Source of the DNA: Chlamydiota bacterium
GTDB taxonomy: Bacteria; Auribacterota; Tritonobacteria; UBA1439
Assembly: GCA_012729785.1 (NCBI GenBank)
Contig: JAAYCL010000044.1
Coordinates: forward strand, 34,752-98,751
DNA: 64,000 bases
Reading direction: 5' to 3'
The notes beneath the pieces are model-generated. The model did not search any database. It had not been told where the DNA came from and saw only the letters and a program-made list of their open reading frames with translations. Of this stretch, positions 1 through 64,000 are shown piece by piece (within the stretch, counting starts at the first letter, position 1; the number at the start of each line of letters is the position of its first letter). The position numbers and the translations under genes were made by a program.

Positions 1-339
1 CCTGAGCAGCCGCGCGGCTGCGGAGCTTCTGGGGTTGGGGGCGAAGAAGAAGTGGAAGAGGGAGGGGCGCGGGCCCCGGAGGAGGAGACGCGCGAAGAGG
101 CGGAGGTTCTCGGAGAGGGCGGGGGCGAACGACCCGGCGTCGCGGTAGATCGCCTCCTCCGCGGCGTGCGGCAGTCCGAGCGTCGTGTTGCGCGGAACGA
201 AGACCCTGAACCGCTCGCCGGGAAGGTGGGTGACGATGTCGCGGGCGAGGTTCTTGCCGCTGTCGTTCCAGGGCGGGGCGAGCGGCTTGGAGACGATCGC
301 GATCTCGCGGCCGCGGTCCGCCCGGGGGCTCCTGTTCAT
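1..339 (-). CDS. Partial CDS (N-terminal ~113 aa; 3' end beyond window start) of a glycosyltransferase-like protein
   Basis: ATG at 339..337 overlaps the TGA stop of the downstream-coordinate GT4 gene (ATGA). Translation MNRSPRADRGREIAIVSKPLAPPWNDSGKNLARDIVTHL... is open to position 1 and resembles a GT-B N-terminal domain. Confidence 0.5.
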   Translation of the reverse strand, partial: MNRSPRADRGREIAIVSKPLAPPWNDSGKNLARDIVTHLPGERFRVFVPRNTTLGLPHAAEEAIYRDAGSFAPALSENLRLFARLLLRGPRPSLFHFFFAPNPRSSAAARLLR

Positions 340-1529
340 TCCGTCCTTTCAGTGCAGCGCCTGCATTCCCTCAATAACGCCGCGTACCGGTCCGCGACTG
401 CGGCGACGGCATAGGGACGCGCGGAGAGGCGGGCGCCCTCCGAGAGCCGGTCGCACAGGGGGCGGTCTCCCCGGAGTCTCTCGACGGCCGTCCTGAGGGC
501 CGCCTCGTCGCCCGGCGGCACGAGGAGGCCGTTCACCCCGTCCGCGACAAGCTCGCCGAGCCCCCCCGACGCGGCGGCGACGACCGGTTTCCCCGCGGCG
601 AGCGCCTCGAGCACGCCGACCGGCATCCCCTCGGTCCTCACTCCCGCGAGCACGCGCGAGGGCGCCGCCACTATATCACAGAGGGCGAGCAAATCAAGCC
701 TGCGCGCCCTGTCGACGAACCCCTCGAAGCGCATGTCGACGCCCAGACCGCGCGCGAGCCGTTCGATTTCCGCGCGGCACGGTCCGTCCCCCGCGGCGAC
801 GAGGAGGGTATCGGGGAGCCCCGCGAGCGCCCGCACGAGCAGGTCGAGCCCTTTGATCTCCACGAACCGCCCGGTGAAGAGGACGACGAATTTCTTGCCG
901 ATCCGTTCGCGCGCCCTGAGCGCCGCGCGCCCGCCGCGCGGAGAGAAGAACTCCTTGCACACGCCCATCGGGGCGAGGGGGATGTCGGCGGGCGCGCGCC
1001 CGAGCGGCGCCGCGATCCGGGAGCGGGTCGCCGCGCTCACCGCGGCGACCCGCGTCGTGGTTCCGAACGCCCCCCGGAGGAGGCGGAGCGTCATACCGGG
1101 GGGGGCGGAATGGGCTGTGACGAGATGGGGTTTGCCCAGGAGGCGCGCCGCCGTAGCCCCGGCGAACCCGGCGGGGAAAAGCCAGTGCGACCAGAGGAGG
1201 TCGCTCCGCCGCGCTTCCCGGATCGCCGCGGTGATCAAGGTCATGGCGAACGGGGGGATGAGGAGGCGACGAAGCGGGTGCAGGCGGAGGTTCTCCTCGA
1301 TCCCAGCCCCGTAGGCGAGGCGCTGGAGACGGCGGGGGATGCAGTACGTGAACGGCGTCACGGCGATCCCGGGCTCTTCGGGAAGGCGCCTGGATGCGCG
1401 GTCCGCGGGGACCAGGACGGTGAAGGCGAATCCCCGAAAGACGAGCTCCCGGCAGAGGTCGCGGATGAAGGTGCCGGCGATATCCCCTTCGAAGCGCGGG
1501 TAGGAGGAGGTGAGGAGGCAGATGTGCAT
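336..1529 (-). CDS. GT4-family (GT-B fold) glycosyltransferase
   Basis: 397-aa ORF. N-terminus MHICLLTSSYPRFEGDIAGTF and C-terminal EGMPVGVLEALAAGKPVVAAASGGLGELV are typical GT4 retaining glycosyltransferase motifs. Confidence 0.85.
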   Translation of the reverse strand: MHICLLTSSYPRFEGDIAGTFIRDLCRELVFRGFAFTVLVPADRASRRLPEEPGIAVTPFTYCIPRRLQRLAYGAGIEENLRLHPLRRLLIPPFAMTLITAAIREARRSDLLWSHWLFPAGFAGATAARLLGKPHLVTAHSAPPGMTLRLLRGAFGTTTRVAAVSAATRSRIAAPLGRAPADIPLAPMGVCKEFFSPRGGRAALRARERIGKKFVVLFTGRFVEIKGLDLLVRALAGLPDTLLVAAGDGPCRAEIERLARGLGVDMRFEGFVDRARRLDLLALCDIVAAPSRVLAGVRTEGMPVGVLEALAAGKPVVAAASGGLGELVADGVNGLLVPPGDEAALRTAVERLRGDRPLCDRLSEGARLSARPYAVAAVADRYAALLRECRRCTERTE

Positions 1530-1553
1530 GGGACCTGTCTCGAATTTGAGATC

Positions 1554-2330
1554 TCAGATATGAGAATTCGGTTCCGGGCCCTCTTTTCCGGGCGGGCGGG
1601 CGGCCCCCCGGAGGAAGCCGCTCAGCATCCTCCGGACGGCGCACCGAGCCAGGATAAACGCCATCTTGACGGCGTAGGAGGGGATCCATATCCCGGACGT
1701 CTCGTCCGCGTAGACCGCCTTGACCGGCACCTCGACGATTGTAAGGCCGCGCAGGACGAGTCCGCAGAGCATCTCATTCGGGTACCCGTAGCCGTCGCGG
1801 TACGGAAGGTCGGCCAACGCCCGCAGCGCCGCCGGGCCCGCGGCGGTGTACCCGCACTGAGAGTCCCGTATCCCCGGGTGCCCCACGGCGAGGCGCGTGA
1901 GGGCGCTCAGGAGACGGTTGCCGAACCGCCTCACCGGCGGCATCGGGCGCGCCAGGATCGGATCGGCGAGGCGGTTCCCCTTGCTGTAGTCGGCCCCGCC
2001 CACGGCGACCGGGTCGAGGAGGCGAGGGAGATCGGCCGGGTCCGCCTGCGCGTCGCCCGGCATCACGACGGCGACGGCGGCTCCGCACTCGATCGCCTTT
2101 CGATAGCCGGTCCGGATGGCCGCCCCGACGCCGCGCCGTTTTGCGTGCCGGACGAGCAGGAGGCGTTTGTCCGCGCGCGCGGCCGCCCGGGCCGCCGTCG
2201 CATCGGTCGAGCCGTCGTCCACGACGACGATACGGTCCACGAACGGCGGCATCCCGCCGACGACCCTCTCGATGAGGCGTTCCTCGTTGTGCGCCGGCAC
2301 GACCGCCGCGATCCGCATCCCCCGGTACAT
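1554..2330 (-). CDS. GT2-family glycosyltransferase (DPM1/polyprenyl-phosphate sugar synthase-like)
   Basis: 258-aa ORF. AAVVPAHNEERLIERVV...VVVDDGSTDAT matches the GT-A DxD region. Confidence 0.85.
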   Translation of the reverse strand: MYRGMRIAAVVPAHNEERLIERVVGGMPPFVDRIVVVDDGSTDATAARAAARADKRLLLVRHAKRRGVGAAIRTGYRKAIECGAAVAVVMPGDAQADPADLPRLLDPVAVGGADYSKGNRLADPILARPMPPVRRFGNRLLSALTRLAVGHPGIRDSQCGYTAAGPAALRALADLPYRDGYGYPNEMLCGLVLRGLTIVEVPVKAVYADETSGIWIPSYAVKMAFILARCAVRRMLSGFLRGAARPPGKEGPEPNSHI

Positions 2331-2503
2331 GGGGGGCAGTATAGCACAAGGCGGCCGCGCAGCCGTGCCGGTCAGGTCTCCGGTTGCTTCGGTGTGCCGG
2401 TCCTATGGGACCTATGGGAAGAGCGGCGGTGCCCGACGAAGGCCGGGCGGCCACCCGATACGTCTCGAACCGTTTTTCGGCTTCCGCGTCGTCGGCGGGT
2501 GTG

Positions 2504-2512
2504 CGATAATCC
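2504..2512 (+). promoter_or_regulatory. Candidate extended -10 element (TGcGATAAT) upstream of the GT-C/NHL gene
   Basis: TGnGATAAT lies 37 nt upstream of ATG 2549. The RBS GGAGGAG sits 5 nt before the ATG. Confidence 0.3.
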
Positions 2513-2548
2513 GGCACCTGGACGCATTCGCCTATAGCGGAGGAGCAG

Positions 2549-5401
2549 ATGAGTCGCCCGGCCCCCGTCGAACAGAGCCCCGCCCCCGAGAAAGGGTACG
2601 TGACGATACGCCTGGACTGGTTCCGCGTCGTATTCGCCGCGATACTCGCCTTTACCGTCGTGACCCGTTTTTACGGCCTCTCCCTGAAACCGTTTCACCA
2701 CGACGAGAGCCTCTACGCGACCTACTCCTGGTACCTGTTCGAGGGGAGGGGGTACAAGTACGACCCGATGATGCACGGCCCCTTCATGTTCTACCTCGAC
2801 GCCCTCCTCTTCACCCTCTTCGGGGTCGGGGACTTCGTCGCCCGGATGGGCGCGGCGCTCTTCGGTGTGGGGCTCGTCTGGTGCGCCTGGCTGTTCCGAA
2901 AAGAGCTCGGGAAGGCGGGCGCCCTCTCGGCGGCCGCGCTCTTCGCGGTCTCCCCGACGTTCATGTACTTCTCCCGCTTCTTCCGCGAGGATGTCTTCGT
3001 CGCCTTCTGGGCCCTCCTCTCCGTGGGGCTCTTCGTGAATCGACTGCGTGCCGGCTCGAGGGGGTGGCTCTACGGGGCCTCGGCGGCCTTCTCCCTGATG
3101 TTCTGCGTCAAGGAGAACTCGTACATGTTCCTGGCCATCTTCGTTTCGTTCTGGGCTTTCATGCTCCTCTTCGAACGGTGCTTCGGGCGCGCCGCCCTCC
3201 CGGGAACGCCGTGCGCCGCGGGGGGGGGGCGCCGCCTCCTCGGCCTCCTCGACACCGTCGTGGCGCTCGGCATCTTCTTCGCGATCTTCTATCTGTTCTT
3301 CACCTCCTTTTTCCGCAACCCGCCCGGCTTCATCGACGGCCTCTACCGGAAGTCGCTCGGCTACTGGATGCACCAGGACAAGATCCAGCGCATCAAGGGC
3401 CCGTTCACCTACTTCTGCCCGATCGCCGCGACCTACGAGCTCCCCCTGCTGGCCGTCCTCTTCGCCGGCGTCGTCGCCACCCTCAGGCGCCATCGTCTCT
3501 CCCTCGCCGTCATGGCCGGTTCGAGCGCCGTCGCCCTTCCGCTGATGTGCCTCTGGAACCGGCCCCTGCCGGTCGCGTGGGACACGCTGTTCCACATGAC
3601 GAGCACGCTCCACGTCGTCTTCGCCCTCTACGTGTTCGCCCTCGGGATGGCGGCCACCTGCACCTGCCTTCGGGAGGGGAGGCGCTTCGCCGCCTTCGTC
3701 TCCTACTGGAGCTGGACCAGCCTCCTGCTCTACTCGTACGCGGGGGAGAAGGTCCCCTGGCTCCTGATGCACGTGCTGATGCCGATGGTGCTCTGGGCGG
3801 GCGTCTTGTTGGGCGACTTCTTCGCCTCGGAGCGGTTCCGGCGGAACACGAACGCGTACGCGGCGCTCCTCGGGGTCGGGCTCCTCCTCTTCCTGCAGGC
3901 CTCGCTCCGGCTCTGCTTCGTCAACGAGGCCAACCCGGTCGAGTGCATGGTCTACACCCAGACCTCCACGGACATCCAGAAGACGCTGCGGATCATCAAC
4001 GCCCTCGCCGAGGAGACCGGGAAGGGGCTGCAGCTCCCGATCGGCATCCAGGGCGAGTCCACCTGGCCGTACACCTGGTACCTCCGCGACTACAAGGACT
4101 GGTTCCATCCGGGAACCTTCACCGCGCCGAGCAAGATGGTCGTGGCGGTGGACTGGGACAAGCGCCGGGACTTCAGCGCGGTCCTCGAGCCGCACTACCG
4201 GGAGACGCGGATGAAGCTCAGGGAGTGGTGGGTGCCGAGCCCGCTGGGCTCCCTGAAGAGCCCCGGGCCGGGGTGGGCCGAGCGCGTCTTCGGCCGGCGG
4301 CCGTTCTCGGTCTTCATCGCGGACTCCTCCCACCGGCTCCGGGCGCTGCTGCGGTACTACTTCAGCCGGCAGGTCTGGAGCGTCCTCGGCTCGCAGGATA
4401 TCGCCTTCTACGTGCGGCGGGACCTCCTCGGCGAGGCGCCCGGCCCCGTTTCCGCCGCGGAGGCGCCGCAGGCGCCCGCGGTGGCCAAGGAGTATGCGGT
4501 GATCGGGACGACGTCCCCCGACGCCGTCTTCGGTGAGCGGGGAAGCGCCGCGGGCCGCTTCGACGAGCCTCGTGGCATCTGGGCGGACGCAACCGGTGCC
4601 ATCTACGTCGCCGACACCAAGAATCACCGCTGGCAGAAGCTCGACGCGCAGGGGAAGCCCCTCCTCACGGTCGGGAAGCCGGGGAGCGGCCCCGCGGAGT
4701 TCAAGGAGCCGATGGGGATCGCCGTCGACGGCGACGGATTCGTCTACGTCGCCGACACCTGGAATCACCGCATCCAGAAGTTCGACCGGGAGGGGAGATT
4801 CGTCAAGGAGTGGGGCGGCGGCGCGGGCGGCTTCTGGGCTCCGAAAGGCATGGCGTTCGACCGGGAGGGGAACCTGTACGTGGTCGATACGGGGCGGCAC
4901 CGGGTCCAGAAGTTCACGTCCGGCGGCTCCTACCTGCTGCACTGGGGTGACCAGGGGGAGGGGCCGGGAGAGTTCAGGGAACCGGTGGGGATCGTCGTGG
5001 TTTCAGGCGAAGCCGCCGCGGCGGCCGGCGACGATACGAAACAAACGCCCGGGGATGCGGTCCTGGTCGCCGATACCGCCAACAAGCGCGTGCAGAGATT
5101 CGACACGAAGGGGAGGTTCCTCGGGCAGTTCCGCGTCCTCGGGTGGGAGGAGTACTACACCGAGCCGTTCGCCGCGGCGGACTCCGCGGGAAGAATCTGG
5201 CTCACCGACAGCCGGAACAACCGCATCCAGATCTTCAGCCCCGACGGGGTGCTCCAGGCCCTCTGGTCGGCGAAGGGGTTCAAGCCGGGCGACTTCAACG
5301 TCCCGACCGGCATCTTCATCGCCGACGGACGCGTCTACGTCAGCGATACCCACAACCACCGCGTGCAGGTGTTCGCCGAGAAACGGGTCTGCCGGAGGTA
5401 G
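2549..5401 (+). CDS. Polytopic GT-C-type membrane glycosyltransferase (PMT_2/ArnT-like N-terminus) fused to a C-terminal six-bladed NHL-repeat beta-propeller
   Basis: 950 aa. N-terminus has multiple TM helices and an HHDESLYATYSW loop motif. C-terminus has six NHL repeats: VYVADTKNHRWQK, VYVADTWNHRIQKF, LYVVDTGRHRVQKF, VLVADTANKRVQRF, IWLTDSRNNRIQIF, VYVSDTHNHRVQVF. Confidence 0.85.
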   Translation: MSRPAPVEQSPAPEKGYVTIRLDWFRVVFAAILAFTVVTRFYGLSLKPFHHDESLYATYSWYLFEGRGYKYDPMMHGPFMFYLDALLFTLFGVGDFVARMGAALFGVGLVWCAWLFRKELGKAGALSAAALFAVSPTFMYFSRFFREDVFVAFWALLSVGLFVNRLRAGSRGWLYGASAAFSLMFCVKENSYMFLAIFVSFWAFMLLFERCFGRAALPGTPCAAGGGRRLLGLLDTVVALGIFFAIFYLFFTSFFRNPPGFIDGLYRKSLGYWMHQDKIQRIKGPFTYFCPIAATYELPLLAVLFAGVVATLRRHRLSLAVMAGSSAVALPLMCLWNRPLPVAWDTLFHMTSTLHVVFALYVFALGMAATCTCLREGRRFAAFVSYWSWTSLLLYSYAGEKVPWLLMHVLMPMVLWAGVLLGDFFASERFRRNTNAYAALLGVGLLLFLQASLRLCFVNEANPVECMVYTQTSTDIQKTLRIINALAEETGKGLQLPIGIQGESTWPYTWYLRDYKDWFHPGTFTAPSKMVVAVDWDKRRDFSAVLEPHYRETRMKLREWWVPSPLGSLKSPGPGWAERVFGRRPFSVFIADSSHRLRALLRYYFSRQVWSVLGSQDIAFYVRRDLLGEAPGPVSAAEAPQAPAVAKEYAVIGTTSPDAVFGERGSAAGRFDEPRGIWADATGAIYVADTKNHRWQKLDAQGKPLLTVGKPGSGPAEFKEPMGIAVDGDGFVYVADTWNHRIQKFDREGRFVKEWGGGAGGFWAPKGMAFDREGNLYVVDTGRHRVQKFTSGGSYLLHWGDQGEGPGEFREPVGIVVVSGEAAAAAGDDTKQTPGDAVLVADTANKRVQRFDTKGRFLGQFRVLGWEEYYTEPFAAADSAGRIWLTDSRNNRIQIFSPDGVLQALWSAKGFKPGDFNVPTGIFIADGRVYVSDTHNHRVQVFAEKRVCRR

Positions 5402-5475
5402 GAGCGCCGCGCCCGTTTCCGCCGGCGAACGCGCAGCGCGGCGGGGCCCCTCCGGCCCGAAGGCGGATCGAAACC

Positions 5476-7227
5476 ATGACCGTAGTGCGCACCGTCGTTT
5501 TGGCGCAGCCGCCGCTCCCGGCGAACGAGCGACACAAGCGGGTGCTCCCCCTGGGGCTCGCCTACCTGGCCGCCTACGCCCGCGATCGAATCCCCGGGCT
5601 GCGCGTGCGGATCGTCGACGGCCAGGCGTGCAAGCTCACCGTCCCCCAGATCGCCGAGCAGGTGCGGGCGGAGGATCCTGGGGTTGTCGGCATCACCTAC
5701 TGGACCTGCCAGGCCCCCGCGGCGCACCTCCTCTCCCGGTTGCTCCGCGAGACGGCGCCGGGCGCCGCGATCGTGCACGGGGGGATCCATCCGACCATCT
5801 ATCCCTCCGCGGCGCTCGAGACGGCGGACTACTGCATCATGCACGAGGGAGAGGAGACGTTCGTAGAGCTCCTCCGTCTGCTCGCCGGGGAGGGGCGGGG
5901 GCCTGAGGGGATCGCGGGCCTCGCCTGGAGGGACGGCCGGGAGCCGCGCGTCAACCCGCCGCGGCCGTTCATCGCCGACCTCGACGCGCTCCCGTTCCCC
6001 GCGTGGGATCTCCTGCCGATGGACCGGTACGACTCGCCGCTCCACGTTGTCGGCGGCCGGCGGCTCCCCATCGTCGGTTCCCGAGGCTGCCCCTACGGCT
6101 GCACCTACTGCGGCTCCCCCTTGATGTGGGGCCGCCGCGTCAGGTGGCGCAGCCCGGAAAACATCCTCGCCGAGATGAAGGCCGCGATCGCCGCGCTCGG
6201 CCTCACGCAGTTCCATTTCTGGGACGACAACCTGATGCTCGACCGCCGCCATGTCGAGCGGCTCTGCCGTCTGATCATCGAGGAGCGGCTCGCCGTGCGG
6301 TGGACCGGTCTGACGCGCGCCTCCCATATCGCGCGCAACGGGGATCTGATGGGACTCCTGAAACAGGCAGGGTGCATCGGCCTGGAGGTGGGGATCGAGA
6401 GCGCGAACCCGGAGACGTTCTCGCAGATCGACAAAGACGAGGATTTGCAGGTCATCAGGGAGGTGGCGCACCTCCACAAGGCGCACGGGATGTCCCCCCT
6501 CTTCACCTACATGGCGTGCAACCCGGGGGAGACGATCTCCGGGTATTACGCCCAGGCGCGGTTCATCGACGAGCTTGTCGCGGGGCTCCCGTGGTACGCG
6601 CACTTTCACCCGATGCCCTTCCCGCTCTACACGGGGCAGTTCGCGACCCCCCATATGGGGACGAAGCTCCACGACGAGGCGCCGAAGCTCGGGATGGTGC
6701 TGGCGGAGCGGCTCGAGGAGTACCACCACCATCGGATCAACTTCGTGCCGAACTCGCTCCTCGACGACATACCCGCCCGCAACATCCGGGCGCTCGACCT
6801 GTACCAGTACCGGCTCTGCCGTTACGCCCTCTGGTACTCCTTCTGGGACGACTTCAACGCGGCGGTGCCCCGGGACCGGCAGCGGGAGACGCTGGCGCGG
6901 TACCGGGATTTTCTCTCCTTTTTCTGGAGACTGTGCGACGGCAGGAATACCATCCGCCAAATCGCCGCCGCCGCCGGCCGCAGGGCGGGCGTGGAACCGC
7001 GGCAGGCGGTGCGGTTCGCCGCTTTTACGGCGCTCATCCTCGGGCAGACCGGGGTGATCGTTTCGGCGATCCACGACGCGGGGAGGAGACGGCCGGTGGT
7101 TGCGGTGGCGACGCCGGCCCAGGTCGAGGGCTGCCTCACGCCGGCCGGGGGCGAGATGCCGCCCCCGTCCGCCGCGCGCCGGGTCGCCGACGAGGCCGTA
7201 CGGCTCCTGCGGCGGTTTCTCGGATAG
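5476..7227 (+). CDS. Cobalamin-binding (class B) radical SAM protein
   Basis: 583 aa from ATG 5476. Has a B12-binding-like N-terminus (VVLAQPPLPANERHKRVLPLGLAYLAAY) and a radical SAM CxxxCxxC motif (GSRGCPYGCTYCGSP). Confidence 0.85.
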   Translation: MTVVRTVVLAQPPLPANERHKRVLPLGLAYLAAYARDRIPGLRVRIVDGQACKLTVPQIAEQVRAEDPGVVGITYWTCQAPAAHLLSRLLRETAPGAAIVHGGIHPTIYPSAALETADYCIMHEGEETFVELLRLLAGEGRGPEGIAGLAWRDGREPRVNPPRPFIADLDALPFPAWDLLPMDRYDSPLHVVGGRRLPIVGSRGCPYGCTYCGSPLMWGRRVRWRSPENILAEMKAAIAALGLTQFHFWDDNLMLDRRHVERLCRLIIEERLAVRWTGLTRASHIARNGDLMGLLKQAGCIGLEVGIESANPETFSQIDKDEDLQVIREVAHLHKAHGMSPLFTYMACNPGETISGYYAQARFIDELVAGLPWYAHFHPMPFPLYTGQFATPHMGTKLHDEAPKLGMVLAERLEEYHHHRINFVPNSLLDDIPARNIRALDLYQYRLCRYALWYSFWDDFNAAVPRDRQRETLARYRDFLSFFWRLCDGRNTIRQIAAAAGRRAGVEPRQAVRFAAFTALILGQTGVIVSAIHDAGRRRPVVAVATPAQVEGCLTPAGGEMPPPSAARRVADEAVRLLRRFLG

Positions 7228-7252
7228 GAATCGGGACAGAAGGGGGGGCGGG

Positions 7253-8284
7253 GTGGCGTCCTTGAAGAAGCTCTATCAGTACCACACCTATCGGGGGGCC
7301 TTCCAGCTCGTCAGGATGCTCGCGCCTGGATGCGGGGCGGAGCGCGGAGTGTGCACCGCAGGCCGCCCCCCCGACGGCGTATCGCCCTCCCGCGATTACC
7401 GCGCGATGCTTGTGCGCCTTATGCGGTTCAACCTCGCCTACGGGGCTGAGCGCCTCCAGCCCATCCACTACGTGCGGTATATCGAATACGCCCTCGCCGG
7501 GGCCCTCGCGGACATAGGGGAGGGGATGCGCGTGCTCGACGTGGGGAGCGGGGGATCGCTTCTCCCCGCTTTTCTGCTCTCCCTCGGGGCGACGGTGTAC
7601 AGCACCGATATCGACGCCGGCGTGCGGTTTCAACCGAAGATATGCCGCCTCAACAAGTTGCTCCGGGAGAGGGATCTCGAGAGGCTGCGGGTCGAGATCA
7701 GGGACATGCGACGCACCGGCTATCCCGAAGGGTATTTCGACAGGGTGATACTGCTCTCGATGGTGGAGCATATCCACTACGGCGACGATTCCGTCGCGAT
7801 GAAGGAAGCCGCGCGCATCCTCAAGCCCGGGGGAAAAATCTTTCTCACCTTCGATGTCGCACGGGACGCCCACGAGCTCATCTACCAGGGGCGCTACTAT
7901 TATGGCTTCACCATGGACGACATCAGGGGGATACAGGACGAGGTGCGCAAGGATCCGTCGCGCCGCCTCCAGGAGGATTTCATTACGCTCAAGGAGGGAT
8001 ACAACCCAGGCTACACGCGCTTCTACAACGAACGCACGATGATGGAATCCCTCGTCGCCCCGTCGGGTCTGGAGCTCGTCGAACACGGTTATTTCGGGGA
8101 CCACACCTTCGTGATCAGGGCCTTTTTCGACAGGAGGGGGATCGTCGAGTATCTCCACTGGATCCAGCCGATCCTCGCGTTGCTCATCTACCGAAGATAC
8201 GCCGGTGCGAACGAGCTGAGCGAGAAGCCGGGCGCAATCGGGTACTGTGTCCTGCAAAAGCCGTCCGCGCCCCCCGGGGCATAG
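7253..8284 (+). CDS. Class I SAM-dependent methyltransferase
   Basis: GTG 7253 is preceded by AGGGGGGGCGGG. Motif I VLDVGSGGSLLPAFL and a post-I acidic TDID are present, plus KPGGKIFLTF. Confidence 0.75.
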   Translation: MASLKKLYQYHTYRGAFQLVRMLAPGCGAERGVCTAGRPPDGVSPSRDYRAMLVRLMRFNLAYGAERLQPIHYVRYIEYALAGALADIGEGMRVLDVGSGGSLLPAFLLSLGATVYSTDIDAGVRFQPKICRLNKLLRERDLERLRVEIRDMRRTGYPEGYFDRVILLSMVEHIHYGDDSVAMKEAARILKPGGKIFLTFDVARDAHELIYQGRYYYGFTMDDIRGIQDEVRKDPSRRLQEDFITLKEGYNPGYTRFYNERTMMESLVAPSGLELVEHGYFGDHTFVIRAFFDRRGIVEYLHWIQPILALLIYRRYAGANELSEKPGAIGYCVLQKPSAPPGA

Positions 8285-8301
8285 AGAACGCTCCACGCCT
8301 G

Positions 8302-8310
8302 TGCTATACT
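8302..8310 (+). promoter_or_regulatory. Candidate extended -10 element TGcTATACT upstream of wzm
   Basis: Lies in the 63-nt intergenic region, 38 nt upstream of ATG 8348. Confidence 0.3.
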
Positions 8311-8347
8311 GTGATCCTGTGTTCCCTGGGTACGTCGACAAGGGGGA

Positions 8348-9208
8348 ATGTGCGTGAGGGCGCTCTCGCGGCTGAAGTCCCTGTGCACCGTGCACCGGGA
8401 ACTGCTCTTCCACCTGGCGTTGAAGAACCTGAAGGTGCAGTACAAGTACGCCTTCCTCGGATTCCTCTGGGCGTTCTTCGTGCCGCTCTGCATGGCGCTG
8501 GTCTTCTGGTTCCTCTTCGCCTTCCTCTGGCAGCGGCCGATACCGCCCCTCTCCATCGTGACGGCCCTCTTCGTCTGGCAGTTCGTCAATATGAGCATCG
8601 CGAGCTCCACGACCTCCATCATCGACAACGCGGGCCTGCTCAAGAAGGTCTACATCCCGCGGGAGATCGTCCCCCTTTCGATCGTGCTGTCGAACTTCAT
8701 CAACTTCCTCCTGTCGCTCGTGGTGCTGGTCGTGCTGGTCCTGATCTACACCACCTTCAAGGCGGGTCACCCGATCCTCCCCGTACAGATCCTTTTGCTC
8801 CCCCCGCTGGTCGTGGTGACGTTCCTGATGACGTCGGGGTTCGTGCTGATCACCTCGTCCCTCCAGGTGCTCTACCGGGACGTGAAGTACATCGTGGAGA
8901 TCGCCCTCCTGATCATCTTCTATCTTTCCGGCGCCTTCTACGAGGTGGACCTGATCGCCGCCGGCGCCGCCAGGAAAGGGATTCCGTGGCTCGTGCACCT
9001 GTTCATGTTGAACCCGATCTACGACCTGTTCGCGATGTACCGGATCGTCCTTCTTCCCTCCGCCATCTCGGAGATGACGGTGGACATCTCGCGGTACTAC
9101 CCGGTCTGGCTTGTGGTCTCCCAGACCGTCGTGTTCAGCGTTCTCCTCTTCGTCGCCGCCTACCGGATGTTTCTGCGGAGGGAAGTCGACCTGGTCGACC
9201 TGATTTGA
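8348..9208 (+). CDS. wzm: ABC-2 type polysaccharide export permease (Wzm/TagG-like)
   Basis: 286 aa with 6 predicted TM helices. LKNLKVQYKYAFLGFLWAFFVPL is the ABC-2 permease signature. The RBS is AAGGGGGAATG. Confidence 0.85.
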   Translation: MCVRALSRLKSLCTVHRELLFHLALKNLKVQYKYAFLGFLWAFFVPLCMALVFWFLFAFLWQRPIPPLSIVTALFVWQFVNMSIASSTTSIIDNAGLLKKVYIPREIVPLSIVLSNFINFLLSLVVLVVLVLIYTTFKAGHPILPVQILLLPPLVVVTFLMTSGFVLITSSLQVLYRDVKYIVEIALLIIFYLSGAFYEVDLIAAGAARKGIPWLVHLFMLNPIYDLFAMYRIVLLPSAISEMTVDISRYYPVWLVVSQTVVFSVLLFVAAYRMFLRREVDLVDLI

Positions 9209-9212
9209 CCCC

Positions 9213-11513
9213 ATGAGCCACAGTATTGAAGTCAAGAATCTCCGGAAGAAGTACCGGGTCTACTTCGAGAAGCCGGCGCTCATCCGCAACATCCTCCCGT
9301 TCCTCGTCTCCCAGGGGAAGGCGCAGGAGTTTTGGGCGCTGGACGGCGTATCCTTCTCGATGCAGAAGGGGGAGTGCGTGGGGATCATCGGCCCCAACGG
9401 CTCGGGGAAGAGCACCATCCTGAGCATCCTCGCGGGGGTCTCCGCGCCCACGGAGGGCGAGGTCTCGATCAGCGGGAGGGTTTCCTCGCTCCTCTCGCTG
9501 GGAGCCGGGTTCAACTTCGAGCTCACCGGGCAGGAGAACGTCTACCTGAACGGCGCCATCCTCGGCCTCTCGAAAACGCAGATCGACGCCATCTACGACG
9601 ACATCGTGGCGTACGCCGACCTCGGGAGGTTCATGAACGCCAAGCTCTCGACCTACTCCTCGGGGATGAACATGCGCCTGGGCTTCGCCATCGCCGTGAT
9701 GGTGCCGTTCGACGTCCTCTTGATGGACGAGATCCTCGCCGTCGGCGACCTCTCCTTCCAGACGAAATGCTTCCGGACGATGCGGAAGTTCTGGGAGGAC
9801 GAGGGAAAGACGGTCATCTTCGTCTCTCACGACCTCGTCAAGATCGAGGAGATCTGCTCGAGCGTCCTCTGGTTCGAGCACGGCAAAATCGAGGCGATGG
9901 GCGCGCCGGAGGAGGTCATCGAGGCGTACCGGGAGCGCTACCGTGAGAAGCTCGCGCTCGGCCCCGCGGTGAAGCGGCAGGCGCGCGCCGAGGTCCCGGT
10001 GCTCGTGACCGTGGACGCCGCGAGGGAGCTCCGGCGGATCCCGGAGACGATCTTCGGAAGCAACGTCGACATCTTCAGCGACGGGTGCATCGTGTATGAC
10101 GGGAAGCGGCGGCAGGCAAACCGGATGGCCCACGCATGGATCGCGCCGCTCGGTTTCACATTGTTCAGATACCCCGGGATGTTCCATGCGGACTATTTTC
10201 ACTGGCGTGAGGCGGTCGGCGAGGAGCGCCTCCCGCAGGTGTGCGGCACCTCCTCCTCGAAATCCACGCTGCCGCCCACCTTCGGCCCCGCGGAGTTCCT
10301 CGATATGTGCACCACGCTCGCCGCGGCGCCGATGGTCACGCTGAACGCGGGGACGGGCACAGCGGAGGAGGCGGCGGCATGGGTCTCGTGGATCCGGGAG
10401 CGTTACCGGGGGCCGCTCCACCTCGAAATCGGGCACGAGCTCTACTACGACGAGTTCCATCCCCTCGGGGCCGACTTCCCCTGGACTCCCGCTCGCTACG
10501 CGGGAGCCGTGGAGGAGTTCTCGCGCGCCGTGCGGGCAGTGGACGGCGAGGCGAGGATCGGCGCGCAGTGCTGCATCGAGAACGGGGCGTTCACGCGTTA
10601 CCGCGACCCCCGCTGGAACGAGGCGCTCCTCGCGCTCCCACCAGGAACGTTCGATTTCCTCTCTCTGCACCACGCCTCCCTCCCCATCCTGAACATCACC
10701 GGAGACTACCGCACCCCCGCCGACGCCGAGACCTACGGTACGCTTCTCGCAGCCCCGGCCTTCGTCGAGGCGAGCCTGGCGGCGCTGGCGGCGCAGGCGG
10801 CGCGCGCGGGCCGGGCCGGCATCCCCATCGCCCTGAGCGAGTACGGCTGCTTCTTCACGAGCGTGCCGAACATCGTCCACGGGACCCACGCGGTGCACGA
10901 CCGCTGCTCCGACTCGGTGGAGTGGGGGAGGAACCACACGCTCGCCGCCGCCCTATACGAGGCAGGCGTCCTCCACGCCTGCCTCAGGCGGCCGGAGGTG
11001 CAGATCGCGGCGCGCATGACCCTCTTCCATACGCTCTTCTCCAGTGTGGCGGACTTGCGTCGCCAAGCCCGCCACCCGCAGTACCTCGTGCACGAACTTC
11101 TCGACAGATTCGCGGGCAAGACGCTGGTCCCCTCGCGGGTGGAGACGAAGCGGATCGCGACCCCGGCGCTGGGCTTCGTGCCGGCGCTGCGCGATCTCCC
11201 GATCTGCGAGGCGGTGGCGGTGAAGGATGCCGGAGGGGGAAAGATCGCCCTCTCCCTGATCAACCGCAGCCTGGACAGTCCCATCAGCGTCCGGCTCGAC
11301 CTGAACGGCTTCGCGGCGCGCTTCTGCACCGTCAGGACCGTCTCCGCCGAGAGCCCGGAGTGCGACCACACCCTCCCCGGCCCCGGCCAGGTGGCGATGG
11401 GGCAGCAGACCTATCGCACGGAGGGGATGCGGGGAGGGGACGGGTTGCTGCGCTATCTCCTTCCGCGGCACTCGCTGAGCGTGATCTCCTTTTCCGACGA
11501 GGACTGGATCTGA
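9213..11513 (+). CDS. wzt: ABC transporter ATP-binding protein (Wzt/TagH-like NBD) fused to a ~500-aa glycoside-hydrolase-like (clan GH-A TIM-barrel-like) C-terminal domain
   Basis: Walker A GPNGSGKST, signature LSTYSSGMNMRL and Walker B LLMDEILAVGD lie in the first ~250 aa. The C-terminus contains LEIGHELYYDE and IALSEYGCFF, reminiscent of GH-A acid/base and nucleophile glutamates. Confidence 0.85.
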   Translation: MSHSIEVKNLRKKYRVYFEKPALIRNILPFLVSQGKAQEFWALDGVSFSMQKGECVGIIGPNGSGKSTILSILAGVSAPTEGEVSISGRVSSLLSLGAGFNFELTGQENVYLNGAILGLSKTQIDAIYDDIVAYADLGRFMNAKLSTYSSGMNMRLGFAIAVMVPFDVLLMDEILAVGDLSFQTKCFRTMRKFWEDEGKTVIFVSHDLVKIEEICSSVLWFEHGKIEAMGAPEEVIEAYRERYREKLALGPAVKRQARAEVPVLVTVDAARELRRIPETIFGSNVDIFSDGCIVYDGKRRQANRMAHAWIAPLGFTLFRYPGMFHADYFHWREAVGEERLPQVCGTSSSKSTLPPTFGPAEFLDMCTTLAAAPMVTLNAGTGTAEEAAAWVSWIRERYRGPLHLEIGHELYYDEFHPLGADFPWTPARYAGAVEEFSRAVRAVDGEARIGAQCCIENGAFTRYRDPRWNEALLALPPGTFDFLSLHHASLPILNITGDYRTPADAETYGTLLAAPAFVEASLAALAAQAARAGRAGIPIALSEYGCFFTSVPNIVHGTHAVHDRCSDSVEWGRNHTLAAALYEAGVLHACLRRPEVQIAARMTLFHTLFSSVADLRRQARHPQYLVHELLDRFAGKTLVPSRVETKRIATPALGFVPALRDLPICEAVAVKDAGGGKIALSLINRSLDSPISVRLDLNGFAARFCTVRTVSAESPECDHTLPGPGQVAMGQQTYRTEGMRGGDGLLRYLLPRHSLSVISFSDEDWI

Positions 11514-11547
11514 TCCTTGCGGGCCGGAGCGGCGGCCCGCACCCCCC

Positions 11548-12765
11548 ATGGACCATCGCGACGAACATCGGCTCGCAGGGATAACCGGCGGGTCCCGCGC
11601 CCTCTGCGGGCCCGAACAGATCCATCTCGATCTCACCAACGCGTGCACACTGCGCTGCCTCTGCTGCTGGCACCGCTCGCCGCTCCTTGCCGCAGGGGAT
11701 ATTCCCCCCCACTGGTCGCCGGACCACCGTCTCTCGTACGAGACGGCCCTCGGCGTCATCGAGGACGCGGCGGCGATGGGGGTTCGGCGGATCATATTCA
11801 GCGGCGGGGGCGACCCCCTCTGCCACCCCCGCACGATGGACCTGCTCCGGGCCGCGGCGGAGAGGGGGCTGGAGACCACCCTCATCACCAACCTCGTTGT
11901 CGCCGGGGCGGAGACGATCCGAACGCTTGTCGAGGCGCGCCTCGGCAGGCTGGCGGTGAGTCTGTGGGCCGGCGACGAAAAGACGTACGCCGTGATGCAT
12001 CCGGGCGCGTCTTTCGGGACCTTCGGGAGGATCGTGGGGCTGCTCCGGGGCCTCGGGGCCCCCCTCCCTCCGGGACGCGGGCCGCAGCTCATCCTGACGC
12101 ACGTGCTGTGCGCGCGCAACGCCGGGAATATCGAGGCGATGGTGCGCCTTGCCGTGGAGCTCGGCGCGGGCCAGATCTGGTTCCAGCCGACGGATGTGGA
12201 GACGCCGCGTCTGAAGCCGCTCCTGCTGGGCCGGGCGGAGATCGCGGCCGTCGTCGCGTCGCTCGAAAACTGCGCCGCACGGTTCCGCCCCCTCCTGCGG
12301 CCCGGGCAGGAGGGGCTTCTCGACTTCAGCCTGCTCCTCGGAAAGCTTTCCAACAGCAGGGCCCACGAAGGGGTCTTCCACTCCGACGTGATCGACACGA
12401 TGCCCTGCTACATGGGTTGGTACGAGAGCCGGATACTCGCCAACGGCGACGTGGTTCCGTGCTGCAAGGCGGACCGTCTTCCGCTCGGTTCTGTGCGCGA
12501 GCGGCGCTTCCGCGACATATGGTTCTCGCCTGCGTACGACGAGTTCCGGAGGCGGGCGCTGACCCTCTCCAAGTCGGACCCGTACTTCGCGAAGATCCGG
12601 TGCGGGAAGTTCTGCGACGACTGGTGGCTGAATGCCATCGTCCACCGGTCGTACCTCGGCAGCCGCGCGCGGCCCGGCGGGAGGGACCGGCGCGGGCCGG
12701 CCAAACGGATCCTCTCCGCGTTTCTCAAACTGGCGGGTCGGCGGGGCGGGGAGGGGGGGGCGTGA
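11548..12765 (+). CDS. Radical SAM / SPASM-domain protein
   Basis: 405 aa with CxxxCxxC (LTNACTLRCLCC). The C-terminal Cys cluster (CYMGW...VVPCC...KIRCGKFC) is SPASM-like. Confidence 0.85.
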   Translation: MDHRDEHRLAGITGGSRALCGPEQIHLDLTNACTLRCLCCWHRSPLLAAGDIPPHWSPDHRLSYETALGVIEDAAAMGVRRIIFSGGGDPLCHPRTMDLLRAAAERGLETTLITNLVVAGAETIRTLVEARLGRLAVSLWAGDEKTYAVMHPGASFGTFGRIVGLLRGLGAPLPPGRGPQLILTHVLCARNAGNIEAMVRLAVELGAGQIWFQPTDVETPRLKPLLLGRAEIAAVVASLENCAARFRPLLRPGQEGLLDFSLLLGKLSNSRAHEGVFHSDVIDTMPCYMGWYESRILANGDVVPCCKADRLPLGSVRERRFRDIWFSPAYDEFRRRALTLSKSDPYFAKIRCGKFCDDWWLNAIVHRSYLGSRARPGGRDRRGPAKRILSAFLKLAGRRGGEGGA

Positions 12766-13907
12766 AGGTCGTCTTCATCGGGCTCAGCGGCTATGACCAT
12801 CCGTACGTGCGGGTGCGCTGCCACAACTTCGCGAAGCTGCTCAGGGAACGGGGGGTCGAGGCGGAGGTGCTCTCCTTCAAGGAGGCATTCTCCCCCTCGG
12901 TCGCGGACGACGGGATGCTCCGCCTCCGCGACCCGCAGAAGCTCGGGCAGACCCTGAGGGCGCTGTGCCGGCTGGCGGGGAAGCGGCGGGCGATCCTTTA
13001 CGTTCAGAAGGCGCACTGGCATGCGGCGGCGCCGTTCATCCTCCGGAGGTTGCGGCTCAACCGGTTCGTCCTCGACTACGACGATTGGGATCTCGACCGG
13101 TCGCCGTTCTTCGACCGGAAGCGGATGAACCGGCTGCTGTTCGGGGCCGACGGCGTGGAGCCGATCACGCGGCGGGTGGCCGCCGCGGCGGACGCGGTGG
13201 TGGCGTCCAGCGGGCCTCTCCTCGAGCTCATGCGGCGGTACAACCCCGCCGCGTTTCTCGTCCCGACCGGCGTCGACGAGAAGAGGTTCAGGAGGACGGG
13301 ACCTCCCCCCGAAGGCCCCGTCACCGCGGTCTGGTGCGGGAAGGTATGGGGGCGAGTGATCTACGAGAACCTCCGTTTTTGCGTCGACTGCGTGCTCGAT
13401 GCGCGGCGCGTCCATCCGTCCCTGCGGTTTGTCGTCGCCGGGGACGGCGCGTGGATGGGGAGGATCGAAGAGTATGTCCGGGAGCGGGGCGCGGGCGGTG
13501 TCGAGTTCGCCGGATGGATACACCCCGACCGGATGTCCGATTTCCTCTCGCGGGCGCACATAGGGCTCCTCCCGCTGGTCCCCGACGCCGAAAACTCCGA
13601 TTGGATGCGGTGCAAGAGCCCGACAAAGCTTTTCGAGTACATGGCCATGGAGATCCCCACCGTGGCCAGCAGGTACGGGGAGGCGGTATCCATCGTCGCC
13701 GACGGGCAGGAGGCGTTCCTCGCCTCGGAGAGGGGGGAGTTCGCCGCGAAGCTGGCCGCGCTCGCCGGGGACGCGGGCCTCAGGCGAGCGATGGGCTCGC
13801 GGGCTCGGCGAAGGGTGGAGGAGAGATACTGCCATCGGGTGATGGGGGACGCCCTGCTGGAGGCGGTCGAGTGCGCGGCCGGCCTCCGCGGTCGCCTCGG
13901 AGGCTGA
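12762..13907 (+). CDS. GT4-family glycosyltransferase
   Basis: GTG 12762 overlaps the upstream stop (GTGA). The C-terminal EIPTVASRYGEAVSIVADGQEAFL and overall GT-B layout match GT4. Confidence 0.8.
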   Translation: MKVVFIGLSGYDHPYVRVRCHNFAKLLRERGVEAEVLSFKEAFSPSVADDGMLRLRDPQKLGQTLRALCRLAGKRRAILYVQKAHWHAAAPFILRRLRLNRFVLDYDDWDLDRSPFFDRKRMNRLLFGADGVEPITRRVAAAADAVVASSGPLLELMRRYNPAAFLVPTGVDEKRFRRTGPPPEGPVTAVWCGKVWGRVIYENLRFCVDCVLDARRVHPSLRFVVAGDGAWMGRIEEYVRERGAGGVEFAGWIHPDRMSDFLSRAHIGLLPLVPDAENSDWMRCKSPTKLFEYMAMEIPTVASRYGEAVSIVADGQEAFLASERGEFAAKLAALAGDAGLRRAMGSRARRRVEERYCHRVMGDALLEAVECAAGLRGRLGG

Positions 13908-13984
13908 AATGGCGGGACGGAAGCCGCGCGGGTGTGGTATCATCCGCTCGTGCATGGCGGCGGCCCGCGCAAGGGGGGGCAGGA

Positions 13985-15547
13985 GTGAAAAGTCCGCGTG
14001 AACATGACGCAGTCTCGCCGGGCGGCCGCGGAACCGCACTGACGCTCTGCATCTGTTGCCTGCTGGTCGCGTACGGAAGTTTCTTTATCCTGCTCGACTA
14101 TCTCCAACCGTTTGCCGGCGTGTGGCGCAATCCGATCTCGGTGGAAACGCTCACCTTTGCGCAGACGGGGAAGAACCTCGCGCGAGGCAGAGGGTTCACC
14201 ACCGAGTGGATCCTCCCCGCAGCCCTGCGCTACGCGCAATCCTTGGCGCGGGTGCCCGATCTGTATAATCCGCCACTTTACCCGGCCCTTCTCGGGGTCT
14301 TCTTTGCCGTGTTCGGCGTTCATTTCCACTCCATACTCCTCTGCACGGGGGTGTTGTTTCTGGCAACCGGGGTGTGCATCTATTTCTTCGCACGAGACGC
14401 ATTCGGTCCCTATGCGGCGATAGCCGCGGCGGCACTCTTCCTCTCCAGCGCGCCGATGCGCTGGTACGTCATCAAGGGCGAGAACATAGCCCTGCTGGTG
14501 TTGTTAATGACGCTGCTGTTCTGGAAACTCTACAAAAGCCGGATGAGCGCCCCGCGGGACGCCATGCTGATCGGCGCGCTGGCCGGCATGTGCTATCTCA
14601 CCGCGTACCCGTACTGGGTCCTGCTGCTTCCCCTCTGCGCCTCCTGCCTCGCCTCTTCCGGGGAGCGGAGGGGCGGGAACGTCCTTGCGTTGCTCGGCGG
14701 ATTCTGCGCCGTCTCGGCGTGCTGGTGGCTCCGCAACGCCATCGTCACGGGGAATCCGTTCTTCACGCTCCGCCTGGGGGCCGGGATATACGGAAAGGCG
14801 TTCACATCCGCGCTCGAGTCGGTCCTCAAGAGCGTTGGGGACGTGCTCGCCCCGGGGGCCCGGATAAGAAACCTGCGATGGCAATCCGGCACCCTGGTCA
14901 CGATGTACGGCAACTGGCTGATCGTTCTCCTCATCGCCGCCGCCTTTTGGAAATGCGATGACGCGCGGATGCAGTGGACGCGGCGGGTGCTGTACGTTTC
15001 CTGGGCGGCGATCTGGATCCTCGTGGGAAGCTGGACGTCTGTCATCGGTCCCCTGGCGGCCCTCCCGTTCCTGCCCCTCGCGTGTATCATCGTATCGGGT
15101 TTCATGTTCCGCATCGCGACTGCGGTAAACCTTCGGCGCGTTTCCATCTGTATCGCCATCACGGCGGCACTGGTCGTCGTCAACACCGCTCCCCTCCCGT
15201 TCTGGATCTACCAGGGGGCGGCGCCCTACGAATGGCCCGCCAGCGCCTACCTCGACACGGTCCCGAAAGAAAAGGTCTTCTTCTCCGACATGGCGCTGCA
15301 AATCGCGTGGCTCAAGGACAGGCCGGCGGTCGAGATGCCGATGGATGCCGGGGAGTGCGCGAAGGTCGCCTCGATGGCTCCCGGTGGCGTGGCGGTGTAC
15401 ATGTCCCAGGACTTCGGCGACGAGTACGGGGCCTCCTCGGCCTTCTGGCTCGGGATCCACGCCGCGGCGCGAAACGGCGTTCTGAGCCGCACCTTGCCGG
15501 CGCGACGCGGGGAGTTGTTCGGGGACGGGGAATACCTCTTCTACTGA
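13985..15547 (+). CDS. Polytopic membrane protein, PMT_2/GT-C-like glycosyltransferase paralog
   Basis: GTG 13985, about 520 aa and 10 or more TM helices. The loop ETLTFAQTGKNLARGRGF resembles the EYHWLAKNLCRGRG motif of the 17439 gene. Confidence 0.6.
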   Translation: MKSPREHDAVSPGGRGTALTLCICCLLVAYGSFFILLDYLQPFAGVWRNPISVETLTFAQTGKNLARGRGFTTEWILPAALRYAQSLARVPDLYNPPLYPALLGVFFAVFGVHFHSILLCTGVLFLATGVCIYFFARDAFGPYAAIAAAALFLSSAPMRWYVIKGENIALLVLLMTLLFWKLYKSRMSAPRDAMLIGALAGMCYLTAYPYWVLLLPLCASCLASSGERRGGNVLALLGGFCAVSACWWLRNAIVTGNPFFTLRLGAGIYGKAFTSALESVLKSVGDVLAPGARIRNLRWQSGTLVTMYGNWLIVLLIAAAFWKCDDARMQWTRRVLYVSWAAIWILVGSWTSVIGPLAALPFLPLACIIVSGFMFRIATAVNLRRVSICIAITAALVVVNTAPLPFWIYQGAAPYEWPASAYLDTVPKEKVFFSDMALQIAWLKDRPAVEMPMDAGECAKVASMAPGGVAVYMSQDFGDEYGASSAFWLGIHAAARNGVLSRTLPARRGELFGDGEYLFY

Positions 15548-15578
15548 GGGGCGTCAATTCCACTCCGTCTTTGTGAGC

Positions 15579-16196
15579 ATGTCGCCTTCGATACGGCTTT
15601 GCAGGGTCTACCTTTCGCTGCTGCTGTGCATCGGCGCCGCCTTCGCGTTCGTGAACGCGGCCGGCTACGCGGCGAGACGCTATTGGATCCCTTCCCGCGT
15701 CAGATTCGCCGTGATCGAGGATTTCCTCTTCTCCATCAAGGCGGGGGATGCCGGGCACGCCATCGAGCTTCTGTCTCCCGAGACGACCGTCGTGACGGAC
15801 GAGGAGGGGGAGATCATCGGGCTTGCCGAGGGGGACTATTTTTGCTCCCTTCGCGAGCTCGCCCGCTGCGCCATCGATGATGAGTATCCAGAGGGGCAGA
15901 TGTTGAGAAATGGCGCTTTCCTGAAGGTGATCAGCCGCCGCGCGGTCTCCCTCGTCTCCGCCGATACGCCCTTCCCGTGGAACGGGACAGAGTACCTGCG
16001 CAGGAGCCGCCGGGAGAAGATCCACACGGTGACCGCCCATCTGCGCGAGAAGATCGGCGACGACAGGAGCTGGATATTCGGCCTCACCGAGCTCGAACGG
16101 CTCACGAAGGCGCGCCTGATTCCTGAAAGGATGCCCCCCCCCGTGGAGAGGGCGCGCGTGCTTTCAGGGATCGAAAGACAGATGGCGCATGACTGA
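15579..16196 (+). CDS. Hypothetical secreted protein (N-terminal signal peptide)
   Basis: ATG 15579. Hydrophobic N-terminus SIRLCRVYLSLLLCIGAAFAFVNA. No recognisable domain. Confidence 0.5.
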   Translation: MSPSIRLCRVYLSLLLCIGAAFAFVNAAGYAARRYWIPSRVRFAVIEDFLFSIKAGDAGHAIELLSPETTVVTDEEGEIIGLAEGDYFCSLRELARCAIDDEYPEGQMLRNGAFLKVISRRAVSLVSADTPFPWNGTEYLRRSRREKIHTVTAHLREKIGDDRSWIFGLTELERLTKARLIPERMPPPVERARVLSGIERQMAHD

Positions 16197-17307
16197 ACCG
16201 GAGAAGAGCGGTATTCCCACCCTCCACAAGTTTCTCATCGCAGCCCTGGTCTGTATCGCCGCCTTTGGCCTGCTGGAGAACGTCGCGCGTTTCTGCGAGG
16301 TCGAGGTGTACGACCCCTACTCCCTGAAACAGCAGTTCGCGGGGGACAGCGGGCACGGCGATTTTCTCGACCTCCATAGCAAGTTTATACGCGACCCGGA
16401 TCTGTTCTGGAAGATCAGGCCGCATTTCGGCCCCCTCTCCTACAACCATATCTCGGCCACGATGTACACGGAGACCACGAATTCGCGCGGTTTCCGCGGG
16501 AGCGAGGAATACGGTTCGAAGCCGGACGGCGTCTATAGGATCGTCTGCCTGGGGGATTCATGGACCTACGGGGTTATGGTCAACGACCATGAGACGTATC
16601 CGGCGCAGCTCTGCCAAGTGCTCAACGCCGAGTCGTCCCCTCGCCGCTTCGAGGTGCTGAATCTCGGATGCGTTGGCTACAGCTCGTACCAGGGGAAGGT
16701 ACTGCTCGCCAAGTACATCCGGCAGCTCGCCCCCGACCTGGTTACGATATGCTTCGGCGGCAATGACGCGAGACGGTCGAGGCTCTTTTCCGACAGGGAG
16801 CAGCCCCGGATAGGGGAATGGGTCATCCTTGTCCAGTCCATGCTCGGCAAGAGTCGGTTCTATCAAGTTTTCAGGAACCAACTTCTTGGGATAAAGAAAA
16901 GGGCGTCGTTGGGACGGGAGGGCGCCGCGCCGATTCAAGAGTGGCCGCAGCGGGTTTCCCCGGACGACTACGAGGCGAACATGAGGGAGATCATCTCCCT
17001 CGCGCGGCAGAACAACTGCGCGGTTGTCTTCCTCTTCTATCTCGGGACATGCCCCTGCAGGGACAGGCTCGAGAAACTCTCCGCGGAGACGGGTATTCCC
17101 CTTGTGGATGTCAACGAGATCCTGTGCAAGAACCCCGACTACGCGGTTAAGGATCTCTCGATCGATTACCCCCGGGATACCCACCCGAACGCGAGGGGAT
17201 ATTCGCTGATCGCCCGAAAACTGGAGGAGGTGGTGCGCGAGGTGGCCGACGGGAACCCCTACCCGGCTGCCCCCGCGCCGCCCCCCGAGAACAATCGCCG
17301 CCGCTGA
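16189..17307 (+). CDS. SGNH/GDSL-family hydrolase (probable glycan O-acyl esterase/transferase)
   Basis: Block I VCLGDSWTYG and a later GGND block. Has an N-terminal TM anchor and an 8-nt overlap with the upstream gene. Confidence 0.8.
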   Translation: MTEPEKSGIPTLHKFLIAALVCIAAFGLLENVARFCEVEVYDPYSLKQQFAGDSGHGDFLDLHSKFIRDPDLFWKIRPHFGPLSYNHISATMYTETTNSRGFRGSEEYGSKPDGVYRIVCLGDSWTYGVMVNDHETYPAQLCQVLNAESSPRRFEVLNLGCVGYSSYQGKVLLAKYIRQLAPDLVTICFGGNDARRSRLFSDREQPRIGEWVILVQSMLGKSRFYQVFRNQLLGIKKRASLGREGAAPIQEWPQRVSPDDYEANMREIISLARQNNCAVVFLFYLGTCPCRDRLEKLSAETGIPLVDVNEILCKNPDYAVKDLSIDYPRDTHPNARGYSLIARKLEEVVREVADGNPYPAAPAPPPENNRRR

Positions 17308-17438
17308 TCCCTCGGGTGTGCGCTCACCCGCCTTGCGGGAGGGGCCTGTCGGGAGGCTACACCGGGAGCGCGTGCATCGCTGCATCGCTGGTGGTATACT
17401 CGCGCGGATCAGGACCGCCCCATCGGGAGAAGGCATCC

Positions 17439-19517
17439 GTGAACCGCCTGAGCATCTATCTCCTTTTCCTTGTCCTCGGCTTCGTCGCGGCGTTGGCCGT
17501 GCGGATCTCCTTCACCGACGACCTGTCGGGGATGGACCTCTCCTGCGGCAACTACGACGGGATGGAGTACCACTGGCTCGCCAAGAATCTTTGCCGGGGC
17601 AGGGGCCTGCGCACCTTCTCGGAGGGCGGGTTCGACTATCGACTGCTCCGCCCCCCGGGCTACCCGCTCTTCATCGCCGCGGTGTACTGCATCTCGGGGA
17701 TGCAATTCCTCCACCTCAGGATCGCGGACGCCGTGCTCTCCGCCCTCAGCGCCGTTCTGGCCGCGCTCATCGCGCGCGAGCTCGCAGGGAGGAAGGCCGC
17801 CTGCATCGCCCTTCTCCTCGCGGCGCTCTACCGCCCGGCGGCCTTCTTCGCCACGCGCATCTTCTCGGAGAACCTCTTTTGCTTCCTGATGCTGCTCTCC
17901 CTCCTGCTCCTGATCCGCCGCGGGAACAGGCCGTGGGCATGCCTCATCGCGGGGGCGCTGTCGGGCGGGCTTGTGTTGACGAGGCCGGTGTGGCTCGGGG
18001 TGTTCCCATTCGTTCTCGCGTGGGTCGCCGCGGCGCGGGGCCGGCGGATCGTGCGGTCGGCGTGCCTCCTGCTCGGCCTTGCGGCGGCGACGGCGCCGTG
18101 GGCGGCCTACTGCCGCCTGACGCTCGGCATGCCGGTTTCCCCTGTCATCTTCTCGTCGTTGCGGGGCCTGTACAACACCTGGCTGGCCTACAACCCCGAG
18201 GCGGGCGATTTCACGCAGCGAGGGCCCGAGGAGGGGCGGGAACTGGAGCACGAGTGGGCGCAGTTGATGGCCCTTCGATTCAGGTATTGGCGGATGCCGG
18301 AGGCGGAGTACCTGGCGGCCGTCTCCGCGGAGACGTCGCGTTTCTTCCGGGCGGATCCGCGGCGGTGCCTCTCGCTCGGCGTGAAGAGGGTGTACCGCGC
18401 GTGGCTCGGTTCCGGCCTGCTTGACGGCCAGGGCACCGTCCTCCCCGACACGGGTGAGAATCCGTACGGGATCATATACTGGAAGAGACGGATCTTCGAT
18501 CCGGCCGTGTACCTCGGCGACACGGAGATCATCGAGCAGCTCCCGTTCAGCAGGGAACTCCGCATCCTCGGCGTCCGCGTCCCGCTGCTCTCCTTCGAAG
18601 GGGCATTCTACCTCATGGCCCTCGCCCTCCTCGCCTGCGCGGCGCTCAATGCGCGGCATCTCGCGGGGAAGACAGGAGAGGCGGTGCGAAGGTATTCCCT
18701 CTTCGTGCTGGTTGCCGCGGGGTACACGGCCGCCAACACGATCTCCGTCACCATGCAGCGATTTCGCTTCCCGCTGGAATACCTTATGATCGTCGTCGCC
18801 GGGGCGGGGATCGCCTGCGCGCTCTCGCCGCTCTTCCGCTTTGTATGCGCGGGGCTTCGAACCCTCGGATTCCGGATCGCCGGCGAGCCGGAAGGCCCCC
18901 CCCGTCGGTTGGCGTGTCGAGTCGCGCCGAACGCAGCCCTGCTCGCCGGGGCGGCCGTCGCGGCGGCGCTCGCCGCGAGGTGCTCGTGGAATCTTCACGG
19001 TTTCCGCGAGGCGGTGAGGGCGCAGTGCGCCGTGCGCGTTTCGGATGCCGACATCGAGGCCCGGATGGGTCGGGGCGCGCGGGAGGGGGGAGGCGGGCCG
19101 GGGTACAGGGAGGTCTGGAAGCGGCAGGTGGAGGGCGCCGGAAACCTCGGCGGGATATTGGGAAAGGAGATCCTATGGCGGGGCGAGGCCACGTGGATTA
19201 ACCCCCCCTCCCGGGCCGATTTCCAGGGCGAATACTACCTCCGTTCGGCGCAGGCGAGGTTCGTGTCGGAGATGGAGAACCCCGGCTTCTTCATGCTGAT
19301 CGTGGATTCCTACCGCGACCCAGACTCCATCGGCTCGGGAAGGGCGGTCGTCGTTGCGCCCGGTGGAACGGTCGAACGGCTTGCGGAGGGGGACCACATA
19401 GCCGTGCTCGGCAGGCTCGGGGGCACCGATTTTGTCGAGGGATCGATCATCGTATGCGCCGAGGAGATTCTTGTTTTGAGCGGAGGGCGCGCGCCACTCG
19501 GAGGGGAGCGCGGGTAG
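17439..19517 (+). CDS. GT-C membrane glycosyltransferase, PMT_2 (GT39/GT83-like) family
   Basis: GTG 17439 follows GGGAGAAGG. YDGMEYHWLAKNLCRGRGLRTF...PPGYPLFIAAVY is the first-loop DE/YH motif, with multiple TM helices. The C-terminal ~200 aa are soluble. Confidence 0.75.
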   Translation: MNRLSIYLLFLVLGFVAALAVRISFTDDLSGMDLSCGNYDGMEYHWLAKNLCRGRGLRTFSEGGFDYRLLRPPGYPLFIAAVYCISGMQFLHLRIADAVLSALSAVLAALIARELAGRKAACIALLLAALYRPAAFFATRIFSENLFCFLMLLSLLLLIRRGNRPWACLIAGALSGGLVLTRPVWLGVFPFVLAWVAAARGRRIVRSACLLLGLAAATAPWAAYCRLTLGMPVSPVIFSSLRGLYNTWLAYNPEAGDFTQRGPEEGRELEHEWAQLMALRFRYWRMPEAEYLAAVSAETSRFFRADPRRCLSLGVKRVYRAWLGSGLLDGQGTVLPDTGENPYGIIYWKRRIFDPAVYLGDTEIIEQLPFSRELRILGVRVPLLSFEGAFYLMALALLACAALNARHLAGKTGEAVRRYSLFVLVAAGYTAANTISVTMQRFRFPLEYLMIVVAGAGIACALSPLFRFVCAGLRTLGFRIAGEPEGPPRRLACRVAPNAALLAGAAVAAALAARCSWNLHGFREAVRAQCAVRVSDADIEARMGRGAREGGGGPGYREVWKRQVEGAGNLGGILGKEILWRGEATWINPPSRADFQGEYYLRSAQARFVSEMENPGFFMLIVDSYRDPDSIGSGRAVVVAPGGTVERLAEGDHIAVLGRLGGTDFVEGSIIVCAEEILVLSGGRAPLGGERG

Positions 19518-19518
19518 T

Positions 19519-21687
19519 ATGAACACGACAGCGAGAAGACACGCATGCCTCCTCCTCCTCCTCGTTCTGGTGGTGCTGTGCCATGCCCTCTGCAATTGGC
19601 GCTACCTCGCCGGCGATCTCTATCCCCAGCAGAAGGACGTTGCGGCGCACCTCAAGGTGTGCACGAAGTATCTCCTCCAGTCGAGGGACGCGATCCGCAG
19701 CGGCGCACCCCTGCTGGAGCGCTTCACGAGACTCGCCTCGCTCTTCCACCAGGAGAGCATACCGGTGGAGCACATATGGATTTGGCCCCGTCTTACCTAC
19801 GTGGTGACCGCGCCAGCTGCGGCCATCTGGGGTCTGACGCCGCGGGTGATCATCCTCTCGAACATCGTCTGGCTTGCGGTACTGCTCCTGTCGGTTTTCT
19901 CCATCGGATCGCGGTGCATGAGCCCCGAAGCGGGATTCATGGCGGCGCTCATCACCTCGTTGTTTCCCGCGACCTACGGCCTCTCAAGGAATTACGGTCT
20001 CGACTTCTCCCTGATGGGGATTGCCGCGCTCGCCGTCTACTGGCTTATCAGGACGGAGGCCTTTTCCCGGAGGGCTCCGTCGATCGTCTTCGGTTGCGTG
20101 TTCGGCATCGGGCTTCTGGTGAAGGTGCAGCTTCTCATCTTCCTCTGCGGCCCGCTCCTCTTCGCGCTCGTGTGCGGGTGGCGTCGGTCGCGCGATCGGG
20201 GGATCACCGCCGGGAGGGTGTTCGCGAACGTCGCGCTCGCGGGTCTCGCCGCGCTGCTTCTCTCGATTCCATTCTGGTGGGGAAACATCGACAACATCGC
20301 GGCGGTGTTCATCCGGCACGCCGAGGCGCGCGACGGCATCGACCCGCACCACCTCTCCGTGCCCGTGATGAGCGCCCGATACTTCGCATACTACCTCGTG
20401 GCGGCGATCGTCTACGTTTCGCCGCCGCTGTTCGCGCTCGGGGTTCTGCTCCTCCCGGTGTTCATCCTCTCCCGCTTCAAGGCGAGGGCGGTCGTACTCC
20501 TCTGGGCTCTTGTGCCGTACGCGATGTTCACCCTCATCGAGTTGAAGTACTCCGTATTCTATCTGTCGAGCCTCCCCGCGGTCGGCGTGGTCATCGGTGC
20601 GGGGCTCGCGTCCCTCAGGACGAGGGCGCTGAAGTACTTTCTGTGTGCCGCCGCCGCTGGGTGGGGCCTCATCCACTTTCTGCAACTCTCGTTCGCCGTT
20701 GGCCCTCCGCCATACAGAGGTTGCAGGCCGTATTCGAGCGATGCTTTGCGTGCGGACGGCTACCCCGTTTGGGCGCACCCGGCCTTCCCCAACAACCTGG
20801 AGAGGGTCGCGCGGAGGTTTATCGAAGAGATCGGCTCCCACGAACGAGGGAACAGGTATGTGCGGATCGGCGTCTGCGAATTCGAGTATTCGAACAAGGA
20901 TTACCTGCTCGTCGACTCGCTCGAATACTTCATGGAGTCGGTGAATCCCGCTGTCTATGTGTTCCGGAGCCACTTTTCAACCGACTCGTTCCTGGAGTGC
21001 ATGGACAGTTTCAACTACCTCGTTGTCCTGGAGGAGGGAGACAAGCCTATGCCGGACTTCCGGCGGTTTGAGGAGTACTTCAGCAACGGCAGCGGCGCCT
21101 CTCTCTGCGCGAAGTATCTGAATGGTCCCGCGACCCTCGCGCGACTCATCGAGAGCTACCGAAGGTACGAACTCCTCGACCGCGAGCTATTGTACCCTGA
21201 CGGCGTCAGCGCGTTCCTGATGCGAAAGCCCCCCTTCCCCGTGGAGGACGACGCCGTCATCCCCGCCGCGCATCTGGTGAGCGCCAACGTCTTCATCGCC
21301 TGGCCCCGGATCGGCGTGGACGAACGGCTGCGGCGCCCTCCGACGATCGGCGACTACGACGTCCTCTTCCCGTACGACCTCGAGTTCCCGCTCGTGCCGC
21401 CCGCCCGCCGGGACCCGTCCGAGCCCTACTTCGCCCGGTACCGCCTCTCCTTTGAGCGGGGAGGGACGTACGCGCTTTCCATCAAACTCAAGGATCGGGA
21501 GGCGTCGCCTCCTCGTGCCTCCGTGAACGGGAAGCCCGTCATCGGACGCCATCCGCGGGAAGCGAACGGCGGGATGAAGCGCATCGGATCGTTCCGCGTT
21601 CAGGCGGGGGTGGGCGAGGTGGAGCTCCTCGGGGACGAGTATTTTTCCGTCACAGAGCAGCTTCGAATCACGAGGGAGGGGGAGTAG
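19519..21687 (+). CDS. Polytopic membrane protein with large C-terminal soluble domain (GT-C-like)
   Basis: 722 aa. The ATG overlaps the previous stop (TAGTATG). About 11 TM helices in the first 400 aa. Confidence 0.7.
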   Translation: MNTTARRHACLLLLLVLVVLCHALCNWRYLAGDLYPQQKDVAAHLKVCTKYLLQSRDAIRSGAPLLERFTRLASLFHQESIPVEHIWIWPRLTYVVTAPAAAIWGLTPRVIILSNIVWLAVLLLSVFSIGSRCMSPEAGFMAALITSLFPATYGLSRNYGLDFSLMGIAALAVYWLIRTEAFSRRAPSIVFGCVFGIGLLVKVQLLIFLCGPLLFALVCGWRRSRDRGITAGRVFANVALAGLAALLLSIPFWWGNIDNIAAVFIRHAEARDGIDPHHLSVPVMSARYFAYYLVAAIVYVSPPLFALGVLLLPVFILSRFKARAVVLLWALVPYAMFTLIELKYSVFYLSSLPAVGVVIGAGLASLRTRALKYFLCAAAAGWGLIHFLQLSFAVGPPPYRGCRPYSSDALRADGYPVWAHPAFPNNLERVARRFIEEIGSHERGNRYVRIGVCEFEYSNKDYLLVDSLEYFMESVNPAVYVFRSHFSTDSFLECMDSFNYLVVLEEGDKPMPDFRRFEEYFSNGSGASLCAKYLNGPATLARLIESYRRYELLDRELLYPDGVSAFLMRKPPFPVEDDAVIPAAHLVSANVFIAWPRIGVDERLRRPPTIGDYDVLFPYDLEFPLVPPARRDPSEPYFARYRLSFERGGTYALSIKLKDREASPPRASVNGKPVIGRHPREANGGMKRIGSFRVQAGVGEVELLGDEYFSVTEQLRITREGE

Positions 21688-21723
21688 TTCCCGGCGATCC
21701 GCCTGTGGGGGTATGGCGCACGA

Positions 21724-23376
21724 TCACTGGCTTCCCTGCCGCGGCGGGTTCATGATCCTCTCGGAGTATTCGATGCACCTCTGCCGCCACCGCTCAAGCT
21801 CTCCCATCTCATCGGCTGGATCGAACGTCCGCTCGCGTTCCTCCGGCGTGGGAAGGTCGAGGTCCGCGGGCGTCATGAGAGGGTAGCGCCGCCGGTAGTC
21901 GGTATAGAGGCCGGGGTCGCATGCTGTGGAGAGATCCTTTCTGAACTGGCGCAGCACCGCCTCCCGCTGCGCGACGAGCGGGCCGGGAGCGAACGGTTTC
22001 TGCGCGCGCCACATATCCGGTGCGCCGATGATGTAGGCGCGGAATGCCATCATCAGGTAGAAATTCCACAGCACGAGGATGACGACGGCCGCTCTCAGGG
22101 CGAGCCAAGCCGCCCTCCCGCGCCGCGCGAGCATGAAGACGACCGACAGGCCGTACGCGAACACGAACGTGTAGTCGGACTGGTACCGCGCGCCGAACGA
22201 ATTGCCCATGTGCCACCCCGGAAAGCAGCCCGAGAACCATACGTCCGCGAGAAGGATGTAGCAGCAGATCCACGGCCACGGCGACGCGCGCCCTTCCCGC
22301 CTGATCCCCAGGATCATTCCCGCCGTGGCGACCAGTGCGAGGGGCGTCCAGACGAAGAGCCCGCAGAGGGGACTGAACAGCACATGGAGGAAAAACTTTG
22401 AGTACGGGTACAGGGGTTCCCTGAAGCGCCCGTAGGTGTTGAGCAGCCACTCGCCGTACATGGACCGCCACACGAGCATTTGCGGGAGAAACCCGATGAT
22501 GTACCCCGCGCCGATGACGCCGAGGGAGGAGAGCGCGCTGGGCCGGAAGCCCCGCCCGATGCCCGTCCCTTCGCGCGCGCGCCGCCACCCCTCGTGGACA
22601 CACGCGATGAGGGGGACGGGCATGATCAGCAGATTGTTGAACCTGATCGAACAGCAGACCCCCCCGGAAATCCCGACCAGAAGCGGCAGGAGAGGGCGAA
22701 AGGTGCCCCCCGCGCGCCCTTTCAGGTCCTCGTGCCACCGGGCGCAGAGGAGGAGGTAGAGAGTGACCCCTGCGAACGAGATGACGTGCGTCCAGGCGTT
22801 CTGGAAGATGAGGTAGAAGCCGAGGGAGAGGCCGAGGACCGTGGCCGCCACCGCCGCGGCGGCGACCTTCGGGGGCCTTCCGAGCCGCCGGAGCAGTGCG
22901 TACCCGGCTGCGATCCCGGCGAACGACCAGGAGAGCATCCCGAGCTTGTACGCCCAGAGGTAGACCGCCGCGAACCGGTGCACCTCCGGGCCCCCGCACG
23001 ATTCGTAGAGCGACGCCGCAAGCCGGGCGGCGAGGAGGAACGGGAGGGTCAGGAGCGCGGTCCCGAAACCGACCTTCGAGTGCATCGGCATGTCGGGCTG
23101 GGCGAAATAGTCGCCGTAGTAGAGGCCGTTCATTAATTTCCCTACAGGGCCGAAGGCGATGAACCTGAACTGGTCGGTGAGGTCCGCGTCCCCGTCGAAC
23201 GCGAGCGAGTGGGCGAAGGCGTAGTAGAACGCCTCGTCCGACCACTGCAAAAACGGAACGACGACCTCCGCGTTGCGTCTCTCGAGGAAGTTGAGGAGGT
23301 CGATATGGGCGACGGCGGCAAAGAGGAGCGCGAGAACTACCCCCGCACCCCGTTTCTCCGTGAGCCAGCGGGCCAT
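21724..23376 (-). CDS. Polytopic membrane protein, PMT_2/GT-C-like
   Basis: Loop motif QWSDEAFYYAFAHSLAFDGD (DE..Y..A), then about 12 TM helices. Start set at MARW (23376) because the extended -10 TGcTATGAT encompasses the alternative ATG at 23409. The alternative start 23409 remains possible. Confidence 0.6.
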   Translation of the reverse strand: MARWLTEKRGAGVVLALLFAAVAHIDLLNFLERRNAEVVVPFLQWSDEAFYYAFAHSLAFDGDADLTDQFRFIAFGPVGKLMNGLYYGDYFAQPDMPMHSKVGFGTALLTLPFLLAARLAASLYESCGGPEVHRFAAVYLWAYKLGMLSWSFAGIAAGYALLRRLGRPPKVAAAAVAATVLGLSLGFYLIFQNAWTHVISFAGVTLYLLLCARWHEDLKGRAGGTFRPLLPLLVGISGGVCCSIRFNNLLIMPVPLIACVHEGWRRAREGTGIGRGFRPSALSSLGVIGAGYIIGFLPQMLVWRSMYGEWLLNTYGRFREPLYPYSKFFLHVLFSPLCGLFVWTPLALVATAGMILGIRREGRASPWPWICCYILLADVWFSGCFPGWHMGNSFGARYQSDYTFVFAYGLSVVFMLARRGRAAWLALRAAVVILVLWNFYLMMAFRAYIIGAPDMWRAQKPFAPGPLVAQREAVLRQFRKDLSTACDPGLYTDYRRRYPLMTPADLDLPTPEERERTFDPADEMGELERWRQRCIEYSERIMNPPRQGSQ

Positions 23377-23404
23377 GATGTCCAATCCCCTAAGGCAGGG
23401 CCTT

Positions 23405-23413
23405 ATCATAGCA
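23405..23413 (-). promoter_or_regulatory. Candidate extended -10 (TGcTATGAT on minus strand) for the 21724..23376 gene
   Basis: Revcomp of 23405-23413 is TGCTATGAT. It lies ~29 nt upstream of ATG 23376, with AGGGGATT RBS-like sequence in between. Confidence 0.3.
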
Positions 23414-23465
23414 CACAGCCGGTGCTACATTAAGGGCCGGGTCAATGGCTGCGGTTGCGGCCCGA

Positions 23466-23474
23466 TGGTATACT
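23466..23474 (+). promoter_or_regulatory. Candidate extended -10 (TGgTATACT) giving a leaderless or short-leader transcript of the ARH-family gene
   Basis: The -10 ends 6 nt before ATG 23481. Confidence 0.3.
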
Positions 23475-23480
23475 GTTCGC

Positions 23481-25682
23481 ATGAGACGGTCCACGCGTGT
23501 GCTCTGCCTCCTCCTGTTCGTCGGGGGTTTTCTCGCCGCGCCCCCTCCCACCGGATGCGCCGGCGCGAAAACGTTCTCCATCTCCAGGTCCGACTATCTC
23601 GAGAAGGTGCACGGCTGGTGGATGGGGAAGCTGATCGGCGTGACGCTCGGGGGGCCGTTCGAGTTCCGCATGCCCTGGCCGCCGAAGGAGGTCACGGGCT
23701 ACGTCTTCGACGCCCCCGTAGCCGATTACTTCGGCGACAACGACGACCTGTACGTCGGCATGGCGTACCTGCTCGCCCTCGATCGGCACGGGGCCGGGGT
23801 GACGCAGGTACAGATGGCAGCCGAGTTTTTCCGCCGTCTGGAGCCGCGACGCCTCTGGATGGCGAATCAGCGCGCGTATATGAACCTCGCCGCCGGGCTC
23901 GCCCCTCCGAAGACCGGCCACCCGGTTTTCAACGAATGCTCCTGGGCAATCGACGCGCAGATAGAAAACGACGTCTGGGGCGTCGTCTGTCCCGGGATGA
24001 TCGACACCGCCTGCCGTTATGCCGACCTCGCCGCGCATGTCACCAACCACGCCGACGGGGCGTACGGCGGTCTCTTCACGGCGGCACTGGCGAGCGGCGC
24101 CTTCGCGGAACGCGATGTCGAAACGCTCGTCGAAACGGCGCTCGCGAAACTGCCCCCCTCCTGCGACTACGCGGAGGCCGTGCGGGACGTCATCGCATGG
24201 CATCGGGAGGAACCCGGCGACTGGAAGAAGACGCGGGAGCGGATCCGGAGTAAGTGGCAGGTGGAGAGGGGGCACAGGGACGAGTCGGCGGTGGTCAACG
24301 GCGCGGCCGTCGTGACGGCGCTGCTCTATGGCGGCGGTGATTTCGATACAACCGTCAGGATAGGGACAATGGCGGGGTGGGATACCGATTGCAACGCGGC
24401 GTCGGCGGGGGGGATCCTCGGGATCATCCTCGGTGCCAAAGGGATCCCGCCACAATGGAACATCTTCCACGACCGCTACAAGAATATCTCGCTTCGAAAC
24501 CTCCCGATGTGGATGACGATCACGGGGCTCGCCGAGTGGACCGCCGCGCTCGGGGAGAGGACGATTGCCGCGCACGGCGGGCGGCTCGACGGCGACCGCC
24601 TCGTGATCCCGCGGAGGAAGCCGGCCACCCCGTGTGCGGCGGGGACGTCCGTGCCCGGCGGTCCGCGCCGGGATGAGGAGTGGAATCCCCTCCGCGTCGA
24701 GAAGCTCGCGCTCGACCTTCGGCTCTGGAATCCCGATCTGGATCTTTGGAACTGCATCGCCGACGGGACGACGGGTCTGAGCCGGGAGTTCAAGGGGAAA
24801 CGGCACGTCTTCAGGACGGTCCCGGGCCCGACGCAGGGGCCGTGCGTGCTGATCTTTCCGGACGTCGCCCCTCCAGATGGGCGAGAGGAGATTTTGCTGG
24901 AGATCTCCGCGTGCAGCGGCGACGCCCCCTGGGACCTCTCCGTGGCGGCGGGGGAGAGGGAATTGGGGCGCGTCAGAGTGGGGAAGGAAGCCCCGGCGGG
25001 GTTTCGGGCGACCACGATTGTGCCGCGCCGCGGCGAGGATATCATCCTGTACCCGGCGGAGGACGGCTCCACCTACCTCGACCAGAAGCTCACCCGCCTC
25101 GCCCAGCCGTCGCCGTCATTCAACCCGGCGGCGAAACCCGTCCCGCTCCGCATCCGCTCCGCGCAGAACAATGTGAACCTCTTCAGATATGGCGGGAAGT
25201 GCCCTCCGGGCAAGCCCGAGATACGCGCGTACTACATCCTCACGGAGTGGACGGACAGCCCCTATCCCGTCGCCTGGCTCTCCCCCGGCGACCCACATCC
25301 GTACGGCTGCTACTGGCCGAAGGAACACGTCCCCGACCTCCCCCTCCAGGAGCCCAAGCAGATCAAGTTGAGGATACAGGCCGAAGAGGAACTTCCCGCC
25401 ATACCCGAGGGGGGAAAGTTCGTCCTCGTGCACGATGAGGGCAACGCGACGGTGATCTCGCTTCCGCGGGTATCCACGAAGCCGACGCCGTGGCACCGGC
25501 TGCGCTTCGATCTCACGCCGTACCTGGCGTTGCGGCCGCGGGTCGAGGTCCGGAGCACGCCGGCCGTCGGGGAAGGGAGGGGGGAGGCGTTCTGGGAGTA
25601 CGTCAGGATTGTCAGGAGGCCCGTCTCCACCGTGGACGGCGGCGCAAACGGTCAAACCCCTTCCGACCGCCGGCAGAGGTAG
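23481..25682 (+). CDS. ADP-ribosylglycohydrolase-family protein (secreted/lipoprotein) with ~350-aa C-terminal extension
   Basis: Signal peptide with possible lipobox (LLFVGGFLAAPPPTGC). The ARH signature GWDTDCNAASAGGILG and a GDNDDLY acidic cluster are present. Confidence 0.75.
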   Translation: MRRSTRVLCLLLFVGGFLAAPPPTGCAGAKTFSISRSDYLEKVHGWWMGKLIGVTLGGPFEFRMPWPPKEVTGYVFDAPVADYFGDNDDLYVGMAYLLALDRHGAGVTQVQMAAEFFRRLEPRRLWMANQRAYMNLAAGLAPPKTGHPVFNECSWAIDAQIENDVWGVVCPGMIDTACRYADLAAHVTNHADGAYGGLFTAALASGAFAERDVETLVETALAKLPPSCDYAEAVRDVIAWHREEPGDWKKTRERIRSKWQVERGHRDESAVVNGAAVVTALLYGGGDFDTTVRIGTMAGWDTDCNAASAGGILGIILGAKGIPPQWNIFHDRYKNISLRNLPMWMTITGLAEWTAALGERTIAAHGGRLDGDRLVIPRRKPATPCAAGTSVPGGPRRDEEWNPLRVEKLALDLRLWNPDLDLWNCIADGTTGLSREFKGKRHVFRTVPGPTQGPCVLIFPDVAPPDGREEILLEISACSGDAPWDLSVAAGERELGRVRVGKEAPAGFRATTIVPRRGEDIILYPAEDGSTYLDQKLTRLAQPSPSFNPAAKPVPLRIRSAQNNVNLFRYGGKCPPGKPEIRAYYILTEWTDSPYPVAWLSPGDPHPYGCYWPKEHVPDLPLQEPKQIKLRIQAEEELPAIPEGGKFVLVHDEGNATVISLPRVSTKPTPWHRLRFDLTPYLALRPRVEVRSTPAVGEGRGEAFWEYVRIVRRPVSTVDGGANGQTPSDRRQR

Positions 25683-26746
25683 CAGACGCCGGCCCTCTCC
25701 CCGATCTGCGCGAGCCGTGCCCGGGTGCAGATCGCACGCGCGCTCGTGTAGAAGTCGTTGTTCCAGATGGCGCCGAAGCGCTCCTTCCGAAGATCGCCGA
25801 AGACGGCCTGCGGAAAGTTCGGGTAGTAGCAGCAGGGCGAGACGCTCCCGTCGCAGTTGATCGACGCCGATCGGTACAGCCAGGGACAGACCCGTTTGGC
25901 CCGCTCCGCGCGCAGGTCGACGCCCGCCTCCAGGTCATACTGGCGGTAGCGGGGGATCGTGGAGACCCACTTCTCGAGCAGGTCCCTCCTCGACGGATCG
26001 ATGTTCCCGACGGGGGTGAAGGTCAGGTAATCCACCCCGATCTCCCGCGCCGTTTTTCGGGCAAGGTCGATCTGGTGTTCGTTGTGCCGCATCACGATGA
26101 ACTTCCACTCCACCAGCGGCGCGCGGCGGCGGAGCCGCCGCTTCTTCTCCACGATCCGCACGATGTTCTCCCTGACGAGCCCGAAGTCCCCGCCGACGCG
26201 AAACTCCGCGTACGCCTGCTGATCCGCCCCGTCGAGCGAGACCTCCAGGTAGTCGAGGCCCGACTCGACGACCTCCTCCGCGAAGCCGTCCTTTGCGATG
26301 TTCAGGTTGGAGCTGATCATGGTGCCGAGGTTTCGTTCCCGCGCGTACCGTATCATCCGAAAGATGTCCGCGGCGAGGAACGGTTCCCCCTGCCCGTAGA
26401 GAAGGACGCAGAAGAGAAAGGGGGCGAGCTCGTCGATGAGCTGCGCGTACAGGTCGAACGGCATCGAGCCGAGCACCGCCTTCTCCGCGCCCTTCACCTG
26501 GCAGTAGCCGGTGACCTGGGGGCAGAGCGGGCAGCGCAGATTGCAGCGGTTCGTCGGCTCCACCTTGATGAAGTACGGGAGACCGCGGAGCGTGCGCCTC
26601 CGCAGCAGCATCTCCGCCTCCACGAGGGCGATGTTGCGCAGCTTGGCGGGGGTCATGTGGCGCAGCGCGAGCCGGAGGAGGACCTTCAGCTTCCGCACGT
26701 CCTCCTGGACGTTCAACTGCACCGGATTCAATCGGTGTATCCGCAT
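25652..26746 (-). CDS. Radical SAM / SPASM-domain protein
   Basis: CxxxCxxC (EPTNRCNLRCPLC). SPASM-like C-terminus CPWLYRSASINCDGSVSPCC...CTRARLAQ...CYLC. Confidence 0.85.
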   Translation of the reverse strand: MRIHRLNPVQLNVQEDVRKLKVLLRLALRHMTPAKLRNIALVEAEMLLRRRTLRGLPYFIKVEPTNRCNLRCPLCPQVTGYCQVKGAEKAVLGSMPFDLYAQLIDELAPFLFCVLLYGQGEPFLAADIFRMIRYARERNLGTMISSNLNIAKDGFAEEVVESGLDYLEVSLDGADQQAYAEFRVGGDFGLVRENIVRIVEKKRRLRRRAPLVEWKFIVMRHNEHQIDLARKTAREIGVDYLTFTPVGNIDPSRRDLLEKWVSTIPRYRQYDLEAGVDLRAERAKRVCPWLYRSASINCDGSVSPCCYYPNFPQAVFGDLRKERFGAIWNNDFYTSARAICTRARLAQIGERAGVCYLCRRSEGV

Positions 26747-26770
26747 GGGGCGTGCCCGGCGCCGTCCGCC

Positions 26771-28186
26771 TTAGATCCTTCGCAGGTAGAGGAGGCCCTT
26801 CAGGAGGACGACGATGTCGTTGAGCGATCGGATCCGGCGGATCGAGCGCCAGATGTAGCGGGGGCGGATGTAGAAGCGGCGGTACGCCCGACGGTACATT
26901 CTTCGCGCGTCCGCGGCCGTGAAGCCATCGGTCTCGTAGTGGGGCGTCGCGCCGAGAAAATCGAGCTTCGTGACGTCATCGCCGATGAGCGACCGGCCGT
27001 GTTTCTTCACCCACGTCCAGAGCGCCGTTCCCGGGAGCGGCGTGCTCATGGTGAACTGCGCGTAGGTCGGGTCGAGCCGTATGGCGAAGTCGATGGTTTT
27101 GCGCATCGTCTCGACCGTGTCGAACGGGTGGCCGATCATGAAGAAGCCGATCGTCTCCATCCCCGCCCTCTTCGCCGCGGCGAAGGCCCGTTCGACCTGC
27201 GCCGTGGTGATCTCCTTGCCGATTTTCCTGAGGACCTCGTCGTCCCCGGACTCGATGCCGAAGGCGACCTCGTAGCAGCCCGCCCGCTTCATCATTTTCA
27301 GCAGCTCGTCGTCGATGAGGTCCACGCGCGTCCCGTTCCCGAGACGCCAGGCGAAACGGAGGCCGCTCGCGGACACGCGGTCGCAGAATTCCGCGACCCG
27401 GTTCCGGTCCAGCGTGAAGGCGTCGTCCAGGATCGATATCTCCTCCACCCTGAAGCGCTCCACGAGCTCCCGCACCTCCCCCATGACGTTGTCCATGCTC
27501 CGGTACCGGAGGTTCCTGCCGAAGGGGCGGAAGCAGAACATGCACTTGCCGGGACATCCCCTGCTCGTCACGAGCGTGGCAAAACGCTTCCTCCCGGTGT
27601 GGATCGTCTGATAGCGGTCGAGGGGGAGGAGGTGACGGGCCGGGAACGGGATCGAATCCAGGTCGCGGATGAGCGGCCGGTCGGGGGTGTGCACGACCTC
27701 CCCCTTGTCCCTGAAGGAGATGCCCGGGACATCGCGCCAGCCCGCCGTTCCCCGCCCCAGACGCGCCATCAGATCCAGGATGGTCTCCTCTCCCTCGCCG
27801 CGCACGCATATATCCGCCCCTCCGCGCTCGAGCGCCTCCTCGGGGGCGATCGTGGGGTGCGGGCCTCCGAAGATGAGGAGCGGCGGGCGGGGGAGGGCCT
27901 TCACGCCGTCGGCGAGTTCGCGGGCCGCCGCGAGCATGGAGGTCATCATTGTGGCGCCGACGGCGGCGGGCTGTTTCTCTCGGACGACGGCGAGGATATC
28001 CTTCAGGGACATCCCGAGCCCGTTGGCGTCGAGGAGCTCGAACGGGATGCCGGATCGCTCGAGCACCGCGGCCACGTACGCCAGGCCCAGGGGCGCCTCG
28101 GCGCAGCCGGCGTGGTAGAACGGGATGTTAACGAGGAACAACCCCGGCGTGCCGCCTGCCGCAGCCCCGTGTCCGTTTCGGGTCAT
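26771..28186 (-). CDS. Cobalamin-binding (class B) radical SAM protein
   Basis: Start ATG 28186 (MTRNGHG...). B12-domain-like N-terminus GLAYVAAVLERSGIPFELLD. Radical SAM motif TSRGCPGKCMFC. Confidence 0.8.
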   Translation of the reverse strand: MTRNGHGAAAGGTPGLFLVNIPFYHAGCAEAPLGLAYVAAVLERSGIPFELLDANGLGMSLKDILAVVREKQPAAVGATMMTSMLAAARELADGVKALPRPPLLIFGGPHPTIAPEEALERGGADICVRGEGEETILDLMARLGRGTAGWRDVPGISFRDKGEVVHTPDRPLIRDLDSIPFPARHLLPLDRYQTIHTGRKRFATLVTSRGCPGKCMFCFRPFGRNLRYRSMDNVMGEVRELVERFRVEEISILDDAFTLDRNRVAEFCDRVSASGLRFAWRLGNGTRVDLIDDELLKMMKRAGCYEVAFGIESGDDEVLRKIGKEITTAQVERAFAAAKRAGMETIGFFMIGHPFDTVETMRKTIDFAIRLDPTYAQFTMSTPLPGTALWTWVKKHGRSLIGDDVTKLDFLGATPHYETDGFTAADARRMYRRAYRRFYIRPRYIWRSIRRIRSLNDIVVLLKGLLYLRRI

Positions 28187-28248
28187 GGAGAGTGCCTTCG
28201 CGACGTCGTTGGACAGCCATGGTATCCGCTTCGAACGCAATCCGCAAG

Positions 28249-28276
28249 TGCATTGTCCCGGCTTGCATTGTCCCGG
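28249..28276. repeat. Tandem direct repeat TGCATTGTCCCGG x2 (3-nt spacer) in the 5' region of the minus-strand B12-rSAM gene
   Basis: Read directly: copies at 28249-28261 and 28264-28276. Confidence 0.6.
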
Positions 28277-28305
28277 GTCGACGCATCCCCATCGATGGGA
28301 ACTGC

Positions 28306-29331
28306 TCAATCGTTGCGGCGTTTCCCCGCGAGGATCTTCGAGAACCCCTCGATTTCGCCGACCCCGTAGCCGAGGTGCGTGAGAAGGAGGGCGGCGAAGA
28401 CGAGGGGGATGCGGGCGGGGCGACGCGCCCGGATGGAGGCGAGGCAGGCCGTAACGGCCATCGCGGGGAGGTAGACGAGGGGGAGAAGAAGCGGGCGCCA
28501 GAGGAGCCCCAGCGGCGAGAAGGCGAGGCCGAGGAGGAGGAGGAGGGGGGCGAGGTAGTGGAGGTTCAGCATCGCGGGCTCCCGGACGAGGAGCACCCCG
28601 CGCGCCCTGCCGTAGCGCCGCATGTTGCGCCACCAGGAGAGGGGGGTCGACCGGTACCGGTGATAGACGACCGGGAGGGGGGAATAGAGAAGTTTTCTTC
28701 CCGAGGTGAGGATGCGGTAGGAGAAATCGGCATCCTCCCCCTCGTTTTCTAGGCGGTCGTCGAAAAAGCCGATGCGATCGAAGAGACCCCGCTCGTAGAT
28801 GACGTTCAACGAGGGGAGGTCGTCGACGAATCTCTCCCGAGGGTGGCACATCCCCGTCACCCGGCCGCCGCTCCCGACCCAGGTGTTGAGGGCGAGTTTC
28901 AGCGCTTCCACGAACGGGGGGCTCCCCTCGGGGATGAGGCTGGGGCCGCCGACCGCGGCGACACGCGCGTCCCTCTCCCGCGCCTCGCGGAATACCGCCG
29001 CGAGGGAGGAAAGCCACCGGGGAGCGGCGACGCAGTCGGCGTCGATGAAGGCGACGAATGGGGCGCGGGATTCCCGTACGCCGGTGTTGCGGGCGACGGC
29101 CGTCCCCTTTCTCGGTTCGACGACGACGCGGATGCACGGGTGGCGCAGGGCGCGGGCGCGGGCGATCTCCAGGGTGCCGTCGCTGGAATCCCCGTCCACC
29201 ACGATCACCTCGAAGGAGCCCGAAGAAAACTCCTGTCCCGCGACGGAATCCAGGCACGCGGCGATGTTGTTTCGCTCGTTATAGCAGACGACGACCACGG
29301 AGAGATCGAGCGCGCGGGGCGTGTCGGTCAC
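28306..29331 (-). CDS. GT2-family glycosyltransferase with C-terminal TM segments
   Basis: LSVVVVCYNERNNIAACL...VVDGDSSDGT...FIDADC are the GT-A DxD motifs. Hydrophobic C-terminus. Confidence 0.85.
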   Translation of the reverse strand: MTDTPRALDLSVVVVCYNERNNIAACLDSVAGQEFSSGSFEVIVVDGDSSDGTLEIARARALRHPCIRVVVEPRKGTAVARNTGVRESRAPFVAFIDADCVAAPRWLSSLAAVFREARERDARVAAVGGPSLIPEGSPPFVEALKLALNTWVGSGGRVTGMCHPRERFVDDLPSLNVIYERGLFDRIGFFDDRLENEGEDADFSYRILTSGRKLLYSPLPVVYHRYRSTPLSWWRNMRRYGRARGVLLVREPAMLNLHYLAPLLLLLGLAFSPLGLLWRPLLLPLVYLPAMAVTACLASIRARRPARIPLVFAALLLTHLGYGVGEIEGFSKILAGKRRND

Positions 29332-29350
29332 GGCTGCCCTCCCTGCCCGG

Positions 29351-30802
29351 TCAGCGGCGCCGCCTCAGGCCGCGCGCGAGGTACGCGGCGTAGCGCCGGG
29401 CCGACCGCAGATTCCTTCTCCCCTCCGACGGCCTGAGGGCCGACTGGACGAGCTTACGGGCGAGGTAACGAGGGTTGAAGTGGTAGGAGCGGTACGCCCG
29501 TTCGCAGAACCGCTCCATCTCCTCCATCGAGATGCCGGGGAGCGACAGCGGACTCGCGTGGGAGAGGGAGGGGCTCATCCACTTCGAATAGTCCTCGGTC
29601 AGCAGGTAGCCGTGCGCCTTCGCCCACGCGTACGCCTCGGTCCCCGGGTAGACGATGAGCGGGTAGAACTGGAAGCTGTCGCAGGCCAGCTCCTTCGCGA
29701 AGCGGAGGCTCTCCGCCATCGTCTCCCGCGTCTCGCCGGGGTTTCCGACCATGATGCAGCCGTGGACGAGGATACCCGCCCGGCGCGCGTTTTTCACGAA
29801 GGCGCGGGACTGTTCCAGACGCAGCCCCTTCTTCATCCTGTTCAGGAGCTCCTGGCTCCCGCTCTCGAACCCGACGGTCACCAGCCGGCACCCGGCCTCC
29901 TTCATGGCGGCGAGCGTCTCGTACTCCAGGTCCGCGCGCACGTTCGTGTACCATTTCAGCCGGTTCCTCTGCCCGACGAGGAGCTCGCAGATCCTCCGCG
30001 CCCTCCCGCGATCCACGGTGAACGTGTCGTCCTCGAGGCCGATCTCCCGGGCCTCGGGGAGATTCGCCGCGATGAAGGCGAACTCGGCGGCCACGTTCTC
30101 CGGGCTTCGAGGACGGAACCTCCGCCCGTGAAACGTCTGGGGGTAGACGCAGAAGAAGCAGCGCTGCGGGCAGCCGCGCGCGCTTATGATCTGGACGACC
30201 GGGTAGTCCGCGGCGGCGAAGTAGTAGTCGCGGATATCGAGGTGTTTCCGGTAGGTTTCGCTGACGAACGGGAGCTCGTCGAGATCTTCGATGAGGGGGC
30301 GGGGGGCCGTGCGGAGGCAGATGCCGCCCCGCCGTATGCAGAGGCCGGCCACCCCCGCCGGATCGCCGCCGGCCTTCAGACGGCGCGCGAGGTCGCGGAG
30401 CGTGTAGTCGTATTCCCCGAGCGCGACGGCGTCGACCCGGGGGGCGAGCGCGAGCGTCTCCTCGGGGAGGGCGGTGGGGTGCGTGCCCGTCAGGACGACG
30501 AACGCGCGGGGGAGGGTCTCCTTGAGGGACTCGGCCACCTCCGCGTCGTTGTAGATGCTGGGGGTGCTGGTGTCGCAGACGACGATGTCGGGGGAGAAGT
30601 CCGCGGCCCGCGAGAGAACCTCCCCCCGCGCGAAGCCCCGGGCGGGGGCGTCGAGGAGCAGGCAGTCGAAGCCGTCCTTTTCCAGCACACCGGTCGCCGC
30701 GGCGAGCCAGAACGGGTAGTAGAGCGTCCCACCCTTCGTCACCGCGGGGCTTCGTTGCGACCTGGAGAACCGCGGGTGGAATGGGGGGTTCAGCACCAGC
30801 AC
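29351..30802 (-). CDS. Cobalamin-binding (class B) radical SAM protein
   Basis: GTG 30802 lies 2 nt after the stop of the upstream GT2. N-terminus KVLVLNPPFHP is typical of the B12-binding domain. Radical SAM motif ISARGCPQRCFFC. Confidence 0.8.
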   Translation of the reverse strand: MLVLNPPFHPRFSRSQRSPAVTKGGTLYYPFWLAAATGVLEKDGFDCLLLDAPARGFARGEVLSRAADFSPDIVVCDTSTPSIYNDAEVAESLKETLPRAFVVLTGTHPTALPEETLALAPRVDAVALGEYDYTLRDLARRLKAGGDPAGVAGLCIRRGGICLRTAPRPLIEDLDELPFVSETYRKHLDIRDYYFAAADYPVVQIISARGCPQRCFFCVYPQTFHGRRFRPRSPENVAAEFAFIAANLPEAREIGLEDDTFTVDRGRARRICELLVGQRNRLKWYTNVRADLEYETLAAMKEAGCRLVTVGFESGSQELLNRMKKGLRLEQSRAFVKNARRAGILVHGCIMVGNPGETRETMAESLRFAKELACDSFQFYPLIVYPGTEAYAWAKAHGYLLTEDYSKWMSPSLSHASPLSLPGISMEEMERFCERAYRSYHFNPRYLARKLVQSALRPSEGRRNLRSARRYAAYLARGLRRRR

Positions 30803-30804
30803 CT

Positions 30805-31980
30805 TCAGAGCTGGCCCCTCCGTTTCATGTCGAGCATGCTGAGGAAGAACGAGGAGAAGAAGGTCTGGATGCCGATGATCATCAGGGCCGCCGCAAGCGC
30901 GGCCCTGTTGAGCTCCACGACGGTGATGCTGAAACGGACCTTCACCGCGGTGTGGAAGACATACGCGTCGATGCCGAAGCCGACGAGGAATACGACGCTG
31001 CCGAGCAGCAGGCCTCTCTCCAGACTGAAGCGGCGGTAGAAGCGCGTGATGAACCGTGCGTCGTCCTCGAACTGCGCCTCGTAGGAGTAGGTCTTCGCGT
31101 ACAGGCCGAGCAGGATGATCTGGAAACCCAGGATGGCCAGGACGGTTCCAGCGAGCGAAAAGTGGGTCCCGTAGCCGTGGCCGCCGATCCAGACAAGGCC
31201 GCCGGTGAGCCCGAGGAGCGGGATGAAACCGAGGGCCATGAAGACCGCCCCGGGGACGAAGAACAGGTAGGTGGGGCTGTACATCAGCATGAAGCGCAGG
31301 TGGCGGTAGCCGTCGCTGAAGGTCCTGAGGTGGGGCCTCCCGCTGCGCCCGTCCCGGTGGAGGGTGATCGGTATCTCGGCGATCCGCATCTTGGCCTTGC
31401 ACGCCTTCACGATCATCTCGGAGGCGAACTCCATACCGACGGTTTTGAGGCGGAGCCTGCGGTACGCCTCCTTGGTGAGCGAGCGCATGCCGCAGTGGGC
31501 GTCGGAGACGCGGCCGCCGAAGAAAAGCCGCAGCATCCAGGACAGCACCGGATTACCGAGGTACCGGTGGAGCCAGGGCATCGCCCCCGGTTCGATGGAG
31601 CCCTTGAACCGGGAGCCCATGACCATGTCGAATCCCTGCTGCAACGGGGTGACGAAGCGCCCGACCTCCGACCAGTCGTAGCTGTCGTCGGAGTCGGCCA
31701 TGACGATGTGCCTTCCGCGCGCCTCATCCAGCCCTCGGAGGTAGGCGCTTCCGTACCCCTTGACCGGCTCGCGGACCACGCGGGCTCCGCGCGCGGCGGC
31801 GATCTCCGCGGATCGGTCGGTGGAGCCGTTGTCGACGACGATGACCTCCCAGGGCAGGTTCAGGCGCGTGAGGGCGCGCACCGCCTTCTCCACGCATGTC
31901 CCGATGGTCTCCTCCTCGTTCAGGCACGGCATGACCGCGGAGACCTCAATTTCGCCACGCCTTCCTGCGTCGCTGTTCAA
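30805..31980 (-). CDS. GT2-family glycosyltransferase with C-terminal membrane domain (DPM1/GtrB-like)
   Basis: VSAVMPCLNEEETI...VVDNGSTDRS...MADSDDSYD, followed by a C-terminal domain of 4 TM helices. Confidence 0.85.
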   Translation of the reverse strand: MNSDAGRRGEIEVSAVMPCLNEEETIGTCVEKAVRALTRLNLPWEVIVVDNGSTDRSAEIAAARGARVVREPVKGYGSAYLRGLDEARGRHIVMADSDDSYDWSEVGRFVTPLQQGFDMVMGSRFKGSIEPGAMPWLHRYLGNPVLSWMLRLFFGGRVSDAHCGMRSLTKEAYRRLRLKTVGMEFASEMIVKACKAKMRIAEIPITLHRDGRSGRPHLRTFSDGYRHLRFMLMYSPTYLFFVPGAVFMALGFIPLLGLTGGLVWIGGHGYGTHFSLAGTVLAILGFQIILLGLYAKTYSYEAQFEDDARFITRFYRRFSLERGLLLGSVVFLVGFGIDAYVFHTAVKVRFSITVVELNRAALAAALMIIGIQTFFSSFFLSMLDMKRRGQL

Positions 31981-32138
31981 TGGCGTTCTCGCTTTCTGTG
32001 CGCACGGCGCCGCCCGCGTGCCCGCCGACCCCGTCGCACAAAGATACTACAAACGGCGGCGCGGCGCAATGCGGATAAGGCCATGACGGGGTTCCGGGAA
32101 TGCCCTCTCCACGCCTGTGGCACGCGGTCGCCATATCA

Positions 32139-32164
32139 CGCGGCGTCATGTCGCGCGGCGTCAT
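32139..32164. repeat. Direct repeat CGCGGCGTCAT x2 (4-nt spacer) abutting the -35 box
   Basis: Copies at 32139-32149 and 32154-32164. The second ends in the TTGACA hexamer. Confidence 0.55.
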
Positions 32165-32193
32165 TGACAGGGCGTTCTTGTGTGCGCAATAAT
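32164..32193 (+). promoter_or_regulatory. Sigma70-like promoter: TTGACA -35, 18-nt spacer, AATAAT -10
   Basis: TTGACA 32164-32169; AATAAT 32188-32193. Lies ~57 nt upstream of ATG 32250 (RBS GAGGAG). It is the only perfect -35 hexamer noticed in the intergenic regions. Confidence 0.5.
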
Positions 32194-32249
32194 GCTGTCT
32201 TTGGGCGTGTTCTCCCGGCGCGCATGAGAGGCACGAGGAGTCTCCGTTG

Positions 32250-33494
32250 ATGGGCAGGCGGGCAAGAAGAACGGCGATCTCGTGCGCCTGCGTTCTCCTC
32301 CTCTACTTCGTCTGCGAACTGGTCTCCGTTGCCGGCATGCGGCTCGCCGATCTCAGGCGCGGGTATAGGCTGGAGTTCGGGGTGCCCGTGCTTGATGAGG
32401 AGCGGATGCGGGAGCTCCGGGCGCTGCTCGCGTCCGGGGACGGCGCCCGCGGCATGATCGTGCACGACCCCGACCTGGGATGGAGACTCCGGCCCGGGTA
32501 TTCGGGGGGGGGGCAGCGCACCAACGCCGCCGGCCTCGTGGCGACCCGGGAATACGATCAACGCCCCGCCCCGGGAACGGCGAGGATCGCGGCGTTCGGC
32601 GACTCGTTCACGCAGTGCGTCGTGCCGAACGAGGCGACCTGGGAACAACTGCTCGAGGAATCCTGCCGGGGCATAGAGGTGTTGAATTTCGGCGTCAGCG
32701 CCTACGGCCCCGACCAGGCGTACCTCCGCTACGCGCGCGAGGGGCGGAAGTATCATCCGGGGATCGTGCTCATCGGCTATATGACGGAGAACCTCGCGCG
32801 GCTGGTCAATGTCTTCAGGCCGTACGCGGACCCGATGAATGCCCCCCTCGCGAAGCCCCGGTTCACGCGTGCGGAGGGGCCCCTCGAACTGGTCCCGAAC
32901 CCCCTGGCTGACAGGAATGCCCTCATGGAGCTCCTGTCGTTGAACGAAAACCCCGCGCTCCGGGACCGCCTCGGCCGGCACGATAACTACTACCGGAGGT
33001 ATTATTACCGGCGTCCCCCGCGGCTGGTGCGCTATTCGCCGCTCGCGCGGCTCGCCTTCAGCGTTTTTCTGGTGGGGGACTGGAAGCTGCGGGACCTGAC
33101 CATGACGAACATCCACGCCGCGGACGGCCGCTACAACACCGGGTCGGAGGCGTACCGCCTCCTCGAAGCGCTGCTGCTCCAATGGACGGGGGAGATCGTG
33201 CGCGACGGCGCCGTTCCGGTCGTGCTCGTCTTTCCGCAACGATCCGACATCGAGCGGTGGCGCGGGGGAGAGGGGATGAAGCAGTACGAGCCGCTCCTTG
33301 AGTTTTTGCAGGGGGCGCGGATCGCCTGCATCGATCTTATGGATGCGTTCCCGCCCCGCGAGACGGCCGAGGCGTTCACCGCGGATGGCCACTACAGCGC
33401 GCTCGGCAACCGCCTCGTCGCCGCCCGTGTCGGCGAGGCGCTGGTGCGCCGGGGGCTTGTCGCGGGGCCGTGCCAAGGGATGGGGATGCCGTGA
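32250..33494 (+). CDS. SGNH/GDSL-family hydrolase
   Basis: Block I IAAFGDSFTQC. N-terminal TM anchor. Paralog of the 16189 gene. Confidence 0.8.
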   Translation: MGRRARRTAISCACVLLLYFVCELVSVAGMRLADLRRGYRLEFGVPVLDEERMRELRALLASGDGARGMIVHDPDLGWRLRPGYSGGGQRTNAAGLVATREYDQRPAPGTARIAAFGDSFTQCVVPNEATWEQLLEESCRGIEVLNFGVSAYGPDQAYLRYAREGRKYHPGIVLIGYMTENLARLVNVFRPYADPMNAPLAKPRFTRAEGPLELVPNPLADRNALMELLSLNENPALRDRLGRHDNYYRRYYYRRPPRLVRYSPLARLAFSVFLVGDWKLRDLTMTNIHAADGRYNTGSEAYRLLEALLLQWTGEIVRDGAVPVVLVFPQRSDIERWRGGEGMKQYEPLLEFLQGARIACIDLMDAFPPRETAEAFTADGHYSALGNRLVAARVGEALVRRGLVAGPCQGMGMP

Positions 33495-35173
33495 CGAAGG
33501 CCGGCGCACAACTCACGATGCTCCTCCTCACCGTCGTCGTCGGGGCGGCGATCCTGGCGCCGTATGTGGGGTACCAGGATGTTTTGGACCAGTCGGATCG
33601 CGGGCGGGACCTCTACTGCTTCAAGAAGACGATGGACGGCGCAACGGTCTACAGGGACTACTGGTGGATTTACGGGCCGGCCATGCCGTACTACTACAGC
33701 TTGTTCTACCGGGCGATGGGCGTGAGCGTGCGGAGCGTGCTGGCCGGACAGTGCGTCCTGCTGCTCCTCTGCGGCGTCCTGATCTTCCTGACGGCGGCGC
33801 TTTTCGTTTCGCCGGGCTGCGCCTGTCTCGCCTCGGTCGTCTTCTGGGTGTATTACCCGGATTTTCCCCACACCTACGTCTATACGGGCGCCGTCGCCTG
33901 CATGCTGCTCGCCCTCTACTTCCTTGTCCGTTACATCCGCCGCCCGGGGCTCCCGTCCCTCCTCCTCTGCGCCGCGGCCGCGGCGGTCGCCGGCATGGTC
34001 AAGCTCAATATCGGGGCGGCCCTCTTCTGCGCCTCGCTCGCCGCCGCCTTTGTCGCGGACCTCCTGCGGGAGGGGCTCTGCGGCCTCGGGGGCAGGCTGC
34101 GGCGCTACGCCGCCTCCGCCTCCCTCTTCGGCGGGGGGATTGTCCTCGGCTACCTGCCGTTCACCCGGGGGTTGCCGGGGGTCGTCAGGTCCCAGTCGTT
34201 CCCCTTCTCGAACCCGCAGCGCTCCTCCCTGCCGCCGCTCCTCCCCCGCCTCCGGGGAATCGCGGAGATCGCCGCCGAGCAGTTTTCTCTGGACTGGCGC
34301 TACCCCCTCCTGCTCGCGGTGTGCCTGGCGTGTCTCGCGCGGGGGCTCTGGCTGATCGCGCGGAACAGGCCGATTGCCGCGCCCCGTTCCGAGCTCGGCG
34401 CCGCGATGATCGCCTTTCTGCTCATCGCCCTCTTCTCGATTCACGAATACTTCATGAACATCTTTGCGATTTACTATCAGCTGATCTGGGCCTTCCCCCC
34501 CCTCTACCTCCTCTTCGTCCTCGCCGTGTGGACGGGAACGCGCGGCCTCCCCGCTCTTGCGCGCCGGGCGGTCGCGGCACTGGTCGTTGTCTGCGCGGCG
34601 ACGAGCCTCGCCTCGACCGCGCAAACGATACGGCGCTCCATGGTCCCCGCGCAGCACCTGGGATTCGCGAGGGGCGGGGTGTACCTGAACCCCGCCAACA
34701 ATCCGCCGGAGTGGCTCGCGACCGTCCGGGGCGCCGTGGATTATCTGATGCGCAACGTCGGGAAAGATGAGAAGATAGCCGCGTTTCCCTACGATACCCT
34801 TTACTGCTTCCTGAGTGAGCGCGACAGCGCCATCCGCCAGCAGGAGATTCTGGCGCTGAGCCATCCCACCGAGGAGCAGGAGCGGGAGATCATCGCGTCG
34901 ATGGAGCGGCAGAACGTGAGGTGGGCGGTGCTCTCCAACCTGTATCGCACCACGGAGCCCGGGAAGGGCGCCGGCTTCGGCCTCGTCTGCTGCCGCACGC
35001 TTAGCGGGTATCTCGAGGAGCATTTCGACATCGCGTCGGTTTTCGGGCCGTGGCGCACCGACCCGCCGTGGTGGATCGAGGGGCACGGGGTGGCGATTCT
35101 CCGGAGAAGGGAAATCCCCGGCAGGGAGACGCTCTTCTGGTGGGGGAGCGCAAGGAGGGTGACGGTAAAATGA
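33491..35173 (+). CDS. Polytopic membrane protein with C-terminal soluble domain (unassigned family)
   Basis: GTG 33491 overlaps the upstream stop (GTGA). About 11 TM helices. Alternative ATG at 33518. Confidence 0.6.
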   Translation: MTKAGAQLTMLLLTVVVGAAILAPYVGYQDVLDQSDRGRDLYCFKKTMDGATVYRDYWWIYGPAMPYYYSLFYRAMGVSVRSVLAGQCVLLLLCGVLIFLTAALFVSPGCACLASVVFWVYYPDFPHTYVYTGAVACMLLALYFLVRYIRRPGLPSLLLCAAAAAVAGMVKLNIGAALFCASLAAAFVADLLREGLCGLGGRLRRYAASASLFGGGIVLGYLPFTRGLPGVVRSQSFPFSNPQRSSLPPLLPRLRGIAEIAAEQFSLDWRYPLLLAVCLACLARGLWLIARNRPIAAPRSELGAAMIAFLLIALFSIHEYFMNIFAIYYQLIWAFPPLYLLFVLAVWTGTRGLPALARRAVAALVVVCAATSLASTAQTIRRSMVPAQHLGFARGGVYLNPANNPPEWLATVRGAVDYLMRNVGKDEKIAAFPYDTLYCFLSERDSAIRQQEILALSHPTEEQEREIIASMERQNVRWAVLSNLYRTTEPGKGAGFGLVCCRTLSGYLEEHFDIASVFGPWRTDPPWWIEGHGVAILRRREIPGRETLFWWGSARRVTVK

Positions 35174-36288
35174 AGGTGCTGATACGCCCCGCCCGCTACG
35201 ACGCCATCGGCGGCCCTATCGAGGAGATCCTCGACTCGTTTTCGCTTCGATGGAAGGGGGCGCGGGTCCTCGTCAAGCCGAACGTGCTCGGGCCGTGGAC
35301 CGCGGATGCGGGCGTCACCACGCACCCGTCCGTGGTCGCGGCGCTCGTGCGCGCCCTTGCGGCGCGCGGCGTTGGGAAAATCATGGTGGGGGACAACCCC
35401 GGTCTTCGCGGCTACGCTGAGAACGAGCGCTGCTTCAGGACCTGCGGTCTGATGGAGGCGGCGGGGGGGCAGTACGTCAACCTTGGGAGGAGCCCGGTCA
35501 AGGTGAAATTCAACTCCCGCTATGCCTCCGAGGTCACCGTCTCGAAGGAGGTGCTCGACTGCGATATCCTCGTCTCGGTCCCCAAGTTCAAGACGCACGC
35601 CCTCACCATGCTCACGGGCGCGGTGAAGAACACCTACGGCTACATCGTGGGGGCGGAGAAGGCGCTCCTTCACGCCGCGGCGACCTCCCCCGAGAGGTTC
35701 GGCGAGGTCGTGGCGGATGTCTACGCCGTGCGCCCCCCGGACCTGTCGATCATGGACGCGGTGGTCTGCATGGAGGGGAAGGGGCCGTCGGGCGGGGCGC
35801 TTCGGCAGGCGGGGAAGCTGATCGCCTCGGATAACGCCGTCTGCCTCGACGCCGTGATGTGCTCCATGGCGGGCGTCGCGCCCGAGAAGATCCCCACGCT
35901 CAGGATCGCCCACGCGCGCGGGTTCGGGGAGATCGACCTCTCGAAAATCGAGGTGGATGGCCCTCTCGAACCGATCAGGGATTTCTCGATGCCGGGCACC
36001 TTCACGGCCGGACTCTTCGGATACATCATCCATCGTTTCGTCTTCCCCCGGCTCCGCACGAAGCCGCGGTTCAATATGCGCACATGCACCAGGTGCAAGG
36101 CCTGCTACGAGCTGTGCCCCGTGAAGGCGATCTCCTGGGACGACGGGCCGGTGCTCAAGCGGGAGAAATGCATCTCCTGCTTCTGCTGCATGGAGAGCTG
36201 CCCCTCCAACGCCGTGGAGCTGAGGGGCGTGCTCTACAAGGTCAGGGATGCCCTGACGAAAAGGACCGCCGGCGGCCCCTGCGGGTGA
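35170..36288 (+). CDS. DUF362-domain protein with C-terminal 2x[4Fe-4S] ferredoxin-type motifs
   Basis: ATGA overlap with the upstream gene. DUF362-like core (VLVKPNVLGPW...ILVSVPKFKTHALTMLTGAVKN). The C-terminal motifs are CTRCKACYELCP and CISCFCCMESCP. Confidence 0.75.
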   Translation: MKVLIRPARYDAIGGPIEEILDSFSLRWKGARVLVKPNVLGPWTADAGVTTHPSVVAALVRALAARGVGKIMVGDNPGLRGYAENERCFRTCGLMEAAGGQYVNLGRSPVKVKFNSRYASEVTVSKEVLDCDILVSVPKFKTHALTMLTGAVKNTYGYIVGAEKALLHAAATSPERFGEVVADVYAVRPPDLSIMDAVVCMEGKGPSGGALRQAGKLIASDNAVCLDAVMCSMAGVAPEKIPTLRIAHARGFGEIDLSKIEVDGPLEPIRDFSMPGTFTAGLFGYIIHRFVFPRLRTKPRFNMRTCTRCKACYELCPVKAISWDDGPVLKREKCISCFCCMESCPSNAVELRGVLYKVRDALTKRTAGGPCG

Positions 36289-36377
36289 GCGCATCGGCTG
36301 GGCCCGGTTCACCCTGCGCCACCGGGAGACGCATCAGAAGAGCCGGTGCCCGGGTAGCGCATGGTCCCCCAAACGAA

Positions 36378-37844
36378 ATGAAGATTCTTTTGCTGCAGCC
36401 GAGATTTACCTATTCGCGCTATATGCAGATCGCAGTGGAGATGCCGCTGGGCCTCTGCTCCCTCGCGGCGGTCGCCCGGCAGCGCGGCCACACGGTGGTG
36501 ATTGTCGACTGTCTCGCGGAGGGGGTTGCGAACGCGGTGAGGGAGGGTGACCTCACCACCTACGGCCTCCCGGATGAGGAGATCGAAAGAAGAATCAACG
36601 AGTTCCACCCCGACCTGGTCGGAGTGAGCTGCCTCTTCAGCGCGCAGTACGGGAACGCACGCCGGCTCTGCGAGCTCACGAAACGCGTGGCGCCGCGCGC
36701 CATCACGGTGATGGGCGGGATGCACCCCACGGTCAAGCCCCGCGAGGTTCTGTCCGAGGAGTCGGTGGATTTCATCTTCCAGGGCGAGTCCGACATCACC
36801 TTCTCCGACTTCGCCGACGCCCTGGAGCGCGGAGACGGGTACGGCGACATCGACGGTCTCGGCTACAAGCGGGATGGGGTCCTCGTGATCAACAGGAAGG
36901 AGCACTTCATCGCGGACCTCGACGCCCTCCCGTTCCCCGCCAGGGATCTGCTGAAGGTCGACTGCTACTACCGGGCGGCGCGGGCACACGGCTTTGTCTT
37001 GACGCACAGTAAGAACATGAATCTGATCACCAGCCGCGGCTGCCCGGCGCGGTGCATCTTCTGCACCATCTTCCTCGTATGGGGAAGGCGGTTCAGGGCG
37101 CGGAGCCCCGAGAACGTCCTCGCGGAGCTCGAGCAGATGAAACGGGATTTCGGGGTCCGGCACGTGCAGTTTGAGGACGACAACCTGACATACGACATCG
37201 GCCGCGCAAAGAGGATCTTCAGGGGGATGATCGACCGGCGTCTGGGCCTCGCGTGGAACACCCCCAACGGTGTCGCGCTCTGGTCGCTGGACGAGGAGGC
37301 GCTCGATCTGATGAAACGGGCCGGGTGCTACTACGTCAAGTTTGCCATCGAATCCGGGAACCAGCGGGTGCTCTCCCGGGTGATAAAGAAGCCCCAGGAC
37401 CTTGCGCGCGCCCGGCGACTCATCGAGTATGCGCGCTCCCTGGGGATGATGGTCGGCTCGTTCTTTGTGGTGGGCCTCCCCGGGGAGACGAGGGAGGAGA
37501 TGCAGGATTCGTTCGACTTCCGGTACACGACACGGCTGGACTACACCGTCTACATCGCCGCCAAACCGGAGCACGGGACCGAGCTCCGGCGGCTGTGCGA
37601 AGAAAAGGGGTATCTCCGGAAGCACACCGACCTGGAACTCGAGGGGGGCGAGGGGTTCATCGAGACGCCGGAGTTTACGCCCGAGTGGCTCAGAAACAAG
37701 ATCGCACGGGAAAACAAGCGATACCTGCGCTTCCTCATCACACACCAGCCGGGCACCCTCCTCTCGCTCGGGTGGCTTATCTTCAAGCGGGACCCGCTGA
37801 TCGTCGTGAAACACCTTGCGCACACGCTGGGGTTGACAAGATGA
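36378..37844 (+). CDS. Cobalamin-binding (class B) radical SAM protein
   Basis: MKILLLQPRF... (B12-binding domain), then TSRGCPARCIFC. Confidence 0.85.
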   Translation: MKILLLQPRFTYSRYMQIAVEMPLGLCSLAAVARQRGHTVVIVDCLAEGVANAVREGDLTTYGLPDEEIERRINEFHPDLVGVSCLFSAQYGNARRLCELTKRVAPRAITVMGGMHPTVKPREVLSEESVDFIFQGESDITFSDFADALERGDGYGDIDGLGYKRDGVLVINRKEHFIADLDALPFPARDLLKVDCYYRAARAHGFVLTHSKNMNLITSRGCPARCIFCTIFLVWGRRFRARSPENVLAELEQMKRDFGVRHVQFEDDNLTYDIGRAKRIFRGMIDRRLGLAWNTPNGVALWSLDEEALDLMKRAGCYYVKFAIESGNQRVLSRVIKKPQDLARARRLIEYARSLGMMVGSFFVVGLPGETREEMQDSFDFRYTTRLDYTVYIAAKPEHGTELRRLCEEKGYLRKHTDLELEGGEGFIETPEFTPEWLRNKIARENKRYLRFLITHQPGTLLSLGWLIFKRDPLIVVKHLAHTLGLTR

Positions 37845-37959
37845 CGCCGCACCGTGAGAGAATGAGGCTCCGTCGCGGCTTTTGCCGCGGGTGCCTCCCC
37901 CGGCGCGATCGAGGAGGCACGGCGGTCTGGGCGGCCGTTGCGCCTGGAGGGTGGACTCG

Positions 37960-39081
37960 ATGAACGAGTGTGTCCTGCACCGGCCCGGAGCCGGGGGCGA
38001 GGTGGCCGTCGTCGCCGCGCGCAAGGCGTGCCGTTACCACCGGCCCGGGGAGTCGTATCCGGCCGTTCGGATGACGCCGGACGGGCTCTGTCCATTTGCG
38101 TTCCATCTCCTCTATCCCGACTGCCTTGCCATGCTGAGCAGGGGAAGATACCCGGTGGAGGGGGGGAGGGAGATTTGCCGCCTCCAGTGCCCGTTCGCGG
38201 GCGAGGGGGTCGAGTTCGGCGTGTTCCGGATCCCGCGGAAACGGACCTTTTTCGGGAAACTGGAACTCCTCGCCAGGAAGACCGCGGACCTCTTCACGCC
38301 GGTCGAACTGCTCGAATACGGTATCGCCATCGAGGTGACCAAGGCGGGCGCCGGTTGTCCACATAAGTACCGGGCGGGGGACATGTTCGAGATGAACATC
38401 AAGGGGAAGAAGGAACTGTGTCCCGCGGCATTCTACACGATCTTGCCCTTTTATCCGGCCGCGCCCCATGGGGAGAAGGGGGCGGGCCTCTGCATCTCGT
38501 GCGCCGACTACTGCACGGATATCGTCTTCTCCCTCGGCGGCGGGGATCCCGGATCCTTCTTCGGGGAATGCGATGCGTACGGGGACATCGCGGTGCGGGT
38601 GGAGGGGGCGCGCGGGGGAGGAACGGGGAGCCCGCGGGAAGGAACCGAATATCCCGTGAACGCCCTCATCGACGCGATGCGCATCCCCTGCTTTTCCGCG
38701 CTCGCGGCCGCATTCCCCTATATGCGCACGCTGGAGCGCGGGGGCTCGCTCGGGTTTCTCACCCGCGACAGGGATGCGGCGGGGATCCAGTGCCCGAACC
38801 CGTCGGTTCGCGTGCGGATGTTCGTCCGCCGGGACCGGGCGACAGGAAGCTTTCGGCTGGACGTGCACGGCCGCGACGGCGTCTGCCCGAAAAATCTCCA
38901 ACCGGGCAGGAGCTATCCGCTGCCGCCGCTGGAGGGGGGGGCGCTCCCCCTTCGGCTCCTCGCGACTCTCTATCCGTATATCATGCGTCTGAAAGCGGAT
39001 GCCGCCGGGGCGCCGCGCACGGTGCGCTGTCCGGTCGAAGCCGGCGCGGCGGATGTGCGGGTATTCCGGGGGAGGGGATAG
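37960..39081 (+). CDS. Cys-rich protein composed of four tandem TIGR04076-like repeats
   Basis: Repeated motif pairs: LCPFAFHLLYP...CRLQCPFAGEGVEFGVFRIPR; CPHKYRAGDMFEM...LCPAAFYTILPFY...CISCADYCTDIVFSLG; IPCFSALAAAFPYM...IQCPNPSVRVRMFVRR; LRLLATLYPYIM...VRCPVEAGAADVRVFR. These match my recollection of the TIGR04076 family motif (C.HAF.SLLP...QCPDP...V.F), which I cannot verify here. Confidence 0.6.
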   Translation: MNECVLHRPGAGGEVAVVAARKACRYHRPGESYPAVRMTPDGLCPFAFHLLYPDCLAMLSRGRYPVEGGREICRLQCPFAGEGVEFGVFRIPRKRTFFGKLELLARKTADLFTPVELLEYGIAIEVTKAGAGCPHKYRAGDMFEMNIKGKKELCPAAFYTILPFYPAAPHGEKGAGLCISCADYCTDIVFSLGGGDPGSFFGECDAYGDIAVRVEGARGGGTGSPREGTEYPVNALIDAMRIPCFSALAAAFPYMRTLERGGSLGFLTRDRDAAGIQCPNPSVRVRMFVRRDRATGSFRLDVHGRDGVCPKNLQPGRSYPLPPLEGGALPLRLLATLYPYIMRLKADAAGAPRTVRCPVEAGAADVRVFRGRG

Positions 39082-40143
39082 ATGGCCGTGAAAGGGTCTC
39101 TCATCAGGCACGTTCGCACCTTTGGGGCGATCCTGAGATCGCGCCTGCTGCACAGGCGGATACCGGTGATTGCGAATATCCTGATCACGAATCGGTGCAA
39201 CCTCCGGTGCTTCTACTGCTACCCAGATTCGTTCAACCGCGCCCTTGAGGACATGCCGCTCGCCGACTTCAAGAGGATCATCGACCTTGTGCACGCGAAA
39301 GGCTCCCGCGTGGTCGTCCTGCTGGGCGGGGAGCCGCTGATCAGGAAGGATATCGGGGAGTTCATCGGCTACGTGCGCGCGAAAGGGATGGCGTGCGAGG
39401 TCGTGACGAACGGATTCTTCGTCCCGCAGCGCCTCGACGCCCTGAAGAACGCGGACAGCGTCTGCGTGAGCATCGACGGCGACGAGGAGGCGAACGACAA
39501 GAACCGCGGGAAGGGCAGCTTCCGGAAGGCGATGGAGGCGATCGAGCTGCTCCAGGCGAGCGGGATCCACACAAGGATCAAGGCGGTGATCACGAGGAAC
39601 AACCTCCGCTCCATCGACTTCTTGGCCCGCCTCGCGCGGGAGAGGGGGATGGTGCTGATGGCGATCATCCCGACGACCTATGAAGACAGGGTCTATCCGG
39701 ATGGCGTCGCCGCGCAGTGGTTGAGCCAGGAGGAGTACCGCGCCTTCGTCATAAAGCTGATCGGGCTCAAGAAGGACGGCTACCCGATCTTCCACTCCTA
39801 CCGCGCCCTGCGCTACTGCAGGGACTGGCCCTACCCGTACGACGAGATCGTAACGGGGAAGCGCCTGAAGAACGGCGCGCGGGCTATCCCGTGCACGGCA
39901 TGGGAGTACGGCATATTCATCGACGTGGACGGAAGGTTCTTCATGTCGTGCCTTAAGACGTTCGACATCCAGGGGAGGAAGATTCTGGAAACCGATTTCG
40001 ACGACTGGTGGATATCGCAGCGGCGCTTCGGCTGCACCACCTGCGCCCTGCTGCCGAACATCGAGAAGTCGCTCGTCTACAACATGCATCCGGGGGCGCT
40101 GTGGAACATGGTGCGGATGGCCCTCTGGCGCGGGGGCCGGTGA
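39082..40143 (+). CDS. Radical SAM / SPASM-twitch domain protein
   Basis: Starts 1 nt after the TIGR04076-like gene stop. ITNRCNLRCFYCY is the CxxxCxxC motif. C-terminal Cys IPCTAWEYG...FMSC...FGCTTCALLP. Confidence 0.85.
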   Translation: MAVKGSLIRHVRTFGAILRSRLLHRRIPVIANILITNRCNLRCFYCYPDSFNRALEDMPLADFKRIIDLVHAKGSRVVVLLGGEPLIRKDIGEFIGYVRAKGMACEVVTNGFFVPQRLDALKNADSVCVSIDGDEEANDKNRGKGSFRKAMEAIELLQASGIHTRIKAVITRNNLRSIDFLARLARERGMVLMAIIPTTYEDRVYPDGVAAQWLSQEEYRAFVIKLIGLKKDGYPIFHSYRALRYCRDWPYPYDEIVTGKRLKNGARAIPCTAWEYGIFIDVDGRFFMSCLKTFDIQGRKILETDFDDWWISQRRFGCTTCALLPNIEKSLVYNMHPGALWNMVRMALWRGGR

Positions 40144-40150
40144 TCGCCGC

Positions 40151-42178
40151 GTGGAGGGCATCGTCGCCGTGAAAAGAGCACTCGTCGTCATCGCGCTGGC
40201 TGTTCTCGCCGCGCCGGTGGCCTATAATGTCGCCACGTCGTATGTCGGGGATGAAGATCTCTGGCGCCTCGCGCGCAGTCTGGAGTTGACGCTCAAGGAC
40301 GCCCTCCTGCAGAGCAACTACCATGTCCCTGGCTGGAAGCATTTTCGGCCGACGCAGTACGCCGCGTTTTTCCTGCTCGCCCGCCTCTTCGGGAGGGCCG
40401 CATGGGCGTACCATCTCTCGTTCTTCTCCGTCCATGTCCTCAGCGCGGTCTTCCTCTATCTCCTGACCCTCCGGTTGACGCACAACAGGGTGTGCGCCCT
40501 TGTCGCAGGCACCCTGTTCGCCTTCCATCAGGCCAACACGGAGATCCTGTGCGTGCTCGCATCCTTTCATTACCTGCTGTTGGTTTTTTTCTCCATCCTC
40601 ACCCTGTTCTTTCTCGCGCGGCATCTCGATCGGGGTCGCATGTCGGATCATGCGCTCTCGGTCCTGTGGTGCATCCTCGGGCTCCTCTCCGACACCCCGG
40701 GGGTCATTCTCATGCCGTTCGTGCTCCTGCTGGCGGAGTTGTTCTACCCCGCCAAACTGACCCTGCGGAGAAGGATTTGGCTGTACTCGAGCTACGCGGT
40801 CCCTGTGTGCGCCTTTGTATTCGTCCGCCGGCTGCTGGTACCCGCCCCCCTGGTCGGGGCGAGCCATATCGCCGACGTTTCGCATATCATTGCGAACTGC
40901 CGCATGATCGTCCGCGCCGTCTTCCTGCCGTACGACACCATGTGTCACCCCCCGTATGGGGGCGTCTTCCTGGCGTTCTCCGTTTTAATCGGGTGCGCGT
41001 ATGCAGGCGCCTTCCTTCCGTTCATCCGCCGGGGCGGGCTGCGCAACAAGCTCTTTCTCTTCTCCGCTATCTGTTTCTCTCTCTACGTGCTCAGCGCGGG
41101 CAACTTCTTCGGGCACGAGAGGATGTGCAGTATGGCAATCCCGTTCTACGCGCTCCTTATGGCATCGCTGTTCTGCAACGGCTATGAGGACACTGGACGG
41201 CTGTATAGATTCGCCACGAGTGCTCTCTCTGCAATGCTCATGCTGAACAACTACTCCCTTCTGCTTTTGAGGACACATGACTGGGCCAGGGCGGGACAGA
41301 TAAACAAGAAGGTGATGGAGATCTTCGTCCGCGGCTCGGATGAGGCCGCAGGCAGGAAGATCCATACCGTCGGCTTCCACGAGGTCCGGCTCTGGTTCCT
41401 TCGGGGGAAGCCGATCGTCGGTGATGCGGGCGAGATGTACCGCTGGTGCCATTGGTGGAACGGGAAGGATCGCGCGCTCGATGAGACCTATTTCAGGGAG
41501 TGGAGCGGCTACCCGGAGATTCTCCGTGCGTACGCGTACGGTCGGGGGGTGGTGAGGGACGATGATCTGATCGTCGCGCTTGAAAAGCGGAAGGAATACG
41601 GCGTCTACTCGTTCGCCGTGAGGGCCGACCGCGCCGAGAACGCCCTTGTCGGCCGGCGGAAGCACGTCAAGGCGCCGCGCGAGTCGTCCCCCATCAGGGT
41701 CAACTTCCAATGCTTCAACACCCTCTCCATCCCGATGGAGGGTTTCGAGATCGACGAGGGGAGGAGCTACCAGCCCTGGCGGGGGTATGGATGGGACGGG
41801 GAGTTCATCGGGAGGGACGGCATCTGGGACAAGTGGACCGTGGTGGATATCGACCGCAGGAGCGTTTCGGAGCACCTCAGGGACACGTACGTGTTCACCG
41901 ACAGGGGGAAGGCCACCTGGACTATTGACCTCGACAACGGCCCCTATCGCGTGGATCTCGGATGGTGCGATCCGATCTTCCGGAGAGGCCCGCAACGCGT
42001 GGCGATCGAGGGGAAGGTTGTAGCGAGCGCCGGGCCGCTGGAGAGGGACACCCTGTTCTCCGTCGAGAACGTCCCCGTGGAGGTGCGCGACGGGAACCTG
42101 ACCATGGAACTTATGCCCATGCCGCCGGCATCGAGCGCCATCATCAACTACATCATCATAAGAAAAGGCGCCGAGTAG
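40151..42178 (+). CDS. Membrane protein (about 9 TM helices) with ~300-aa C-terminal beta-rich soluble domain
   Basis: GTG 40151 with a hydrophobic N-terminal half. The C-terminal half (WRGYGWDGEFIGRDGIWDKW...) is Trp/Gly-rich and carbohydrate-binding-like. Confidence 0.65.
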   Translation: MEGIVAVKRALVVIALAVLAAPVAYNVATSYVGDEDLWRLARSLELTLKDALLQSNYHVPGWKHFRPTQYAAFFLLARLFGRAAWAYHLSFFSVHVLSAVFLYLLTLRLTHNRVCALVAGTLFAFHQANTEILCVLASFHYLLLVFFSILTLFFLARHLDRGRMSDHALSVLWCILGLLSDTPGVILMPFVLLLAELFYPAKLTLRRRIWLYSSYAVPVCAFVFVRRLLVPAPLVGASHIADVSHIIANCRMIVRAVFLPYDTMCHPPYGGVFLAFSVLIGCAYAGAFLPFIRRGGLRNKLFLFSAICFSLYVLSAGNFFGHERMCSMAIPFYALLMASLFCNGYEDTGRLYRFATSALSAMLMLNNYSLLLLRTHDWARAGQINKKVMEIFVRGSDEAAGRKIHTVGFHEVRLWFLRGKPIVGDAGEMYRWCHWWNGKDRALDETYFREWSGYPEILRAYAYGRGVVRDDDLIVALEKRKEYGVYSFAVRADRAENALVGRRKHVKAPRESSPIRVNFQCFNTLSIPMEGFEIDEGRSYQPWRGYGWDGEFIGRDGIWDKWTVVDIDRRSVSEHLRDTYVFTDRGKATWTIDLDNGPYRVDLGWCDPIFRRGPQRVAIEGKVVASAGPLERDTLFSVENVPVEVRDGNLTMELMPMPPASSAIINYIIIRKGAE

Positions 42179-42237
42179 GTGCGGCGCGGACCGGATATGC
42201 GCCCGTTGAAACTTGTTCAGAACGCGAGGCGGACACA

Positions 42238-43776
42238 GTGACCGGACCCATCGCGCTCTTCTCCGTCAGCGACCTTCGAAATATCGCCGAATTCGGAACA
42301 ATATTCATCAAGAACGGTTGGCGGGTGGTGGCCACGCCGGACGCCTACGGCGCCCTCAGGACCGCCGGCATCCCCGCGGTCTGCATCGACGAGTTCACGG
42401 GCACCGTGGAACGGTACTCGTTTCCCCCCACGCTCCATCCGAAGGTGGAGGCGGCGCTGACCGCGCCGGGATCGGGGGAGCGCATAGAACTCGTGTACGA
42501 CATCCCGTATCCCCTCGCGCAGGGGAACGACGTGGGCGGGATGACGCTGCTCGCGCTGGCGGTGAAGGGGGGGCGCATCGCCGTGTCGGCGCACGAGGAT
42601 ATGGCCCGTGTCGCGGCGATGGTGAAGGAGCGCGGCGCCGTCCGCGCCGACGAGCGGGAGCGCCTCGCCGCGAAGGCGCTGCGTCTCATCGAAGGCCACT
42701 ATGGCGCCCTTCTCGACCGAACGGAAATACCTCCTCGCGCCGGCATCCGCGGCGTCGAGCAGACGCGGCTCGCCCACGGTGAGAACCCCTACCAGGAACC
42801 CGCCTCCCTGTTCGCCGCATGCCCCGGCAACGACGACCCGCTCGCCCTGCATCGGTTCGAACGGATTTCCGGAGAGACGCCGTGTTTCACCAACATGGCC
42901 GACCTCGACAGTGTCGTCGCCACCCTGTGCCGTCTCGCCGGGGCCTACCGGCGGCTCGGCGGCGGCCTCCCGCACATCGCCGTGGCGGCCAAGCACGGCA
43001 ACGCCTGCGGCCTGTCGGCGGACCGGACGGACCCGCTCGAGGCCATCGAGGGGGCGCTCTGGGGCGACCCGGCGGCGGTCTGGGGGGGGGAGGTCGTCGT
43101 CACCTTCGAACTGGACGGCGCGCGCGCCGAGCGTCTCCTGCGGAGCGCGCGGAGAGGGGAACTCCACGGGAGCCCCGGCTGGATGCTCGACGTCGTCGCC
43201 GCCCCGGCGTTCTCGGGCGATGCGGTCGAGATTCTCGGGAAGAGGGCGCGGCGGAAGCTGTTTCTGAACCCCGCCCTCGCCGATCCACCCCCCCCGGCGG
43301 ACCGTTGGAGCTATCGGGGCGTCAGGGGCGGCTTCCTCAGGCAGCCGCACCCGTCCTACCTTCTCGACCTCGGCGAGTTGGAGTGGCCCTCGGGGATGTT
43401 CGACGCGGCGTCGCTCGACGACCTTCTCATCGCCTGGGCGGCCGCGTACACCTCGAATCACGGAGGGAACGAGGTGGCGCTCTCCGCAAACCGGGCGCTC
43501 ATCGGCGTCGGCGGAGGCCCCTCCACCGTCGCGGCAACCGAGACCGCCGTCGCGCGGGCGCATGCGCACGGGCACGCCACGGCGGGCGCGGCGTTCGCCG
43601 CCGACGCCTTCTTCCCGTTCACCGATGCGCCGCGGCTCCTCGCCGCGGCGGGGTGCGCCTGCGGCCTCGTCCCCCGGGGCGGGCAAAACGAGGGGGAGGT
43701 CCGCTCCTTCTTCTCCACGCACGGCGTCAGGGTCGGCTATCTCCCGGAGCGGTGCCGGGGATTCTGCAGGCACTAG
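42238..43776 (+). CDS. Divergent PurH-like protein (MGS-like domain + AICAR-transformylase-like domain)
   Basis: N-terminus ALFSVSDLRNIAEFGTIFIKNGWRVVATPDAYGALRTAGIPAVCIDEFTG resembles an MGS domain. C-terminus AFAADAFFPFTDAP...GLVPRGGQNEGEV...FSTHGVRVGYLPERCRGFCRH resembles the PurH C-terminus (SDAFFPF...GG.RD.EV...TG.RHFRH). Confidence 0.6.
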   Translation: MTGPIALFSVSDLRNIAEFGTIFIKNGWRVVATPDAYGALRTAGIPAVCIDEFTGTVERYSFPPTLHPKVEAALTAPGSGERIELVYDIPYPLAQGNDVGGMTLLALAVKGGRIAVSAHEDMARVAAMVKERGAVRADERERLAAKALRLIEGHYGALLDRTEIPPRAGIRGVEQTRLAHGENPYQEPASLFAACPGNDDPLALHRFERISGETPCFTNMADLDSVVATLCRLAGAYRRLGGGLPHIAVAAKHGNACGLSADRTDPLEAIEGALWGDPAAVWGGEVVVTFELDGARAERLLRSARRGELHGSPGWMLDVVAAPAFSGDAVEILGKRARRKLFLNPALADPPPPADRWSYRGVRGGFLRQPHPSYLLDLGELEWPSGMFDAASLDDLLIAWAAAYTSNHGGNEVALSANRALIGVGGGPSTVAATETAVARAHAHGHATAGAAFAADAFFPFTDAPRLLAAAGCACGLVPRGGQNEGEVRSFFSTHGVRVGYLPERCRGFCRH

Positions 43777-43835
43777 GGACGGGGTGGCGGGTGGCGCGAG
43801 GTAGATGCTATACTTGCGCGTCCGGAGGGTTGATC

Positions 43836-44771
43836 ATGATGAAGGTTCTCTTGACCGGGGGGGCGGGGTATATCGGCTCGGTGCTCACCGGGCGCCTTCT
43901 CGCGCGCGGGATGGACGTCGCCGTCGTGGACAAGCTCATCTACCGCCAGACCAGCCTGCTTCAGTACTTCGACAACCCGCGCTTCTCCTTCGTCAACGGC
44001 GACGTGCGGGACGAGCGGCTGATGCGGGACCTCGTCCGGGACAGGGACGTCATCCTCCCCCTCGCGGCCATTGTGGGCGCGCCTGCCTGCGCGCGGGACC
44101 CGGAGTCGAGCACGTCCATCAATCTGCACGCGGTGGCGATGCTCGCCAAGATCAGTTCCGCGGGCCAGGCGGTGATCTACCCCACCACGAACAGCGGCTA
44201 CGGGACGACCTCCGGCGAGGAGTTCTGCACCGAGGAGACCCCGCTCGCCCCCATCTCCCTCTACGGCAGGGACAAGGTGGAGGCGGAGCGGATCCTGCTC
44301 GAGCGGGGCAATGCCGTCACGCTGCGCTTCGCGACCGTCTTCGGCGTGTCGCCGCGGATGCGGCTGGACCTCCTGGTCAACGACTTCACCTTCCGCGCGG
44401 TGCGGGATCGCTTCCTGGTGATCTTCGAGAAGCAGTTCAAGCGCAACTTCCTGCACGTCCTGGACGCCGCGGACTGCTTCGTCTTCTGCATCGAACAGTT
44501 CGCGCAGATGAAGGGCGAACCGTACAACGTCGGCCTCAACGAGGCGAACATCTCCAAGGAGGAGCTCGCCCTCGCGATCAAGAGGCGGGTCCCCGAACTG
44601 TACATCCACTTCGCGGAGGTCGGCTCGGACCCCGACAAGAGAAACTACGTCGTCTCGAACGACAAGATCAACAGGAAGGGGTTTGTGGCGTCCCACGGCC
44701 TGGACGAGGGCATCCGGCAGCTCATCCGGGCGTACGCGATGATCGGGAAATCCGAGATGTACAACTGCTGA
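43836..44771 (+). CDS. NAD-dependent sugar epimerase/dehydratase (SDR family)
   Basis: MMKVLLTGGAGYIGSVL Rossmann motif. 311 aa. RBS GGAGGG. Confidence 0.85.
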   Translation: MMKVLLTGGAGYIGSVLTGRLLARGMDVAVVDKLIYRQTSLLQYFDNPRFSFVNGDVRDERLMRDLVRDRDVILPLAAIVGAPACARDPESSTSINLHAVAMLAKISSAGQAVIYPTTNSGYGTTSGEEFCTEETPLAPISLYGRDKVEAERILLERGNAVTLRFATVFGVSPRMRLDLLVNDFTFRAVRDRFLVIFEKQFKRNFLHVLDAADCFVFCIEQFAQMKGEPYNVGLNEANISKEELALAIKRRVPELYIHFAEVGSDPDKRNYVVSNDKINRKGFVASHGLDEGIRQLIRAYAMIGKSEMYNC

Positions 44772-44785
44772 AGGCGGGGGGAACG

Positions 44786-45751
44786 ATGGCCGATCGGATG
44801 GATCTGAGAGGGAAGAGGATCCTCGTGGCGGGCGCGGACGGTTTTCTCGCGCACCACGTGCTCGCGGAACTCGAGAAGCGGGGGGCGCGCGACGTCGTTC
44901 AAGCGGACCGGCGCGACTGCGACCTCCGCGAGCAGGCCGATGTCCGCCGGCTTCTCGCGGAGGCGAAACCGCAGGTCGTGGTGAATCTCGCCGGCCTCGT
45001 GGGCGGGATCCTGGTGAACACCCAGCGGCCCGCCGAGTTCTTCTACGACAATCTGACGGCGGGCACCCTGCTGATGCACGAATCGTGGCGGGCGGGGGTG
45101 GAGAAGTACGCGGCCTGCATGTGCGGCTGCTCCTATCCGGACACGGGTTCTCCGCTGATCTCCGAGGCGATGCTCTGGGACGGCCCCCCGCAGCGGAACT
45201 CGGCCCCGTACGGAAGCGCCAAGCGTCTCCTCCCCGTGCAGGCGGAGGCATACCGGCGCCAGTACGGGTTCCGCGCGATTGTCCTCGTCCCGGGAAACAT
45301 CTACGGTCCCCACGAGAACTTCAGTCTCAACGACGCGCACGTCATCCCCTCCCTCATCAGGAAGTTCTACGAGGCGCGGAGGGGCGGGGCGCCCCGGGTC
45401 ACGGTCTGGGGGTCGGGGAGCCCCGTCCGCGACTTCGTCTATGCCGGCGACGCCGCGGAGGCGATCGTCCTCGCCCTGGAGACGTACGACGGGGCCGAGA
45501 TCGTCAACATCTCCTCCGGCACCGCGACCTCGGTGCGGGAGCTCGTACAACTCATCGCCGAACTGTTCAATTACCGGGGGGAGATCGTCTGGGATGCCTC
45601 CAAGCCCGACGGGCAGGCGCGCAAGATCTTCGACACCGCCCGGATGCGCCTCCTCCTCGGCTACGAGTGCAGGACTACGCTACGCGAGGGGCTGGAAAAG
45701 ACCATCGCCTGGCTCGAGGAGAACTATCCGCGGGGGACCGTGCGGCTGTGA
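44786..45751 (+). CDS. GDP-L-fucose synthase-like (Fcl/GMER family) 3,5-epimerase/4-reductase
   Basis: ILVAGADGFLAHHV...VVNLAGLVGGILVN...CSYPDTGSPLISE is the Fcl-like pattern. Confidence 0.8.
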   Translation: MADRMDLRGKRILVAGADGFLAHHVLAELEKRGARDVVQADRRDCDLREQADVRRLLAEAKPQVVVNLAGLVGGILVNTQRPAEFFYDNLTAGTLLMHESWRAGVEKYAACMCGCSYPDTGSPLISEAMLWDGPPQRNSAPYGSAKRLLPVQAEAYRRQYGFRAIVLVPGNIYGPHENFSLNDAHVIPSLIRKFYEARRGGAPRVTVWGSGSPVRDFVYAGDAAEAIVLALETYDGAEIVNISSGTATSVRELVQLIAELFNYRGEIVWDASKPDGQARKIFDTARMRLLLGYECRTTLREGLEKTIAWLEENYPRGTVRL

Positions 45752-46509
45752 TCCTCATCCTCGGCGCGCGGGGGTTCGTCGGCTCGGCGTTCTGCGCGGC
45801 GTGCGCGGCGGCGGGTCTGGATTTCCAGGGAGTGGACCTCGACGACTACGACGGCGCGCGCGGCGCCCGCTGCGATCTGTTGATCAACGCCGACGGGAAC
45901 TCGAAGAAGTATCTCGCCGAGAAGGAACCGGCTCGGGACTTCCGGCTCTCCGTCTTGAGCGTAATGGACAGCATCGCGGATTTCTCCTTCCGCAGGTATC
46001 TCTATATCTCGTCCACGGCGGTCTATCCCGACCCGTCCGATCCGCGGCGCACCGCCGAAGACGCCGTCCTCGACCCTGCCGCGCAGTCCCGCTACGGCTT
46101 CCACAAGCGCCTCGCCGAGGAGCTGGTCGTGAAATACTGTCCCGACTGGCTCATCCTCCGGCTCGGCGGGATGGTGGGGGAGGGGATGCGCAAGGGGCCT
46201 ATCCACGACATCCTGACGGGGGCGCCGCTTTGGGTCGGCACCAAGTCGAGGTTTCAGTTCATCCACACGCGCGACGTGGCCCGCATCGCCCTTCGGATGC
46301 TCGCGGAGGGGAGCGGACAAGAGATCTTCAATGTCTGCGGAAGGGGGACCGTCACGCTCGCCGAGGTGCAGGGGATGGCGGGCCTCGCGGGGGAGAACGA
46401 CCTGCCCGCCGAGGTATGGGACGTCAATACGGACAAGGCCCATCGCCGCTTCGGCCTCCCCTCGACGGAGGATACGGTGCGCGCCTTCATCGCGCGGCGG
46501 CGGTCGTGA
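45748..46509 (+). CDS. Short NAD(P)-binding epimerase/reductase-like protein
   Basis: GTG 45748 overlaps the upstream stop (GTGA). ILILGARGFVGSAF is the Rossmann motif. 253 aa. Confidence 0.65.
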   Translation: MILILGARGFVGSAFCAACAAAGLDFQGVDLDDYDGARGARCDLLINADGNSKKYLAEKEPARDFRLSVLSVMDSIADFSFRRYLYISSTAVYPDPSDPRRTAEDAVLDPAAQSRYGFHKRLAEELVVKYCPDWLILRLGGMVGEGMRKGPIHDILTGAPLWVGTKSRFQFIHTRDVARIALRMLAEGSGQEIFNVCGRGTVTLAEVQGMAGLAGENDLPAEVWDVNTDKAHRRFGLPSTEDTVRAFIARRRS

Positions 46510-47372
46510 TGCAGCCCCAAAGGGGGGATAAAGGGAAGAAACGCGCCGCGGGGAATACGCCCCGATCCTCCCCCCCGCGAGGAGGGTCCGGAAAGGCCGC
46601 GCCTGGCCGTTCCGCGTCCGGGGTATACCCATTTTTCCGGAATGATGTTATCATCCTCGCCGGAGGTTTCGGCAGAAGGCTCGCAGGGGCGCTCGGCGGA
46701 CTCCCCAAGCCGATGGTCGAGGTCGCGGGGCGGCCGTTCCTCGAGTGGGTGCTTCTGTACCTGCGGCGCTTCGGTTTCCTGTCGTTTGTCTTCTCCACCG
46801 GCTACCGCCGCGAGTCGGTGCGGGGGTTCTTCGGCGACGGGAGACGCTGGGGCGTCGAAATCGAGTACGCCGAGGAGGATGCGCCGCGGGGGACCGCGGG
46901 GGCGCTCCATCTGGCCGTCGCCGCCACGCGTTCCGCCGACCTCCTCGTGCTGAACGGCGATTCGCTGTGTTTGTGCGATTTGGGCGAGTTGTATCGGTTC
47001 CACCAGTCCCGCGGCGGGGAGGCGACGATCTGCTGCGTCCGTGTCCGGGACGCCTCCCGGTACGGCGCCGTGGTTTTCGACGAGACGGGTATGATCACGC
47101 GCTTCGCCGAGAAGGGATGCCCGGGCGGCGGCTGGATCAACGCGGGGATCTACTGGATGCGGAGGGGGTTCATCGAGGGGATGCGGGGGCGCGCGCCCCT
47201 CTCGCTCGAGCAGGACATCCTCCCGTGTCGAACGGGGCGGGGGCTGTACGCGTACCGCGCGAACGACCCGTTCATGGACATCGGCACGCACGAGGCGCTC
47301 GCGCGCGCGCCCGGATTTGTGAAGAGAAACAATCTGCCGCGCCTTGCGCGTGCTACCGAGGGGGATGCATGA
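46509..47372 (+). CDS. Sugar-phosphate nucleotidyltransferase (HddC/ManC-like guanylyl/nucleotidyl transferase) with basic ~45-aa N-terminal extension
   Basis: The core VIILAGGFGRRL...LPKPMVEVAGRPFLEW is the NTP-transferase signature. There is no in-frame ATG near the core. The only start is ATG 46509, overlapping the upstream TGA by 1 nt (TGATG), so the start position is uncertain. Confidence 0.7.
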   Translation: MQPQRGDKGKKRAAGNTPRSSPPRGGSGKAAPGRSASGVYPFFRNDVIILAGGFGRRLAGALGGLPKPMVEVAGRPFLEWVLLYLRRFGFLSFVFSTGYRRESVRGFFGDGRRWGVEIEYAEEDAPRGTAGALHLAVAATRSADLLVLNGDSLCLCDLGELYRFHQSRGGEATICCVRVRDASRYGAVVFDETGMITRFAEKGCPGGGWINAGIYWMRRGFIEGMRGRAPLSLEQDILPCRTGRGLYAYRANDPFMDIGTHEALARAPGFVKRNNLPRLARATEGDA

Positions 47373-48358
47373 TCATCTCGCGAACGCCCGTCCGGGTGAG
47401 CTTCCTCGGGGGGGGCTCCGACTACCCGGAGTACTGCCGGGACCATATCGGGATGACCCTGTGCGCCACGATAGACAAGTACTCGTACATCACGGTCAAC
47501 GCGCTGAGCGGCTTCTTCGATCACAGCATCCGCATCAGCTACTCCAGAACGGAGCTCGCGAAAAAACTCGACGAGATCCAACACCCGTCCGTCAGGGAGT
47601 GCCTGCGCAGCATGGGGATCGAGAAGGGGATCGAGGTCCACTACGTCGGGGACCTCCCCGCGCGCACGGGGCTGGGCTCGTCGTCGTCGTTCACCGTGGG
47701 GCTGCTCCATGCCCTCTACGCCCACAAGGGGCGGATGGTCGAGAAGCGCCGCCTCGCCGAGGAGGCGGTACGGGTCGAACGGGAGATGATCGGGGAGAGG
47801 GTCGGTCTCCAGGACCAGTACGCGTGCGCCTTCGGAGGGTTCCTTCACCTGTCGTTCCGCCGGGGGACGGAGGCGGAGGTGCGGCACCTGACGCTGGCGC
47901 CGCAGCGGGTCAAGGCGATACAGGACAGGCTGCTCCTCTTCTACACGGGCCTCCAGCGGACCGCCCACGAGATCCTCGGGGAGCAGATGGAGAAGACCGA
48001 GAGAGGTGACGTGGACCGGCAACTCGAGGCGCTCGCCGCGCTCGTCCCCCGCGGGGCCTCGATCCTCTGCGAGAGCGACGACCTCTCGGAGTTCGGCGCG
48101 CTGCTCCACGAGAACTGGATGCTGAAGCGGGAGCTGTCGAGCGCCATCACCAACAAAACGATCGATGACTGCTACGAGGCGGCCCGGGCGGCGGGCGCCC
48201 TCGGCGGCAAGCTGTGCGGCGCGGGCGGGGGAGGGTTCATCCTCCTCTACGTGGAGCCGTATAACCAGGAAAAGGTCCGCAGGGCTTTGCGATCCCTCCT
48301 GGAGGTCCAGTTCTCGTTCGAGACCGAGGGAAGCACGATCATCTTCTACAGGCCGTAA
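47369..48358 (+). CDS. GHMP-family sugar kinase (D-glycero-D-manno-heptose 7-phosphate kinase HddA-like)
   Basis: ATGA overlap with the upstream gene. PVRVSFLGGGSDYPEY and GLGSSSSFTVGLLHAL are the GHMP motifs. Confidence 0.8.
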   Translation: MIISRTPVRVSFLGGGSDYPEYCRDHIGMTLCATIDKYSYITVNALSGFFDHSIRISYSRTELAKKLDEIQHPSVRECLRSMGIEKGIEVHYVGDLPARTGLGSSSSFTVGLLHALYAHKGRMVEKRRLAEEAVRVEREMIGERVGLQDQYACAFGGFLHLSFRRGTEAEVRHLTLAPQRVKAIQDRLLLFYTGLQRTAHEILGEQMEKTERGDVDRQLEALAALVPRGASILCESDDLSEFGALLHENWMLKRELSSAITNKTIDDCYEAARAAGALGGKLCGAGGGGFILLYVEPYNQEKVRRALRSLLEVQFSFETEGSTIIFYRP

Positions 48359-48372
48359 CGCGGAAGGCGGAT

Positions 48373-49104
48373 ATGGCAGCCAAACCGGCGTTGAGCGTCA
48401 TCATCTCCTGTTTCAATGAGGAGGAGAGCATCGGGGAGTGCCTGCGGAGGACGATGCAGGCCGTCCCCGACGCCGAGATCCTCGTCATCCACGGCGGGAG
48501 CGACAAAACCGCCGACATCGCCGAGGAGATGGCCCGCGGGAACCCGAAGATCACGGTCATCCGGAACCTCGACGACCGGGGAAAGGGGCACGCGATCAAG
48601 GTGGGGATCAGGCGGTCGTCCGCCGACGTGATGGTGCAGTTCGACGCCGACCTCCAGTTCATGCCCGAGGAGATACCGAAGGTCGTCCGGCCGATCCTCG
48701 CCGGCGAGGCGGATTTCTCGTTCGGCGCGCGCTTCATGAAGGAGTCCGACGTGGAGCGGTACGACTTCAGCTTCTTCCGTGTGATGGGCAACCGCATCGT
48801 GAACCGATACGTCAACCTCCTGACCCGGCAGCGGTTCTGCGACATCACGACCGGATTCAAGGCGTGGACGCGGGACGCGATCGAAAGCGTCGCCTTCAAG
48901 GACGACCGGTTTATCTACGAGGCGGAGATCGCGGTCAGGGCGGGGCTCGCGGGGCGCCGGTTCGCCATGGTGCCGATCACCTACTTCAACCGATACGGCG
49001 GCATCTCGGGACACGGGCGCGGGTGGAAGGAGCCGGTGAGCATCATCTGGACCGGCGTCAAGATCCTGATCTTCTCCACGCTGATACGCCTCTCCCTCTG
49101 GTGA
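48373..49104 (+). CDS. GT2-family glycosyltransferase (DPM1-like polyprenyl-phosphate sugar synthase)
   Basis: LSVIISCFNEEESI...DADLQF plus a C-terminal amphipathic or TM tail. Confidence 0.85.
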   Translation: MAAKPALSVIISCFNEEESIGECLRRTMQAVPDAEILVIHGGSDKTADIAEEMARGNPKITVIRNLDDRGKGHAIKVGIRRSSADVMVQFDADLQFMPEEIPKVVRPILAGEADFSFGARFMKESDVERYDFSFFRVMGNRIVNRYVNLLTRQRFCDITTGFKAWTRDAIESVAFKDDRFIYEAEIAVRAGLAGRRFAMVPITYFNRYGGISGHGRGWKEPVSIIWTGVKILIFSTLIRLSLW

Positions 49105-49245
49105 ACGGCTCGGGGGGCGCGGGCATGCGCGCCGCCGCAACCTCAACGGCGGCGTCTTGCTCGACGGGGTGGTGCGAGGTCCCGTTCCTCATAGCTGTTC
49201 TCATCCGCGCTCGTCGCGCTCTTTTTCTTCCTGTGCCTCTCCGGC

Positions 49246-49692
49246 ATGCTGCGTCACGAGATGTGGAGGGACGAGCTCCAGGCGTGGATGATCGCACGGG
49301 ACAGCGCGACGCCGGCCGAGCTGCTGCGCAATGCCCGCCATGAAAGCCATCCGGCCCTCTGGCACGTTCCCCTCTACGGCGTCTCGCGGGCGACCCGCGA
49401 TCCGCGGGGGATGCAATTATTGCACCTGTGCATCGCCACGGGTGCGGTGTGCCTTTTCGTGCGCGCCGCGCCCTTTTCCCGGGTACAGAAAGTCTTGTGC
49501 GCCCTCGGCTACTTCCCCCTCTTCGAGTACGGGATCATCAGTCGGAGCTACTCCCTCGGGATGGCGCTGCTATTCCTCTTCTGCGCGCTCTGCTGCATGC
49601 GCGCGGACATCATCTGGATCGCCTGTACGCTGGCCCTCCTGTGCCAGACGAATCTCATCGGCCTCCTCCTCGCCGTATGCGCCGCGGTGTAG
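49246..49692 (+). pseudogene. Probable remnant (N-terminal ~150 aa) of a PMT_2/GT-C membrane glycosyltransferase
   Basis: MLRHEMWRDELQAWMIARD...HESHPALWHVPLY matches the first-loop motif of the GT-C paralogs, but the ORF stops after 3 TM helices. The in-frame upstream sequence encodes a hydrophobic stretch without a start codon. Confidence 0.4.
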
Positions 49693-49799
49693 TATGTGCT
49701 CGGTCGGGTGCGCGGCGAGCGGCGTTGCGGCGCCTGGATCCGGGTATCCCCCGCGTTGACGCGCATTTCGCTCCGTCGGGCGCGCGCCATATCCGCCGT

Positions 49800-52073
49800 T
49801 CACACCCCCCCGTAGACCTCCAGTTCCGCGATGGTCCAGGGGTAGAGGTTGTCCATCCGGGTGAGGGTCATCCGGATGTAGCGCGCCTTCACGGCGGGGA
49901 AGGAGATCCGGAAGAGCTTCTCCCCCGGGTCCGCGATCAGCCGCTGCGTGAAATCCAGGTACGCCCCCCCGTAGTCGACGGGCGTCCATCTCCTGCCATC
50001 GTTCGAGATCTCCACGCGGGGGTTCTTGGGGCACTCGTTCGCGCTCTTGAGGATCATCCCGATCCCGGCGATCTTTTCGCTACGCCCAAGGTCAAGCTGG
50101 AAGAAGAGGCCTGCAACCTGGTTGTGCCGCGTCGACCATGCCGTCTCCTCCCTGCCGTTGATGGCCAGGGAGGCATCCGACGGGTGCGGGTACGCCGTCG
50201 CCGTCCATCCGTGGCGGGGAAGGGGGGCGCCCGGGGGGATCGCGGGGGCGGAAGGGCCCGGGAGGATCTCGTAGAGGCGGTCGCCGCCGGCCTTCACCCT
50301 GAGGGCCAGTTCGCCACCGAAGCGGTCGAGGCGGTCGAGCGTCGCGCGCCAGTCGTAGGCCGCCTCGGGATGGGCGCGAACAAGCTGCCACTGCCACTCC
50401 AGGCGCGGGAGTCTCCCCACGTGCAGGACGACGTAGCGGACGCCGAGGGAGCGCAGGATGTCGATGGTCTCCCGCGAGGGGAAGCGCTTCATCTGGTCGG
50501 CGATGATCTTGTACTCGGGGTAGGCGAACGCCGTCTGGCCGTTGACGATTCGCCTCCCGTGGAAGGCGGCCCAGTACATCGCGGCGGTATCGAGACCCAA
50601 CGCCCCCCCGATCTCCTCGGGTTCCCAGGGCATCGGGAGTTCGATGACGGGAGCGGTGTCGCGTTGCGCCATCAACCATCGGTATACCGCGGGGGGGTCC
50701 CGGGGCACGCAATAGAACGGTTCACCCCACGTGGTGGGGGGGTAGCTGGCATATTCGATGGTCAGAATCGCGAGGAGCCCGGCGCCGAGCACGCCCCGAC
50801 GGCAGAGACGGGCCGACTGGAGCCGGTCGGCCAGCCACTGCACGCCGAAGCCGGCCATGACGCAGACGTAAATAAGCACGACCATCCCCAGCCCCCCGAG
50901 CGTCCTCAGCGCCGGGAAAAAACGATAGACGAGCATGGAGGGCCCGGGGCAGAGCTTCACCCCCGGCGTGAGACATATCCACGGCCCGAGCGAGAGCAGA
51001 AAGGCGGCGAGGCAGATGGCGAGCGCGAGCGGGGGCATGTACGCGGGGAGGAAACGCGCCGTCTTCCGGGCGGCAAAGAAACCGATGGCGGCGAGGATCC
51101 ACGCCGCCGCGCCGAAGAAGTTGACCTGCCGGGCGTTCAACGAGAATCCCGCGGTAGCCCTGCCGTAGAGGATGTTCCCCGGAGACGGCGAGAGATAACT
51201 CGAGATCGCGGGGCATATCTCCTGCACCGTCTCGGCGTCCCAGGCGACCCGCTCCTCGCCCATCCCCTTCCTGATCGCACGCAGGGGGGCCGTCGCCGCA
51301 GCCAGGCAGAGGGCGAGGAGGGCGAGCATGGCGGCGGCCCTCGCGAGCCCGCCGGGGCCGAGTCGTTTGAGATTGGCGAGGAGGCCGAAGGCGAGCACGG
51401 GAAAGAAGGCGAGGCCCAGGTAGAGCCCCCCCACCATGTCGGAGAGGCACTGGACGAGGTACAGCGCGAGAGAGCCGGCGAGGAGCGTGAAGCCGGGCGC
51501 CCCGCCGCGGGAAAGGCGTTCAGAGAATTTGAAGAGGAGAAGGATGGCGAAGACGACCCAGTAGTTCGTCACGAACGGGGTGTATTGGAAGTTGGCGGTC
51601 CTGACCGGACAGAAGCCGAATATGGCCCCCGAGACGATGGCCGGGAGCTCCCCGCCGGTGAGATGGCGCACAAGGATGTACATCGCGAAAGCGTCGAGGG
51701 CGAGGGTGAGGAGATGGAGGATGTTGTAGGAGCCCACCGGGCTCCGGGTGAGCGCGTAGAGCGGGATGTACGCGAGCCCGACCATGTAGTTGTGAAAGAC
51801 GGAGGGAAGCGTTTGTCGATGCGGATGGTAAAACGGTGCATCGAAGAGGTCCCGGGGATGCCGGAGGACGTTGGCCCTGAAAAACTGGAGCACGGATGCG
51901 AACATGAGCGTGTCGAAGTCGTTGTCGAGCGCCGTGTCCAAATGGAGCGGCAGCGGCCAGGAGAATCCGACCGCGAGCACGATGAACACGCACAGGATGG
52001 CGAATAACCTCATCATATACCCCTTGATGCAGTGCCGGTCCGCCGCGCGCGGAAACGAGAAAACGACGCGCAT
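49800..52073 (-). CDS. Large polytopic membrane protein (YfhO/GT-C-like) fused to a C-terminal F5/8 type C (discoidin/CBM32-like) domain
   Basis: At least 12 TM helices in the N-terminal 400 aa. The C-terminus ...AWSTRHNQVAGLFFQLDLG...ARYIRMTLTR...WTIAELEVYG is the discoidin pattern. The start may be the internal MMRLFAIL. Confidence 0.8.
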   Translation of the reverse strand: MRVVFSFPRAADRHCIKGYMMRLFAILCVFIVLAVGFSWPLPLHLDTALDNDFDTLMFASVLQFFRANVLRHPRDLFDAPFYHPHRQTLPSVFHNYMVGLAYIPLYALTRSPVGSYNILHLLTLALDAFAMYILVRHLTGGELPAIVSGAIFGFCPVRTANFQYTPFVTNYWVVFAILLLFKFSERLSRGGAPGFTLLAGSLALYLVQCLSDMVGGLYLGLAFFPVLAFGLLANLKRLGPGGLARAAAMLALLALCLAAATAPLRAIRKGMGEERVAWDAETVQEICPAISSYLSPSPGNILYGRATAGFSLNARQVNFFGAAAWILAAIGFFAARKTARFLPAYMPPLALAICLAAFLLSLGPWICLTPGVKLCPGPSMLVYRFFPALRTLGGLGMVVLIYVCVMAGFGVQWLADRLQSARLCRRGVLGAGLLAILTIEYASYPPTTWGEPFYCVPRDPPAVYRWLMAQRDTAPVIELPMPWEPEEIGGALGLDTAAMYWAAFHGRRIVNGQTAFAYPEYKIIADQMKRFPSRETIDILRSLGVRYVVLHVGRLPRLEWQWQLVRAHPEAAYDWRATLDRLDRFGGELALRVKAGGDRLYEILPGPSAPAIPPGAPLPRHGWTATAYPHPSDASLAINGREETAWSTRHNQVAGLFFQLDLGRSEKIAGIGMILKSANECPKNPRVEISNDGRRWTPVDYGGAYLDFTQRLIADPGEKLFRISFPAVKARYIRMTLTRMDNLYPWTIAELEVYGGV

Positions 52074-52190
52074 CGCCCGCGGGGGAATGGCGCACCTGTT
52101 TTCCCGGAATGTCTCTCGCAGATGATGGTGAGGCGCCCCTGCGGCGGTCTCCGCCCGCAGAAGTTAATCAAGAAACGGAGGGCAAGTCAA

Positions 52191-52214
52191 TCTGCGACAG
52201 CGTCTGCGACAGCG
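52191..52214. repeat. Perfect tandem 12-nt direct repeat TCTGCGACAGCG x2 flanked by GTCAA/TCAAT
   Basis: Copies at 52191-52202 and 52203-52214, in the 480-nt divergent intergenic region. Confidence 0.6.
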
Positions 52215-52430
52215 TCAATGCGCGGCATGAACACGAAACACAACCGCCGCTGCAAAAGCGATATCCGGCGGCCTGCGCAGTCGCCCGCGGATTCAGGATT
52301 TGCACTTTCAGCGTGTTTGTTCTTTAGTATACTTGCCCCCGCGCTGCGTCGCCGTCGGGTGCCCCGCTCGTGTGATACGGCAGCGCTAAATCCGGCTTGG
52401 CCCCGGTTTGTCTAACTTCTCTGCCGCGAG

Positions 52431-52441
52431 TATACTATAAT
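52431..52441 (+). promoter_or_regulatory. Candidate -10 region TATACTATAAT (consensus TATAAT at 52436-52441) for the downstream radical SAM operon
   Basis: Perfect TATAAT lies ~133 nt upstream of ATG 52575 in the lowest-GC stretch of the window. The -35 (TAACTT) is weak. Confidence 0.35.
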
Positions 52442-52574
52442 CGTTTTCGCATCCTTGCGTGCACACCGGCGCAGTGGCGTTTTTGTAAACTTTTGCGCGG
52501 CGCGCCGGACTGCAAGGAGAAGAAGAAGCCCCGCCACCCTCTGATGGCGGGCGTTGCATAACACGTTCTTGTCC

Positions 52575-53633
52575 ATGAAGATACGGCATTTATTTCGGGC
52601 GGGAAAGGCTGTTCTTGAGGAGCGCCTCCTGGGCAGGCGGCGGCCGCTGGCGGTCTGGATCGACATCACCAACCGCTGTCCCGCCGGCTGCGCCTACTGC
52701 GACATCTCCAAGAGCGGGAAGAAGGACATGCCGCTCGAGGGGCTCCTGCGCATCATGGACGAACTCGCGGCTATGGGGTGCGTGCGTCTTCACCTCACCG
52801 GCGGCGACCCCCTCATCAGGGACGATATCGGAGAGATCATCGGGCGCGGGAAAGGAATGGGATTCCTCGTGACCCTTTCCGTCCGCGAACACTTCGTCCG
52901 GAGGCGGCTCGAGGCCCTGAAGAACGCCGATATGGTGTTCCTGAGCTTCGAAGGGCTGAAGGATGTCCACGAGGAGCTCAAAGGTAGGGGGAGCTTCCCC
53001 CTGCTCCTGGATGCGTTCAAGGCGCTCAGGGAGCGCGGGATACGCACGCTCACCACCACGACGCTCACCAGGCGCAACAGGGAGTTCATCCCGTTCATCC
53101 TCGAAACCGCCCGGAACTACGGCTTCGTCACCAACTTCCAGTGCCTTCACTATCCGCTGGGGGCGGCGGGAGGGGGGGGGTTCCGCCGGGAGCACCCGCT
53201 GGCGGAACTGCTCCTCGACGAGGAGGAACACCGCCGCATCGGGAACGAGCTCATCGCCCTGAAACGCTCCGGTGCGCCGATCGCCGACTCGGAGATGTGT
53301 CTCAGGCGCATCTTCATCGACTGGGAGGATCACCGCGCGATTTTTCTCCCGCGCCGGCCCCCGGGGCACCCGCCGTGCCGGGCGGGCCGGCTCTTCTGCC
53401 AGATCGACGTGGAGGGGATCGTCTACCCGTGCGGATCCACTTTCGAACGGGCCCGGAAGGAGCTCTACCTGAACGCCCTCGAGGTCGGGATGCGCAAGGC
53501 GTTCCGCGCCCTCCCCGAAAGCTCCTGCGCGGCGTGCGTGCAGGCGTGCCACGTGGAGCTCAACCTGCTCCTGTCGCTGAATCCGGGAACGATCATGCAC
53601 TGGTGCCGGCAGCTCATCGGAAAGAGGATATGA
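52575..53633 (+). CDS. Radical SAM / SPASM-twitch domain protein
   Basis: ITNRCPAGCAYCD is the CxxxCxxC motif. C-terminal Cys CRAGRLFCQ...CGS...CAACVQAC. Alternative TTG start at 52554. Confidence 0.8.
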   Translation: MKIRHLFRAGKAVLEERLLGRRRPLAVWIDITNRCPAGCAYCDISKSGKKDMPLEGLLRIMDELAAMGCVRLHLTGGDPLIRDDIGEIIGRGKGMGFLVTLSVREHFVRRRLEALKNADMVFLSFEGLKDVHEELKGRGSFPLLLDAFKALRERGIRTLTTTTLTRRNREFIPFILETARNYGFVTNFQCLHYPLGAAGGGGFRREHPLAELLLDEEEHRRIGNELIALKRSGAPIADSEMCLRRIFIDWEDHRAIFLPRRPPGHPPCRAGRLFCQIDVEGIVYPCGSTFERARKELYLNALEVGMRKAFRALPESSCAACVQACHVELNLLLSLNPGTIMHWCRQLIGKRI

Positions 53634-55063
53634 ACGGTTCCGGGAAGCGGAAAAGGGGGCGGGTGGCGCTCGTCAACCTGCCGCAGGTCGTTCCCGACCT
53701 GATGTACACCCCGCGCGTGAGGAAGGCCTACACGGACACGGCGCAGATACTCCCCAACCTCAGCCTCGCCTACCTCGCGGGGCACCTGGAGAAGTCTGGG
53801 TTCGAGGTCTGCTACGTCGAGGCGTTCGCCCTCCGGCTCTCCGCGGAGGAGATCGTCCGGCGGCTCCGAGAATTCGATCCGATCGCGGTGGGGTATAACC
53901 TGATCACGGAGACGTTCCTCGAGTCGCTCGCCTACATCGAGCGGATCAAGCAGGCGTTTCCCGTCCCGGTCATCGTCGGGGGGATGCACCTCTCCCTCTA
54001 CCCCCGCGAGACCCTCTCCCACGAATGCATCGACTACGGAATCGTCGGCGAGGGGTGGAGAAGTTTCCCCCAACTGCTCCATGCGATCGCCCAGGGAGGG
54101 CGGGACGTCGGCGGCATCGACGGTCTGGTACGGAGGGACGACGGAGGGGTGACCTGCGTTCCCCCGACCGCCGACAGCGTCCCGCTCGACCGGGTCCCGT
54201 TCCCGGCGCGCCACCTGCTGCCCAACGAGGCCTACTCGTGCGTGATGTCGAAGCGCCACCCTGTGACGGTGATGATCTCCAGCTACGGCTGCCCGTTCAA
54301 GTGCGCCTACTGCGACGTGGGCACCATCCGCCACCAGATGCGCAGCGCCGAGAGCGTTATCGCCGAGATGGAGGAGTGCAGGAAGCGGCACGGGATCCGC
54401 GAGATATGGTTCCAGGACGAGACGTTCACGCTCAACCCCGGGCGCGTCCAGGCCATCTGCGAGGCGATCCGCCGGAAGAAGCTCGACGTCACCTGGTCGG
54501 TGCGGACGCGCGCGGATCTCGTCTCGCCTGACATGCTCGCGTCGATGAAGGCCGCCGGCTGCTTTAAGATGCACTTCGGCGTCGAATCCGCCGACCCCGA
54601 CGTGCTCTCCCGCCTCGGGCGCTCGATGTCCATCGAGCGGATGCGGGAGGCGTTCTCCTGGGCGCGGGAGGCCGGCATCTCCACGCTCGCGTTCTTCATG
54701 ATAGGAAACCCCGGGGAGGACCGTCCCGCCCTCAAGCGCTCCATCCGGTTCGCGAAAACGATCCCCTGCGACTTCATCCAGGTGAACAAGTTGACCCCGT
54801 GCCCCCCCTCGCGACTGTACAGCCAGGTGGTGAAGGAGACGGGGAGGGACTTCTGGGCGGAGTACACCCTCGGCAGACGCGGGGCGATCGCGGAGATGGG
54901 GAACTACTTTTCCGTCTTCCCCCCTGGCGAGCTCGACCGCCGGCAGAAACAATTCTTCAGGGCGTTTTACTACCGGCCCTCGTACGTGGCCCGCAGGCTC
55001 CTCGCTGTCCGCTCGTGGCACGAGTTCGCGACGCTCGCCAGGGCGGCTCTCTCGATCCGATAG
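53630..55063 (+). CDS. Cobalamin-binding (class B) radical SAM protein
   Basis: ATGA overlap with the upstream gene. RVALVNLP...LSLAYLAGHLEKSGFEV (B12-binding domain). SSYGCPFKCAYCD. Confidence 0.85.
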   Translation: MNGSGKRKRGRVALVNLPQVVPDLMYTPRVRKAYTDTAQILPNLSLAYLAGHLEKSGFEVCYVEAFALRLSAEEIVRRLREFDPIAVGYNLITETFLESLAYIERIKQAFPVPVIVGGMHLSLYPRETLSHECIDYGIVGEGWRSFPQLLHAIAQGGRDVGGIDGLVRRDDGGVTCVPPTADSVPLDRVPFPARHLLPNEAYSCVMSKRHPVTVMISSYGCPFKCAYCDVGTIRHQMRSAESVIAEMEECRKRHGIREIWFQDETFTLNPGRVQAICEAIRRKKLDVTWSVRTRADLVSPDMLASMKAAGCFKMHFGVESADPDVLSRLGRSMSIERMREAFSWAREAGISTLAFFMIGNPGEDRPALKRSIRFAKTIPCDFIQVNKLTPCPPSRLYSQVVKETGRDFWAEYTLGRRGAIAEMGNYFSVFPPGELDRRQKQFFRAFYYRPSYVARRLLAVRSWHEFATLARAALSIR

Positions 55064-55069
55064 GCGCCG

Positions 55070-56161
55070 ATGAGGAAAAAGTACTCCCGTGTGCTCATCC
55101 GCCGGTTGCGCTCCGGCCGCCCGCTCCGGGCGTTCCGACAGGCGGTGAACGCCCTCGCCGTGATCGGGTCGGCCTGGAGGGGGAGGACGTTCTGCGCCCC
55201 GATCTCGGCCACCCTCGCGCTCACCTACCGCTGCACCCAGCGCTGTGCGATGTGTAACTTCCCGCAGCGGGTGCGAAGGGGTGCCGAAGAGATCCCCGGA
55301 GAGAGGGCGAAGGAGATCATCGGGGAACTGGCCAGGATGGGGGCGTACGGCGTCTCCTTCTACGGCGGCGAGCCGCTTTTGAGGAGCGACATCGTCGAGC
55401 TCGCGGCGGTCGCCCACCGCGCGGGGCTGACCGTGCACATACCCACCAACGGGATGCTGCTGACGGACTCCGTTGCGCGCGCGCTCGTCGAAGCCGGCGT
55501 CGATCTGATCACCCTCTCGATGGACGGGGCGACGCCGGAGATGCACGACCGGCAGCGCGGCGTGCCGGGCGCCTTTGCACGCCTGGGCGAGGCCGTCCGC
55601 AACGTCCTCTCCGCCCGGCGCCTGCTCGGCCGGGGCTGCCACTGCGCCCTCGCGGCCACGCTCACCGAGGGGAACGTTGATGACGTCGCGGGGATCGTGA
55701 ATGCCGCCCGCCGGCTCGGGGCGGACACCCTCTCGGTTTTCGAGGCGCAGGATCTCGGCGGCCTGTCGCAACCGTCCGCGGCGGAACGGGCGGCGTCGCT
55801 GCTGCGCGCCAACGAGCGGTTGCGCGAAGAGAAGATGCGTCTGCCCGACTTCATCGACAACTCCGAGGCGTACCTCGACTACTGCAGGCGGCTCTTCTCG
55901 GGGGAGAGGCCCGTTCTCAGGTGTTTCGCCCCGTACACCGACATCTTCATCGACGCGTATGAGGACGTCTACGCGTGCAACTATTTCTTCGGGATGGCGC
56001 AGCCGGTCGGGAACCTGGGAGGGGGGAGTGTGCGGGAGTTCTGGCGCTCAACTGCGTATGATTCCGCGCGGAGGGAGCTGAAGGGCTGCGCCGCGTGCAA
56101 CTACATGTGCCATCGGGAACTGAGCCTCATGTTCAACAGGGCGTCCCCGTCCGCCGTATGA
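55070..56161 (+). CDS. Radical SAM / SPASM domain protein
   Basis: LTYRCTQRCAMCN is the CxxxCxxC motif. C-terminal Cys VLRCFAP...VYACNYF...CAACNYMC. Confidence 0.85.
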   Translation: MRKKYSRVLIRRLRSGRPLRAFRQAVNALAVIGSAWRGRTFCAPISATLALTYRCTQRCAMCNFPQRVRRGAEEIPGERAKEIIGELARMGAYGVSFYGGEPLLRSDIVELAAVAHRAGLTVHIPTNGMLLTDSVARALVEAGVDLITLSMDGATPEMHDRQRGVPGAFARLGEAVRNVLSARRLLGRGCHCALAATLTEGNVDDVAGIVNAARRLGADTLSVFEAQDLGGLSQPSAAERAASLLRANERLREEKMRLPDFIDNSEAYLDYCRRLFSGERPVLRCFAPYTDIFIDAYEDVYACNYFFGMAQPVGNLGGGSVREFWRSTAYDSARRELKGCAACNYMCHRELSLMFNRASPSAV

Positions 56162-56192
56162 TACAATATCGTGTTCCCGTACAGCCATTCCG

Positions 56193-57566
56193 ATGAAGAT
56201 CGCGCTCGTTTTCCCGCGGTTGAATTCTAGGTCGGGGGACCCGCCCCTCGGGCTTGGGTACCTCGCCTCCAACCTGCCCGCAGACCTCGGGGCGCGGGTG
56301 ACCCTCGTGGACGGGACGTTCCTCAAATCGGCGGAGGAATTTCACGCCAGGCTCGAAGAGACTCGCCCCGACCTCGCGGGCATCTACTTCGACACGATGA
56401 GCTACGAACGCGGGATCGAGGCTGCCAGGCGGGCGAGGGCGATGGGGGCGTTCGTGGTGGCCGGGGGCCCGCACGCGACGGTCCTCCCCGAGACACTCGT
56501 GGATCATGCGGACATCGTGGTGCTGGGCGAGGGTGAGCGGACCTTCGCCGAGGTCGTCCGGGCCTCGGCGTCCCGCGATCTGAAGGGGGTACGGGGCATC
56601 TGCTACCGGGAGGGAGGCCGGATCGTCACGAGCGCACCCCGCGAGCCGGTCGCGGATTTGGACGCCTTGGAGTTCCCGGACCGGCGCCTGTTCGATATGG
56701 AGAGGTACACGGCGACCTGGCACTACCTCGACATCCTCGGGATGAAGATCAGGGGGACGACGGTCGTCGCCTCCCGGGGCTGCCCCTTCCGGTGCACCTA
56801 CTGCCAGCCCACGCTGGTGAAGCTGTTCGGCAGCCGGCTGAGGATGCGGAGCCCGTCGAACATCGTCGCGGAGATCGCGGGGCTGAAGCAAGACCACGGC
56901 ATCAGGGGGATCTTCTTCCACGACGACACGCTGACGGCGAACCGGCGCTGGCTCGAGGAGCTCTGCGACCGCCTCATCGCGGACCGGCTCGATATCCTGT
57001 GGGCGTGCAACACGCGGGCCGACATCACCGATGACGCGACGTTCCGGAAGATGCACGAGGCGGGCGTCCGGTATCTCCACATCGGCGCCGAGTCGGGCAG
57101 CCAGCGGATACTCGACGACGTCTACAAAAAGCGGATACGCCTCGAGAACATCAAGACGACCATCGCCGCGGCGAGGCGGGCGGGGATCAGGGCGGGCTGC
57201 TTTTTCATGCTCGGCGCCCCGACGGAGACAAGGGAGGAGCTCCGCAGGACCATACGATTCGCCTCCTCGCTCGACATAGACGAGGCGACGTTCAACATCG
57301 CTACCCCCCTCCCCGGGACATACCTGTTCGACATGGTGACGGAGCTCGGCTACAAAATCAGCGACAACTACACGGATTTCAACTACTATTCACGCAGGGC
57401 GTTCGAGGACCCGAACATAGACACCCGGACGCTGAAGAGATTCCAGCGGAAGGCCCTCTTCAGCTTCTACCTGCGGCCCCGGCGCTGGGGGTACATCCTG
57501 CGGCATTTCGTGTCGCCCGGGGGCATCCCGAAGCTCGTCACCAAGGTCAGGAGATTCTTCCGATGA
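56193..57566 (+). CDS. Cobalamin-binding (class B) radical SAM protein
   Basis: MKIALVFPRL...LGLGYLASNL; ASRGCPFRCTYCQ. Confidence 0.85.
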   Translation: MKIALVFPRLNSRSGDPPLGLGYLASNLPADLGARVTLVDGTFLKSAEEFHARLEETRPDLAGIYFDTMSYERGIEAARRARAMGAFVVAGGPHATVLPETLVDHADIVVLGEGERTFAEVVRASASRDLKGVRGICYREGGRIVTSAPREPVADLDALEFPDRRLFDMERYTATWHYLDILGMKIRGTTVVASRGCPFRCTYCQPTLVKLFGSRLRMRSPSNIVAEIAGLKQDHGIRGIFFHDDTLTANRRWLEELCDRLIADRLDILWACNTRADITDDATFRKMHEAGVRYLHIGAESGSQRILDDVYKKRIRLENIKTTIAAARRAGIRAGCFFMLGAPTETREELRRTIRFASSLDIDEATFNIATPLPGTYLFDMVTELGYKISDNYTDFNYYSRRAFEDPNIDTRTLKRFQRKALFSFYLRPRRWGYILRHFVSPGGIPKLVTKVRRFFR

Positions 57567-59008
57567 AGGTTAAGTTCGTCAACGCAACCCTCGGGGGCGA
57601 CTACAGCGCGCTCGACATCGCCATCACCTGCCTGGCCACCTACCTGAACGAGAGGACGCCGCATCGCGCCACGATTACGGACCTGACGTTCAGGCGGAGG
57701 GTGTGGAAAGAAAAGCTGCTGGCCGACATCGACCGGGATGCGCCGGACCTGATCGGCATCTCCGCCAACACGATGTACATGCAGTACGTGAAGGAGGTCA
57801 TCGCGCACATCGCGCGGCACCGCAACCTCCCGGTTATCCTCGGCGGCTACCACGCGTCGCTCAAACCCGAGGAGACGCTCTCGCTTCCCGGCGTGGACGC
57901 CCTTTTCATCGGAGACGGGGAGCTCACCCTCGCCGACTATCTAAACCGCCTCGAGGGGGGCGGGGACGTCTCGCAGATCCCCGGCGTCTGGACGAAGCGC
58001 AACGGAACCATCGTCAAGACCGGCCGGGGGTGTTTCATCAAGGAGATCGACAGTCTCCCGATCCCCAACTGGGACCTCTGGGAGGATCTGGACCTCTACT
58101 TCTACTTCCTGGGGATGCTCTACATCATCGGCACGCGCGGCTGCCCGTTCAAGTGCACCTACTGCGACGCGCACGGCATCTCGGAGGCGGTGGAGGGGCA
58201 GTACTACCGGGTGCGGGACCCGGTCAGCTACGCGCAGGAGATCGCCTTTCAGTGGGAGAAATATAAGCACCGGAACATGCGGCTCGCCCAGCTCTTCGAC
58301 CAGATCCCCACCGCCAGCATCGCGTGGCTGCGTCCGTTCTGCGAGTCCTACATGCAGACGAGCGCCTGGGGAAAACTGCGGTACAGCATGTTCGCCCGCA
58401 TCGACCAGCTCGACGAGGAGAAGCTGGAGCTGCTGGGCAAGTCGGGGTGCGCCCTCCTGCGCGTCGGGATCGAGTCCGGGAACGACTTCATCCGCAACGA
58501 GGTCTACGGCAAGCATATCTCCCGGGAGAAGATTAAGGAGATCTTCAGGATCGCCAAGGCGAACGGCATCGGCTTCACGGCGTTCAACATCCTCGGGGGC
58601 CCCGCCGAAACCCCGGCGACGCTGCGGGACACCATCCGGCTCGCCATGGAGCTCGACGCGAACCGGACCGCCTTTTTCATCTACAAGCCGTTCACCGAGG
58701 AGGGATGCCGGCAGATCTACCAGTACGGCGGATGGATAGACGATGCGCGGTGGAAGGCGGCCGACAACATCACCTTCGGCGCCGTGGTCGAATCGAAGAA
58801 GCTAAGGGTCAGGACGGTGGAACGGTACCAGAAAATCGCCTACTTCCTCACCTTCGGCAGACGCCTGCTCAGGATGATCCTGCGCCAGAAGCTACGGTAC
58901 TTCAGGAACCTCTTCGTCTACCTCCGGCGGGGGTGGCGGTACGGCCTGCACTTCGGCTACACGATGATCTACTACCACATCTACGGCTACGACAACGTCG
59001 ACAAATGA
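57563..59008 (+). CDS. Cobalamin-binding (class B) radical SAM protein
   Basis: ATGA overlap with the upstream gene. GTRGCPFKCTYCD. Confidence 0.85.
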   Translation: MKVKFVNATLGGDYSALDIAITCLATYLNERTPHRATITDLTFRRRVWKEKLLADIDRDAPDLIGISANTMYMQYVKEVIAHIARHRNLPVILGGYHASLKPEETLSLPGVDALFIGDGELTLADYLNRLEGGGDVSQIPGVWTKRNGTIVKTGRGCFIKEIDSLPIPNWDLWEDLDLYFYFLGMLYIIGTRGCPFKCTYCDAHGISEAVEGQYYRVRDPVSYAQEIAFQWEKYKHRNMRLAQLFDQIPTASIAWLRPFCESYMQTSAWGKLRYSMFARIDQLDEEKLELLGKSGCALLRVGIESGNDFIRNEVYGKHISREKIKEIFRIAKANGIGFTAFNILGGPAETPATLRDTIRLAMELDANRTAFFIYKPFTEEGCRQIYQYGGWIDDARWKAADNITFGAVVESKKLRVRTVERYQKIAYFLTFGRRLLRMILRQKLRYFRNLFVYLRRGWRYGLHFGYTMIYYHIYGYDNVDK

Positions 59009-60429
59009 GGATTGCCTTCGTCCACAGCTTCCCCCAGGAATACCACGGCATCATGTACCTCGCCGCGGCGCTCAAGGCCGCGGGGCACGAGTGCGAGGTG
59101 TTCGTCACCTCGCTCGAGAAGAACATCCTCGGGGAGCTCGCCCGTTTCGCCCCCCGCCTCGTGGGTTTCTCCTGCACCACCGGCGAGCACCTCGCGATGG
59201 CGCGCCTTGCCGGACGGGTCAGGCGGGAGCTCGGCGCGATGACCGTCTTCGGCGGAGCGCACGCGACCGTCTGCCCCGAGATCGTCGAGCACGAGGGCGT
59301 GGACGCCGTCTGCGTCGGGGAGGGGGAGGACGCCCTCTGCGAGCTCGCGGCGGTCCTGGAGCGGAACGGAGAGATCGCCGAAATCAGGAACCTTTGGGTC
59401 AAGCGCGGCGGCGCCGTGGTGAAGAACGAACCCAGGCCGCTGCGGGAGGATCTCGAGAGCCTCCCCCGGCCCGACTGGTCCCTGTACTACAAGTACCGGT
59501 TCCTCCGCGAGAAGACGACGAAGACGTTCATCGGGAGCCGTGGGTGCCCGTTCCGCTGCACCTTCTGCACGGACCCGTATTTCCAGTCGCTCTACCGCGG
59601 GAAGGGGAGGTACCTCAGGATGCGGGCTCCGCGGAGCTTCGCCGCGGAGATACGGGAGCAGAAGGAGATCCTGCGCTTCGACACGGTCACCTTCGACGAC
59701 GAGGTCTTCGTCTGGAACAGGGACTGGCTGCGCGAGTTCCTCCCTCTCTATCGCAGGGAGGTCGGCCTCCCGTTCTTCTGCGGCGTCAGGGCGGACACCC
59801 TGACCGAGGAGATCGTGGGCGAGTTGCGCGAGGCCGGCTGCTACGGGATGTCGTTCGGCGTCGAGAGCGGGAGCGAATTCGTCCGGAACGAAATAGGGGG
59901 GAAGGGGATCAGCAACGAGCAGATCGTCTCGGCGGCCCGGTGGGTGAAGGCGCGGGGGATCATTTTGAGGACGACCAGCATGTTCTGCATGCCGGGCGAG
60001 ACCCCCGCGCGGGCCTGGGAGACCGTGCGCCTCAACGTCGACTGCCGGGTCGACCACCCGTTCGCCTACGTCTACCAGCCCCTCCCGAAGACCGGGATGT
60101 ACGACTACGCCAAGGCGCGCGGCTACCTCGGCGACGGGTTCAACTTCGACCGGCTCGAGCCGCTCCACCTCGGCGACAATCCTTTGCGGCTGGAGAGGAA
60201 GGGGGAAATCCTGAACATCCAGAAGCTCTTTTACCTCGCGGTCCGCCACCCGCGCCTCATCCCCCTGCTGCGGCTCCTCGTGAAACTCCCCCCGAACCCG
60301 CTCTTCAACGGAATCTTCAAGATCTGCCTGGTGAGGAACTACTCGCGCTACAAGAAACTGGGCCTGCGCAAGACCCTCGCGATCGCCCTGAAGACGCGCG
60401 GTATCGCGCAGGAGGTCGAACCGCTATGA
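59005..60429 (+). CDS. Cobalamin-binding (class B) radical SAM protein
   Basis: ATGA overlap with the upstream gene. MRIAFVHSFPQEYHGIMYLAAALKAAGHE; GSRGCPFRCTFCT. Confidence 0.85.
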   Translation: MRIAFVHSFPQEYHGIMYLAAALKAAGHECEVFVTSLEKNILGELARFAPRLVGFSCTTGEHLAMARLAGRVRRELGAMTVFGGAHATVCPEIVEHEGVDAVCVGEGEDALCELAAVLERNGEIAEIRNLWVKRGGAVVKNEPRPLREDLESLPRPDWSLYYKYRFLREKTTKTFIGSRGCPFRCTFCTDPYFQSLYRGKGRYLRMRAPRSFAAEIREQKEILRFDTVTFDDEVFVWNRDWLREFLPLYRREVGLPFFCGVRADTLTEEIVGELREAGCYGMSFGVESGSEFVRNEIGGKGISNEQIVSAARWVKARGIILRTTSMFCMPGETPARAWETVRLNVDCRVDHPFAYVYQPLPKTGMYDYAKARGYLGDGFNFDRLEPLHLGDNPLRLERKGEILNIQKLFYLAVRHPRLIPLLRLLVKLPPNPLFNGIFKICLVRNYSRYKKLGLRKTLAIALKTRGIAQEVEPL

Positions 60430-61706
60430 CGGTTGAACGGTGCGACGCGATCGTGCTCGGGGGAGGGCCCGCCGGCCTCGCCGCCGCGGATCGTCTGGCG
60501 GAGGGGGGGATGCGGGTCGTCCTTCTCGAGGCGGACACGGAGCTCGGCGGCCTGGCGAAATCGTTCCGGCAGGACGGGAAGTGGATCCCGATCACCTACC
60601 ACCACGTCATGGGGATCGACACCGCCACCCACCGGTTCCTGAAAAGGTTCGGTTTGTGGGAATCGATGGTCTGGAAGAGCATCAAGGTCGTCTTCTGGTT
60701 CCACGGGAAGGCGTACCCGCTCGTGCAGCCGTGGCACATCCTCGGCTTCGCCCCGCTCACCCCCCTGGAACGGCTCCGCCTCGTCCGTTTCGGCGTGGTC
60801 TGCTATTTCAAGAAGAACTGGCACGCGTTCGACGCGGTCAGGAGCGACGAATGGATCGAGCGGATGCTCGGCGGGAGGGCGCGGAAGGCGATCTTCGAGC
60901 CGCTCGCCGAGATGGAGTTCGGGACGCCCCTCTCCGCGGTGAGCAGCGGCTGGCTCGGCTACCGCCTCCACGAGAGCGCCCGGAACAGGTCCAGCTACGG
61001 CTACCCGTCCAAGGACCTGAAGGCGCTCATCGACGGGATCGCCGCGGCCGTCGAGAAGAAGGGCGGGCGCATCATGCGGGGGGTCGAGGCGGTCCGGGTG
61101 GGGCGGGGGACGGTGGAGGCCGTCGGCCCGAACGGGACGCGGCACCGCCTGGAGTCGCCGAGGATCGTCAGCGCCGTCCCGCCGGAGATACTGCTGCGCA
61201 TACACGAGGAGCCGGGGCGGCTGGATCCGGAACTCTCCACGATCCGCTACCGCCCCCTCATCTGCATGTGCTTCGGCTCGCGCCACCTCATCTCGCCGCA
61301 CTACTGGAACGTCTTCATGGAGCCGGTCCTCCGTTTCGGGGGCATCTTCAACCACACCGCCCTCTTCCCGGAGGGGGGGGCGCACGGGGAATATGTCTAC
61401 TACCTGTTCAGCTACGCCGACGAGGAATCCCCCCTCTACCGGACCTCCGAGGAGGAACTCGCGGCGATCTACCTCGAGGACATCCGCACCGTCTGCCCGA
61501 AATTCGACTATCTTTGGCGGAGGATATTCAAGATACCGTACAGCACGCCCCGGTACGGCCTCGGGTACAAAAACCCGCCCGTCGAGAGCGTCTACCCCGG
61601 CCTCTTCTTCGCCGGTGTGTACCGCAGGTACCCCTGCACCAGGACGATGCACACGGCGCTGCTGAGCGGCTGCGAGACGGCGGCGGCGGTTCTGAAGAAG
61701 GGGTGA
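60426..61706 (+). CDS. FAD/NAD(P)-binding oxidoreductase (amine-oxidase/phytoene-desaturase-like fold)
   Basis: ATGA overlap with the upstream gene. DAIVLGGGPAGLAAADRLAEGGMRVVLLEA is the dinucleotide-binding GxGxxG motif. Confidence 0.8.
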   Translation: MTVERCDAIVLGGGPAGLAAADRLAEGGMRVVLLEADTELGGLAKSFRQDGKWIPITYHHVMGIDTATHRFLKRFGLWESMVWKSIKVVFWFHGKAYPLVQPWHILGFAPLTPLERLRLVRFGVVCYFKKNWHAFDAVRSDEWIERMLGGRARKAIFEPLAEMEFGTPLSAVSSGWLGYRLHESARNRSSYGYPSKDLKALIDGIAAAVEKKGGRIMRGVEAVRVGRGTVEAVGPNGTRHRLESPRIVSAVPPEILLRIHEEPGRLDPELSTIRYRPLICMCFGSRHLISPHYWNVFMEPVLRFGGIFNHTALFPEGGAHGEYVYYLFSYADEESPLYRTSEEELAAIYLEDIRTVCPKFDYLWRRIFKIPYSTPRYGLGYKNPPVESVYPGLFFAGVYRRYPCTRTMHTALLSGCETAAAVLKKG

Positions 61707-61710
61707 GCGG

Positions 61711-62466
61711 ATGGAACGGCCCCCGCCTGCGCCGTCGAATGTGCCGCCGGGGAAACGGATCCTGATCGTCATCCCCGTCTACAACGAGCGGGAGAACATC
61801 GTCGGCCTGCTTGACCAGCTCCTCGCCATCCCGCCCGCCCTCGACGTCCTCCTCATCGAGGACAACTCCCCGGACGGCACGGGGGCGGTCGTGGACGCCT
61901 ACAGCCGGGAGAATCCCCGCGTCGCGGTCATACACCGGCCCGGAAAACTCGGCCTCGGCACCGCCTACGTCCGCGGGTTCGCCTACGCCATCGGGAACGG
62001 GTACGACTACGTCATCGAGATGGACGCCGACAACTCCCACGACCCCAAGTACATAGCCCCGTTCATCGAGGCGATCGAGGGATACGACCTCGTGATCGGC
62101 TCCCGTTATCTGAAGGGGGTGAGCTCGGTCAACTGGCCGTTCTGGCGCCTCGTGATGAGCTACCTCGCCAACAAGTACGTGCGCTTCGTGTCGGGGATGC
62201 CGTACACCGACTGCACCGGGGGCTACAAGATCATCTCCCGCCGTGCGCTCGAGGCGATCGACCTCCGCGAGGTGAAGTCCAACTCCTTTTCGTTCCAGTT
62301 CGAGCTTCTCTACCGGATGCACGCGAAGGGGATGCGGATCAGGGAGATTCCCATCATCTTCTACGAGCGCGCCATCGGGAAGTCCAAGATGGACAAGAAG
62401 ACGTTCTTCGAGGCGCTTTTGAAGGTAATCCAGCTCCGCCTGAAGCGTGCGCGTGGGCGGCTCTGA
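61711..62466 (+). CDS. GT2-family polyprenyl-phosphate sugar synthase (Dpm1/Ppm1-like)
   Basis: ILIVIPVYNERENI...LLIEDNSPDGT...VIEMDADNSHDP is the classic DPM1-type pattern. 251 aa. Confidence 0.85.
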   Translation: MERPPPAPSNVPPGKRILIVIPVYNERENIVGLLDQLLAIPPALDVLLIEDNSPDGTGAVVDAYSRENPRVAVIHRPGKLGLGTAYVRGFAYAIGNGYDYVIEMDADNSHDPKYIAPFIEAIEGYDLVIGSRYLKGVSSVNWPFWRLVMSYLANKYVRFVSGMPYTDCTGGYKIISRRALEAIDLREVKSNSFSFQFELLYRMHAKGMRIREIPIIFYERAIGKSKMDKKTFFEALLKVIQLRLKRARGRL

Positions 62467-62469
62467 GAG

Positions 62470-62820
62470 ATGAAGACGCCGTCCTCTTCGCGCGAAAAGG
62501 CTTTTCGTGGCGCGCGTCCCGCGCCGAAACGCTTGCTGAAGACGCTCGGCGAGGTCGCGGCAATCCTCGGGATAGCTCTCCTCGTGGTGTTCCTCTTCTT
62601 GCATGTGCCCATGAACGCCGATTCATATGTTCCCTACACCAACCTCGCGTGGGAGCACTTCATGTCCATGTCGATTGGGGCGTGGAGTACATCAAGGCGC
62701 TCTACGGGAACCGGGACCAGTGCAACGTGGCGGCGTGGCCGATGGATTCCGACGAGGTCGTGCGGAGGGTGTGCGACATCTGCCGGCAGACAGGCAGAAC
62801 GCCGATGTTCATACGGATGA
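62470..62820 (+). CDS. Hypothetical small membrane-anchored protein, probably frameshifted into ORF 62649..63080
   Basis: The N-terminus (MKTPSSS...ILGIALLVVFLFLHVPMNADSYVPYTNLAWEHF) looks genuine. The rest of this frame is GC-driven junk, while the overlapping frame from about 62660 looks protein-like. Confidence 0.35.
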   Translation: MKTPSSSREKAFRGARPAPKRLLKTLGEVAAILGIALLVVFLFLHVPMNADSYVPYTNLAWEHFMSMSIGAWSTSRRSTGTGTSATWRRGRWIPTRSCGGCATSAGRQAERRCSYG

Positions 62821-62986
62821 AGGAGCGGTCAGGCACCGACCTCGCGTTTTTGAAGAGGAACTTCTGGGGGCTCGTGCCGATGCAACTCGACTGCGATGCC
62901 GGCGCGTGGGAGATCTGGTGCCGGCCCGTGAGAAGGTGGAGGAGATACTCGCACGGGGGATACGGCGCGGCCCCCGGGACCGCACA

Positions 62987-63691
62987 CTACCCGCGCAGCC
63001 GGTACTTCAGGAGCGCGCAGAAGATCCTCGGCACGTCCCGCCAACTTATCTTCTTTCCCTGGTCGAAGCGCCGCGGGTAGTACCTGACGGGGACCTCATG
63101 GATGCGGTGCCCGCGCTTGAGGAGCTTGGCCGCGATTTCCACCTCGATGCCGAAGCCGTCGGATTTGATGTCGAGTGACCGGAAGATGTCCGTTCTGATG
63201 AGTTTGTAGCCGATCATGACGTCCGTGACGGTGGCGGTGAAGAGGACGTTGACCAAGAAATTGAGGGCGAGCCCCGCGAGGAACACCGCCCTGTCGGCCG
63301 ACGATCCCTGGACGGCGTGGTGGTAGTCGTAGTTGATCATCCGGGTCCCGAAGACGACGTCCGAGACCCCCTCCCGCACGGGCTCCAGCAAAAAACGATA
63401 GTCGTCGGGGTCGAGCTCCAGATCGGCGTCCTGGATGATGACGTAGTCGCCGGTCGCGTGCGCGAGGCCGGTCCGTATCGCCGCCCCCTTTCCGCTGTTG
63501 CGCTCGTGGCGGACGATCGTCGCCTTCCCCTGCAGCGCATCGCGGGCGAGATCCCCGGAGCCGTCGGTCGAGCAGTCGTCCACGACGATGAGTTCCTTCT
63601 CGGCGGGGATCTGCACCGCGAGGACCTTCCGCGCGATATCGAGGATCGTGCTTTTCTCGTTGTAGCAGGGGATGATGATGCTGAGTTTCAT
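62987..63691 (-). CDS. GT2-family glycosyltransferase (DPM1-like)
   Basis: [14 protein letters not shown]...[10 protein letters not shown]...IIQDADLE. 234 aa. Confidence 0.85.
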
Positions 63692-63698
63692 CGGTTCC

Positions 63699-64000
63699 TT
63701 ACGCGCCGAAATCGACCGAGAGGGCCAGCCCCTCGGCGCCGCGCAGTTGTTCGGCTATTGTAACCGTCCTGAGCCCGCAGTCAAGGATAAGCTCCCGGGT
63801 GACGGGCCCGTAACGCGTCCCGAGGAAACCGTACGGATGCACGCAGAGGACCCTCCCGGGGAGAAGGTGGGGGCGGAGGGCGTCTGCGATTTCTTCAGGG
63901 CCGGGCTCGTGCAGGATCAGGGGGACGTCCATAAAGGCGATGCACCGCTCCATCGGGTCCAGCCGGGCGGCGGAGCAGAGCAGCGACGAGGAGTAGGCGA
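63699..64000 (-). CDS. Partial CDS (C-terminal ~100 aa; 5' end beyond window end), hypothetical
   Basis: Open minus-strand frame continues to position 64000 (...[36 protein letters not shown]...). Its stop lies 7 nt from the start of the next GT2 gene. Confidence 0.45.

Follow-up and report, generated by a model that had tools for sequence, protein, structure and literature searches.

A surface-glycan gene island of an uncultured Auribacterota bacterium combines eight GT-C membrane proteins with candidate lipid-linked sugar synthases and an ABC-type glycan exporter

The window, that is, the whole stretch of 64 kb analysed here, forms the central part of a gene island for surface-glycan synthesis that exceeds 84 kb. 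The island's host is an uncultured anaerobe from wastewater, a member of Candidatus Auribacterota (PVC group). Among the window's approximately 45 genes, eight encode full-length polytopic GT-C superfamily proteins, a density far above that of a typical bacterial genome. Up to seven additional candidates lie in the flanks. The GT-C genes of the window, and a fragment named with them earlier, are as follows.

2549-5401, plus strand: GT-C/PMT_2-fold protein of the Agl23 family with a C-terminal NHL beta-propeller (950 aa; PMT_2 54 bits, NHL 149 bits)
13985-15547, plus strand: GT-C (PMT_2) membrane glycosyltransferase (520 aa; PMT_2 44.6 bits; 12 hydrophobic segments)
17439-19517, plus strand: GT-C (PMT_2) membrane glycosyltransferase (692 aa; PMT_2 36 bits)
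19519-21687, plus strand: GT-C (PMT_2) membrane glycosyltransferase with a long C-terminal soluble part (722 aa; PMT_2 35.9 bits)
21724-23376, minus strand: GT-C-fold membrane protein of a rare family without a Pfam model (550 aa; fold and profile evidence)
33491-35173, plus strand: divergent, lineage-restricted PMT_2-related GT-C membrane protein (560 aa; PMT_2 20 bits, sub-threshold)
40151-42178, plus strand: GT-C protein with a PMT_2/TMTC-like membrane domain and a C-terminal galactose-binding-like domain (675 aa; PMT_2 19 bits, sub-threshold)
49246-49692, plus strand: evidently truncated N-terminal copy of a polytopic membrane protein (148 aa as called; 148-165 residues)
49800-52073, minus strand: GT-C-fold membrane glycosyltransferase (YfhO/PTPS_related/DUF6311-like) with a C-terminal CBM32 (F5/8 type C; 757 aa)

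All nine ORFs had been named as PMT_2/GT-C proteins, three of them (33491, 40151, and 49800) as probable ones, in an earlier, sequence-only reading of this DNA. All nine exist and are polytopic by hydropathy scan, with 8-12 hydrophobic segments in the full-length proteins and four in the fragment. There are 12 such segments in 2549-5401 and 11 in 19519-21687, the latter all located before residue 392. The start of 17439-19517 (the alternative is 17316) is taken as called in public assemblies. Against the Pfam gathering score for PMT_2, 26.1 bits, four proteins lie above threshold (2549-5401, 13985-15547, 17316/17439-19517, and 19519-21687, at 54, 45, 36, and 36 bits), and two lie below it with E values of about 1e-3 (33470/33491-35173 and 40151-42178). 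The membrane domains of 21724-23376 and 49800-52073 have no Pfam match at all. A protein identical to 13985-15547 is labelled "glycosyltransferase family 39 protein" by NCBI.

The four proteins without a significant PMT_2 match were placed through their homologues and predicted folds. The 33491 family has just nine homologues, one of which, an 84%-identical orthologue, carries PF13231; its profile matches 17439 (E 1.3e-6) and 13985 (E 3.8e-6) in the PMT_2 region. For 40151, a set of 25 sequences (the protein itself, the three full-length sequences closest to it, and 21 homologues found with the membrane domain) was scanned; 15 of the 25 have PMT_2 and three have PMT. The 40151 protein is also matched by the 49800-family profile (E 7e-7), and its C-terminal domain matches proteins bearing AGA-YXIM_GBD. 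Searches with 21724-23376 gave no PDB match by sequence; 5.8 billion clusters yielded only 17 homologues, of which one has PF13231. Its AF2 model (pLDDT 81, pTM 0.86) has GT-C enzymes as all of its best 25 PDB fold matches, ArnT first, with Pmt4, AglB, STT3, AftA, and ALG3 among them. Homologues of 49800-52073 carry PF10131, PF19830, PF09586, and PF09913. The AF2 model of this protein (pLDDT 80) matches AftD best (E 7.5e-10), then DPY19, STT3, AftA, PglB, and ArnT, in addition to a CBM32 that is also found by sequence (F5_F8_type_C, 54 bits, residues 632-748). In both models the PDB matches of the membrane fold are exclusively solved GT-C enzymes, and hhalign links the 21724 and 49800 families with a probability of 95%. 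Thus, all eight full-length proteins are GT-C, by PMT_2 for four, by profile or homologue links for two, and by predicted fold for two. Domain, fold, and profile searches agree in this, as the sequence-only reading had expected, and do not point to ligases or transporters. The span 13985-23376, on which that reading had focused, contains real GT-C genes, but only four of the eight. The ninth ORF, 49246-49692, has no Pfam match. Over 161 residues it aligns, with 34% identity (E 4e-25), to the N-terminus of its full-length paralog just right of the window (L012:3566-5092, minus strand), which has 508 residues and nine hydrophobic segments. By this alignment it is evidently a truncated copy, and it is counted outside the eight.

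The same proteins had been described as an expansion of paralogs, a description that misleads. In an all-against-all comparison by BLASTP and phmmer (12-sequence database), clear kinship is found solely between 13985 and 17439 (27% identity over 169 residues; phmmer E 4e-9), and every remaining pair has E > 1e-4. By sequence, then, the island is a collection of distinct GT-C lineages rather than a local duplication burst or a set of recent paralogs. Two of the lineages occur almost exclusively in this bacterial group. A shared first-loop motif had also been proposed earlier. Seven of the nine proteins show an acidic pair or triplet soon after transmembrane helix 1; in 13985 and 19519 it is not clear-cut. 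Conservation was assessed in the four alignable families (21724, 33491, 40151, and 49800). The first-loop acidic residues are invariant in the 49800 family (D54, 22 homologues) and the 33491 family (where D43, R46, and D47 are all invariant) and nearly invariant in the 40151 alignment; the 21724 family displays the motif only as a majority consensus, SDE. Three of the eight proteins bear extra C-terminal domains, i.e., the NHL propeller, which has matches in the PDB, the CBM32, and the galactose-binding-like domain. These domains plausibly hold the acceptor.

The candidate partners of the GT-C proteins are found among six GT2 genes, all of which match PF00535.

1554-2330, minus strand: Dpm1/AglJ/PpgS-like synthase candidate (PF00535 59 bits)
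28306-29331, minus strand: GT2 of an MftF/EpsD-like subtype with a C-terminal hydrophobic region (PF00535, Glyco_tranf_2_3, Glyco_trans_2_3)
30805-31980, minus strand: polyprenyl-phosphate sugar synthase candidate with 4-5 C-terminal hydrophobic segments (PF00535 98 bits)
48373-49104, plus strand: Dpm1/ArnC-like synthase candidate (PF00535 92 bits; motif FDADLQFMPEE)
61711-62466, plus strand: Dpm1-like synthase candidate (PF00535 108 bits; motif MDADNSHDPKY)
62987-63691, minus strand: Dpm1/ArnC/GtrB-like synthase candidate (PF00535 113 bits; 11-residue motif)

All six had been read as polyprenyl-phosphate-sugar synthases, and five retain that assignment. The sixth, 28306-29331, has MftF (144 bits) and EpsD (110 bits) as its best NCBIfam matches and is of another, not Dpm1-like, subtype. 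The best NCBIfam matches of the five are drawn from AglJ, PpgS, Dol-P-hexose transferase, PgfS, and ArnC, as follows: AglJ, PpgS, and Dol-P-hexose transferase for 1554-2330; AglJ (155 bits), Dol-P-hexose transferase (92), and ArnC (50) for 30805-31980; and AglJ, PgfS, PpgS, and ArnC for 61711-62466. Every GT2 match is far below the NCBIfam equivalog cut-offs, and therefore no sugar specificity is assigned. A PDB search with three of the enzymes returned PfDPMS, ArnC, and GtrB as best matches across the whole catalytic domain: PfDPMS (5mlz, E 2e-15) for 30805, together with ArnC, whose alignment takes in residues 12-310, most of the protein; PfDPMS (E 1.6e-18) and ArnC for 48373; and PfDPMS (E 3.6e-15), ArnC, and GtrB sll0501 for 62987. 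The signature DAD(L/N)(Q/S/E) is present in three GT2 enzymes, and four of the five Dpm1-like ones lack clear membrane anchors. The five most likely make lipid-linked sugar donors, as polyprenyl-phosphate sugar synthases of the Dpm1/GtrB/ArnC type, with polyprenyl phosphate suggested as the acceptor by the class of their best matches.

Gene order pairs three of the GT2 genes with GT-C genes. GT2 1554 and the Agl23-like 2549 are divergently transcribed, as are GT2 30805 and the operon containing 33491, and in one relative (L006) the orthologue of GT2 48373 sits directly upstream of, and co-directional with, that of 49800. Proteins identical to the window's own are found in hundreds of assembly blocks. 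Another MAG has full-length orthologues at 54-80% identity, with the GT2 enzymes at 78-80% and the GT-C proteins at 54-63%. Orthologues of the four GT-C proteins examined, 21724, 33491, 40151, and 49800, are kept in other lineages.

The remaining glycan genes of the window include an exporter.

336-1529: GT4 Leloir enzyme
8348-9208, plus strand: Wzm-like ABC-2 permease, glycan exporter (PF01061 ABC2_membrane, 44 bits)
9213-11513, plus strand: Wzt/TagH-like ABC ATPase (ABC_tran), extended at its C-terminus by about 500 residues (Alpha-L-AF_C-like beta-sandwich)
12762-13907: GT4 Leloir enzyme
16189-17307, plus strand: GDSL/SGNH protein within the GT-C block (Lipase_GDSL_2, 74 bits)
43860-48358: nucleotide-sugar genes, i.e., an HddA-like kinase, a nucleotidyltransferase, and three SDR epimerases/reductases

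ABC-transporter-dependent export, as read earlier from the sequence, is borne out by the ABC pair. The ATPase matches teichoic acid and galactan exporter ATPases in NCBIfam, and its best PDB matches are TarH, Aquifex Wzt, TagH, and mycobacterial RfbE. The GDSL/SGNH protein may act on the glycan outside the cytoplasm, as an O-acyl transferase or an esterase; an association of GT-C and GDSL genes recurs around a distant homologue of 21724-23376.

How lipid-linked sugars might cross the membrane is addressed by two genes. Domain searches of the window, with partial coverage of small ORFs, found no GtrA, SMR, or MATE flippase, and likewise no initiating phosphoglycosyltransferase and no ligase. 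A Polysacc_synt (MOP-family) gene for a Wzx-type flippase lies in the left flank, just outside the window. Within the window, 2549-5401 matches the Agl23 model TIGR03663 over residues 28-516 with 333 bits (cut-off 126), and the remaining seven GT-C proteins have no match to it. The archaeal Agl23 prototype is described as a flippase of Dol-P-hexose or of lipid-linked oligosaccharide, and the purified protein translocated lipid-linked oligosaccharide (PMC11182771). Therefore, one of the "transferases" may be the missing flippase; its family membership makes 2549-5401 a candidate polyprenyl-P-sugar flippase and/or transferase.

Taken together, the window probably encodes an ABC-transporter-dependent surface glycan and its extracytoplasmic glycosylation by several modules of the "three-component" type. 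A two-layer mechanism is proposed. In the cytoplasm, the GT4 enzymes 336-1529 and 12762-13907 and the GT2 enzyme 28306-29331 would assemble a polymer on a lipid carrier, using nucleotide sugars supplied by the island's own genes at 43860-48358, and the Wzm/Wzt transporter (8348-11513) would export it. In the second layer, the five Dpm1/GtrB/ArnC-like GT2 enzymes would couple single sugars to polyprenyl phosphate on the cytoplasmic side; these lipid-linked sugars would be flipped, with the Agl23-family protein and the MOP-family flippase as candidates; and, on the outer side of the cytoplasmic membrane, the eight very divergent GT-C proteins would attach the sugars to the glycan after its export, perhaps also to proteins. 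All modules might serve a single product. Since a Wzx-type flippase is encoded in the island as well, more than one glycan may be made. Lipid-linked donors feeding extracytoplasmic GT-C enzymes beside a Wzm/Wzt-type exporter had been proposed from the sequence, and every test run fits. The combination with ABC-transporter-dependent export is not unusual in itself: three-component extracytoplasmic side-chain glycosylation of O antigens is established, and in a known O-antigen system the GT-C has a C-terminal CBM that binds the acceptor polymer (PMC11127046). The machinery is of a known kind; it is the density of membrane glycosyltransferases beside donor synthases that is unusual.

A rather unlikely alternative, which overlaps largely with the two-layer explanation, is modelled on mycobacterial arabinan and mannan assembly. 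Here GT-C enzymes acting in series would build the polymer, or long branches, in the periplasm from polyprenyl-P monosaccharides, and the ABC transporter would provide only a primer. The GT-C genes (eight, with up to seven flank candidates) do outnumber the Leloir enzymes of the window (two GT4 and one non-Dpm1 GT2). Moreover, the best fold match of 49800-52073 is an arabinofuranosyltransferase, AftD; AftA and Emb are among the GT-C fold matches; and the CBM-bearing GT-C enzymes Emb and AftD are polymer builders (PMC11127046). The TM-scores of 0.4-0.5, however, cannot separate elongating from decorating GT-C enzymes, and domain searches of the window found neither a DPPR synthase nor a UbiA-type donor enzyme. 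It is improbable that proteins are the main acceptors, with some or most of the GT-C proteins acting as PMT/TMTC-like O-glycosyltransferases or DPY19-like C-glycosyltransferases on secreted or envelope proteins, served by Dpm1-like donors. The family name PMT_2 and the GT39 label of 13985 favor such a role, as do the membrane-domain homologues of 40151, which mostly combine PMT_2 with TPR in the TMTC architecture, and the presence of DPY19 and STT3 among the fold matches of 49800-52073. NHL propellers bind proteins in a range of settings. PMT_2, however, also takes in non-protein transferases such as ArnT, which tops the fold matches of 21724-23376; the surrounding genes are those for polysaccharides and for the ABC-type glycan exporter; and two of the C-terminal domains are carbohydrate-binding. 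PF02366 (PMT), MIR, and PMT_4TMC are absent from all window proteins, and O-mannosylation of proteins by strict PMT (GT39) enzymes, an analogy drawn earlier, is not supported; in the Pfam check proposed with it (PF13231/PF02366), PMT_2 alone returned proteins, the four above threshold.

Finally, it is very improbable that several of the GT-C-like proteins are not transferases at all but flippases or scramblases of lipid-linked sugars, as proposed for Agl23, or decaying remnants. The confident membership of 2549-5401 in a family whose purified member flips lipid-linked glycan (PMC11182771) would suit this idea, together with the lack of a GtrA-type flippase among the window's domain matches and the truncation of 49246-49692. 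Against it, the other seven proteins are full length and lie outside TIGR03663, the examined orthologues are conserved in other lineages, and these families retain the acidic first-loop residues that are usual in catalytic GT-C enzymes. Decoration of an exported glycan remains the preferred reading. The same island also carries 13 radical SAM genes, with roles beyond those accounted for by the two-layer model.

The whole window is a single uninterrupted glycan-biosynthesis island. It has a G+C content of about 66% and holds about 45 densely packed genes. The high G+C gives rise to long spurious ORFs, by which each real gene in the window is overlapped; therefore, Pfam matches and the gene calls of public assemblies for identical DNA were used to fix the gene set, instead of a GC3 frame analysis that left the coding strand undecided. 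The sugar-transfer genes include two GT4 and six GT2 genes, and other genes encode class I methyltransferases, two GDSL/SGNH proteins, and 13 radical SAM proteins. Six ORFs, 25490–28369 (+), 29321–31039 (+), 36309–38024 (−), 43773–45251 (−), 60440–61765 (+), and 60348–61772 (−), have no match and are rejected as antisense or out-of-frame artefacts. The last two reflect the high G+C and overlie a real gene, the oxidoreductase in the following list.

Further genes of the window, with coordinates and strand
16189–17307, plus strand, GDSL/SGNH protein beside GT-C genes
23445–25682, plus strand, 745-residue protein with an N-terminal ADP-ribosylglycohydrolase domain (residues 57–336, 150 bits)
32247–33494, plus strand, GDSL/SGNH protein with a weak AlgX-type match, directly upstream of 33491
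42250–43776, plus strand, PurH-like paralog of AICARFT/IMPCHase type (106 bits in Pfam; 154 bits in NCBIfam, where the cut-off is 402)
43860–48358, plus strand, nucleotide-sugar block of three SDR epimerases/reductases, a nucleotidyltransferase, and a GHMP kinase
60426–61706, plus strand, FAD/NAD-binding amine-oxidase-like oxidoreductase

The nine membrane ORFs that the sequence-only reading had named as PMT_2/GT-C glycosyltransferases all exist, and all are polytopic. They lie at 2549, 13985, 17439, 19519, 21724, 33491, 40151, 49246, and 49800, where 21724–23376 and 49800–52073 are on the minus strand and 49246–49692 is a fragment. A hydropathy scan finds 8–12 hydrophobic segments in each of the eight full-length proteins. 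The proposed PF13231 (PMT_2) membership holds for four of the nine at the Pfam gathering threshold of 26.1 bits: 2549 (54.1 bits), 13985 (44.6), 17439 (36.2), and 19519 (35.9). Two of the other five fall below it, 33491 (20.0 bits, E = 8e-4) and 40151 (19.3 bits, E = 1.4e-3). The remaining three, 21724–23376, 49246–49692, and the membrane domain of 49800–52073, have no Pfam match. The companion proposal, PF02366, fails, as no PMT, MIR, or PMT_4TMC domain is matched by any window protein at E values up to 10; the NCBI name “family 39” carried by 13985 is a label and does not count as a test of GT39 membership.

Profiles and homologues connect several of these proteins. A profile built from nine homologues of 33491 matches 17439 (E = 1.3e-6) and 13985 (E = 3.8e-6) over the PMT_2 region, and PF13231 is present in one 84%-identical orthologue of 33491. 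The membrane domain of 40151 has many homologues in a search of 1.8 billion representatives. The scan covered 25 sequences: 21 homologues of the membrane domain, the three full-length relatives closest to the query, and the query itself. PMT_2 is found in 15 and PMT in three, and in most of them TPR repeats are also present as a fusion, the arrangement of TMTC-type enzymes. The 49800-family profile also matches 40151 (E = 7e-7). Homologues of 49800–52073 bear PTPS_related, DUF6311, YfhO, or DUF2142, all of which we take to belong to the GT-C clan. By hhalign, the 21724 and 49800 families are linked at a probability of 95%, and the links of the 33491 family to these two are weak (31–55%).

Sequence and profile searches of the PDB returned nothing for 21724–23376 or for the 33491 family, and for 49800–52073 they matched the CBM32 part and nothing in the membrane domain. 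AlphaFold (AF2) models built from homologue alignments are confident and largely helical bundles, with a pLDDT of 81 and pTM of 0.86 for 21724–23376 and a pLDDT of 80 and pTM of 0.83 for 49800–52073. When the former is compared with the PDB by Foldseek, the top 25 matches are all GT-C proteins (probability 1.0, TM-score 0.29–0.48), with ArnT, Pmt4, AglB, STT3, AftA, ALG3, ALG12, AftB, and Emb represented. The latter matches AftD (E = 7.5e-10), followed by DPY19, STT3, AftA, AglB, PglB, and ArnT, and its C-terminus matches CBM32 modules. Fold comparison covers these two proteins; for the other six, the assignment is based on Pfam matches and profile links.

The Pfam, profile, homologue, and fold evidence together supports the prediction that the window encodes eight full-length GT-C proteins. 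Assignment to O-antigen ligases or transporters, which the sequence-only reading had named as the outcome that would count against it, did not materialize: no ligase, polymerase, or transporter family is matched, and the sole transport-related assignment is Agl23 for 2549–5401. Seven of the nine proteins have readable acidic residues just past the first helix. D54 is invariant in the 49800 family alignment, as are D43 and D47 in that of the 33491 family, and the 40151 alignment has a near-invariant Asp in its DED triplet. In the 21724 family, “SDE” occurs in the majority consensus only and is absent from the listed conserved columns. The motif can be read in 2549 (HHDES) and 17439 (YDGMEYH) and is ambiguous in 13985 and 19519.

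The proteins had been described as an expansion of paralogs, a description that the comparisons do not bear out. All-against-all BLASTP and phmmer searches detect one pair only, 13985/17439, in which 169 residues align at 27% identity; for all remaining pairs of membrane proteins, E exceeds 1e-4 (database of 12 sequences). This near-absence of pairwise similarity argues that distinct, anciently diverged GT-C lineages have been gathered in the island. Detectable relatives number 17 for 21724–23376 and nine for 33491–35173, and on this count the two families are close to lineage-specific. At least two GT-C families that no Pfam model covers, with just 9–17 detectable relatives, are candidate new glycosyltransferase families. 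Distant homologues of 21724–23376 in other lineages lie in tandem GT-C arrays or beside GDSL genes. A scan of genome contigs found the 49800 family in two MAGs and no relative of 13985. With 34% identity (E = 4e-25), the fragment 49246–49692 matches the N-terminal part of a protein just right of the window that has 508 residues and nine hydrophobic segments; it is a truncated copy of a polytopic membrane protein.

All six GT2 genes match PF00535, and five of them, 1554, 30805, 48373, 61711, and 62987, remain candidates for the polyprenyl-phosphate-sugar-synthase type originally given to all six. The sixth, 28306–29331, is of another subtype, MftF/EpsD-like by NCBIfam. The top NCBIfam models for the five are AglJ, PpgS, Dol-P-hexose transferase, PgfS, and ArnC, i.e., enzymes that load a sugar onto polyprenyl phosphate. 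Their scores of 38–155 bits are far under the equivalog cut-offs of 325–529 bits, so the matches give neither equivalog-level identity nor sugar specificity. For 30805, 48373, and 62987, the top PDB match is the Pyrococcus Dol-P-Man synthase (PfDPMS 5mlz), followed by ArnC and GtrB, and the alignments span the whole catalytic domain of about 200 residues. The motifs DADLQ, DADNSH, and DADLE are readable in three of the five Dpm1-like enzymes; we take this DAD-type motif to be that of Dpm1, GtrB, and ArnC. Hydrophobic segments vary: 30805–31980 has four to five at the C-terminus, 48373 has one there, and 1554, 61711, and 62987 each have a single weak internal segment.

An exporter is encoded at 8348–11513, where a PF01061 permease (8348–9208) adjoins a PF00005 ATPase (9213–11513, plus strand), a Wzm/Wzt-type ABC pair. 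The ATPase has TarH, Aquifex Wzt, TagH, and mycobacterial RfbE as its top PDB matches and teichoic acid and galactan exporter ATPases as its NCBIfam matches. It is 766 residues long, with about 500 residues past the nucleotide-binding domain, including an Alpha-L-AF_C-like β-sandwich. The carbohydrate-binding domains of characterised Wzt proteins, at about 150 residues, are far smaller than this extension.

Flipping of lipid-linked sugars has two candidate genes. The first, 2549–5401, scores 333.4 bits on TIGR03663 (“flippase activity-associated protein Agl23”; cut-off 126.25), its residues 28–516 covering model positions 3–431 of 435. Its Agl23-like domain is followed by a C-terminal NHL β-propeller of about 300 residues, and the gene is divergently transcribed from the small GT2 gene at 1554. 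Agl23 of Haloarcula is a putative Dol-P-hexose flippase and the partner of synthase Agl22, and purified Agl23 translocated lipid-linked oligosaccharide in proteoliposomes (PMC11182771). The second candidate is a MOP-family (Polysacc_synt) flippase gene just left of the window. No GtrA, SMR, or MATE flippase has a Pfam match among the approximately 45 called genes, and no obvious GtrA-like candidate is seen in the gaps 52074–52553 and 62467–62986, where small ORFs were covered non-exhaustively.

The best supported of the readings is a model of two layers, for which folds, family memberships, clustering, and conservation are established by the comparisons, whereas donor, acceptor, flipping, and topology are inferred. 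In the first layer, a polymer would be made in the cytoplasm and then exported by Wzm/Wzt. In the second, several modules of three-component type would act outside the cytoplasm. The Dpm1-like GT2 enzymes would make polyprenyl-P-sugars, the Agl23-like or the MOP protein would flip them, and the GT-C enzymes would move the flipped sugars onto the exported glycan. Acceptor binding would be the task of the NHL, CBM32, and galactose-binding-like domains at the C-termini. There is precedent for the last step, as the CBM of Citrobacter GT136 binds the acceptor and Emb and AftD also bear CBMs (PMC11127046).

Three other readings compete with the two-layer model. One is protein glycosylation of the PMT/TMTC type. 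The island shares with these O-mannosyltransferases (GT39, GT105) a PMT_2-type membrane domain, with a putative first-loop acidic motif that can be read in seven of the nine proteins, and the 40151 homologues with PMT_2 and TPR have the architecture of TMTC. However, PF02366, MIR, and TPR domains are absent from the window proteins, the C-terminal domains are of carbohydrate-binding types, and the genes sit in a context of polysaccharide synthesis. A further rival assigns non-catalytic, flippase-like roles to more than one of the membrane proteins; TIGR03663 matches 2549–5401 and none of the other eight. The third is periplasmic polymerisation as in mycobacteria. As in the assembly of mycobacterial arabinogalactan, LAM, and PIM (Emb, AftA-D, PimE, mannosyltransferases, Ppm1), a single organism would deploy many different GT-C enzymes, supplied with polyprenyl-P sugars, outside the cytoplasm, and an ABC transporter (in mycobacteria, the Wzm/Wzt galactan exporter) would export the primer of the acceptor polymer. 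The fold matches include AftD, AftA, and Emb, and the ATPase matches include mycobacterial RfbE/Wzt. In contrast, the host belongs to a different phylum (PVC group), presumably with an envelope of Gram-negative type; no DPPR synthase or DprE genes are found; and sequence identity to the mycobacterial enzymes is 10–17%. The island genes are also contiguous, whereas those of mycobacterial GT-C pathways are scattered over several loci.

In three-component systems, an enzyme at the cytoplasmic face makes a polyprenyl-P-monosaccharide, a flippase moves it, and a GT-C enzyme, in some cases with a C-terminal CBM that binds the acceptor, transfers the sugar to an exported glycan (PMC11127046). Gtr-type O-antigen glucosylation, Citrobacter ORF12/14/15 with GT136, and the Gram-positive CsbB/GtcA/YfhO follow the same logic as the island, in which the corresponding parts are five GtrB/Dpm1-like GT2 enzymes, eight GT-C proteins (two with carbohydrate-binding domains), and the Wzm/Wzt exporter. 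The differences are several. Those systems are single three-gene modules, whereas the island has at least five synthases and eight transferases. No GtrA, SMR, or MATE protein is found in the window, and the flippase candidates are the bacterial Agl23-NHL fusion and the flanking MOP protein. Two of its GT-C families, those with no Pfam model, have almost no relatives beyond the lineage, and 13 radical SAM genes are interleaved.

The placement of the Agl23-family gene 2549–5401 beside an AglJ/Dol-P-hexose-transferase-like GT2 gene (1554) resembles the Haloarcula hispanica Agl22/Agl23 pair (PMC11182771). The host in this case is a bacterium rather than an archaeon, and the candidate flippase is fused to the NHL β-propeller. 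We know of no such fusion in the archaeal Agl23 prototype. With a Dpm1-like synthase encoded next to it, this bacterial fusion could help to decide whether proteins of Agl23 type are flippases of lipid-linked sugars.

The logic of the system is that of an established three-component system and, at larger scale, of the mycobacterial GT-C network. The island differs from known systems in the number and mutual divergence of its GT-C genes at one locus. If the two-layer model holds, this would be, to our knowledge, among the densest single-locus sets of extracytoplasmic GT-C modules outside the Actinobacteria, in an uncultured PVC-group phylum. The finding overturns nothing known.

The 13 radical SAM genes in 64 kb include eight with a B12-binding domain, and the right flank has at least one further B12-radical SAM gene.

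Radical SAM genes of the window, with coordinates and strand
5476–7227, plus strand, radical SAM with B12-binding domain
11548–12765, plus strand, radical SAM of SPASM type
25652–26746, minus strand, radical SAM of SPASM type
26771–28300, minus strand, radical SAM with B12-binding domain
29351–30799, minus strand, radical SAM with B12-binding domain
36300–37844, plus strand, radical SAM with B12-binding domain
39082–40143, plus strand, other radical SAM
52554–53633, plus strand, other radical SAM
53651–55063, plus strand, radical SAM with B12-binding domain
55070–56161, plus strand, radical SAM of SPASM type
56193–57566, plus strand, radical SAM with B12-binding domain
57563–59008, plus strand, radical SAM with B12-binding domain
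59002–60429, plus strand, radical SAM with B12-binding domain

None of the 13 reaches an NCBIfam equivalog cut-off; their best matches are HpnJ, BchE, ApyD, and a P-methyltransferase family. The match of the gene at 29351–30799 to HpnJ is full-length and scores 376 bits (cut-off 578). The substrate of HpnJ in hopanoid biosynthesis is a lipid-attached amino sugar. The gene lies between the GT2 gene 28306–29331 and the gene of the Dpm1-like, putatively membrane-anchored GT2 30805–31980, and such a position suggests a lipid-linked sugar as the target of its radical chemistry. A more far-reaching reading, which strikes us as unlikely, is a new route of surface-glycan diversification. In it, the polyprenyl-phosphate monosaccharides made by the Dpm1-like GT2 enzymes would be chemically remodelled on their lipid carrier, with the interleaved radical SAM enzymes, including the HpnJ-like one, as candidates, and lineage-specific GT-C families would then transfer the modified sugars. 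If true, the GT-C families would found new CAZy families, and donor tailoring would amount to an anaerobic equivalent, based on radical chemistry, of what DprE1/E2 or ArnD do to lipid-linked donors.

In the nucleotide-sugar block (43860–48358), the best match of the GHMP kinase is heptose-7-phosphate kinase HddA (130 bits against a cut-off of 600), suggesting a GDP-sugar of heptose type or of some other unusual kind. A GmhA-like isomerase was not seen. The PurH-like gene 42250–43776 is probably not the housekeeping PurH, as its score is well under the equivalog cut-off, and it is kept at 72% identity in a relative (MAG stretch L006). The two GDSL/SGNH genes adjoining GT-C genes may couple extracytoplasmic O-acylation to GT-C action. 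The ADP-ribosylglycohydrolase-domain gene 23445–25682, for which NCBIfam gives no match, has the GT-C block on one side and a radical SAM operon on the other.

Proteins identical to those of the window occur in 236–314 assembly blocks, wastewater samples included, and on a 1.74-Mb contig. The phylum label is drawn from NCBI names on proteins that are identical or at least 90% identical, and these names disagree, being Chlamydiota, “bacterium”, and Candidatus Auribacterota (Aureabacteria). The last of these is a candidate phylum of the PVC group whose members are inferred to be anaerobic fermenters in a paper that makes no mention of glycosyltransferases or radical SAM (PMC9324843). Metagenomes of wastewater and digesters show the organism to be widespread there, and its surface glycan may matter to floc or biofilm behaviour.

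The relative L006 retains much of the island at 52–84% identity, its GT2 orthologues being more similar (78–80%) than its GT-C orthologues (54–63%). At L006:9210-12259, the orthologue of GT2 48373 is followed directly, on the same strand, by the CBM32-bearing orthologue of 49800. In the window (48373–52073), the CBM32-bearing GT-C gene is inverted relative to L006 and the truncated gene 49246–49692 sits between, which suggests a local rearrangement. Orthologues of 40151 and of 36300–37844 are not found between their conserved neighbours in the L006 stretch examined.

The island extends at least 10 kb beyond the window on each side. The flanks (L014:16147-21194 on the left, L012:4-6792 on the right) add seven polytopic proteins of 466 to more than 675 residues, at L012:4-1698, 1977-3617, 3566-5092, and 5083-6792 and at L014:16147-17835, 17963-19798, and from 19795. 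On the left, one has PMT_2 and two have no Pfam match. On the right, three of the four have no Pfam match, and the fourth, a protein of more than 675 residues cut by the locus end, has a weak match to DUF6020 (E = 8e-4). Other flank genes encode methyltransferases, a GT2-methyltransferase fusion, a polysaccharide deacetylase, and the Wzx/MOP flippase.

What the first reader, a model, noticed from the sequence alone, without database searches (positions are those of the whole stretch)
35170..40143. Sub-cluster DUF362 Fe-S protein, B12-rSAM, tandem TIGR04076-like Cys-rich protein, then rSAM-SPASM
The 4Fe-4S-containing DUF362 protein is coupled to the preceding gene by ATGA. A class-B rSAM follows. 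Then comes a 373-aa protein built of four Cys-rich repeats, followed 1 nt later by a SPASM/twitch rSAM. A Cys-rich repetitive protein sitting immediately upstream of a SPASM enzyme resembles a substrate/maturase pair, either a peptide or a metallo-cofactor scaffold. Alternatively it is an electron-transfer module feeding the radical enzymes.
Basis: partly seen in the sequence, partly recalled or inferred. Interest (0 to 1): 0.8.

Follow-up and report, generated by a model that had tools for sequence, protein, structure and literature searches.

The report
Conserved radical-SAM sugar-tailoring module, Cys-repeat partner
The four genes are real and correctly identified, but the Cys-rich repeat protein is a stably folded four-domain partner of a sugar-type radical SAM enzyme in a conserved, uncharacterised glycan-tailoring module, not a peptide substrate awaiting maturation.

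Summary
The genes are DUF362 plus a 2x[4Fe-4S] ferredoxin (35170-36288), a class-B B12 radical SAM (rSAM) (36378-37844), a 373-aa protein of four TIGR04076 repeats (37960-39081), and an rSAM starting directly after its stop codon (39082-40143).

Corrections:
- The last enzyme has a four-Cys twitch-type C-terminus, not a seven-Cys SPASM domain. Its nearest solved relative by sequence and by fold is BlsE, a nucleoside-sugar decarboxylase.
- The B12 rSAM is a variable passenger.

Across 16 non-redundant loci (GC 35-67%, several phyla), the multi-repeat TIGR04076 protein sits next to a G4-family rSAM in 13. DUF362-ferredoxin is present in 8 and the PurH-like gene in 9. Elsewhere the repeat protein is split 2+2 around the rSAM, or fused to DUF362-ferredoxin or to a short-chain dehydrogenase.

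AlphaFold gives one compact body (pLDDT 91, pTM 0.92) with no whole-protein match among solved structures. One repeat weakly resembles the XdhC N-terminal domain.

My best reading is a dedicated partner subunit of the twitch rSAM, probably binding Fe-S or another metal, inside a 64-kb envelope-glycan cluster with 13 rSAM genes in a Candidatus Auribacterota MAG. The RiPP-like substrate reading is not supported. The function remains untested.

The parts
32164..32193 (+). Sigma-70-like promoter match (TTGACA-18-AATAAT, 11 of 12) in front of the + strand gene run 32247-49692
   Evidence: It is the only promoter-like site in 31500-50000. This is a consensus match only, and the promoter type in this phylum is unknown.
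32247..33494 (+). SGNH/AlgX-like protein, first gene of the run. It is conserved upstream of the module in the Auribacterota-type loci.
   Evidence: Weak Pfam ALGX and Lipase_GDSL_2 hits. It is 60-62% identical in L001, L004 and L006.
33491..35173 (+). PMT_2-like membrane glycosyltransferase (GT-C type). Its stop codon overlaps the G1 start (ATGA).
   Evidence: Pfam PMT_2 at 20 bits, below the cutoff. It is 63-81% identical in L001, L004 and L006. The overlap is shown.
35170..36288 (+). G1: DUF362 domain (residues 33-231) plus a C-terminal 2x[4Fe-4S] ferredoxin domain (residues about 297-352)
   Evidence: PF04015 at 173.6 bits and Fer4 families. Motifs CTRCKACYELCP and CISCFCCMESCP. It lies next to the repeat protein in 7 loci and is fused to TIGR04076 repeats in P0159/L030.
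36378..37844 (+). G2: class-B (B12-binding) radical SAM enzyme. It is a variable passenger, not part of the conserved core.
   Evidence: B12-binding plus Radical_SAM. The best NCBIfam hit, Sden_1168, scores 254 bits against a cutoff of 575. The gene is absent at this position in L003, L004, L006 and L009, and replaced by a G4 paralogue in L001.
37960..39081 (+). G3: 373-aa protein of four TIGR04076-type repeats
   Evidence: TIGR04076 at 71.9 bits against a cutoff of 33. The start is supported by conserved M1 and C4 in homologues. AF2 pLDDT 91.1, pTM 0.92. NCBI names it 'TIGR04076 family protein', NLW95172.1.
37999..38244 (+). G3 repeat 1 (residues 14-95), with all three signature Cys (C24, C44, C77)
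38317..38547 (+). G3 repeat 2 (residues 120-196), with all three signature Cys (C133, C154, C181)
38572..38835 (+). G3 repeat 3 (residues 205-292). The first signature Cys is lost; C244 and C278 are invariant.
   Evidence: This is the best-scoring stretch against TIGR04076.
38845..39078 (+). G3 repeat 4 (residues 296-373). C309 is invariant, the second signature Cys is lost, and the third (C357) is variable.
39082..40143 (+). G4: radical SAM enzyme with a twitch-type C-terminal domain (C271-x18-C290-x27-C318-x2-C321). It starts directly after the G3 stop codon.
40151..42178 (+). G5: PMT_2-like membrane protein, a variable insertion between G4 and the PurH-like gene
   Evidence: Weak PMT_2 hit. 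It is present in L006, L010 and L011, and absent in L001, L003 and L004.
42238..43776 (+). G6: divergent PurH-like protein (AICARFT_IMPCHas), a conserved member of the module
   Evidence: PF01808 at 105.6 bits. NCBIfam PurH at 154 bits against a cutoff of 402. The KH dyad 'AAKHGNACG' and the motif 'ADAFFPF' are retained in the alignment to T. maritima PurH 1zcz. The GTG start at 42238 is fixed by comparison with homologue N-termini. It is found in 9 of 16 loci.

Best explanation
G1 (DUF362-ferredoxin), G3 (four TIGR04076 repeats), G4 (twitch radical SAM) and G6 (PurH-like) form a conserved tailoring module. It is embedded in ABC-transporter-type envelope-glycan clusters of uncultivated anaerobes.

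G4 is the radical enzyme. It cleaves SAM at its CxxxCxxC cluster, abstracts a hydrogen from a small-molecule substrate, and uses its four-Cys auxiliary cluster for the redox step. The substrate is most likely a nucleotide- or nucleoside-linked sugar, as for its closest solved relative BlsE.

G3 is not the substrate. It is a rigid pseudo-tetrameric protein whose repeats each carry a three-Cys site (C...CPxAF...CP[D/N]). I propose that it forms a 1:1 complex with G4 as a dedicated accessory subunit. It most probably carries Fe-S or other metal centres that pass electrons between the G1 ferredoxin domain and G4, or that hold the substrate.

The DUF362 domain of G1, the PurH-like G6 and, in other genomes, a fused short-chain dehydrogenase would carry out the adjacent non-radical steps on the same intermediate.

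Shown here: gene identities, repeat architecture, conserved synteny, gene fusions and splits, a confident compact fold, and the twitch-type Cys pattern.

Inferred: metal binding by G3, physical complex formation, direction of electron flow, and the sugar nature of the substrate.
For: **Synteny.** There are 16 non-redundant loci with a multi-repeat TIGR04076 protein, spanning GC 35-67% and including Auribacterota, Magnetococcales and unclassified MAGs.
- A G4-family rSAM is adjacent or one gene away in 13.
- DUF362-ferredoxin is present in 8.
- The PurH-like gene is present in 9.
- Nine loci (five distinct sequences) with single-domain TIGR04076 proteins (L018-L026) have none of these neighbours.

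**Coupling.** The G3 stop codon abuts the G4 start codon in the window, in L001 and in L004.

**Rosetta-stone evidence.**
- P0159 is TIGR04076 repeats fused to DUF362 and ferredoxin.
- Seven 50%-identity clusters are short-chain dehydrogenase fused to TIGR04076 repeats (four repeats where checked).
- In L028 the R1R2 and R3R4 halves flank the rSAM gene. In L029 they are two adjacent genes next to an rSAM, a PurH-like gene and an SDR.

**Fold.** AF2 gives pLDDT 91.1 and pTM 0.92 for one compact body.

**Cys pattern.**
- Nine Cys are at least 90% conserved over 47 homologues down to 20% identity.
- The signature is three Cys per repeat, two of them in CP motifs.
- G3 has 4.3% Cys, equal to the ferredoxin-bearing G1 and twice the window mean.

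**G4.**
- Seven conserved Cys (six invariant, C318 in 99%): three for the SAM cluster and four in a C-x18-C...C-x2-C arrangement. This fits the definition of a twitch domain as a truncated SPASM domain with one auxiliary cluster (PMC9012708).

**Context.** GT2, GT4 and PMT_2 glycosyltransferases, a Wzm/Wzt-like ABC transporter, NDP-sugar epimerases/dehydratases, a nucleotidyltransferase and a GHMP kinase. The context is similar in L012, L031 and L032.
Against: - No direct evidence that G3 binds any metal.
- Two repeats in this lineage have lost a signature Cys. This is awkward if each repeat needs its own full site.
- Fusion to a short-chain dehydrogenase, a hydride-transfer enzyme, fits a substrate-handling role at least as well as an electron-relay role.
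- L027 has DUF362 next to a G4-like rSAM without any TIGR04076 protein, so the partner is not universally required.
- L016 has the repeat protein and the PurH-like gene but no rSAM within 7.4 kb.
Confidence: 0.45

Rival explanations
1. Substrate/maturase pair. G4 post-translationally modifies G3, for example by Cys-derived crosslinks or oxidation, and the modified protein or a fragment of it is the product.
For: - Stop-start abutment of G3 and G4 and conserved adjacency.
- G3 is Cys-rich.
Against: - G3 is 373 aa and confidently folded as one body, with conservation spread over its whole length rather than a leader plus a variable core.
- It occurs as a domain fused to enzymes.
- G4 has no N-terminal recognition domain.
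- No protease or peptide exporter lies nearby, and all contexts are glycan clusters.
- The CP motifs of G3 do not fit the sulfatase C-x-P-x-R motif (sequence; the motif itself is from my own knowledge).
Confidence: 0.1
2. Cofactor scaffold or chaperone. G3 is a four-fold XdhC-like carrier. G4 (rSAM), G6 (PurH-like, nucleotide-binding) and G1 (DUF362, in the same Pfam clan as the LarA nickel-pincer enzymes) assemble or deliver a nucleotide-derived or metal-containing prosthetic group on G3, for use by other enzymes of the cluster.
For: - DUF362 shares Pfam clan CL0471 with LarA DUF2088 (PMC11770544).
- G6 keeps the PurH catalytic KH dyad.
- Close relatives of G4 act on nucleotides or nucleosides: BlsE, viperin, MoaA.
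- L016 has a nucleoside phosphorylase gene next to the repeat protein and the PurH-like gene.
Against: - The XdhC resemblance is weak, covers one repeat only, and has no sequence-level support.
- The module is always embedded among glycosyltransferases and sugar-nucleotide enzymes rather than near a candidate client enzyme.
- No metal-insertion or sulfur-transfer genes were seen in the window.
Confidence: 0.15
3. G3 is itself a catalytic or substrate-binding subunit. One example would be an Fe-S dehydratase-type site with an open iron; another would be a non-redox sugar-nucleotide-binding platform. It would work in series with an SDR, DUF362 and PurH-like enzyme, with G4 as just one more enzyme of the pathway.
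For: - Three-Cys sites leave a fourth coordination position free.
- Recurrent fusion to short-chain dehydrogenases in seven clusters, and SDR genes nearby in L015 and L029.
- A conserved His or Tyr after the first Cys and an Asp or Asn after the third.
Against: - No fold or sequence similarity to any known enzyme.
- Degenerate sites in R3 and R4 of the window protein.
- The specific, tight adjacency to one rSAM family, rather than to the SDR or other enzymes, argues for a partner role.
Confidence: 0.2
4. General electron-supply module. G1 and G3 together are a low-potential reductase system that feeds all 13 radical SAM enzymes of the cluster.
For: - The 2x[4Fe-4S] domain in G1.
- The Cys-rich G3.
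- The very high density of rSAM genes in the window.
Against: - G3 tracks one particular rSAM family (G4) even in clusters that hold many others.
- The 200-residue DUF362 domain and the PurH-like partner are not needed for electron supply.
- The second rSAM block of the window (52554-60429) has no such genes, since hmmsearch finds a single TIGR04076 protein in the window.
Confidence: 0.1

Closest known systems
BlsE (cytosylglucuronate decarboxylase, blasticidin S pathway; PDB 7vob)
   Different: Only 19% identical to G4. From my own knowledge, BlsE works without a TIGR04076-type partner and sits in a nucleoside-antibiotic cluster, not an envelope-glycan cluster. The G4 substrate is unknown.
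BtrN (twitch radical SAM 2-deoxy-scyllo-inosamine dehydrogenase)
   Same: It is the textbook twitch enzyme acting on a carbohydrate-like substrate, with an auxiliary [4Fe-4S] cluster bound by four Cys (PMC9012708). G4 likewise has four conserved C-terminal Cys, three invariant and one in 99% of homologues.
SPASM/twitch peptide and protein maturases (SkfB, SuiB, anSME, PqqE)
   Different: From my own knowledge, most of these carry a peptide-recognition domain and a seven-Cys SPASM motif, or act on short precursors or unfolded sulfatase motifs. G4 has neither the extra domain nor the seven Cys. G3 is a large folded protein.
TIGR04076 family (uncharacterised proteins matched by a 91-position model)
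   Same: Each G3 repeat matches this model, and the whole protein scores above the curated cutoff. The three-Cys signature is shared with single-domain members.
   Different: G3 has four copies fused into one rigid body. Only the multi-repeat subfamily shows the rSAM, DUF362 and PurH-like neighbourhood. The only two papers in the library that mention the family report no experimental test of its function.
XdhC/CoxI-family protein (PDB 2we7, 3on5)
   Different: There is no sequence-level relationship. Only about 68 residues match. XdhC proteins are not four-fold repeats. From my own knowledge they carry a Rossmann-type second domain that G3 lacks.
PurH (AICAR transformylase/IMP cyclohydrolase)
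   Same: G6 matches AICARFT_IMPCHas and aligns over nearly its full length to T. maritima PurH. The KH dyad and the DAFFPF motif are retained.
   Different: G6 scores far below the PurH equivalog cutoff (154 against 402 bits). It sits in glycan clusters rather than purine operons. It is probably a paralogue with another acceptor.

Membership tests
TIGR04076 family | Score above the curated NCBIfam cutoff | tested here: met
   71.9 bits against a cutoff of 33, E 4.8e-20, three matched stretches
TIGR04076 family | Three-Cys signature (Ca ... Cb in CPxAF ... Cc in CP[D/N]) in each domain | tested here: inconclusive
   The signature is complete in R1 and R2. R3 lacks Ca and R4 lacks Cb in the window protein. 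All three Cys are present in all four repeats of more distant homologues.
DUF362 (PF04015) | Full-length match above the Pfam gathering score | tested here: met
   173.6 bits against 24, profile positions 1-199 of 200
2x[4Fe-4S] bacterial-type ferredoxin domain | Two CxxCxxCxxxCP motifs | tested here: met
   CTRCKACYELCP and CISCFCCMESCP in G1. Fer4 families hit.
Class B (B12-binding) radical SAM | N-terminal B12-binding domain plus a radical SAM core with CxxxCxxC | tested here: met
   PF02310 at 83 bits and PF04055 at 83.7 bits. CPARCIFC in the G2 sequence.
Named class-B equivalogs (Sden_1168 P-methyltransferase, HpnJ, BchE and others) | Score above the curated equivalog cutoff | tested here: not met
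   The best hit scores 254 bits against a cutoff of 575, and all others are also below their cutoffs.
SPASM domain radical SAM | Seven-Cys motif binding two auxiliary clusters; match to PF13186 | tested here: not met
   No PF13186 hit at E<=0.01. Only four C-terminal Cys are conserved in 117 homologues.
Twitch domain radical SAM | Truncated SPASM domain with Cys ligands for one auxiliary cluster; fold similar to known twitch enzymes | tested here: met
RiPP precursor/maturase pair | Short precursor with a leader and a variable core | tested here: not met
   G3 is 373 aa with pLDDT 91 as one body. Invariant residues are spread over its whole length.
RiPP precursor/maturase pair | Peptide-recognition (RRE/PqqD-like) domain on or near the rSAM | tested here: not met
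   The G4 rSAM core starts at residue 33 after one helix. No such gene was found among the neighbours.
PurH (bifunctional AICAR transformylase/IMP cyclohydrolase) | Equivalog-level score; catalytic Lys-His dyad | tested here: inconclusive
   Pfam AICARFT_IMPCHas at 105.6 bits is above its cutoff. NCBIfam PurH at 154 bits is below its cutoff of 402. The KH dyad is retained.
XdhC/CoxI family | Sequence match to the family; two-domain architecture | tested here: not met
LarA (nickel-pincer) superfamily | DUF2088-type domain with cofactor-binding residues | not tested
   Only the clan relationship between DUF362 and DUF2088 is known, from PMC11770544. I did not examine residues or the fold of G1.

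The most novel reading that the evidence does not exclude
Multi-repeat TIGR04076 proteins are a new class of multi-site cysteine-ligated metal or Fe-S proteins with a fold not yet seen in solved structures. They act as obligate partners of a BlsE-like twitch radical SAM family. Together with DUF362-ferredoxin and a PurH paralogue, they would carry out a previously undescribed radical modification of a nucleotide-linked sugar in the envelope glycans of uncultivated anaerobes. If so, this would assign a first function to two widespread unknown families, TIGR04076 and DUF362.
Probability: 0.3. Interest if true: 0.75.

Novelty: new variant of a known kind. Interest (0 to 1): 0.6.

Why it matters
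TIGR04076 and DUF362 are widespread families with no assigned function. Here both are tied, by conserved gene order, gene fusion and gene fission, to one family of sugar-type radical SAM enzymes and to a PurH paralogue. This gives a concrete, testable four-protein system: co-express, purify anaerobically, look for metal centres and a complex, then feed sugar nucleotides.

The finding also shows that a Cys-rich gene next to a SPASM/twitch enzyme should not automatically be read as a RiPP precursor.

The surrounding 64-kb locus has 13 radical SAM genes among glycosyltransferases. This points to unusually heavy radical chemistry on a cell-envelope glycan in Candidatus Auribacterota, a phylum known only from metagenomes.

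Tried and rejected
- **Sequence search of G3 against the PDB.** Neither the whole protein nor a profile of the single repeat found anything.
- **Foldseek of the G3 model against the PDB.** Nothing below E 0.56.
- **AlphaFold-database fold library.** Not available on the machine.
- **Word-indexed homologue search with the 47-sequence profile.** It returned only the close set plus one extra, because of the candidate cap.
- **First metagenome scan with the 47-sequence alignment.** It failed for lack of a conserved stretch. I repeated it with 11 sequences.
- **Literature.**
  - Only two papers mention TIGR04076, and neither has functional data.
  - The DUF362 papers give only the clan link to LarA and a CBM9 fusion.
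  - The main Auribacterota paper mentions none of the four terms searched (radical SAM, glycosyltransferase, DUF362, mannosyltransferase).
  - A search for rSAM-rich glycan clusters found nothing relevant.
- **Possible rSAM fusions.** I checked whether the 675-aa members of the G4 90% cluster were rSAM fusions. They are PMT_2 proteins clustered there in error.
- **Sulfatase-type formylglycine motif in G3.** I considered it and rejected it. The conserved Cys are followed directly by Pro (C-P), not C-x-P-x-R.
- **Cys geometry.** I could not measure Cys-Cys distances because model coordinates are not returned.

Full report
**1. What is in the sequence**

The window is 62-71% GC, so most long ORFs are shadows. 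Third-position GC, with the GC1>GC2 criterion, singles out one coding frame at each place. Between 32247 and 49692 all real genes lie on the + strand. The four genes of the finding are:
- G1, 35170-36288, 372 aa.
- G2, 36378-37844, 488 aa.
- G3, 37960-39081, 373 aa.
- G4, 39082-40143, 353 aa.

The ATG of G1 overlaps the TGA of the preceding PMT_2-like gene (ATGA at 35170-35173). The ATG of G4 follows the TAG of G3 with no spacer.

The G3 start at 37960 is supported by conservation of Met1 and Cys4 in all close homologues.

**2. Domain identities**

- G1 is DUF362 (PF04015, E 7e-51) followed by two CxxCxxCxxxCP motifs.
- G2 is a class-B radical SAM (rSAM) enzyme, with a B12-binding domain and a Radical_SAM domain. 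It reaches no NCBIfam equivalog cutoff.
- G3 has no Pfam match. It matches NCBIfam TIGR04076, a 91-position model, at 71.9 bits against a cutoff of 33, in three stretches. NCBI already names it 'TIGR04076 family protein' (NLW95172.1, MCC6450984.1). The organism is a Candidatus Auribacterota (Aureabacteria) MAG, first labelled Chlamydiae.
- Self-alignment of G3 shows four repeats at residues 14-95, 120-196, 205-292 and 296-373.
- Aligning repeats from many homologues defines a three-Cys signature: Ca, then Cb in CPxAF, then Cc in CP[D/N]. In the window protein R3 has lost Ca and R4 has lost Cb. More distant homologues and the split forms keep all twelve Cys.
- G3 is 4.3% Cys, twice the window mean and equal to the ferredoxin-bearing G1.

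**3. The last enzyme is twitch-type, not full SPASM**

- Pfam SPASM does not hit G4, although it does hit three other rSAM genes of the window.
- In 117 homologues the conserved Cys are C39, C43 and C46 (the SAM cluster) plus C271, C290, C318 and C321; all are invariant except C318, present in 99%. This makes one four-Cys site, as in a twitch domain, which is a truncated SPASM domain holding one auxiliary cluster (PMC9012708).
- The best PDB sequence hit is BlsE, cytosylglucuronate decarboxylase (E 4e-13).
- G4 has only one helix before the rSAM core, so it has no peptide-recognition domain.

**4. The repeat protein is a folded protein, and its family is wider than first seen**

- The word-indexed search found only seven close relatives.
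- An exhaustive HMMER search of 1.84 billion representatives found 327 clusters with E<=0.001. Many are about 350-400 aa (four repeats) or about 190 aa (two repeats).
- With a 47-sequence alignment, AF2 gives pLDDT 91.1 and pTM 0.92 for a single compact body.
- Five Cys are invariant and four more are at least 90% conserved across the 47 sequences, down to 20% identity.

**5. Conserved neighbourhood**

I collected 16 non-redundant loci carrying a multi-repeat TIGR04076 protein. They have GC 35-67% and come from Auribacterota, Magnetococcales and unclassified MAGs.

- A G4-family rSAM is adjacent or one gene away in 13. In the four neighbours whose Cys positions I listed (L001, L031 x2, L032) the C-terminal C-x17/18-C ... 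C-x2-C pattern is kept. One further short contig shows an rSAM fragment.
- DUF362-ferredoxin is present in 8.
- A PurH-like gene is present in 9.
- The core order in the Auribacterota-type loci is DUF362-ferredoxin, repeat protein, rSAM, PurH-like.
- The B12 rSAM G2 is absent from that slot in L003, L004, L006 and L009. In L001 it is replaced by a G4 paralogue.
- The PMT_2-like G5 is likewise a variable insertion.
- The PurH-like G6 starts at 42238 (GTG), judged from homologue N-termini. It keeps the KH dyad and the DAFFPF motif of PurH but scores far below the PurH equivalog cutoff.
- Loci that hold only a single-domain TIGR04076 protein (L018-L026) have none of these neighbours.

**6. Fusions and fissions**

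- P0159 fuses TIGR04076 repeats to DUF362 and ferredoxin. Seven clusters fuse a short-chain dehydrogenase to the repeats.
- Two of the dehydrogenase fusions were looked up. Both sit directly after a G4-family rSAM. One is followed by a PurH-like gene, and the other lies near a Wzm/Wzt transporter.
- In L028 the R1R2 and R3R4 halves are separate genes flanking the rSAM.
- In L029 the two halves are adjacent genes between an rSAM and an SDR, with a PurH-like gene upstream.

These events link G1, G3 and G4 functionally. They also suggest that the working unit is a tetrad of repeats.

**7. Context**

The whole window is one glycan-type locus. It contains:
- Eight class-B rSAM genes and five SPASM/twitch-type rSAM genes.
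- Six to seven PMT_2 (GT-C) membrane glycosyltransferases.
- GT2 and GT4 enzymes.
- A Wzm/Wzt-like ABC transporter.
- SGNH hydrolases.
- Three NDP-sugar epimerase/dehydratase homologues, a nucleotidyltransferase and a GHMP kinase.

Distant loci have the same flavour. A single promoter-like site (11 of 12 matches) precedes the gene run at 32164-32193.

**8. Interpretation**

The data support a conserved four-protein tailoring module acting on a small molecule, most likely a nucleotide- or nucleoside-linked sugar. G4 is the radical enzyme.

G3 is best read as its dedicated partner subunit. The reasons are:
- The tight and specific adjacency to one rSAM family.
- The rigid fold.
- The conserved three-Cys CP-type sites.
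- The fusions to redox enzymes.

Metal or Fe-S binding by G3 is an inference, because I could not inspect the model coordinates.

The peptide substrate/maturase reading fails on four counts: size, fold and conservation pattern of G3; the lack of a recognition domain in G4; the fusions; and the genomic context. A G4-dependent modification of G3 is not strictly excluded.

Three other readings remain open, and I rank them below the partner model:
- A cofactor-scaffold role, based on the XdhC-like repeat, the LarA-clan DUF362 and the nucleotide-type relatives.
- A catalytic or substrate-binding role for G3.
- A general electron-supply role.

**9. Novelty and score**

All four families are already annotated by name, but TIGR04076 and DUF362 have no known function. 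I found no paper describing this module.

I rate it a new variant of a known kind: a radical SAM tailoring cassette with an unusual, structurally new accessory protein. Interest is 0.6. The association is robust and makes two unknown families testable, but no mechanism is demonstrated.

Noticed in passing
window 1-64000: The whole window is one glycan-type locus with 13 radical SAM genes. Eight are class B: 5485, 26771c, 29351c, 36378, 53630, 56193, 57563 and 59005. Five are SPASM/twitch-type: 11548, 25652c, 39082, 52554 and 55091. They lie among six to seven PMT_2 (GT-C) genes, GT2 and GT4 genes, a Wzm/Wzt-like transporter and sugar-nucleotide enzymes. This is an unusually high density of radical enzymes for a polysaccharide cluster.
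   Followed up: partly
window 52554-61706: A second radical SAM block contains a G4 paralogue (52554-53633, 32% identical). A B12 rSAM, a SPASM rSAM, three more B12 rSAM genes and a flavin amine oxidase follow it. This block has no TIGR04076, DUF362 or PurH-like gene.
   Followed up: partly
L028 6436-8512 and L029 1732-3916: In two distant genomes the four-repeat protein is split into an R1R2 half and an R3R4 half. In L028 the halves flank the rSAM gene. In L029 (Magnetococcales) they are adjacent genes. About 190-aa two-repeat proteins are common in the family, which suggests that the four-repeat form arose by fusion of a heterodimer.
   Followed up: partly
L016 2675-3484: A PNP_UDP_1 nucleoside phosphorylase gene lies directly after the four-repeat protein, with the PurH-like gene nearby and no rSAM within the 7.4-kb contig. 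This hints at a nucleoside or nucleotide substrate.
   Followed up: no
window 23499-25682: A 727-aa protein has an N-terminal ADP-ribosylglycohydrolase domain (E 1e-43) and about 400 further residues with no Pfam match. It is an odd member of a glycan cluster.
   Followed up: no
window 2549-5401: A 950-aa fusion of a PMT_2 membrane glycosyltransferase with a C-terminal NHL-repeat beta-propeller.
   Followed up: no
window 9213-11513: A Wzt-like ABC ATPase has a long C-terminal extension that weakly matches the alpha-L-arabinofuranosidase C-terminal domain. This may be the glycan-recognition domain of the exporter.
   Followed up: no
window 49246-49692: A 148-aa hydrophobic ORF with 6.1% Cys and no Pfam match lies at the end of the + strand gene run. 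It may be a fragment of a membrane protein.
   Followed up: no
window 32164-32193: The only sigma-70-like promoter match in 31500-50000 (TTGACA, 18 nt, AATAAT) sits in the divergent gap in front of the gene run that contains the module.
   Followed up: no
protein cluster of P0008: The 90%-identity cluster of the G4 rSAM also lists 675-aa and 481-aa members. These are homologues of the neighbouring PMT_2-like gene G5, not rSAM fusions. This looks like a clustering artefact in the database.
   Followed up: yes
window 11548-13907: The SPASM rSAM gene (11548-12765) and the following GT4 gene (called from 12519) overlap by about 250 nt in my GC3-based calls. The GT4 start is probably further downstream.
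   Followed up: no

Follow-up and report, generated by a model that had tools for sequence, protein, structure and literature searches.

Four tandem, anciently diverged TIGR04076-type units in a protein encoded beside a radical SAM enzyme

The window analysed here, a stretch of 64,000 nucleotides, carries on its forward strand a reading frame (37960..39081, +) whose product had been predicted, from the letters alone, to contain a motif pair recurring four times along a Cys/His-rich protein. The locus raises two questions: whether this recurrence reflects a genuine array of related units, and what part such an array might play next to the radical SAM gene that directly follows it.

The frame encodes a four-unit TIGR04076 repeat protein of 373 aa, identical to NLW95172.1, a Chlamydiota MAG entry to which NCBI already gives the name 'TIGR04076 family protein'; a mate in its 90% cluster carries a Candidatus Auribacterota annotation. 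Translation starts at the ATG at 37960, preceded 8 nt upstream by a GGAGGG Shine-Dalgarno sequence, and the M-x-x-C N-terminus that this codon defines is common to all full-length homologues (7/7). Third-position GC content (GC3) of the frame is 0.82 in a genome of 65% GC, and with this sense-frame value an antisense ORF of 802 aa lying over the gene (37783-40191) was rejected as a high-GC artefact. The composition bears out only half of the predicted Cys/His richness, with cysteine abundant (16/373, 4.3%) but histidine not (6/373, 1.6%). Since no signal peptide or membrane segment is evident when the sequence is inspected by eye, the protein is taken to be soluble and cytoplasmic.

Four units in one chain

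Comparisons of single sequences give little sign of an internal repeat. Self-BLASTP of the protein returned the diagonal only, with no off-diagonal match, and Smith-Waterman alignment of unit against unit was borderline, with z ~3 for U1-U2, U1-U4 and U3-U4 and 0.2-1.9 for the remaining pairs. At the DNA level the gene contains no repeat, its one 15-nt match being attributable to chance, and a recent duplication as the origin of the units is thereby ruled out. The empty self-BLASTP and borderline scores, together with the failure of units 1 and 4 alone to match the NCBIfam model, would suit a reading in which the repeat is a chance likeness of Cys and Pro motifs in a high-GC ORF that holds one genuine TIGR04076 domain, or at most two.

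Comparison of profiles gave a different result. When four slices cut from an alignment of seven homologues (41-78% identical) were compared by hhalign, matches were obtained for U1-U2 (92.8%, E 4e-7), U2-U3 (91%, E 1e-6), U1-U4 (82%, E 1e-5), U3-U4 (70.5%) and U2-U4 (36%); the U1-U3 comparison of these slices was not significant. Five of the six unit pairs beat every column-shuffled control (60/60). The alignments share a single register, consisting of a strand, a Cys, 'G-x-x-F/Y', a Cys at the start of a helix, 'A-F-x-x-L-Y-P-Y', 'C-P', and a last strand ending in Arg. Furthermore, an independent HMM built from 26 units, all belonging to proteins outside the window's lineage, found exactly four domains in the protein, at residues 13-93 (49.9 bits), 119-190 (36.1), 209-293 (43.8) and 297-368 (22.1), against a maximum of 4.5 bits among 500 shuffles of the same sequence. 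The approximate recurrence positions given in the original prediction fit these four intervals.

The curated NCBIfam model of TIGR04076 has 91 positions, in agreement with the expectation of about 90 aa for the single-domain proteins, and recognises the whole protein in three stretches (71.9 bits, cut-off 33; E 4.8e-20). When the units were taken in isolation, U2 scored 26 bits over model positions 3-86/91 and U3 scored 29 bits over positions 6-88/91. Isolated U1 and U4 gave no match to this model, being too diverged, and were recognised only by profile-profile comparison and by the family-specific unit HMM. Structure prediction with AlphaFold2 from an alignment of seven sequences (pLDDT 76.6, pTM 0.83) places the same beta-beta-alpha-beta-beta pattern four times along the chain, with a helical linker between U1 and U2; a model of a single unit again has this topology (pLDDT 82).

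Taken together, these results establish, with very little room for doubt, a tandem architecture of four TIGR04076-type units that diverged long ago. The four-fold repeat is confirmed by hhalign and its shuffled controls, by the external unit HMM and by the four-fold secondary-structure pattern; it is real but ancient, with identities between units of ~10-25%, and is visible at the profile level only. Repeat detection, which the original prediction suggested as a check, is significant by profile methods, with self-BLASTP empty and Smith-Waterman borderline. Chance resemblance, to which we give next to no probability, is refuted by the shuffled controls, by external-HMM scores of 22-50 bits for all four units, and by conservation of the same four slots in dozens of distant homologues; the predicted recurrence of one secondary-structure pattern also speaks against it.

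Each unit spans ~80-90 aa and is marked by Cys at three positions, namely after strand 1, at the N-terminal end of the helix, and within a 'CP' motif in strand 3. Unit 1 (residues 13-93; 37996..38238, +) has the complete triad C24/C44/C77 along with a near-invariant H27 in a CRYH motif. It is joined by a helical linker (residues 94-118; 38239..38313, +), with helices at 97-109 and 115-119 and a counterpart in two-unit relatives, to unit 2 (residues 119-190; 38314..38529, +), the most canonical of the four, which carries the triad C133/C154/C181 and an invariant D183. Unit 3 (residues 209-293; 38584..38838, +) retains C244 and C278, carries Gly where the first Cys would be expected, and contains a GGSLGFLT insert; an invariant C204 lies just upstream of it. 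Unit 4 (residues 297-368; 38848..39063, +) is the most degenerate, retaining C309 and having lost the helix Cys, and its C357 is not conserved in protein P0007. The chain falls into two halves, U1-linker-U2 and U3-U4, with full triads in units 1 and 2 only and with units 3 and 4 each one Cys short.

This signature extends well beyond the window protein. When 32 units, drawn from many proteins, were aligned, near-invariance was limited to the three Cys and to the Pro residues of 'YP' and 'CP'. Across 44 proteins with four units, Cys predominates at each of these three positions in every slot. Within an alignment of 29 proteins, whose members are 20-68% identical to the window protein, C24, C77, C154, C181, D183, C204, C244, C278 and C309 are invariant. 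The CPHKYRAGDMFEM element, which had been assigned to the second unit, is indeed present there, but is not confined to it: degenerate counterparts of 'CPxxxxxGDxF' occur in all four units, as C24RYHRPGESY, C133PHKYRAGDMF, GSPREGTEY and C309PKNLQPGRSY in units 1 to 4, respectively.

A sizeable subfamily of arrays

A four-unit fusion had been regarded as unusual, an assessment not borne out by the wider family. Searching 1.84 billion representative proteins with the profile retrieved 327 clusters at E<=1e-3, of which 209 also pass E<=1e-10. Among the best 155 clusters, four units were detected in 46 (median 369 aa), three in 55 (median 359 aa) and two in 52 (median 199 aa). Clusters with three detected units, given their median length of 359 aa, probably contain four units of which one was missed, and about 100 of the best 155 clusters are arrays of ~330-400 aa. 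The four-unit form is therefore common in this subfamily, and JGI/IMG already names such relatives 'uncharacterized repeat protein (TIGR04076 family)'. The window protein is colinear with 28 other members (20-68% identity) in the order U1-linker-U2-U3-U4. A homologue search with the profile of 29 sequences returned 8 proteins only, and related-locus searches of genome contigs and of metagenome contigs returned close relatives only (2 loci each).

The array also occurs in a split form, in which two adjacent genes encode two units each (8001-8618 and 8641-9135 in locus L015; 5514-6146 and 6147-6746 in locus L016). These loci have the same unit order as the window protein, with U1-U2 followed by a U3-like unit and a fourth, and the same adjacent radical SAM orthologue, with a short-chain dehydrogenase/reductase (SDR) as partner; in L016, the first unit of the downstream product (199 aa) best matches U3. 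The split form comprises two polypeptides of ~165-210 aa, of which the window protein represents the fused version. Because a two-unit gene is thus followed by a second two-unit gene, the four units form a constant set, whether in one chain or in two.

With respect to the NCBIfam family as a whole, the window protein resembles other members in exceeding the cut-off and in having two units (2 and 3) that match nearly the entire model. It differs in carrying four units per chain rather than one, in the divergence of U1 and U4 beyond the reach of the model, and in the loss of one signature Cys from each of U3 and U4. Pfam contains no family for the repeat protein or for any of the 32 aligned units. 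Sequence searches of the PDB with family and unit profiles returned chance-level matches only (an SH2/PH adapter and CD44; E 0.35-1.3), Foldseek found no structural neighbour of the units in the PDB, and the literature mentions TIGR04076 in passing only. The window protein is thus a further member of a catalogued, uncharacterised and sizeable TIGR04076 subfamily in which repeat architecture is the norm.

Partner genes and the possibility of a modified substrate

The stop codon of the repeat gene (39079-39081) abuts the ATG at 39082 of a gene encoding a 353-aa radical SAM enzyme (39082..40143, +). This partner carries a CX3CX2C motif starting at residue 39 together with conserved C271, C318 and C321, and matches Radical_SAM and Fer4_12 only in Pfam. 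Its orthologues conserve CX3CX2C, C128, C271, C318 and C321, a pattern that, in our reading, resembles a single 'twitch' auxiliary cluster. Every curated NCBIfam cut-off is missed by the enzyme, with weak similarities that include the peptide maturases StsB, MftC, SkfB and PqqE; its nearest solved structure is BlsE (7vob; E 4e-13), which acts on a nucleoside sugar.

Immediately upstream of the repeat gene lies a gene for a B12-binding radical SAM enzyme (36378..37844, +), a neighbour that varies between loci, and before it a gene for a DUF362 protein that ends in a 2x[4Fe-4S] ferredoxin domain (35170..36288, +), which is a conserved neighbour. Downstream, a gene for a 675-aa membrane protein separates the 353-aa radical SAM gene from that of a divergent AICAR-transformylase-like protein (42238..43776, +), which recurs beside the module in five loci; its identification as a housekeeping PurH was rejected (155 bits against a cut-off of 402). 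The wider region of the window encodes GT2 enzymes, two more B12-radical SAM enzymes, epimerases, an NTP-transferase and a GHMP kinase, and constitutes a glycan cluster.

We compared ten independent loci (the window and nine others), all metagenomic and some encoding repeat proteins only 20-40% identical, by scoring their genes with the window's proteins and accepting radical SAM orthologues at >=180 bits. Nine of the ten have an orthologue of the 353-aa partner directly next to the repeat gene; in L009, no close orthologue was found within a contig of 9.7 kb. The oxidoreductase partner is a DUF362-ferredoxin in half of the loci (5/10) and an SDR in the remainder (5/10); no locus has both. These associations extend to gene fusions: one protein (P0039) joins three units to DUF362 and a 2x[4Fe-4S] ferredoxin, and in seven clusters an SDR is fused to the unit array. 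Families assigned to neighbouring genes across the loci are mostly glycan-synthesis, radical SAM, SDR and methyltransferase families, with purine-related genes in some loci. What is useful here is the tight link of the TIGR04076 array to a single group of radical SAM orthologues and to either of two oxidoreductases. The context also flags a recurrent, uncharacterised type of glycan-tailoring cluster in PVC-group and other uncultivated bacteria.

Direct adjacency to a radical SAM gene invites the explanation that the repeat protein is the substrate of that enzyme, either as a multi-core precursor, as had been suggested, or as a protein-derived cofactor, with its Cys cross-linked or otherwise modified and peptides possibly released later. 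Such a role would be consistent with a gene placed directly before, and translationally coupled to, that of a radical SAM enzyme bearing an auxiliary cluster, with the weak similarity of this enzyme to the peptide maturases named above, and with the presence of several radical SAM and B12-radical SAM enzymes in these clusters. Nevertheless, the divergence of the units, the lack of a DNA repeat and the empty self-BLASTP show that repeated, closely similar cores are absent; the protein is predicted to be folded; and relatives are fused to enzymes (SDR, DUF362-ferredoxin). Furthermore, a radical SAM motif beginning at residue 39 leaves no space for an RRE/PqqD-like N-terminal domain, none being recognised by Pfam either; no PqqD-type gene appears in the gene tables of the loci; and within +/-10 kb of the window gene and its counterparts in related loci there is no gene assigned to a protease or exporter family, several neighbours having no assigned family. 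The clusters are of glycan type, and the relationship of the partner enzyme to BlsE, whose substrate is a nucleoside sugar, also speaks against this role. We therefore consider a multi-core precursor, or any other modified substrate, to be quite improbable.

Candidate roles of the array

Our preferred reading, held tentatively and with at best an even balance of belief, is that the repeat protein acts as a metal-binding accessory subunit of the radical SAM and oxidoreductase module. In the proposed mechanism, the Cys triads, completed by a fourth ligand (such as H27 in unit 1 or D183 in unit 2), would bind Fe-S clusters, or possibly zinc, and the four-unit array would dock onto the radical SAM enzyme. 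Once docked, it could either relay electrons from the dedicated oxidoreductase, as an Fe-S-bearing link between DUF362-ferredoxin and the radical SAM enzyme, or, in a zinc-stabilised form, hold together the enzymes or the substrate.

An accessory role is favoured by the linkage of the array to radical SAM and oxidoreductase genes through adjacency and sometimes fusion. The candidate ligand set is itself conserved, with three near-invariant Cys per unit and H27 and D183 as possible fourth ligands, and multivalent metal binding by the array, proposed from its motifs in the original prediction, is plausible on this basis. Conversely, the units have no match among known metal-binding motifs, Pfam families or solved structures, and in the window protein half of the triads (units 3 and 4) lack a Cys. 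If the triads are metal sites, the protein would possess two intact and two degenerate ones; since complete triads are confined to units 1 and 2 in the window's lineage, units 3 and 4 are probably structural.

The main competitor to the accessory-subunit reading dispenses with electron transfer. According to this view, the protein would be a redox-inert scaffold or substrate binder, its triads holding structural zinc or disulfides, which organises the SDR or DUF362 protein and the radical SAM enzymes or binds a sugar or nucleotide. The seven clusters with SDR fusions are in keeping with such a function, as an SDR needs no one-electron partner. Units 3 and 4 have lost their triads while their domains were kept, suggesting that the fold matters more than the metal, and the pTM of 0.83 points to four units packed compactly in a fixed arrangement. 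However, fusion and adjacency also link the array to a DUF362 protein that bears two [4Fe-4S] ferredoxin motifs, and a three-Cys signature maintained across hundreds of clusters exceeds the needs of most structural sites. On balance, a purely inert scaffold seems to us rather unlikely, if still a contender of some weight.

The two types of oxidoreductase partner bear differently on the relay and scaffold variants of an accessory subunit. SDRs are hydride-transfer enzymes and not one-electron donors; fusions to them therefore fit a scaffold or substrate-handling function better than an electron relay. SDR fusions thus argue for the scaffold variant, and ferredoxin fusions for the relay variant. 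DUF362 shares a Pfam clan with the N-terminal domain of LarA (PMC11770544), a relationship beyond which the literature offers nothing functional on DUF362. As an accessory subunit, possibly with Fe-S clusters, the repeat protein presents a concrete candidate for radical SAM enzymology.

Polyferredoxins and other multi-domain Fe-S electron-relay proteins offer an analogy to the array, not a homology. Both might be compared as tandem series of small Cys-bearing domains, whose genes neighbour, or are fused with, those of oxidoreductases and ferredoxin modules in uncultivated metagenomic bacteria. The window units differ from polyferredoxins in lacking the CX2CX2CX3CP motif and any Fer4 match in Pfam, and in having three Cys instead of four, with cluster binding putative.

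A second analogy is provided by radical SAM enzymes of sugar tailoring. AprD4/AprD3 is a sugar-tailoring pair of a radical SAM enzyme and an SDR, and the TIGR04076 module could be likened to pairs of this type in that it always includes an SDR or the alternative oxidoreductase and lies in glycan clusters. BlsE, a radical SAM decarboxylase and the nearest solved structure to the partner enzyme, may similarly serve as an analogy of context. In both comparisons radical SAM similarity is low, the partner enzyme missing every curated family cut-off, and to our knowledge neither the AprD4/AprD3 nor the BlsE system includes a TIGR04076-type protein. A bolder extension, which we regard as more doubtful than the accessory role itself and do not expect to hold in full, is that the array is the signature subunit of an undescribed three-component system that tailors sugars or glycolipids. 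This system would combine a twitch radical SAM enzyme, the Cys-triad protein, and an interchangeable DUF362-ferredoxin or SDR; the array would supply a new Fe-S or metal-binding fold without a relative in the PDB and serve as a platform for handing over electrons or substrate, in the B12-radical-SAM-rich clusters of uncultivated bacteria.

Many radical SAM enzymes yield 5'-deoxyadenosine and SAH as products. Some of the clusters also contain genes for a PNP_UDP_1 nucleosidase, a phosphoribosyltransferase and an adenine-deaminase-like protein, which we take to serve the salvage of 5'-deoxyadenosine and SAH released by the radical SAM enzymes.

Oxidoreductase partners and division of the repeat array

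Comparison of the window with five related loci (L009, L012, L013, L015 and L016) revealed two alternative oxidoreductases accompanying the four-unit repeat protein. Across the 10 loci compared, its partner was a DUF362-ferredoxin (window 35170-36288, + strand) in five and a classical SDR in the other five, with both together in none; the two oxidoreductases seem to exclude one another and to be interchangeable as partners. Fusions to repeat-protein units also exist for the DUF362-ferredoxin, and likewise for the SDR. The Pfam clan to which DUF362 belongs also contains the N-terminal domain of LarA (PMC11770544), and on this basis we speculate that the two partners might both act as C-OH oxidoreductases.

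Some genomes divide the four units between two neighbouring two-unit genes (L015, 8001-8618 and 8641-9135; L016, 5514-6146 and 6147-6746). The downstream two-unit ORFs of both loci lack Pfam annotation, and were detected solely by our HMMs of the single unit. An 802-aa antisense ORF covering the repeat-protein and radical SAM genes in the window (37783-40191, - strand) was rejected as a high-GC artefact (sense-frame GC3 of 0.82), and was also ruled out by the homologues, all of which lie on the sense strand.

Genes adjoining the module

The module of repeat protein, radical SAM enzyme and oxidoreductase is adjoined in five loci by an AICAR-transformylase-like protein (window 42238-43776, + strand, 512 aa; L004 12215-13771; L006 5943-7487; L009 8723-9700; L013 9228-10802). 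The window protein was rejected as a housekeeping PurH, its score of 155 bits falling short of the 402-bit cut-off; its similarity to PurH is confined to the transformylase part (residues 98-497), and the IMP-cyclohydrolase/MGS part is absent.

Three sizeable + strand ORFs of the window received no family assignment. These comprise a 675-aa multi-pass membrane protein (40151-42178), whose only family signal, PMT_2 (GT-C-like), fell below threshold, and conserved proteins of 414 aa (32250-33494) and 560 aa (33491-35173), which lie upstream of the DUF362 gene and are also found in L004.

Radical SAM and nucleoside genes of the clusters

The surrounding glycan-type clusters are unusually rich in radical SAM genes (window ~27960-37844; L012, L014 and L015). 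Three B12-binding radical SAM genes, interspersed with GT2 glycosyltransferase genes, lie in the 10 kb upstream of the repeat-protein gene in the window. In related loci the B12-radical SAM genes number up to four and are accompanied by one to three further radical SAM genes, some of them SPASM-type. Two related clusters also enclose genes for a PNP_UDP_1 nucleosidase, a phosphoribosyltransferase and an adenine-deaminase-like or NicX protein (L014, 4361-7591; L015, 11016-13461), which may serve in the salvage of 5'-deoxyadenosine, SAH or adenine from the many radical SAM enzymes.
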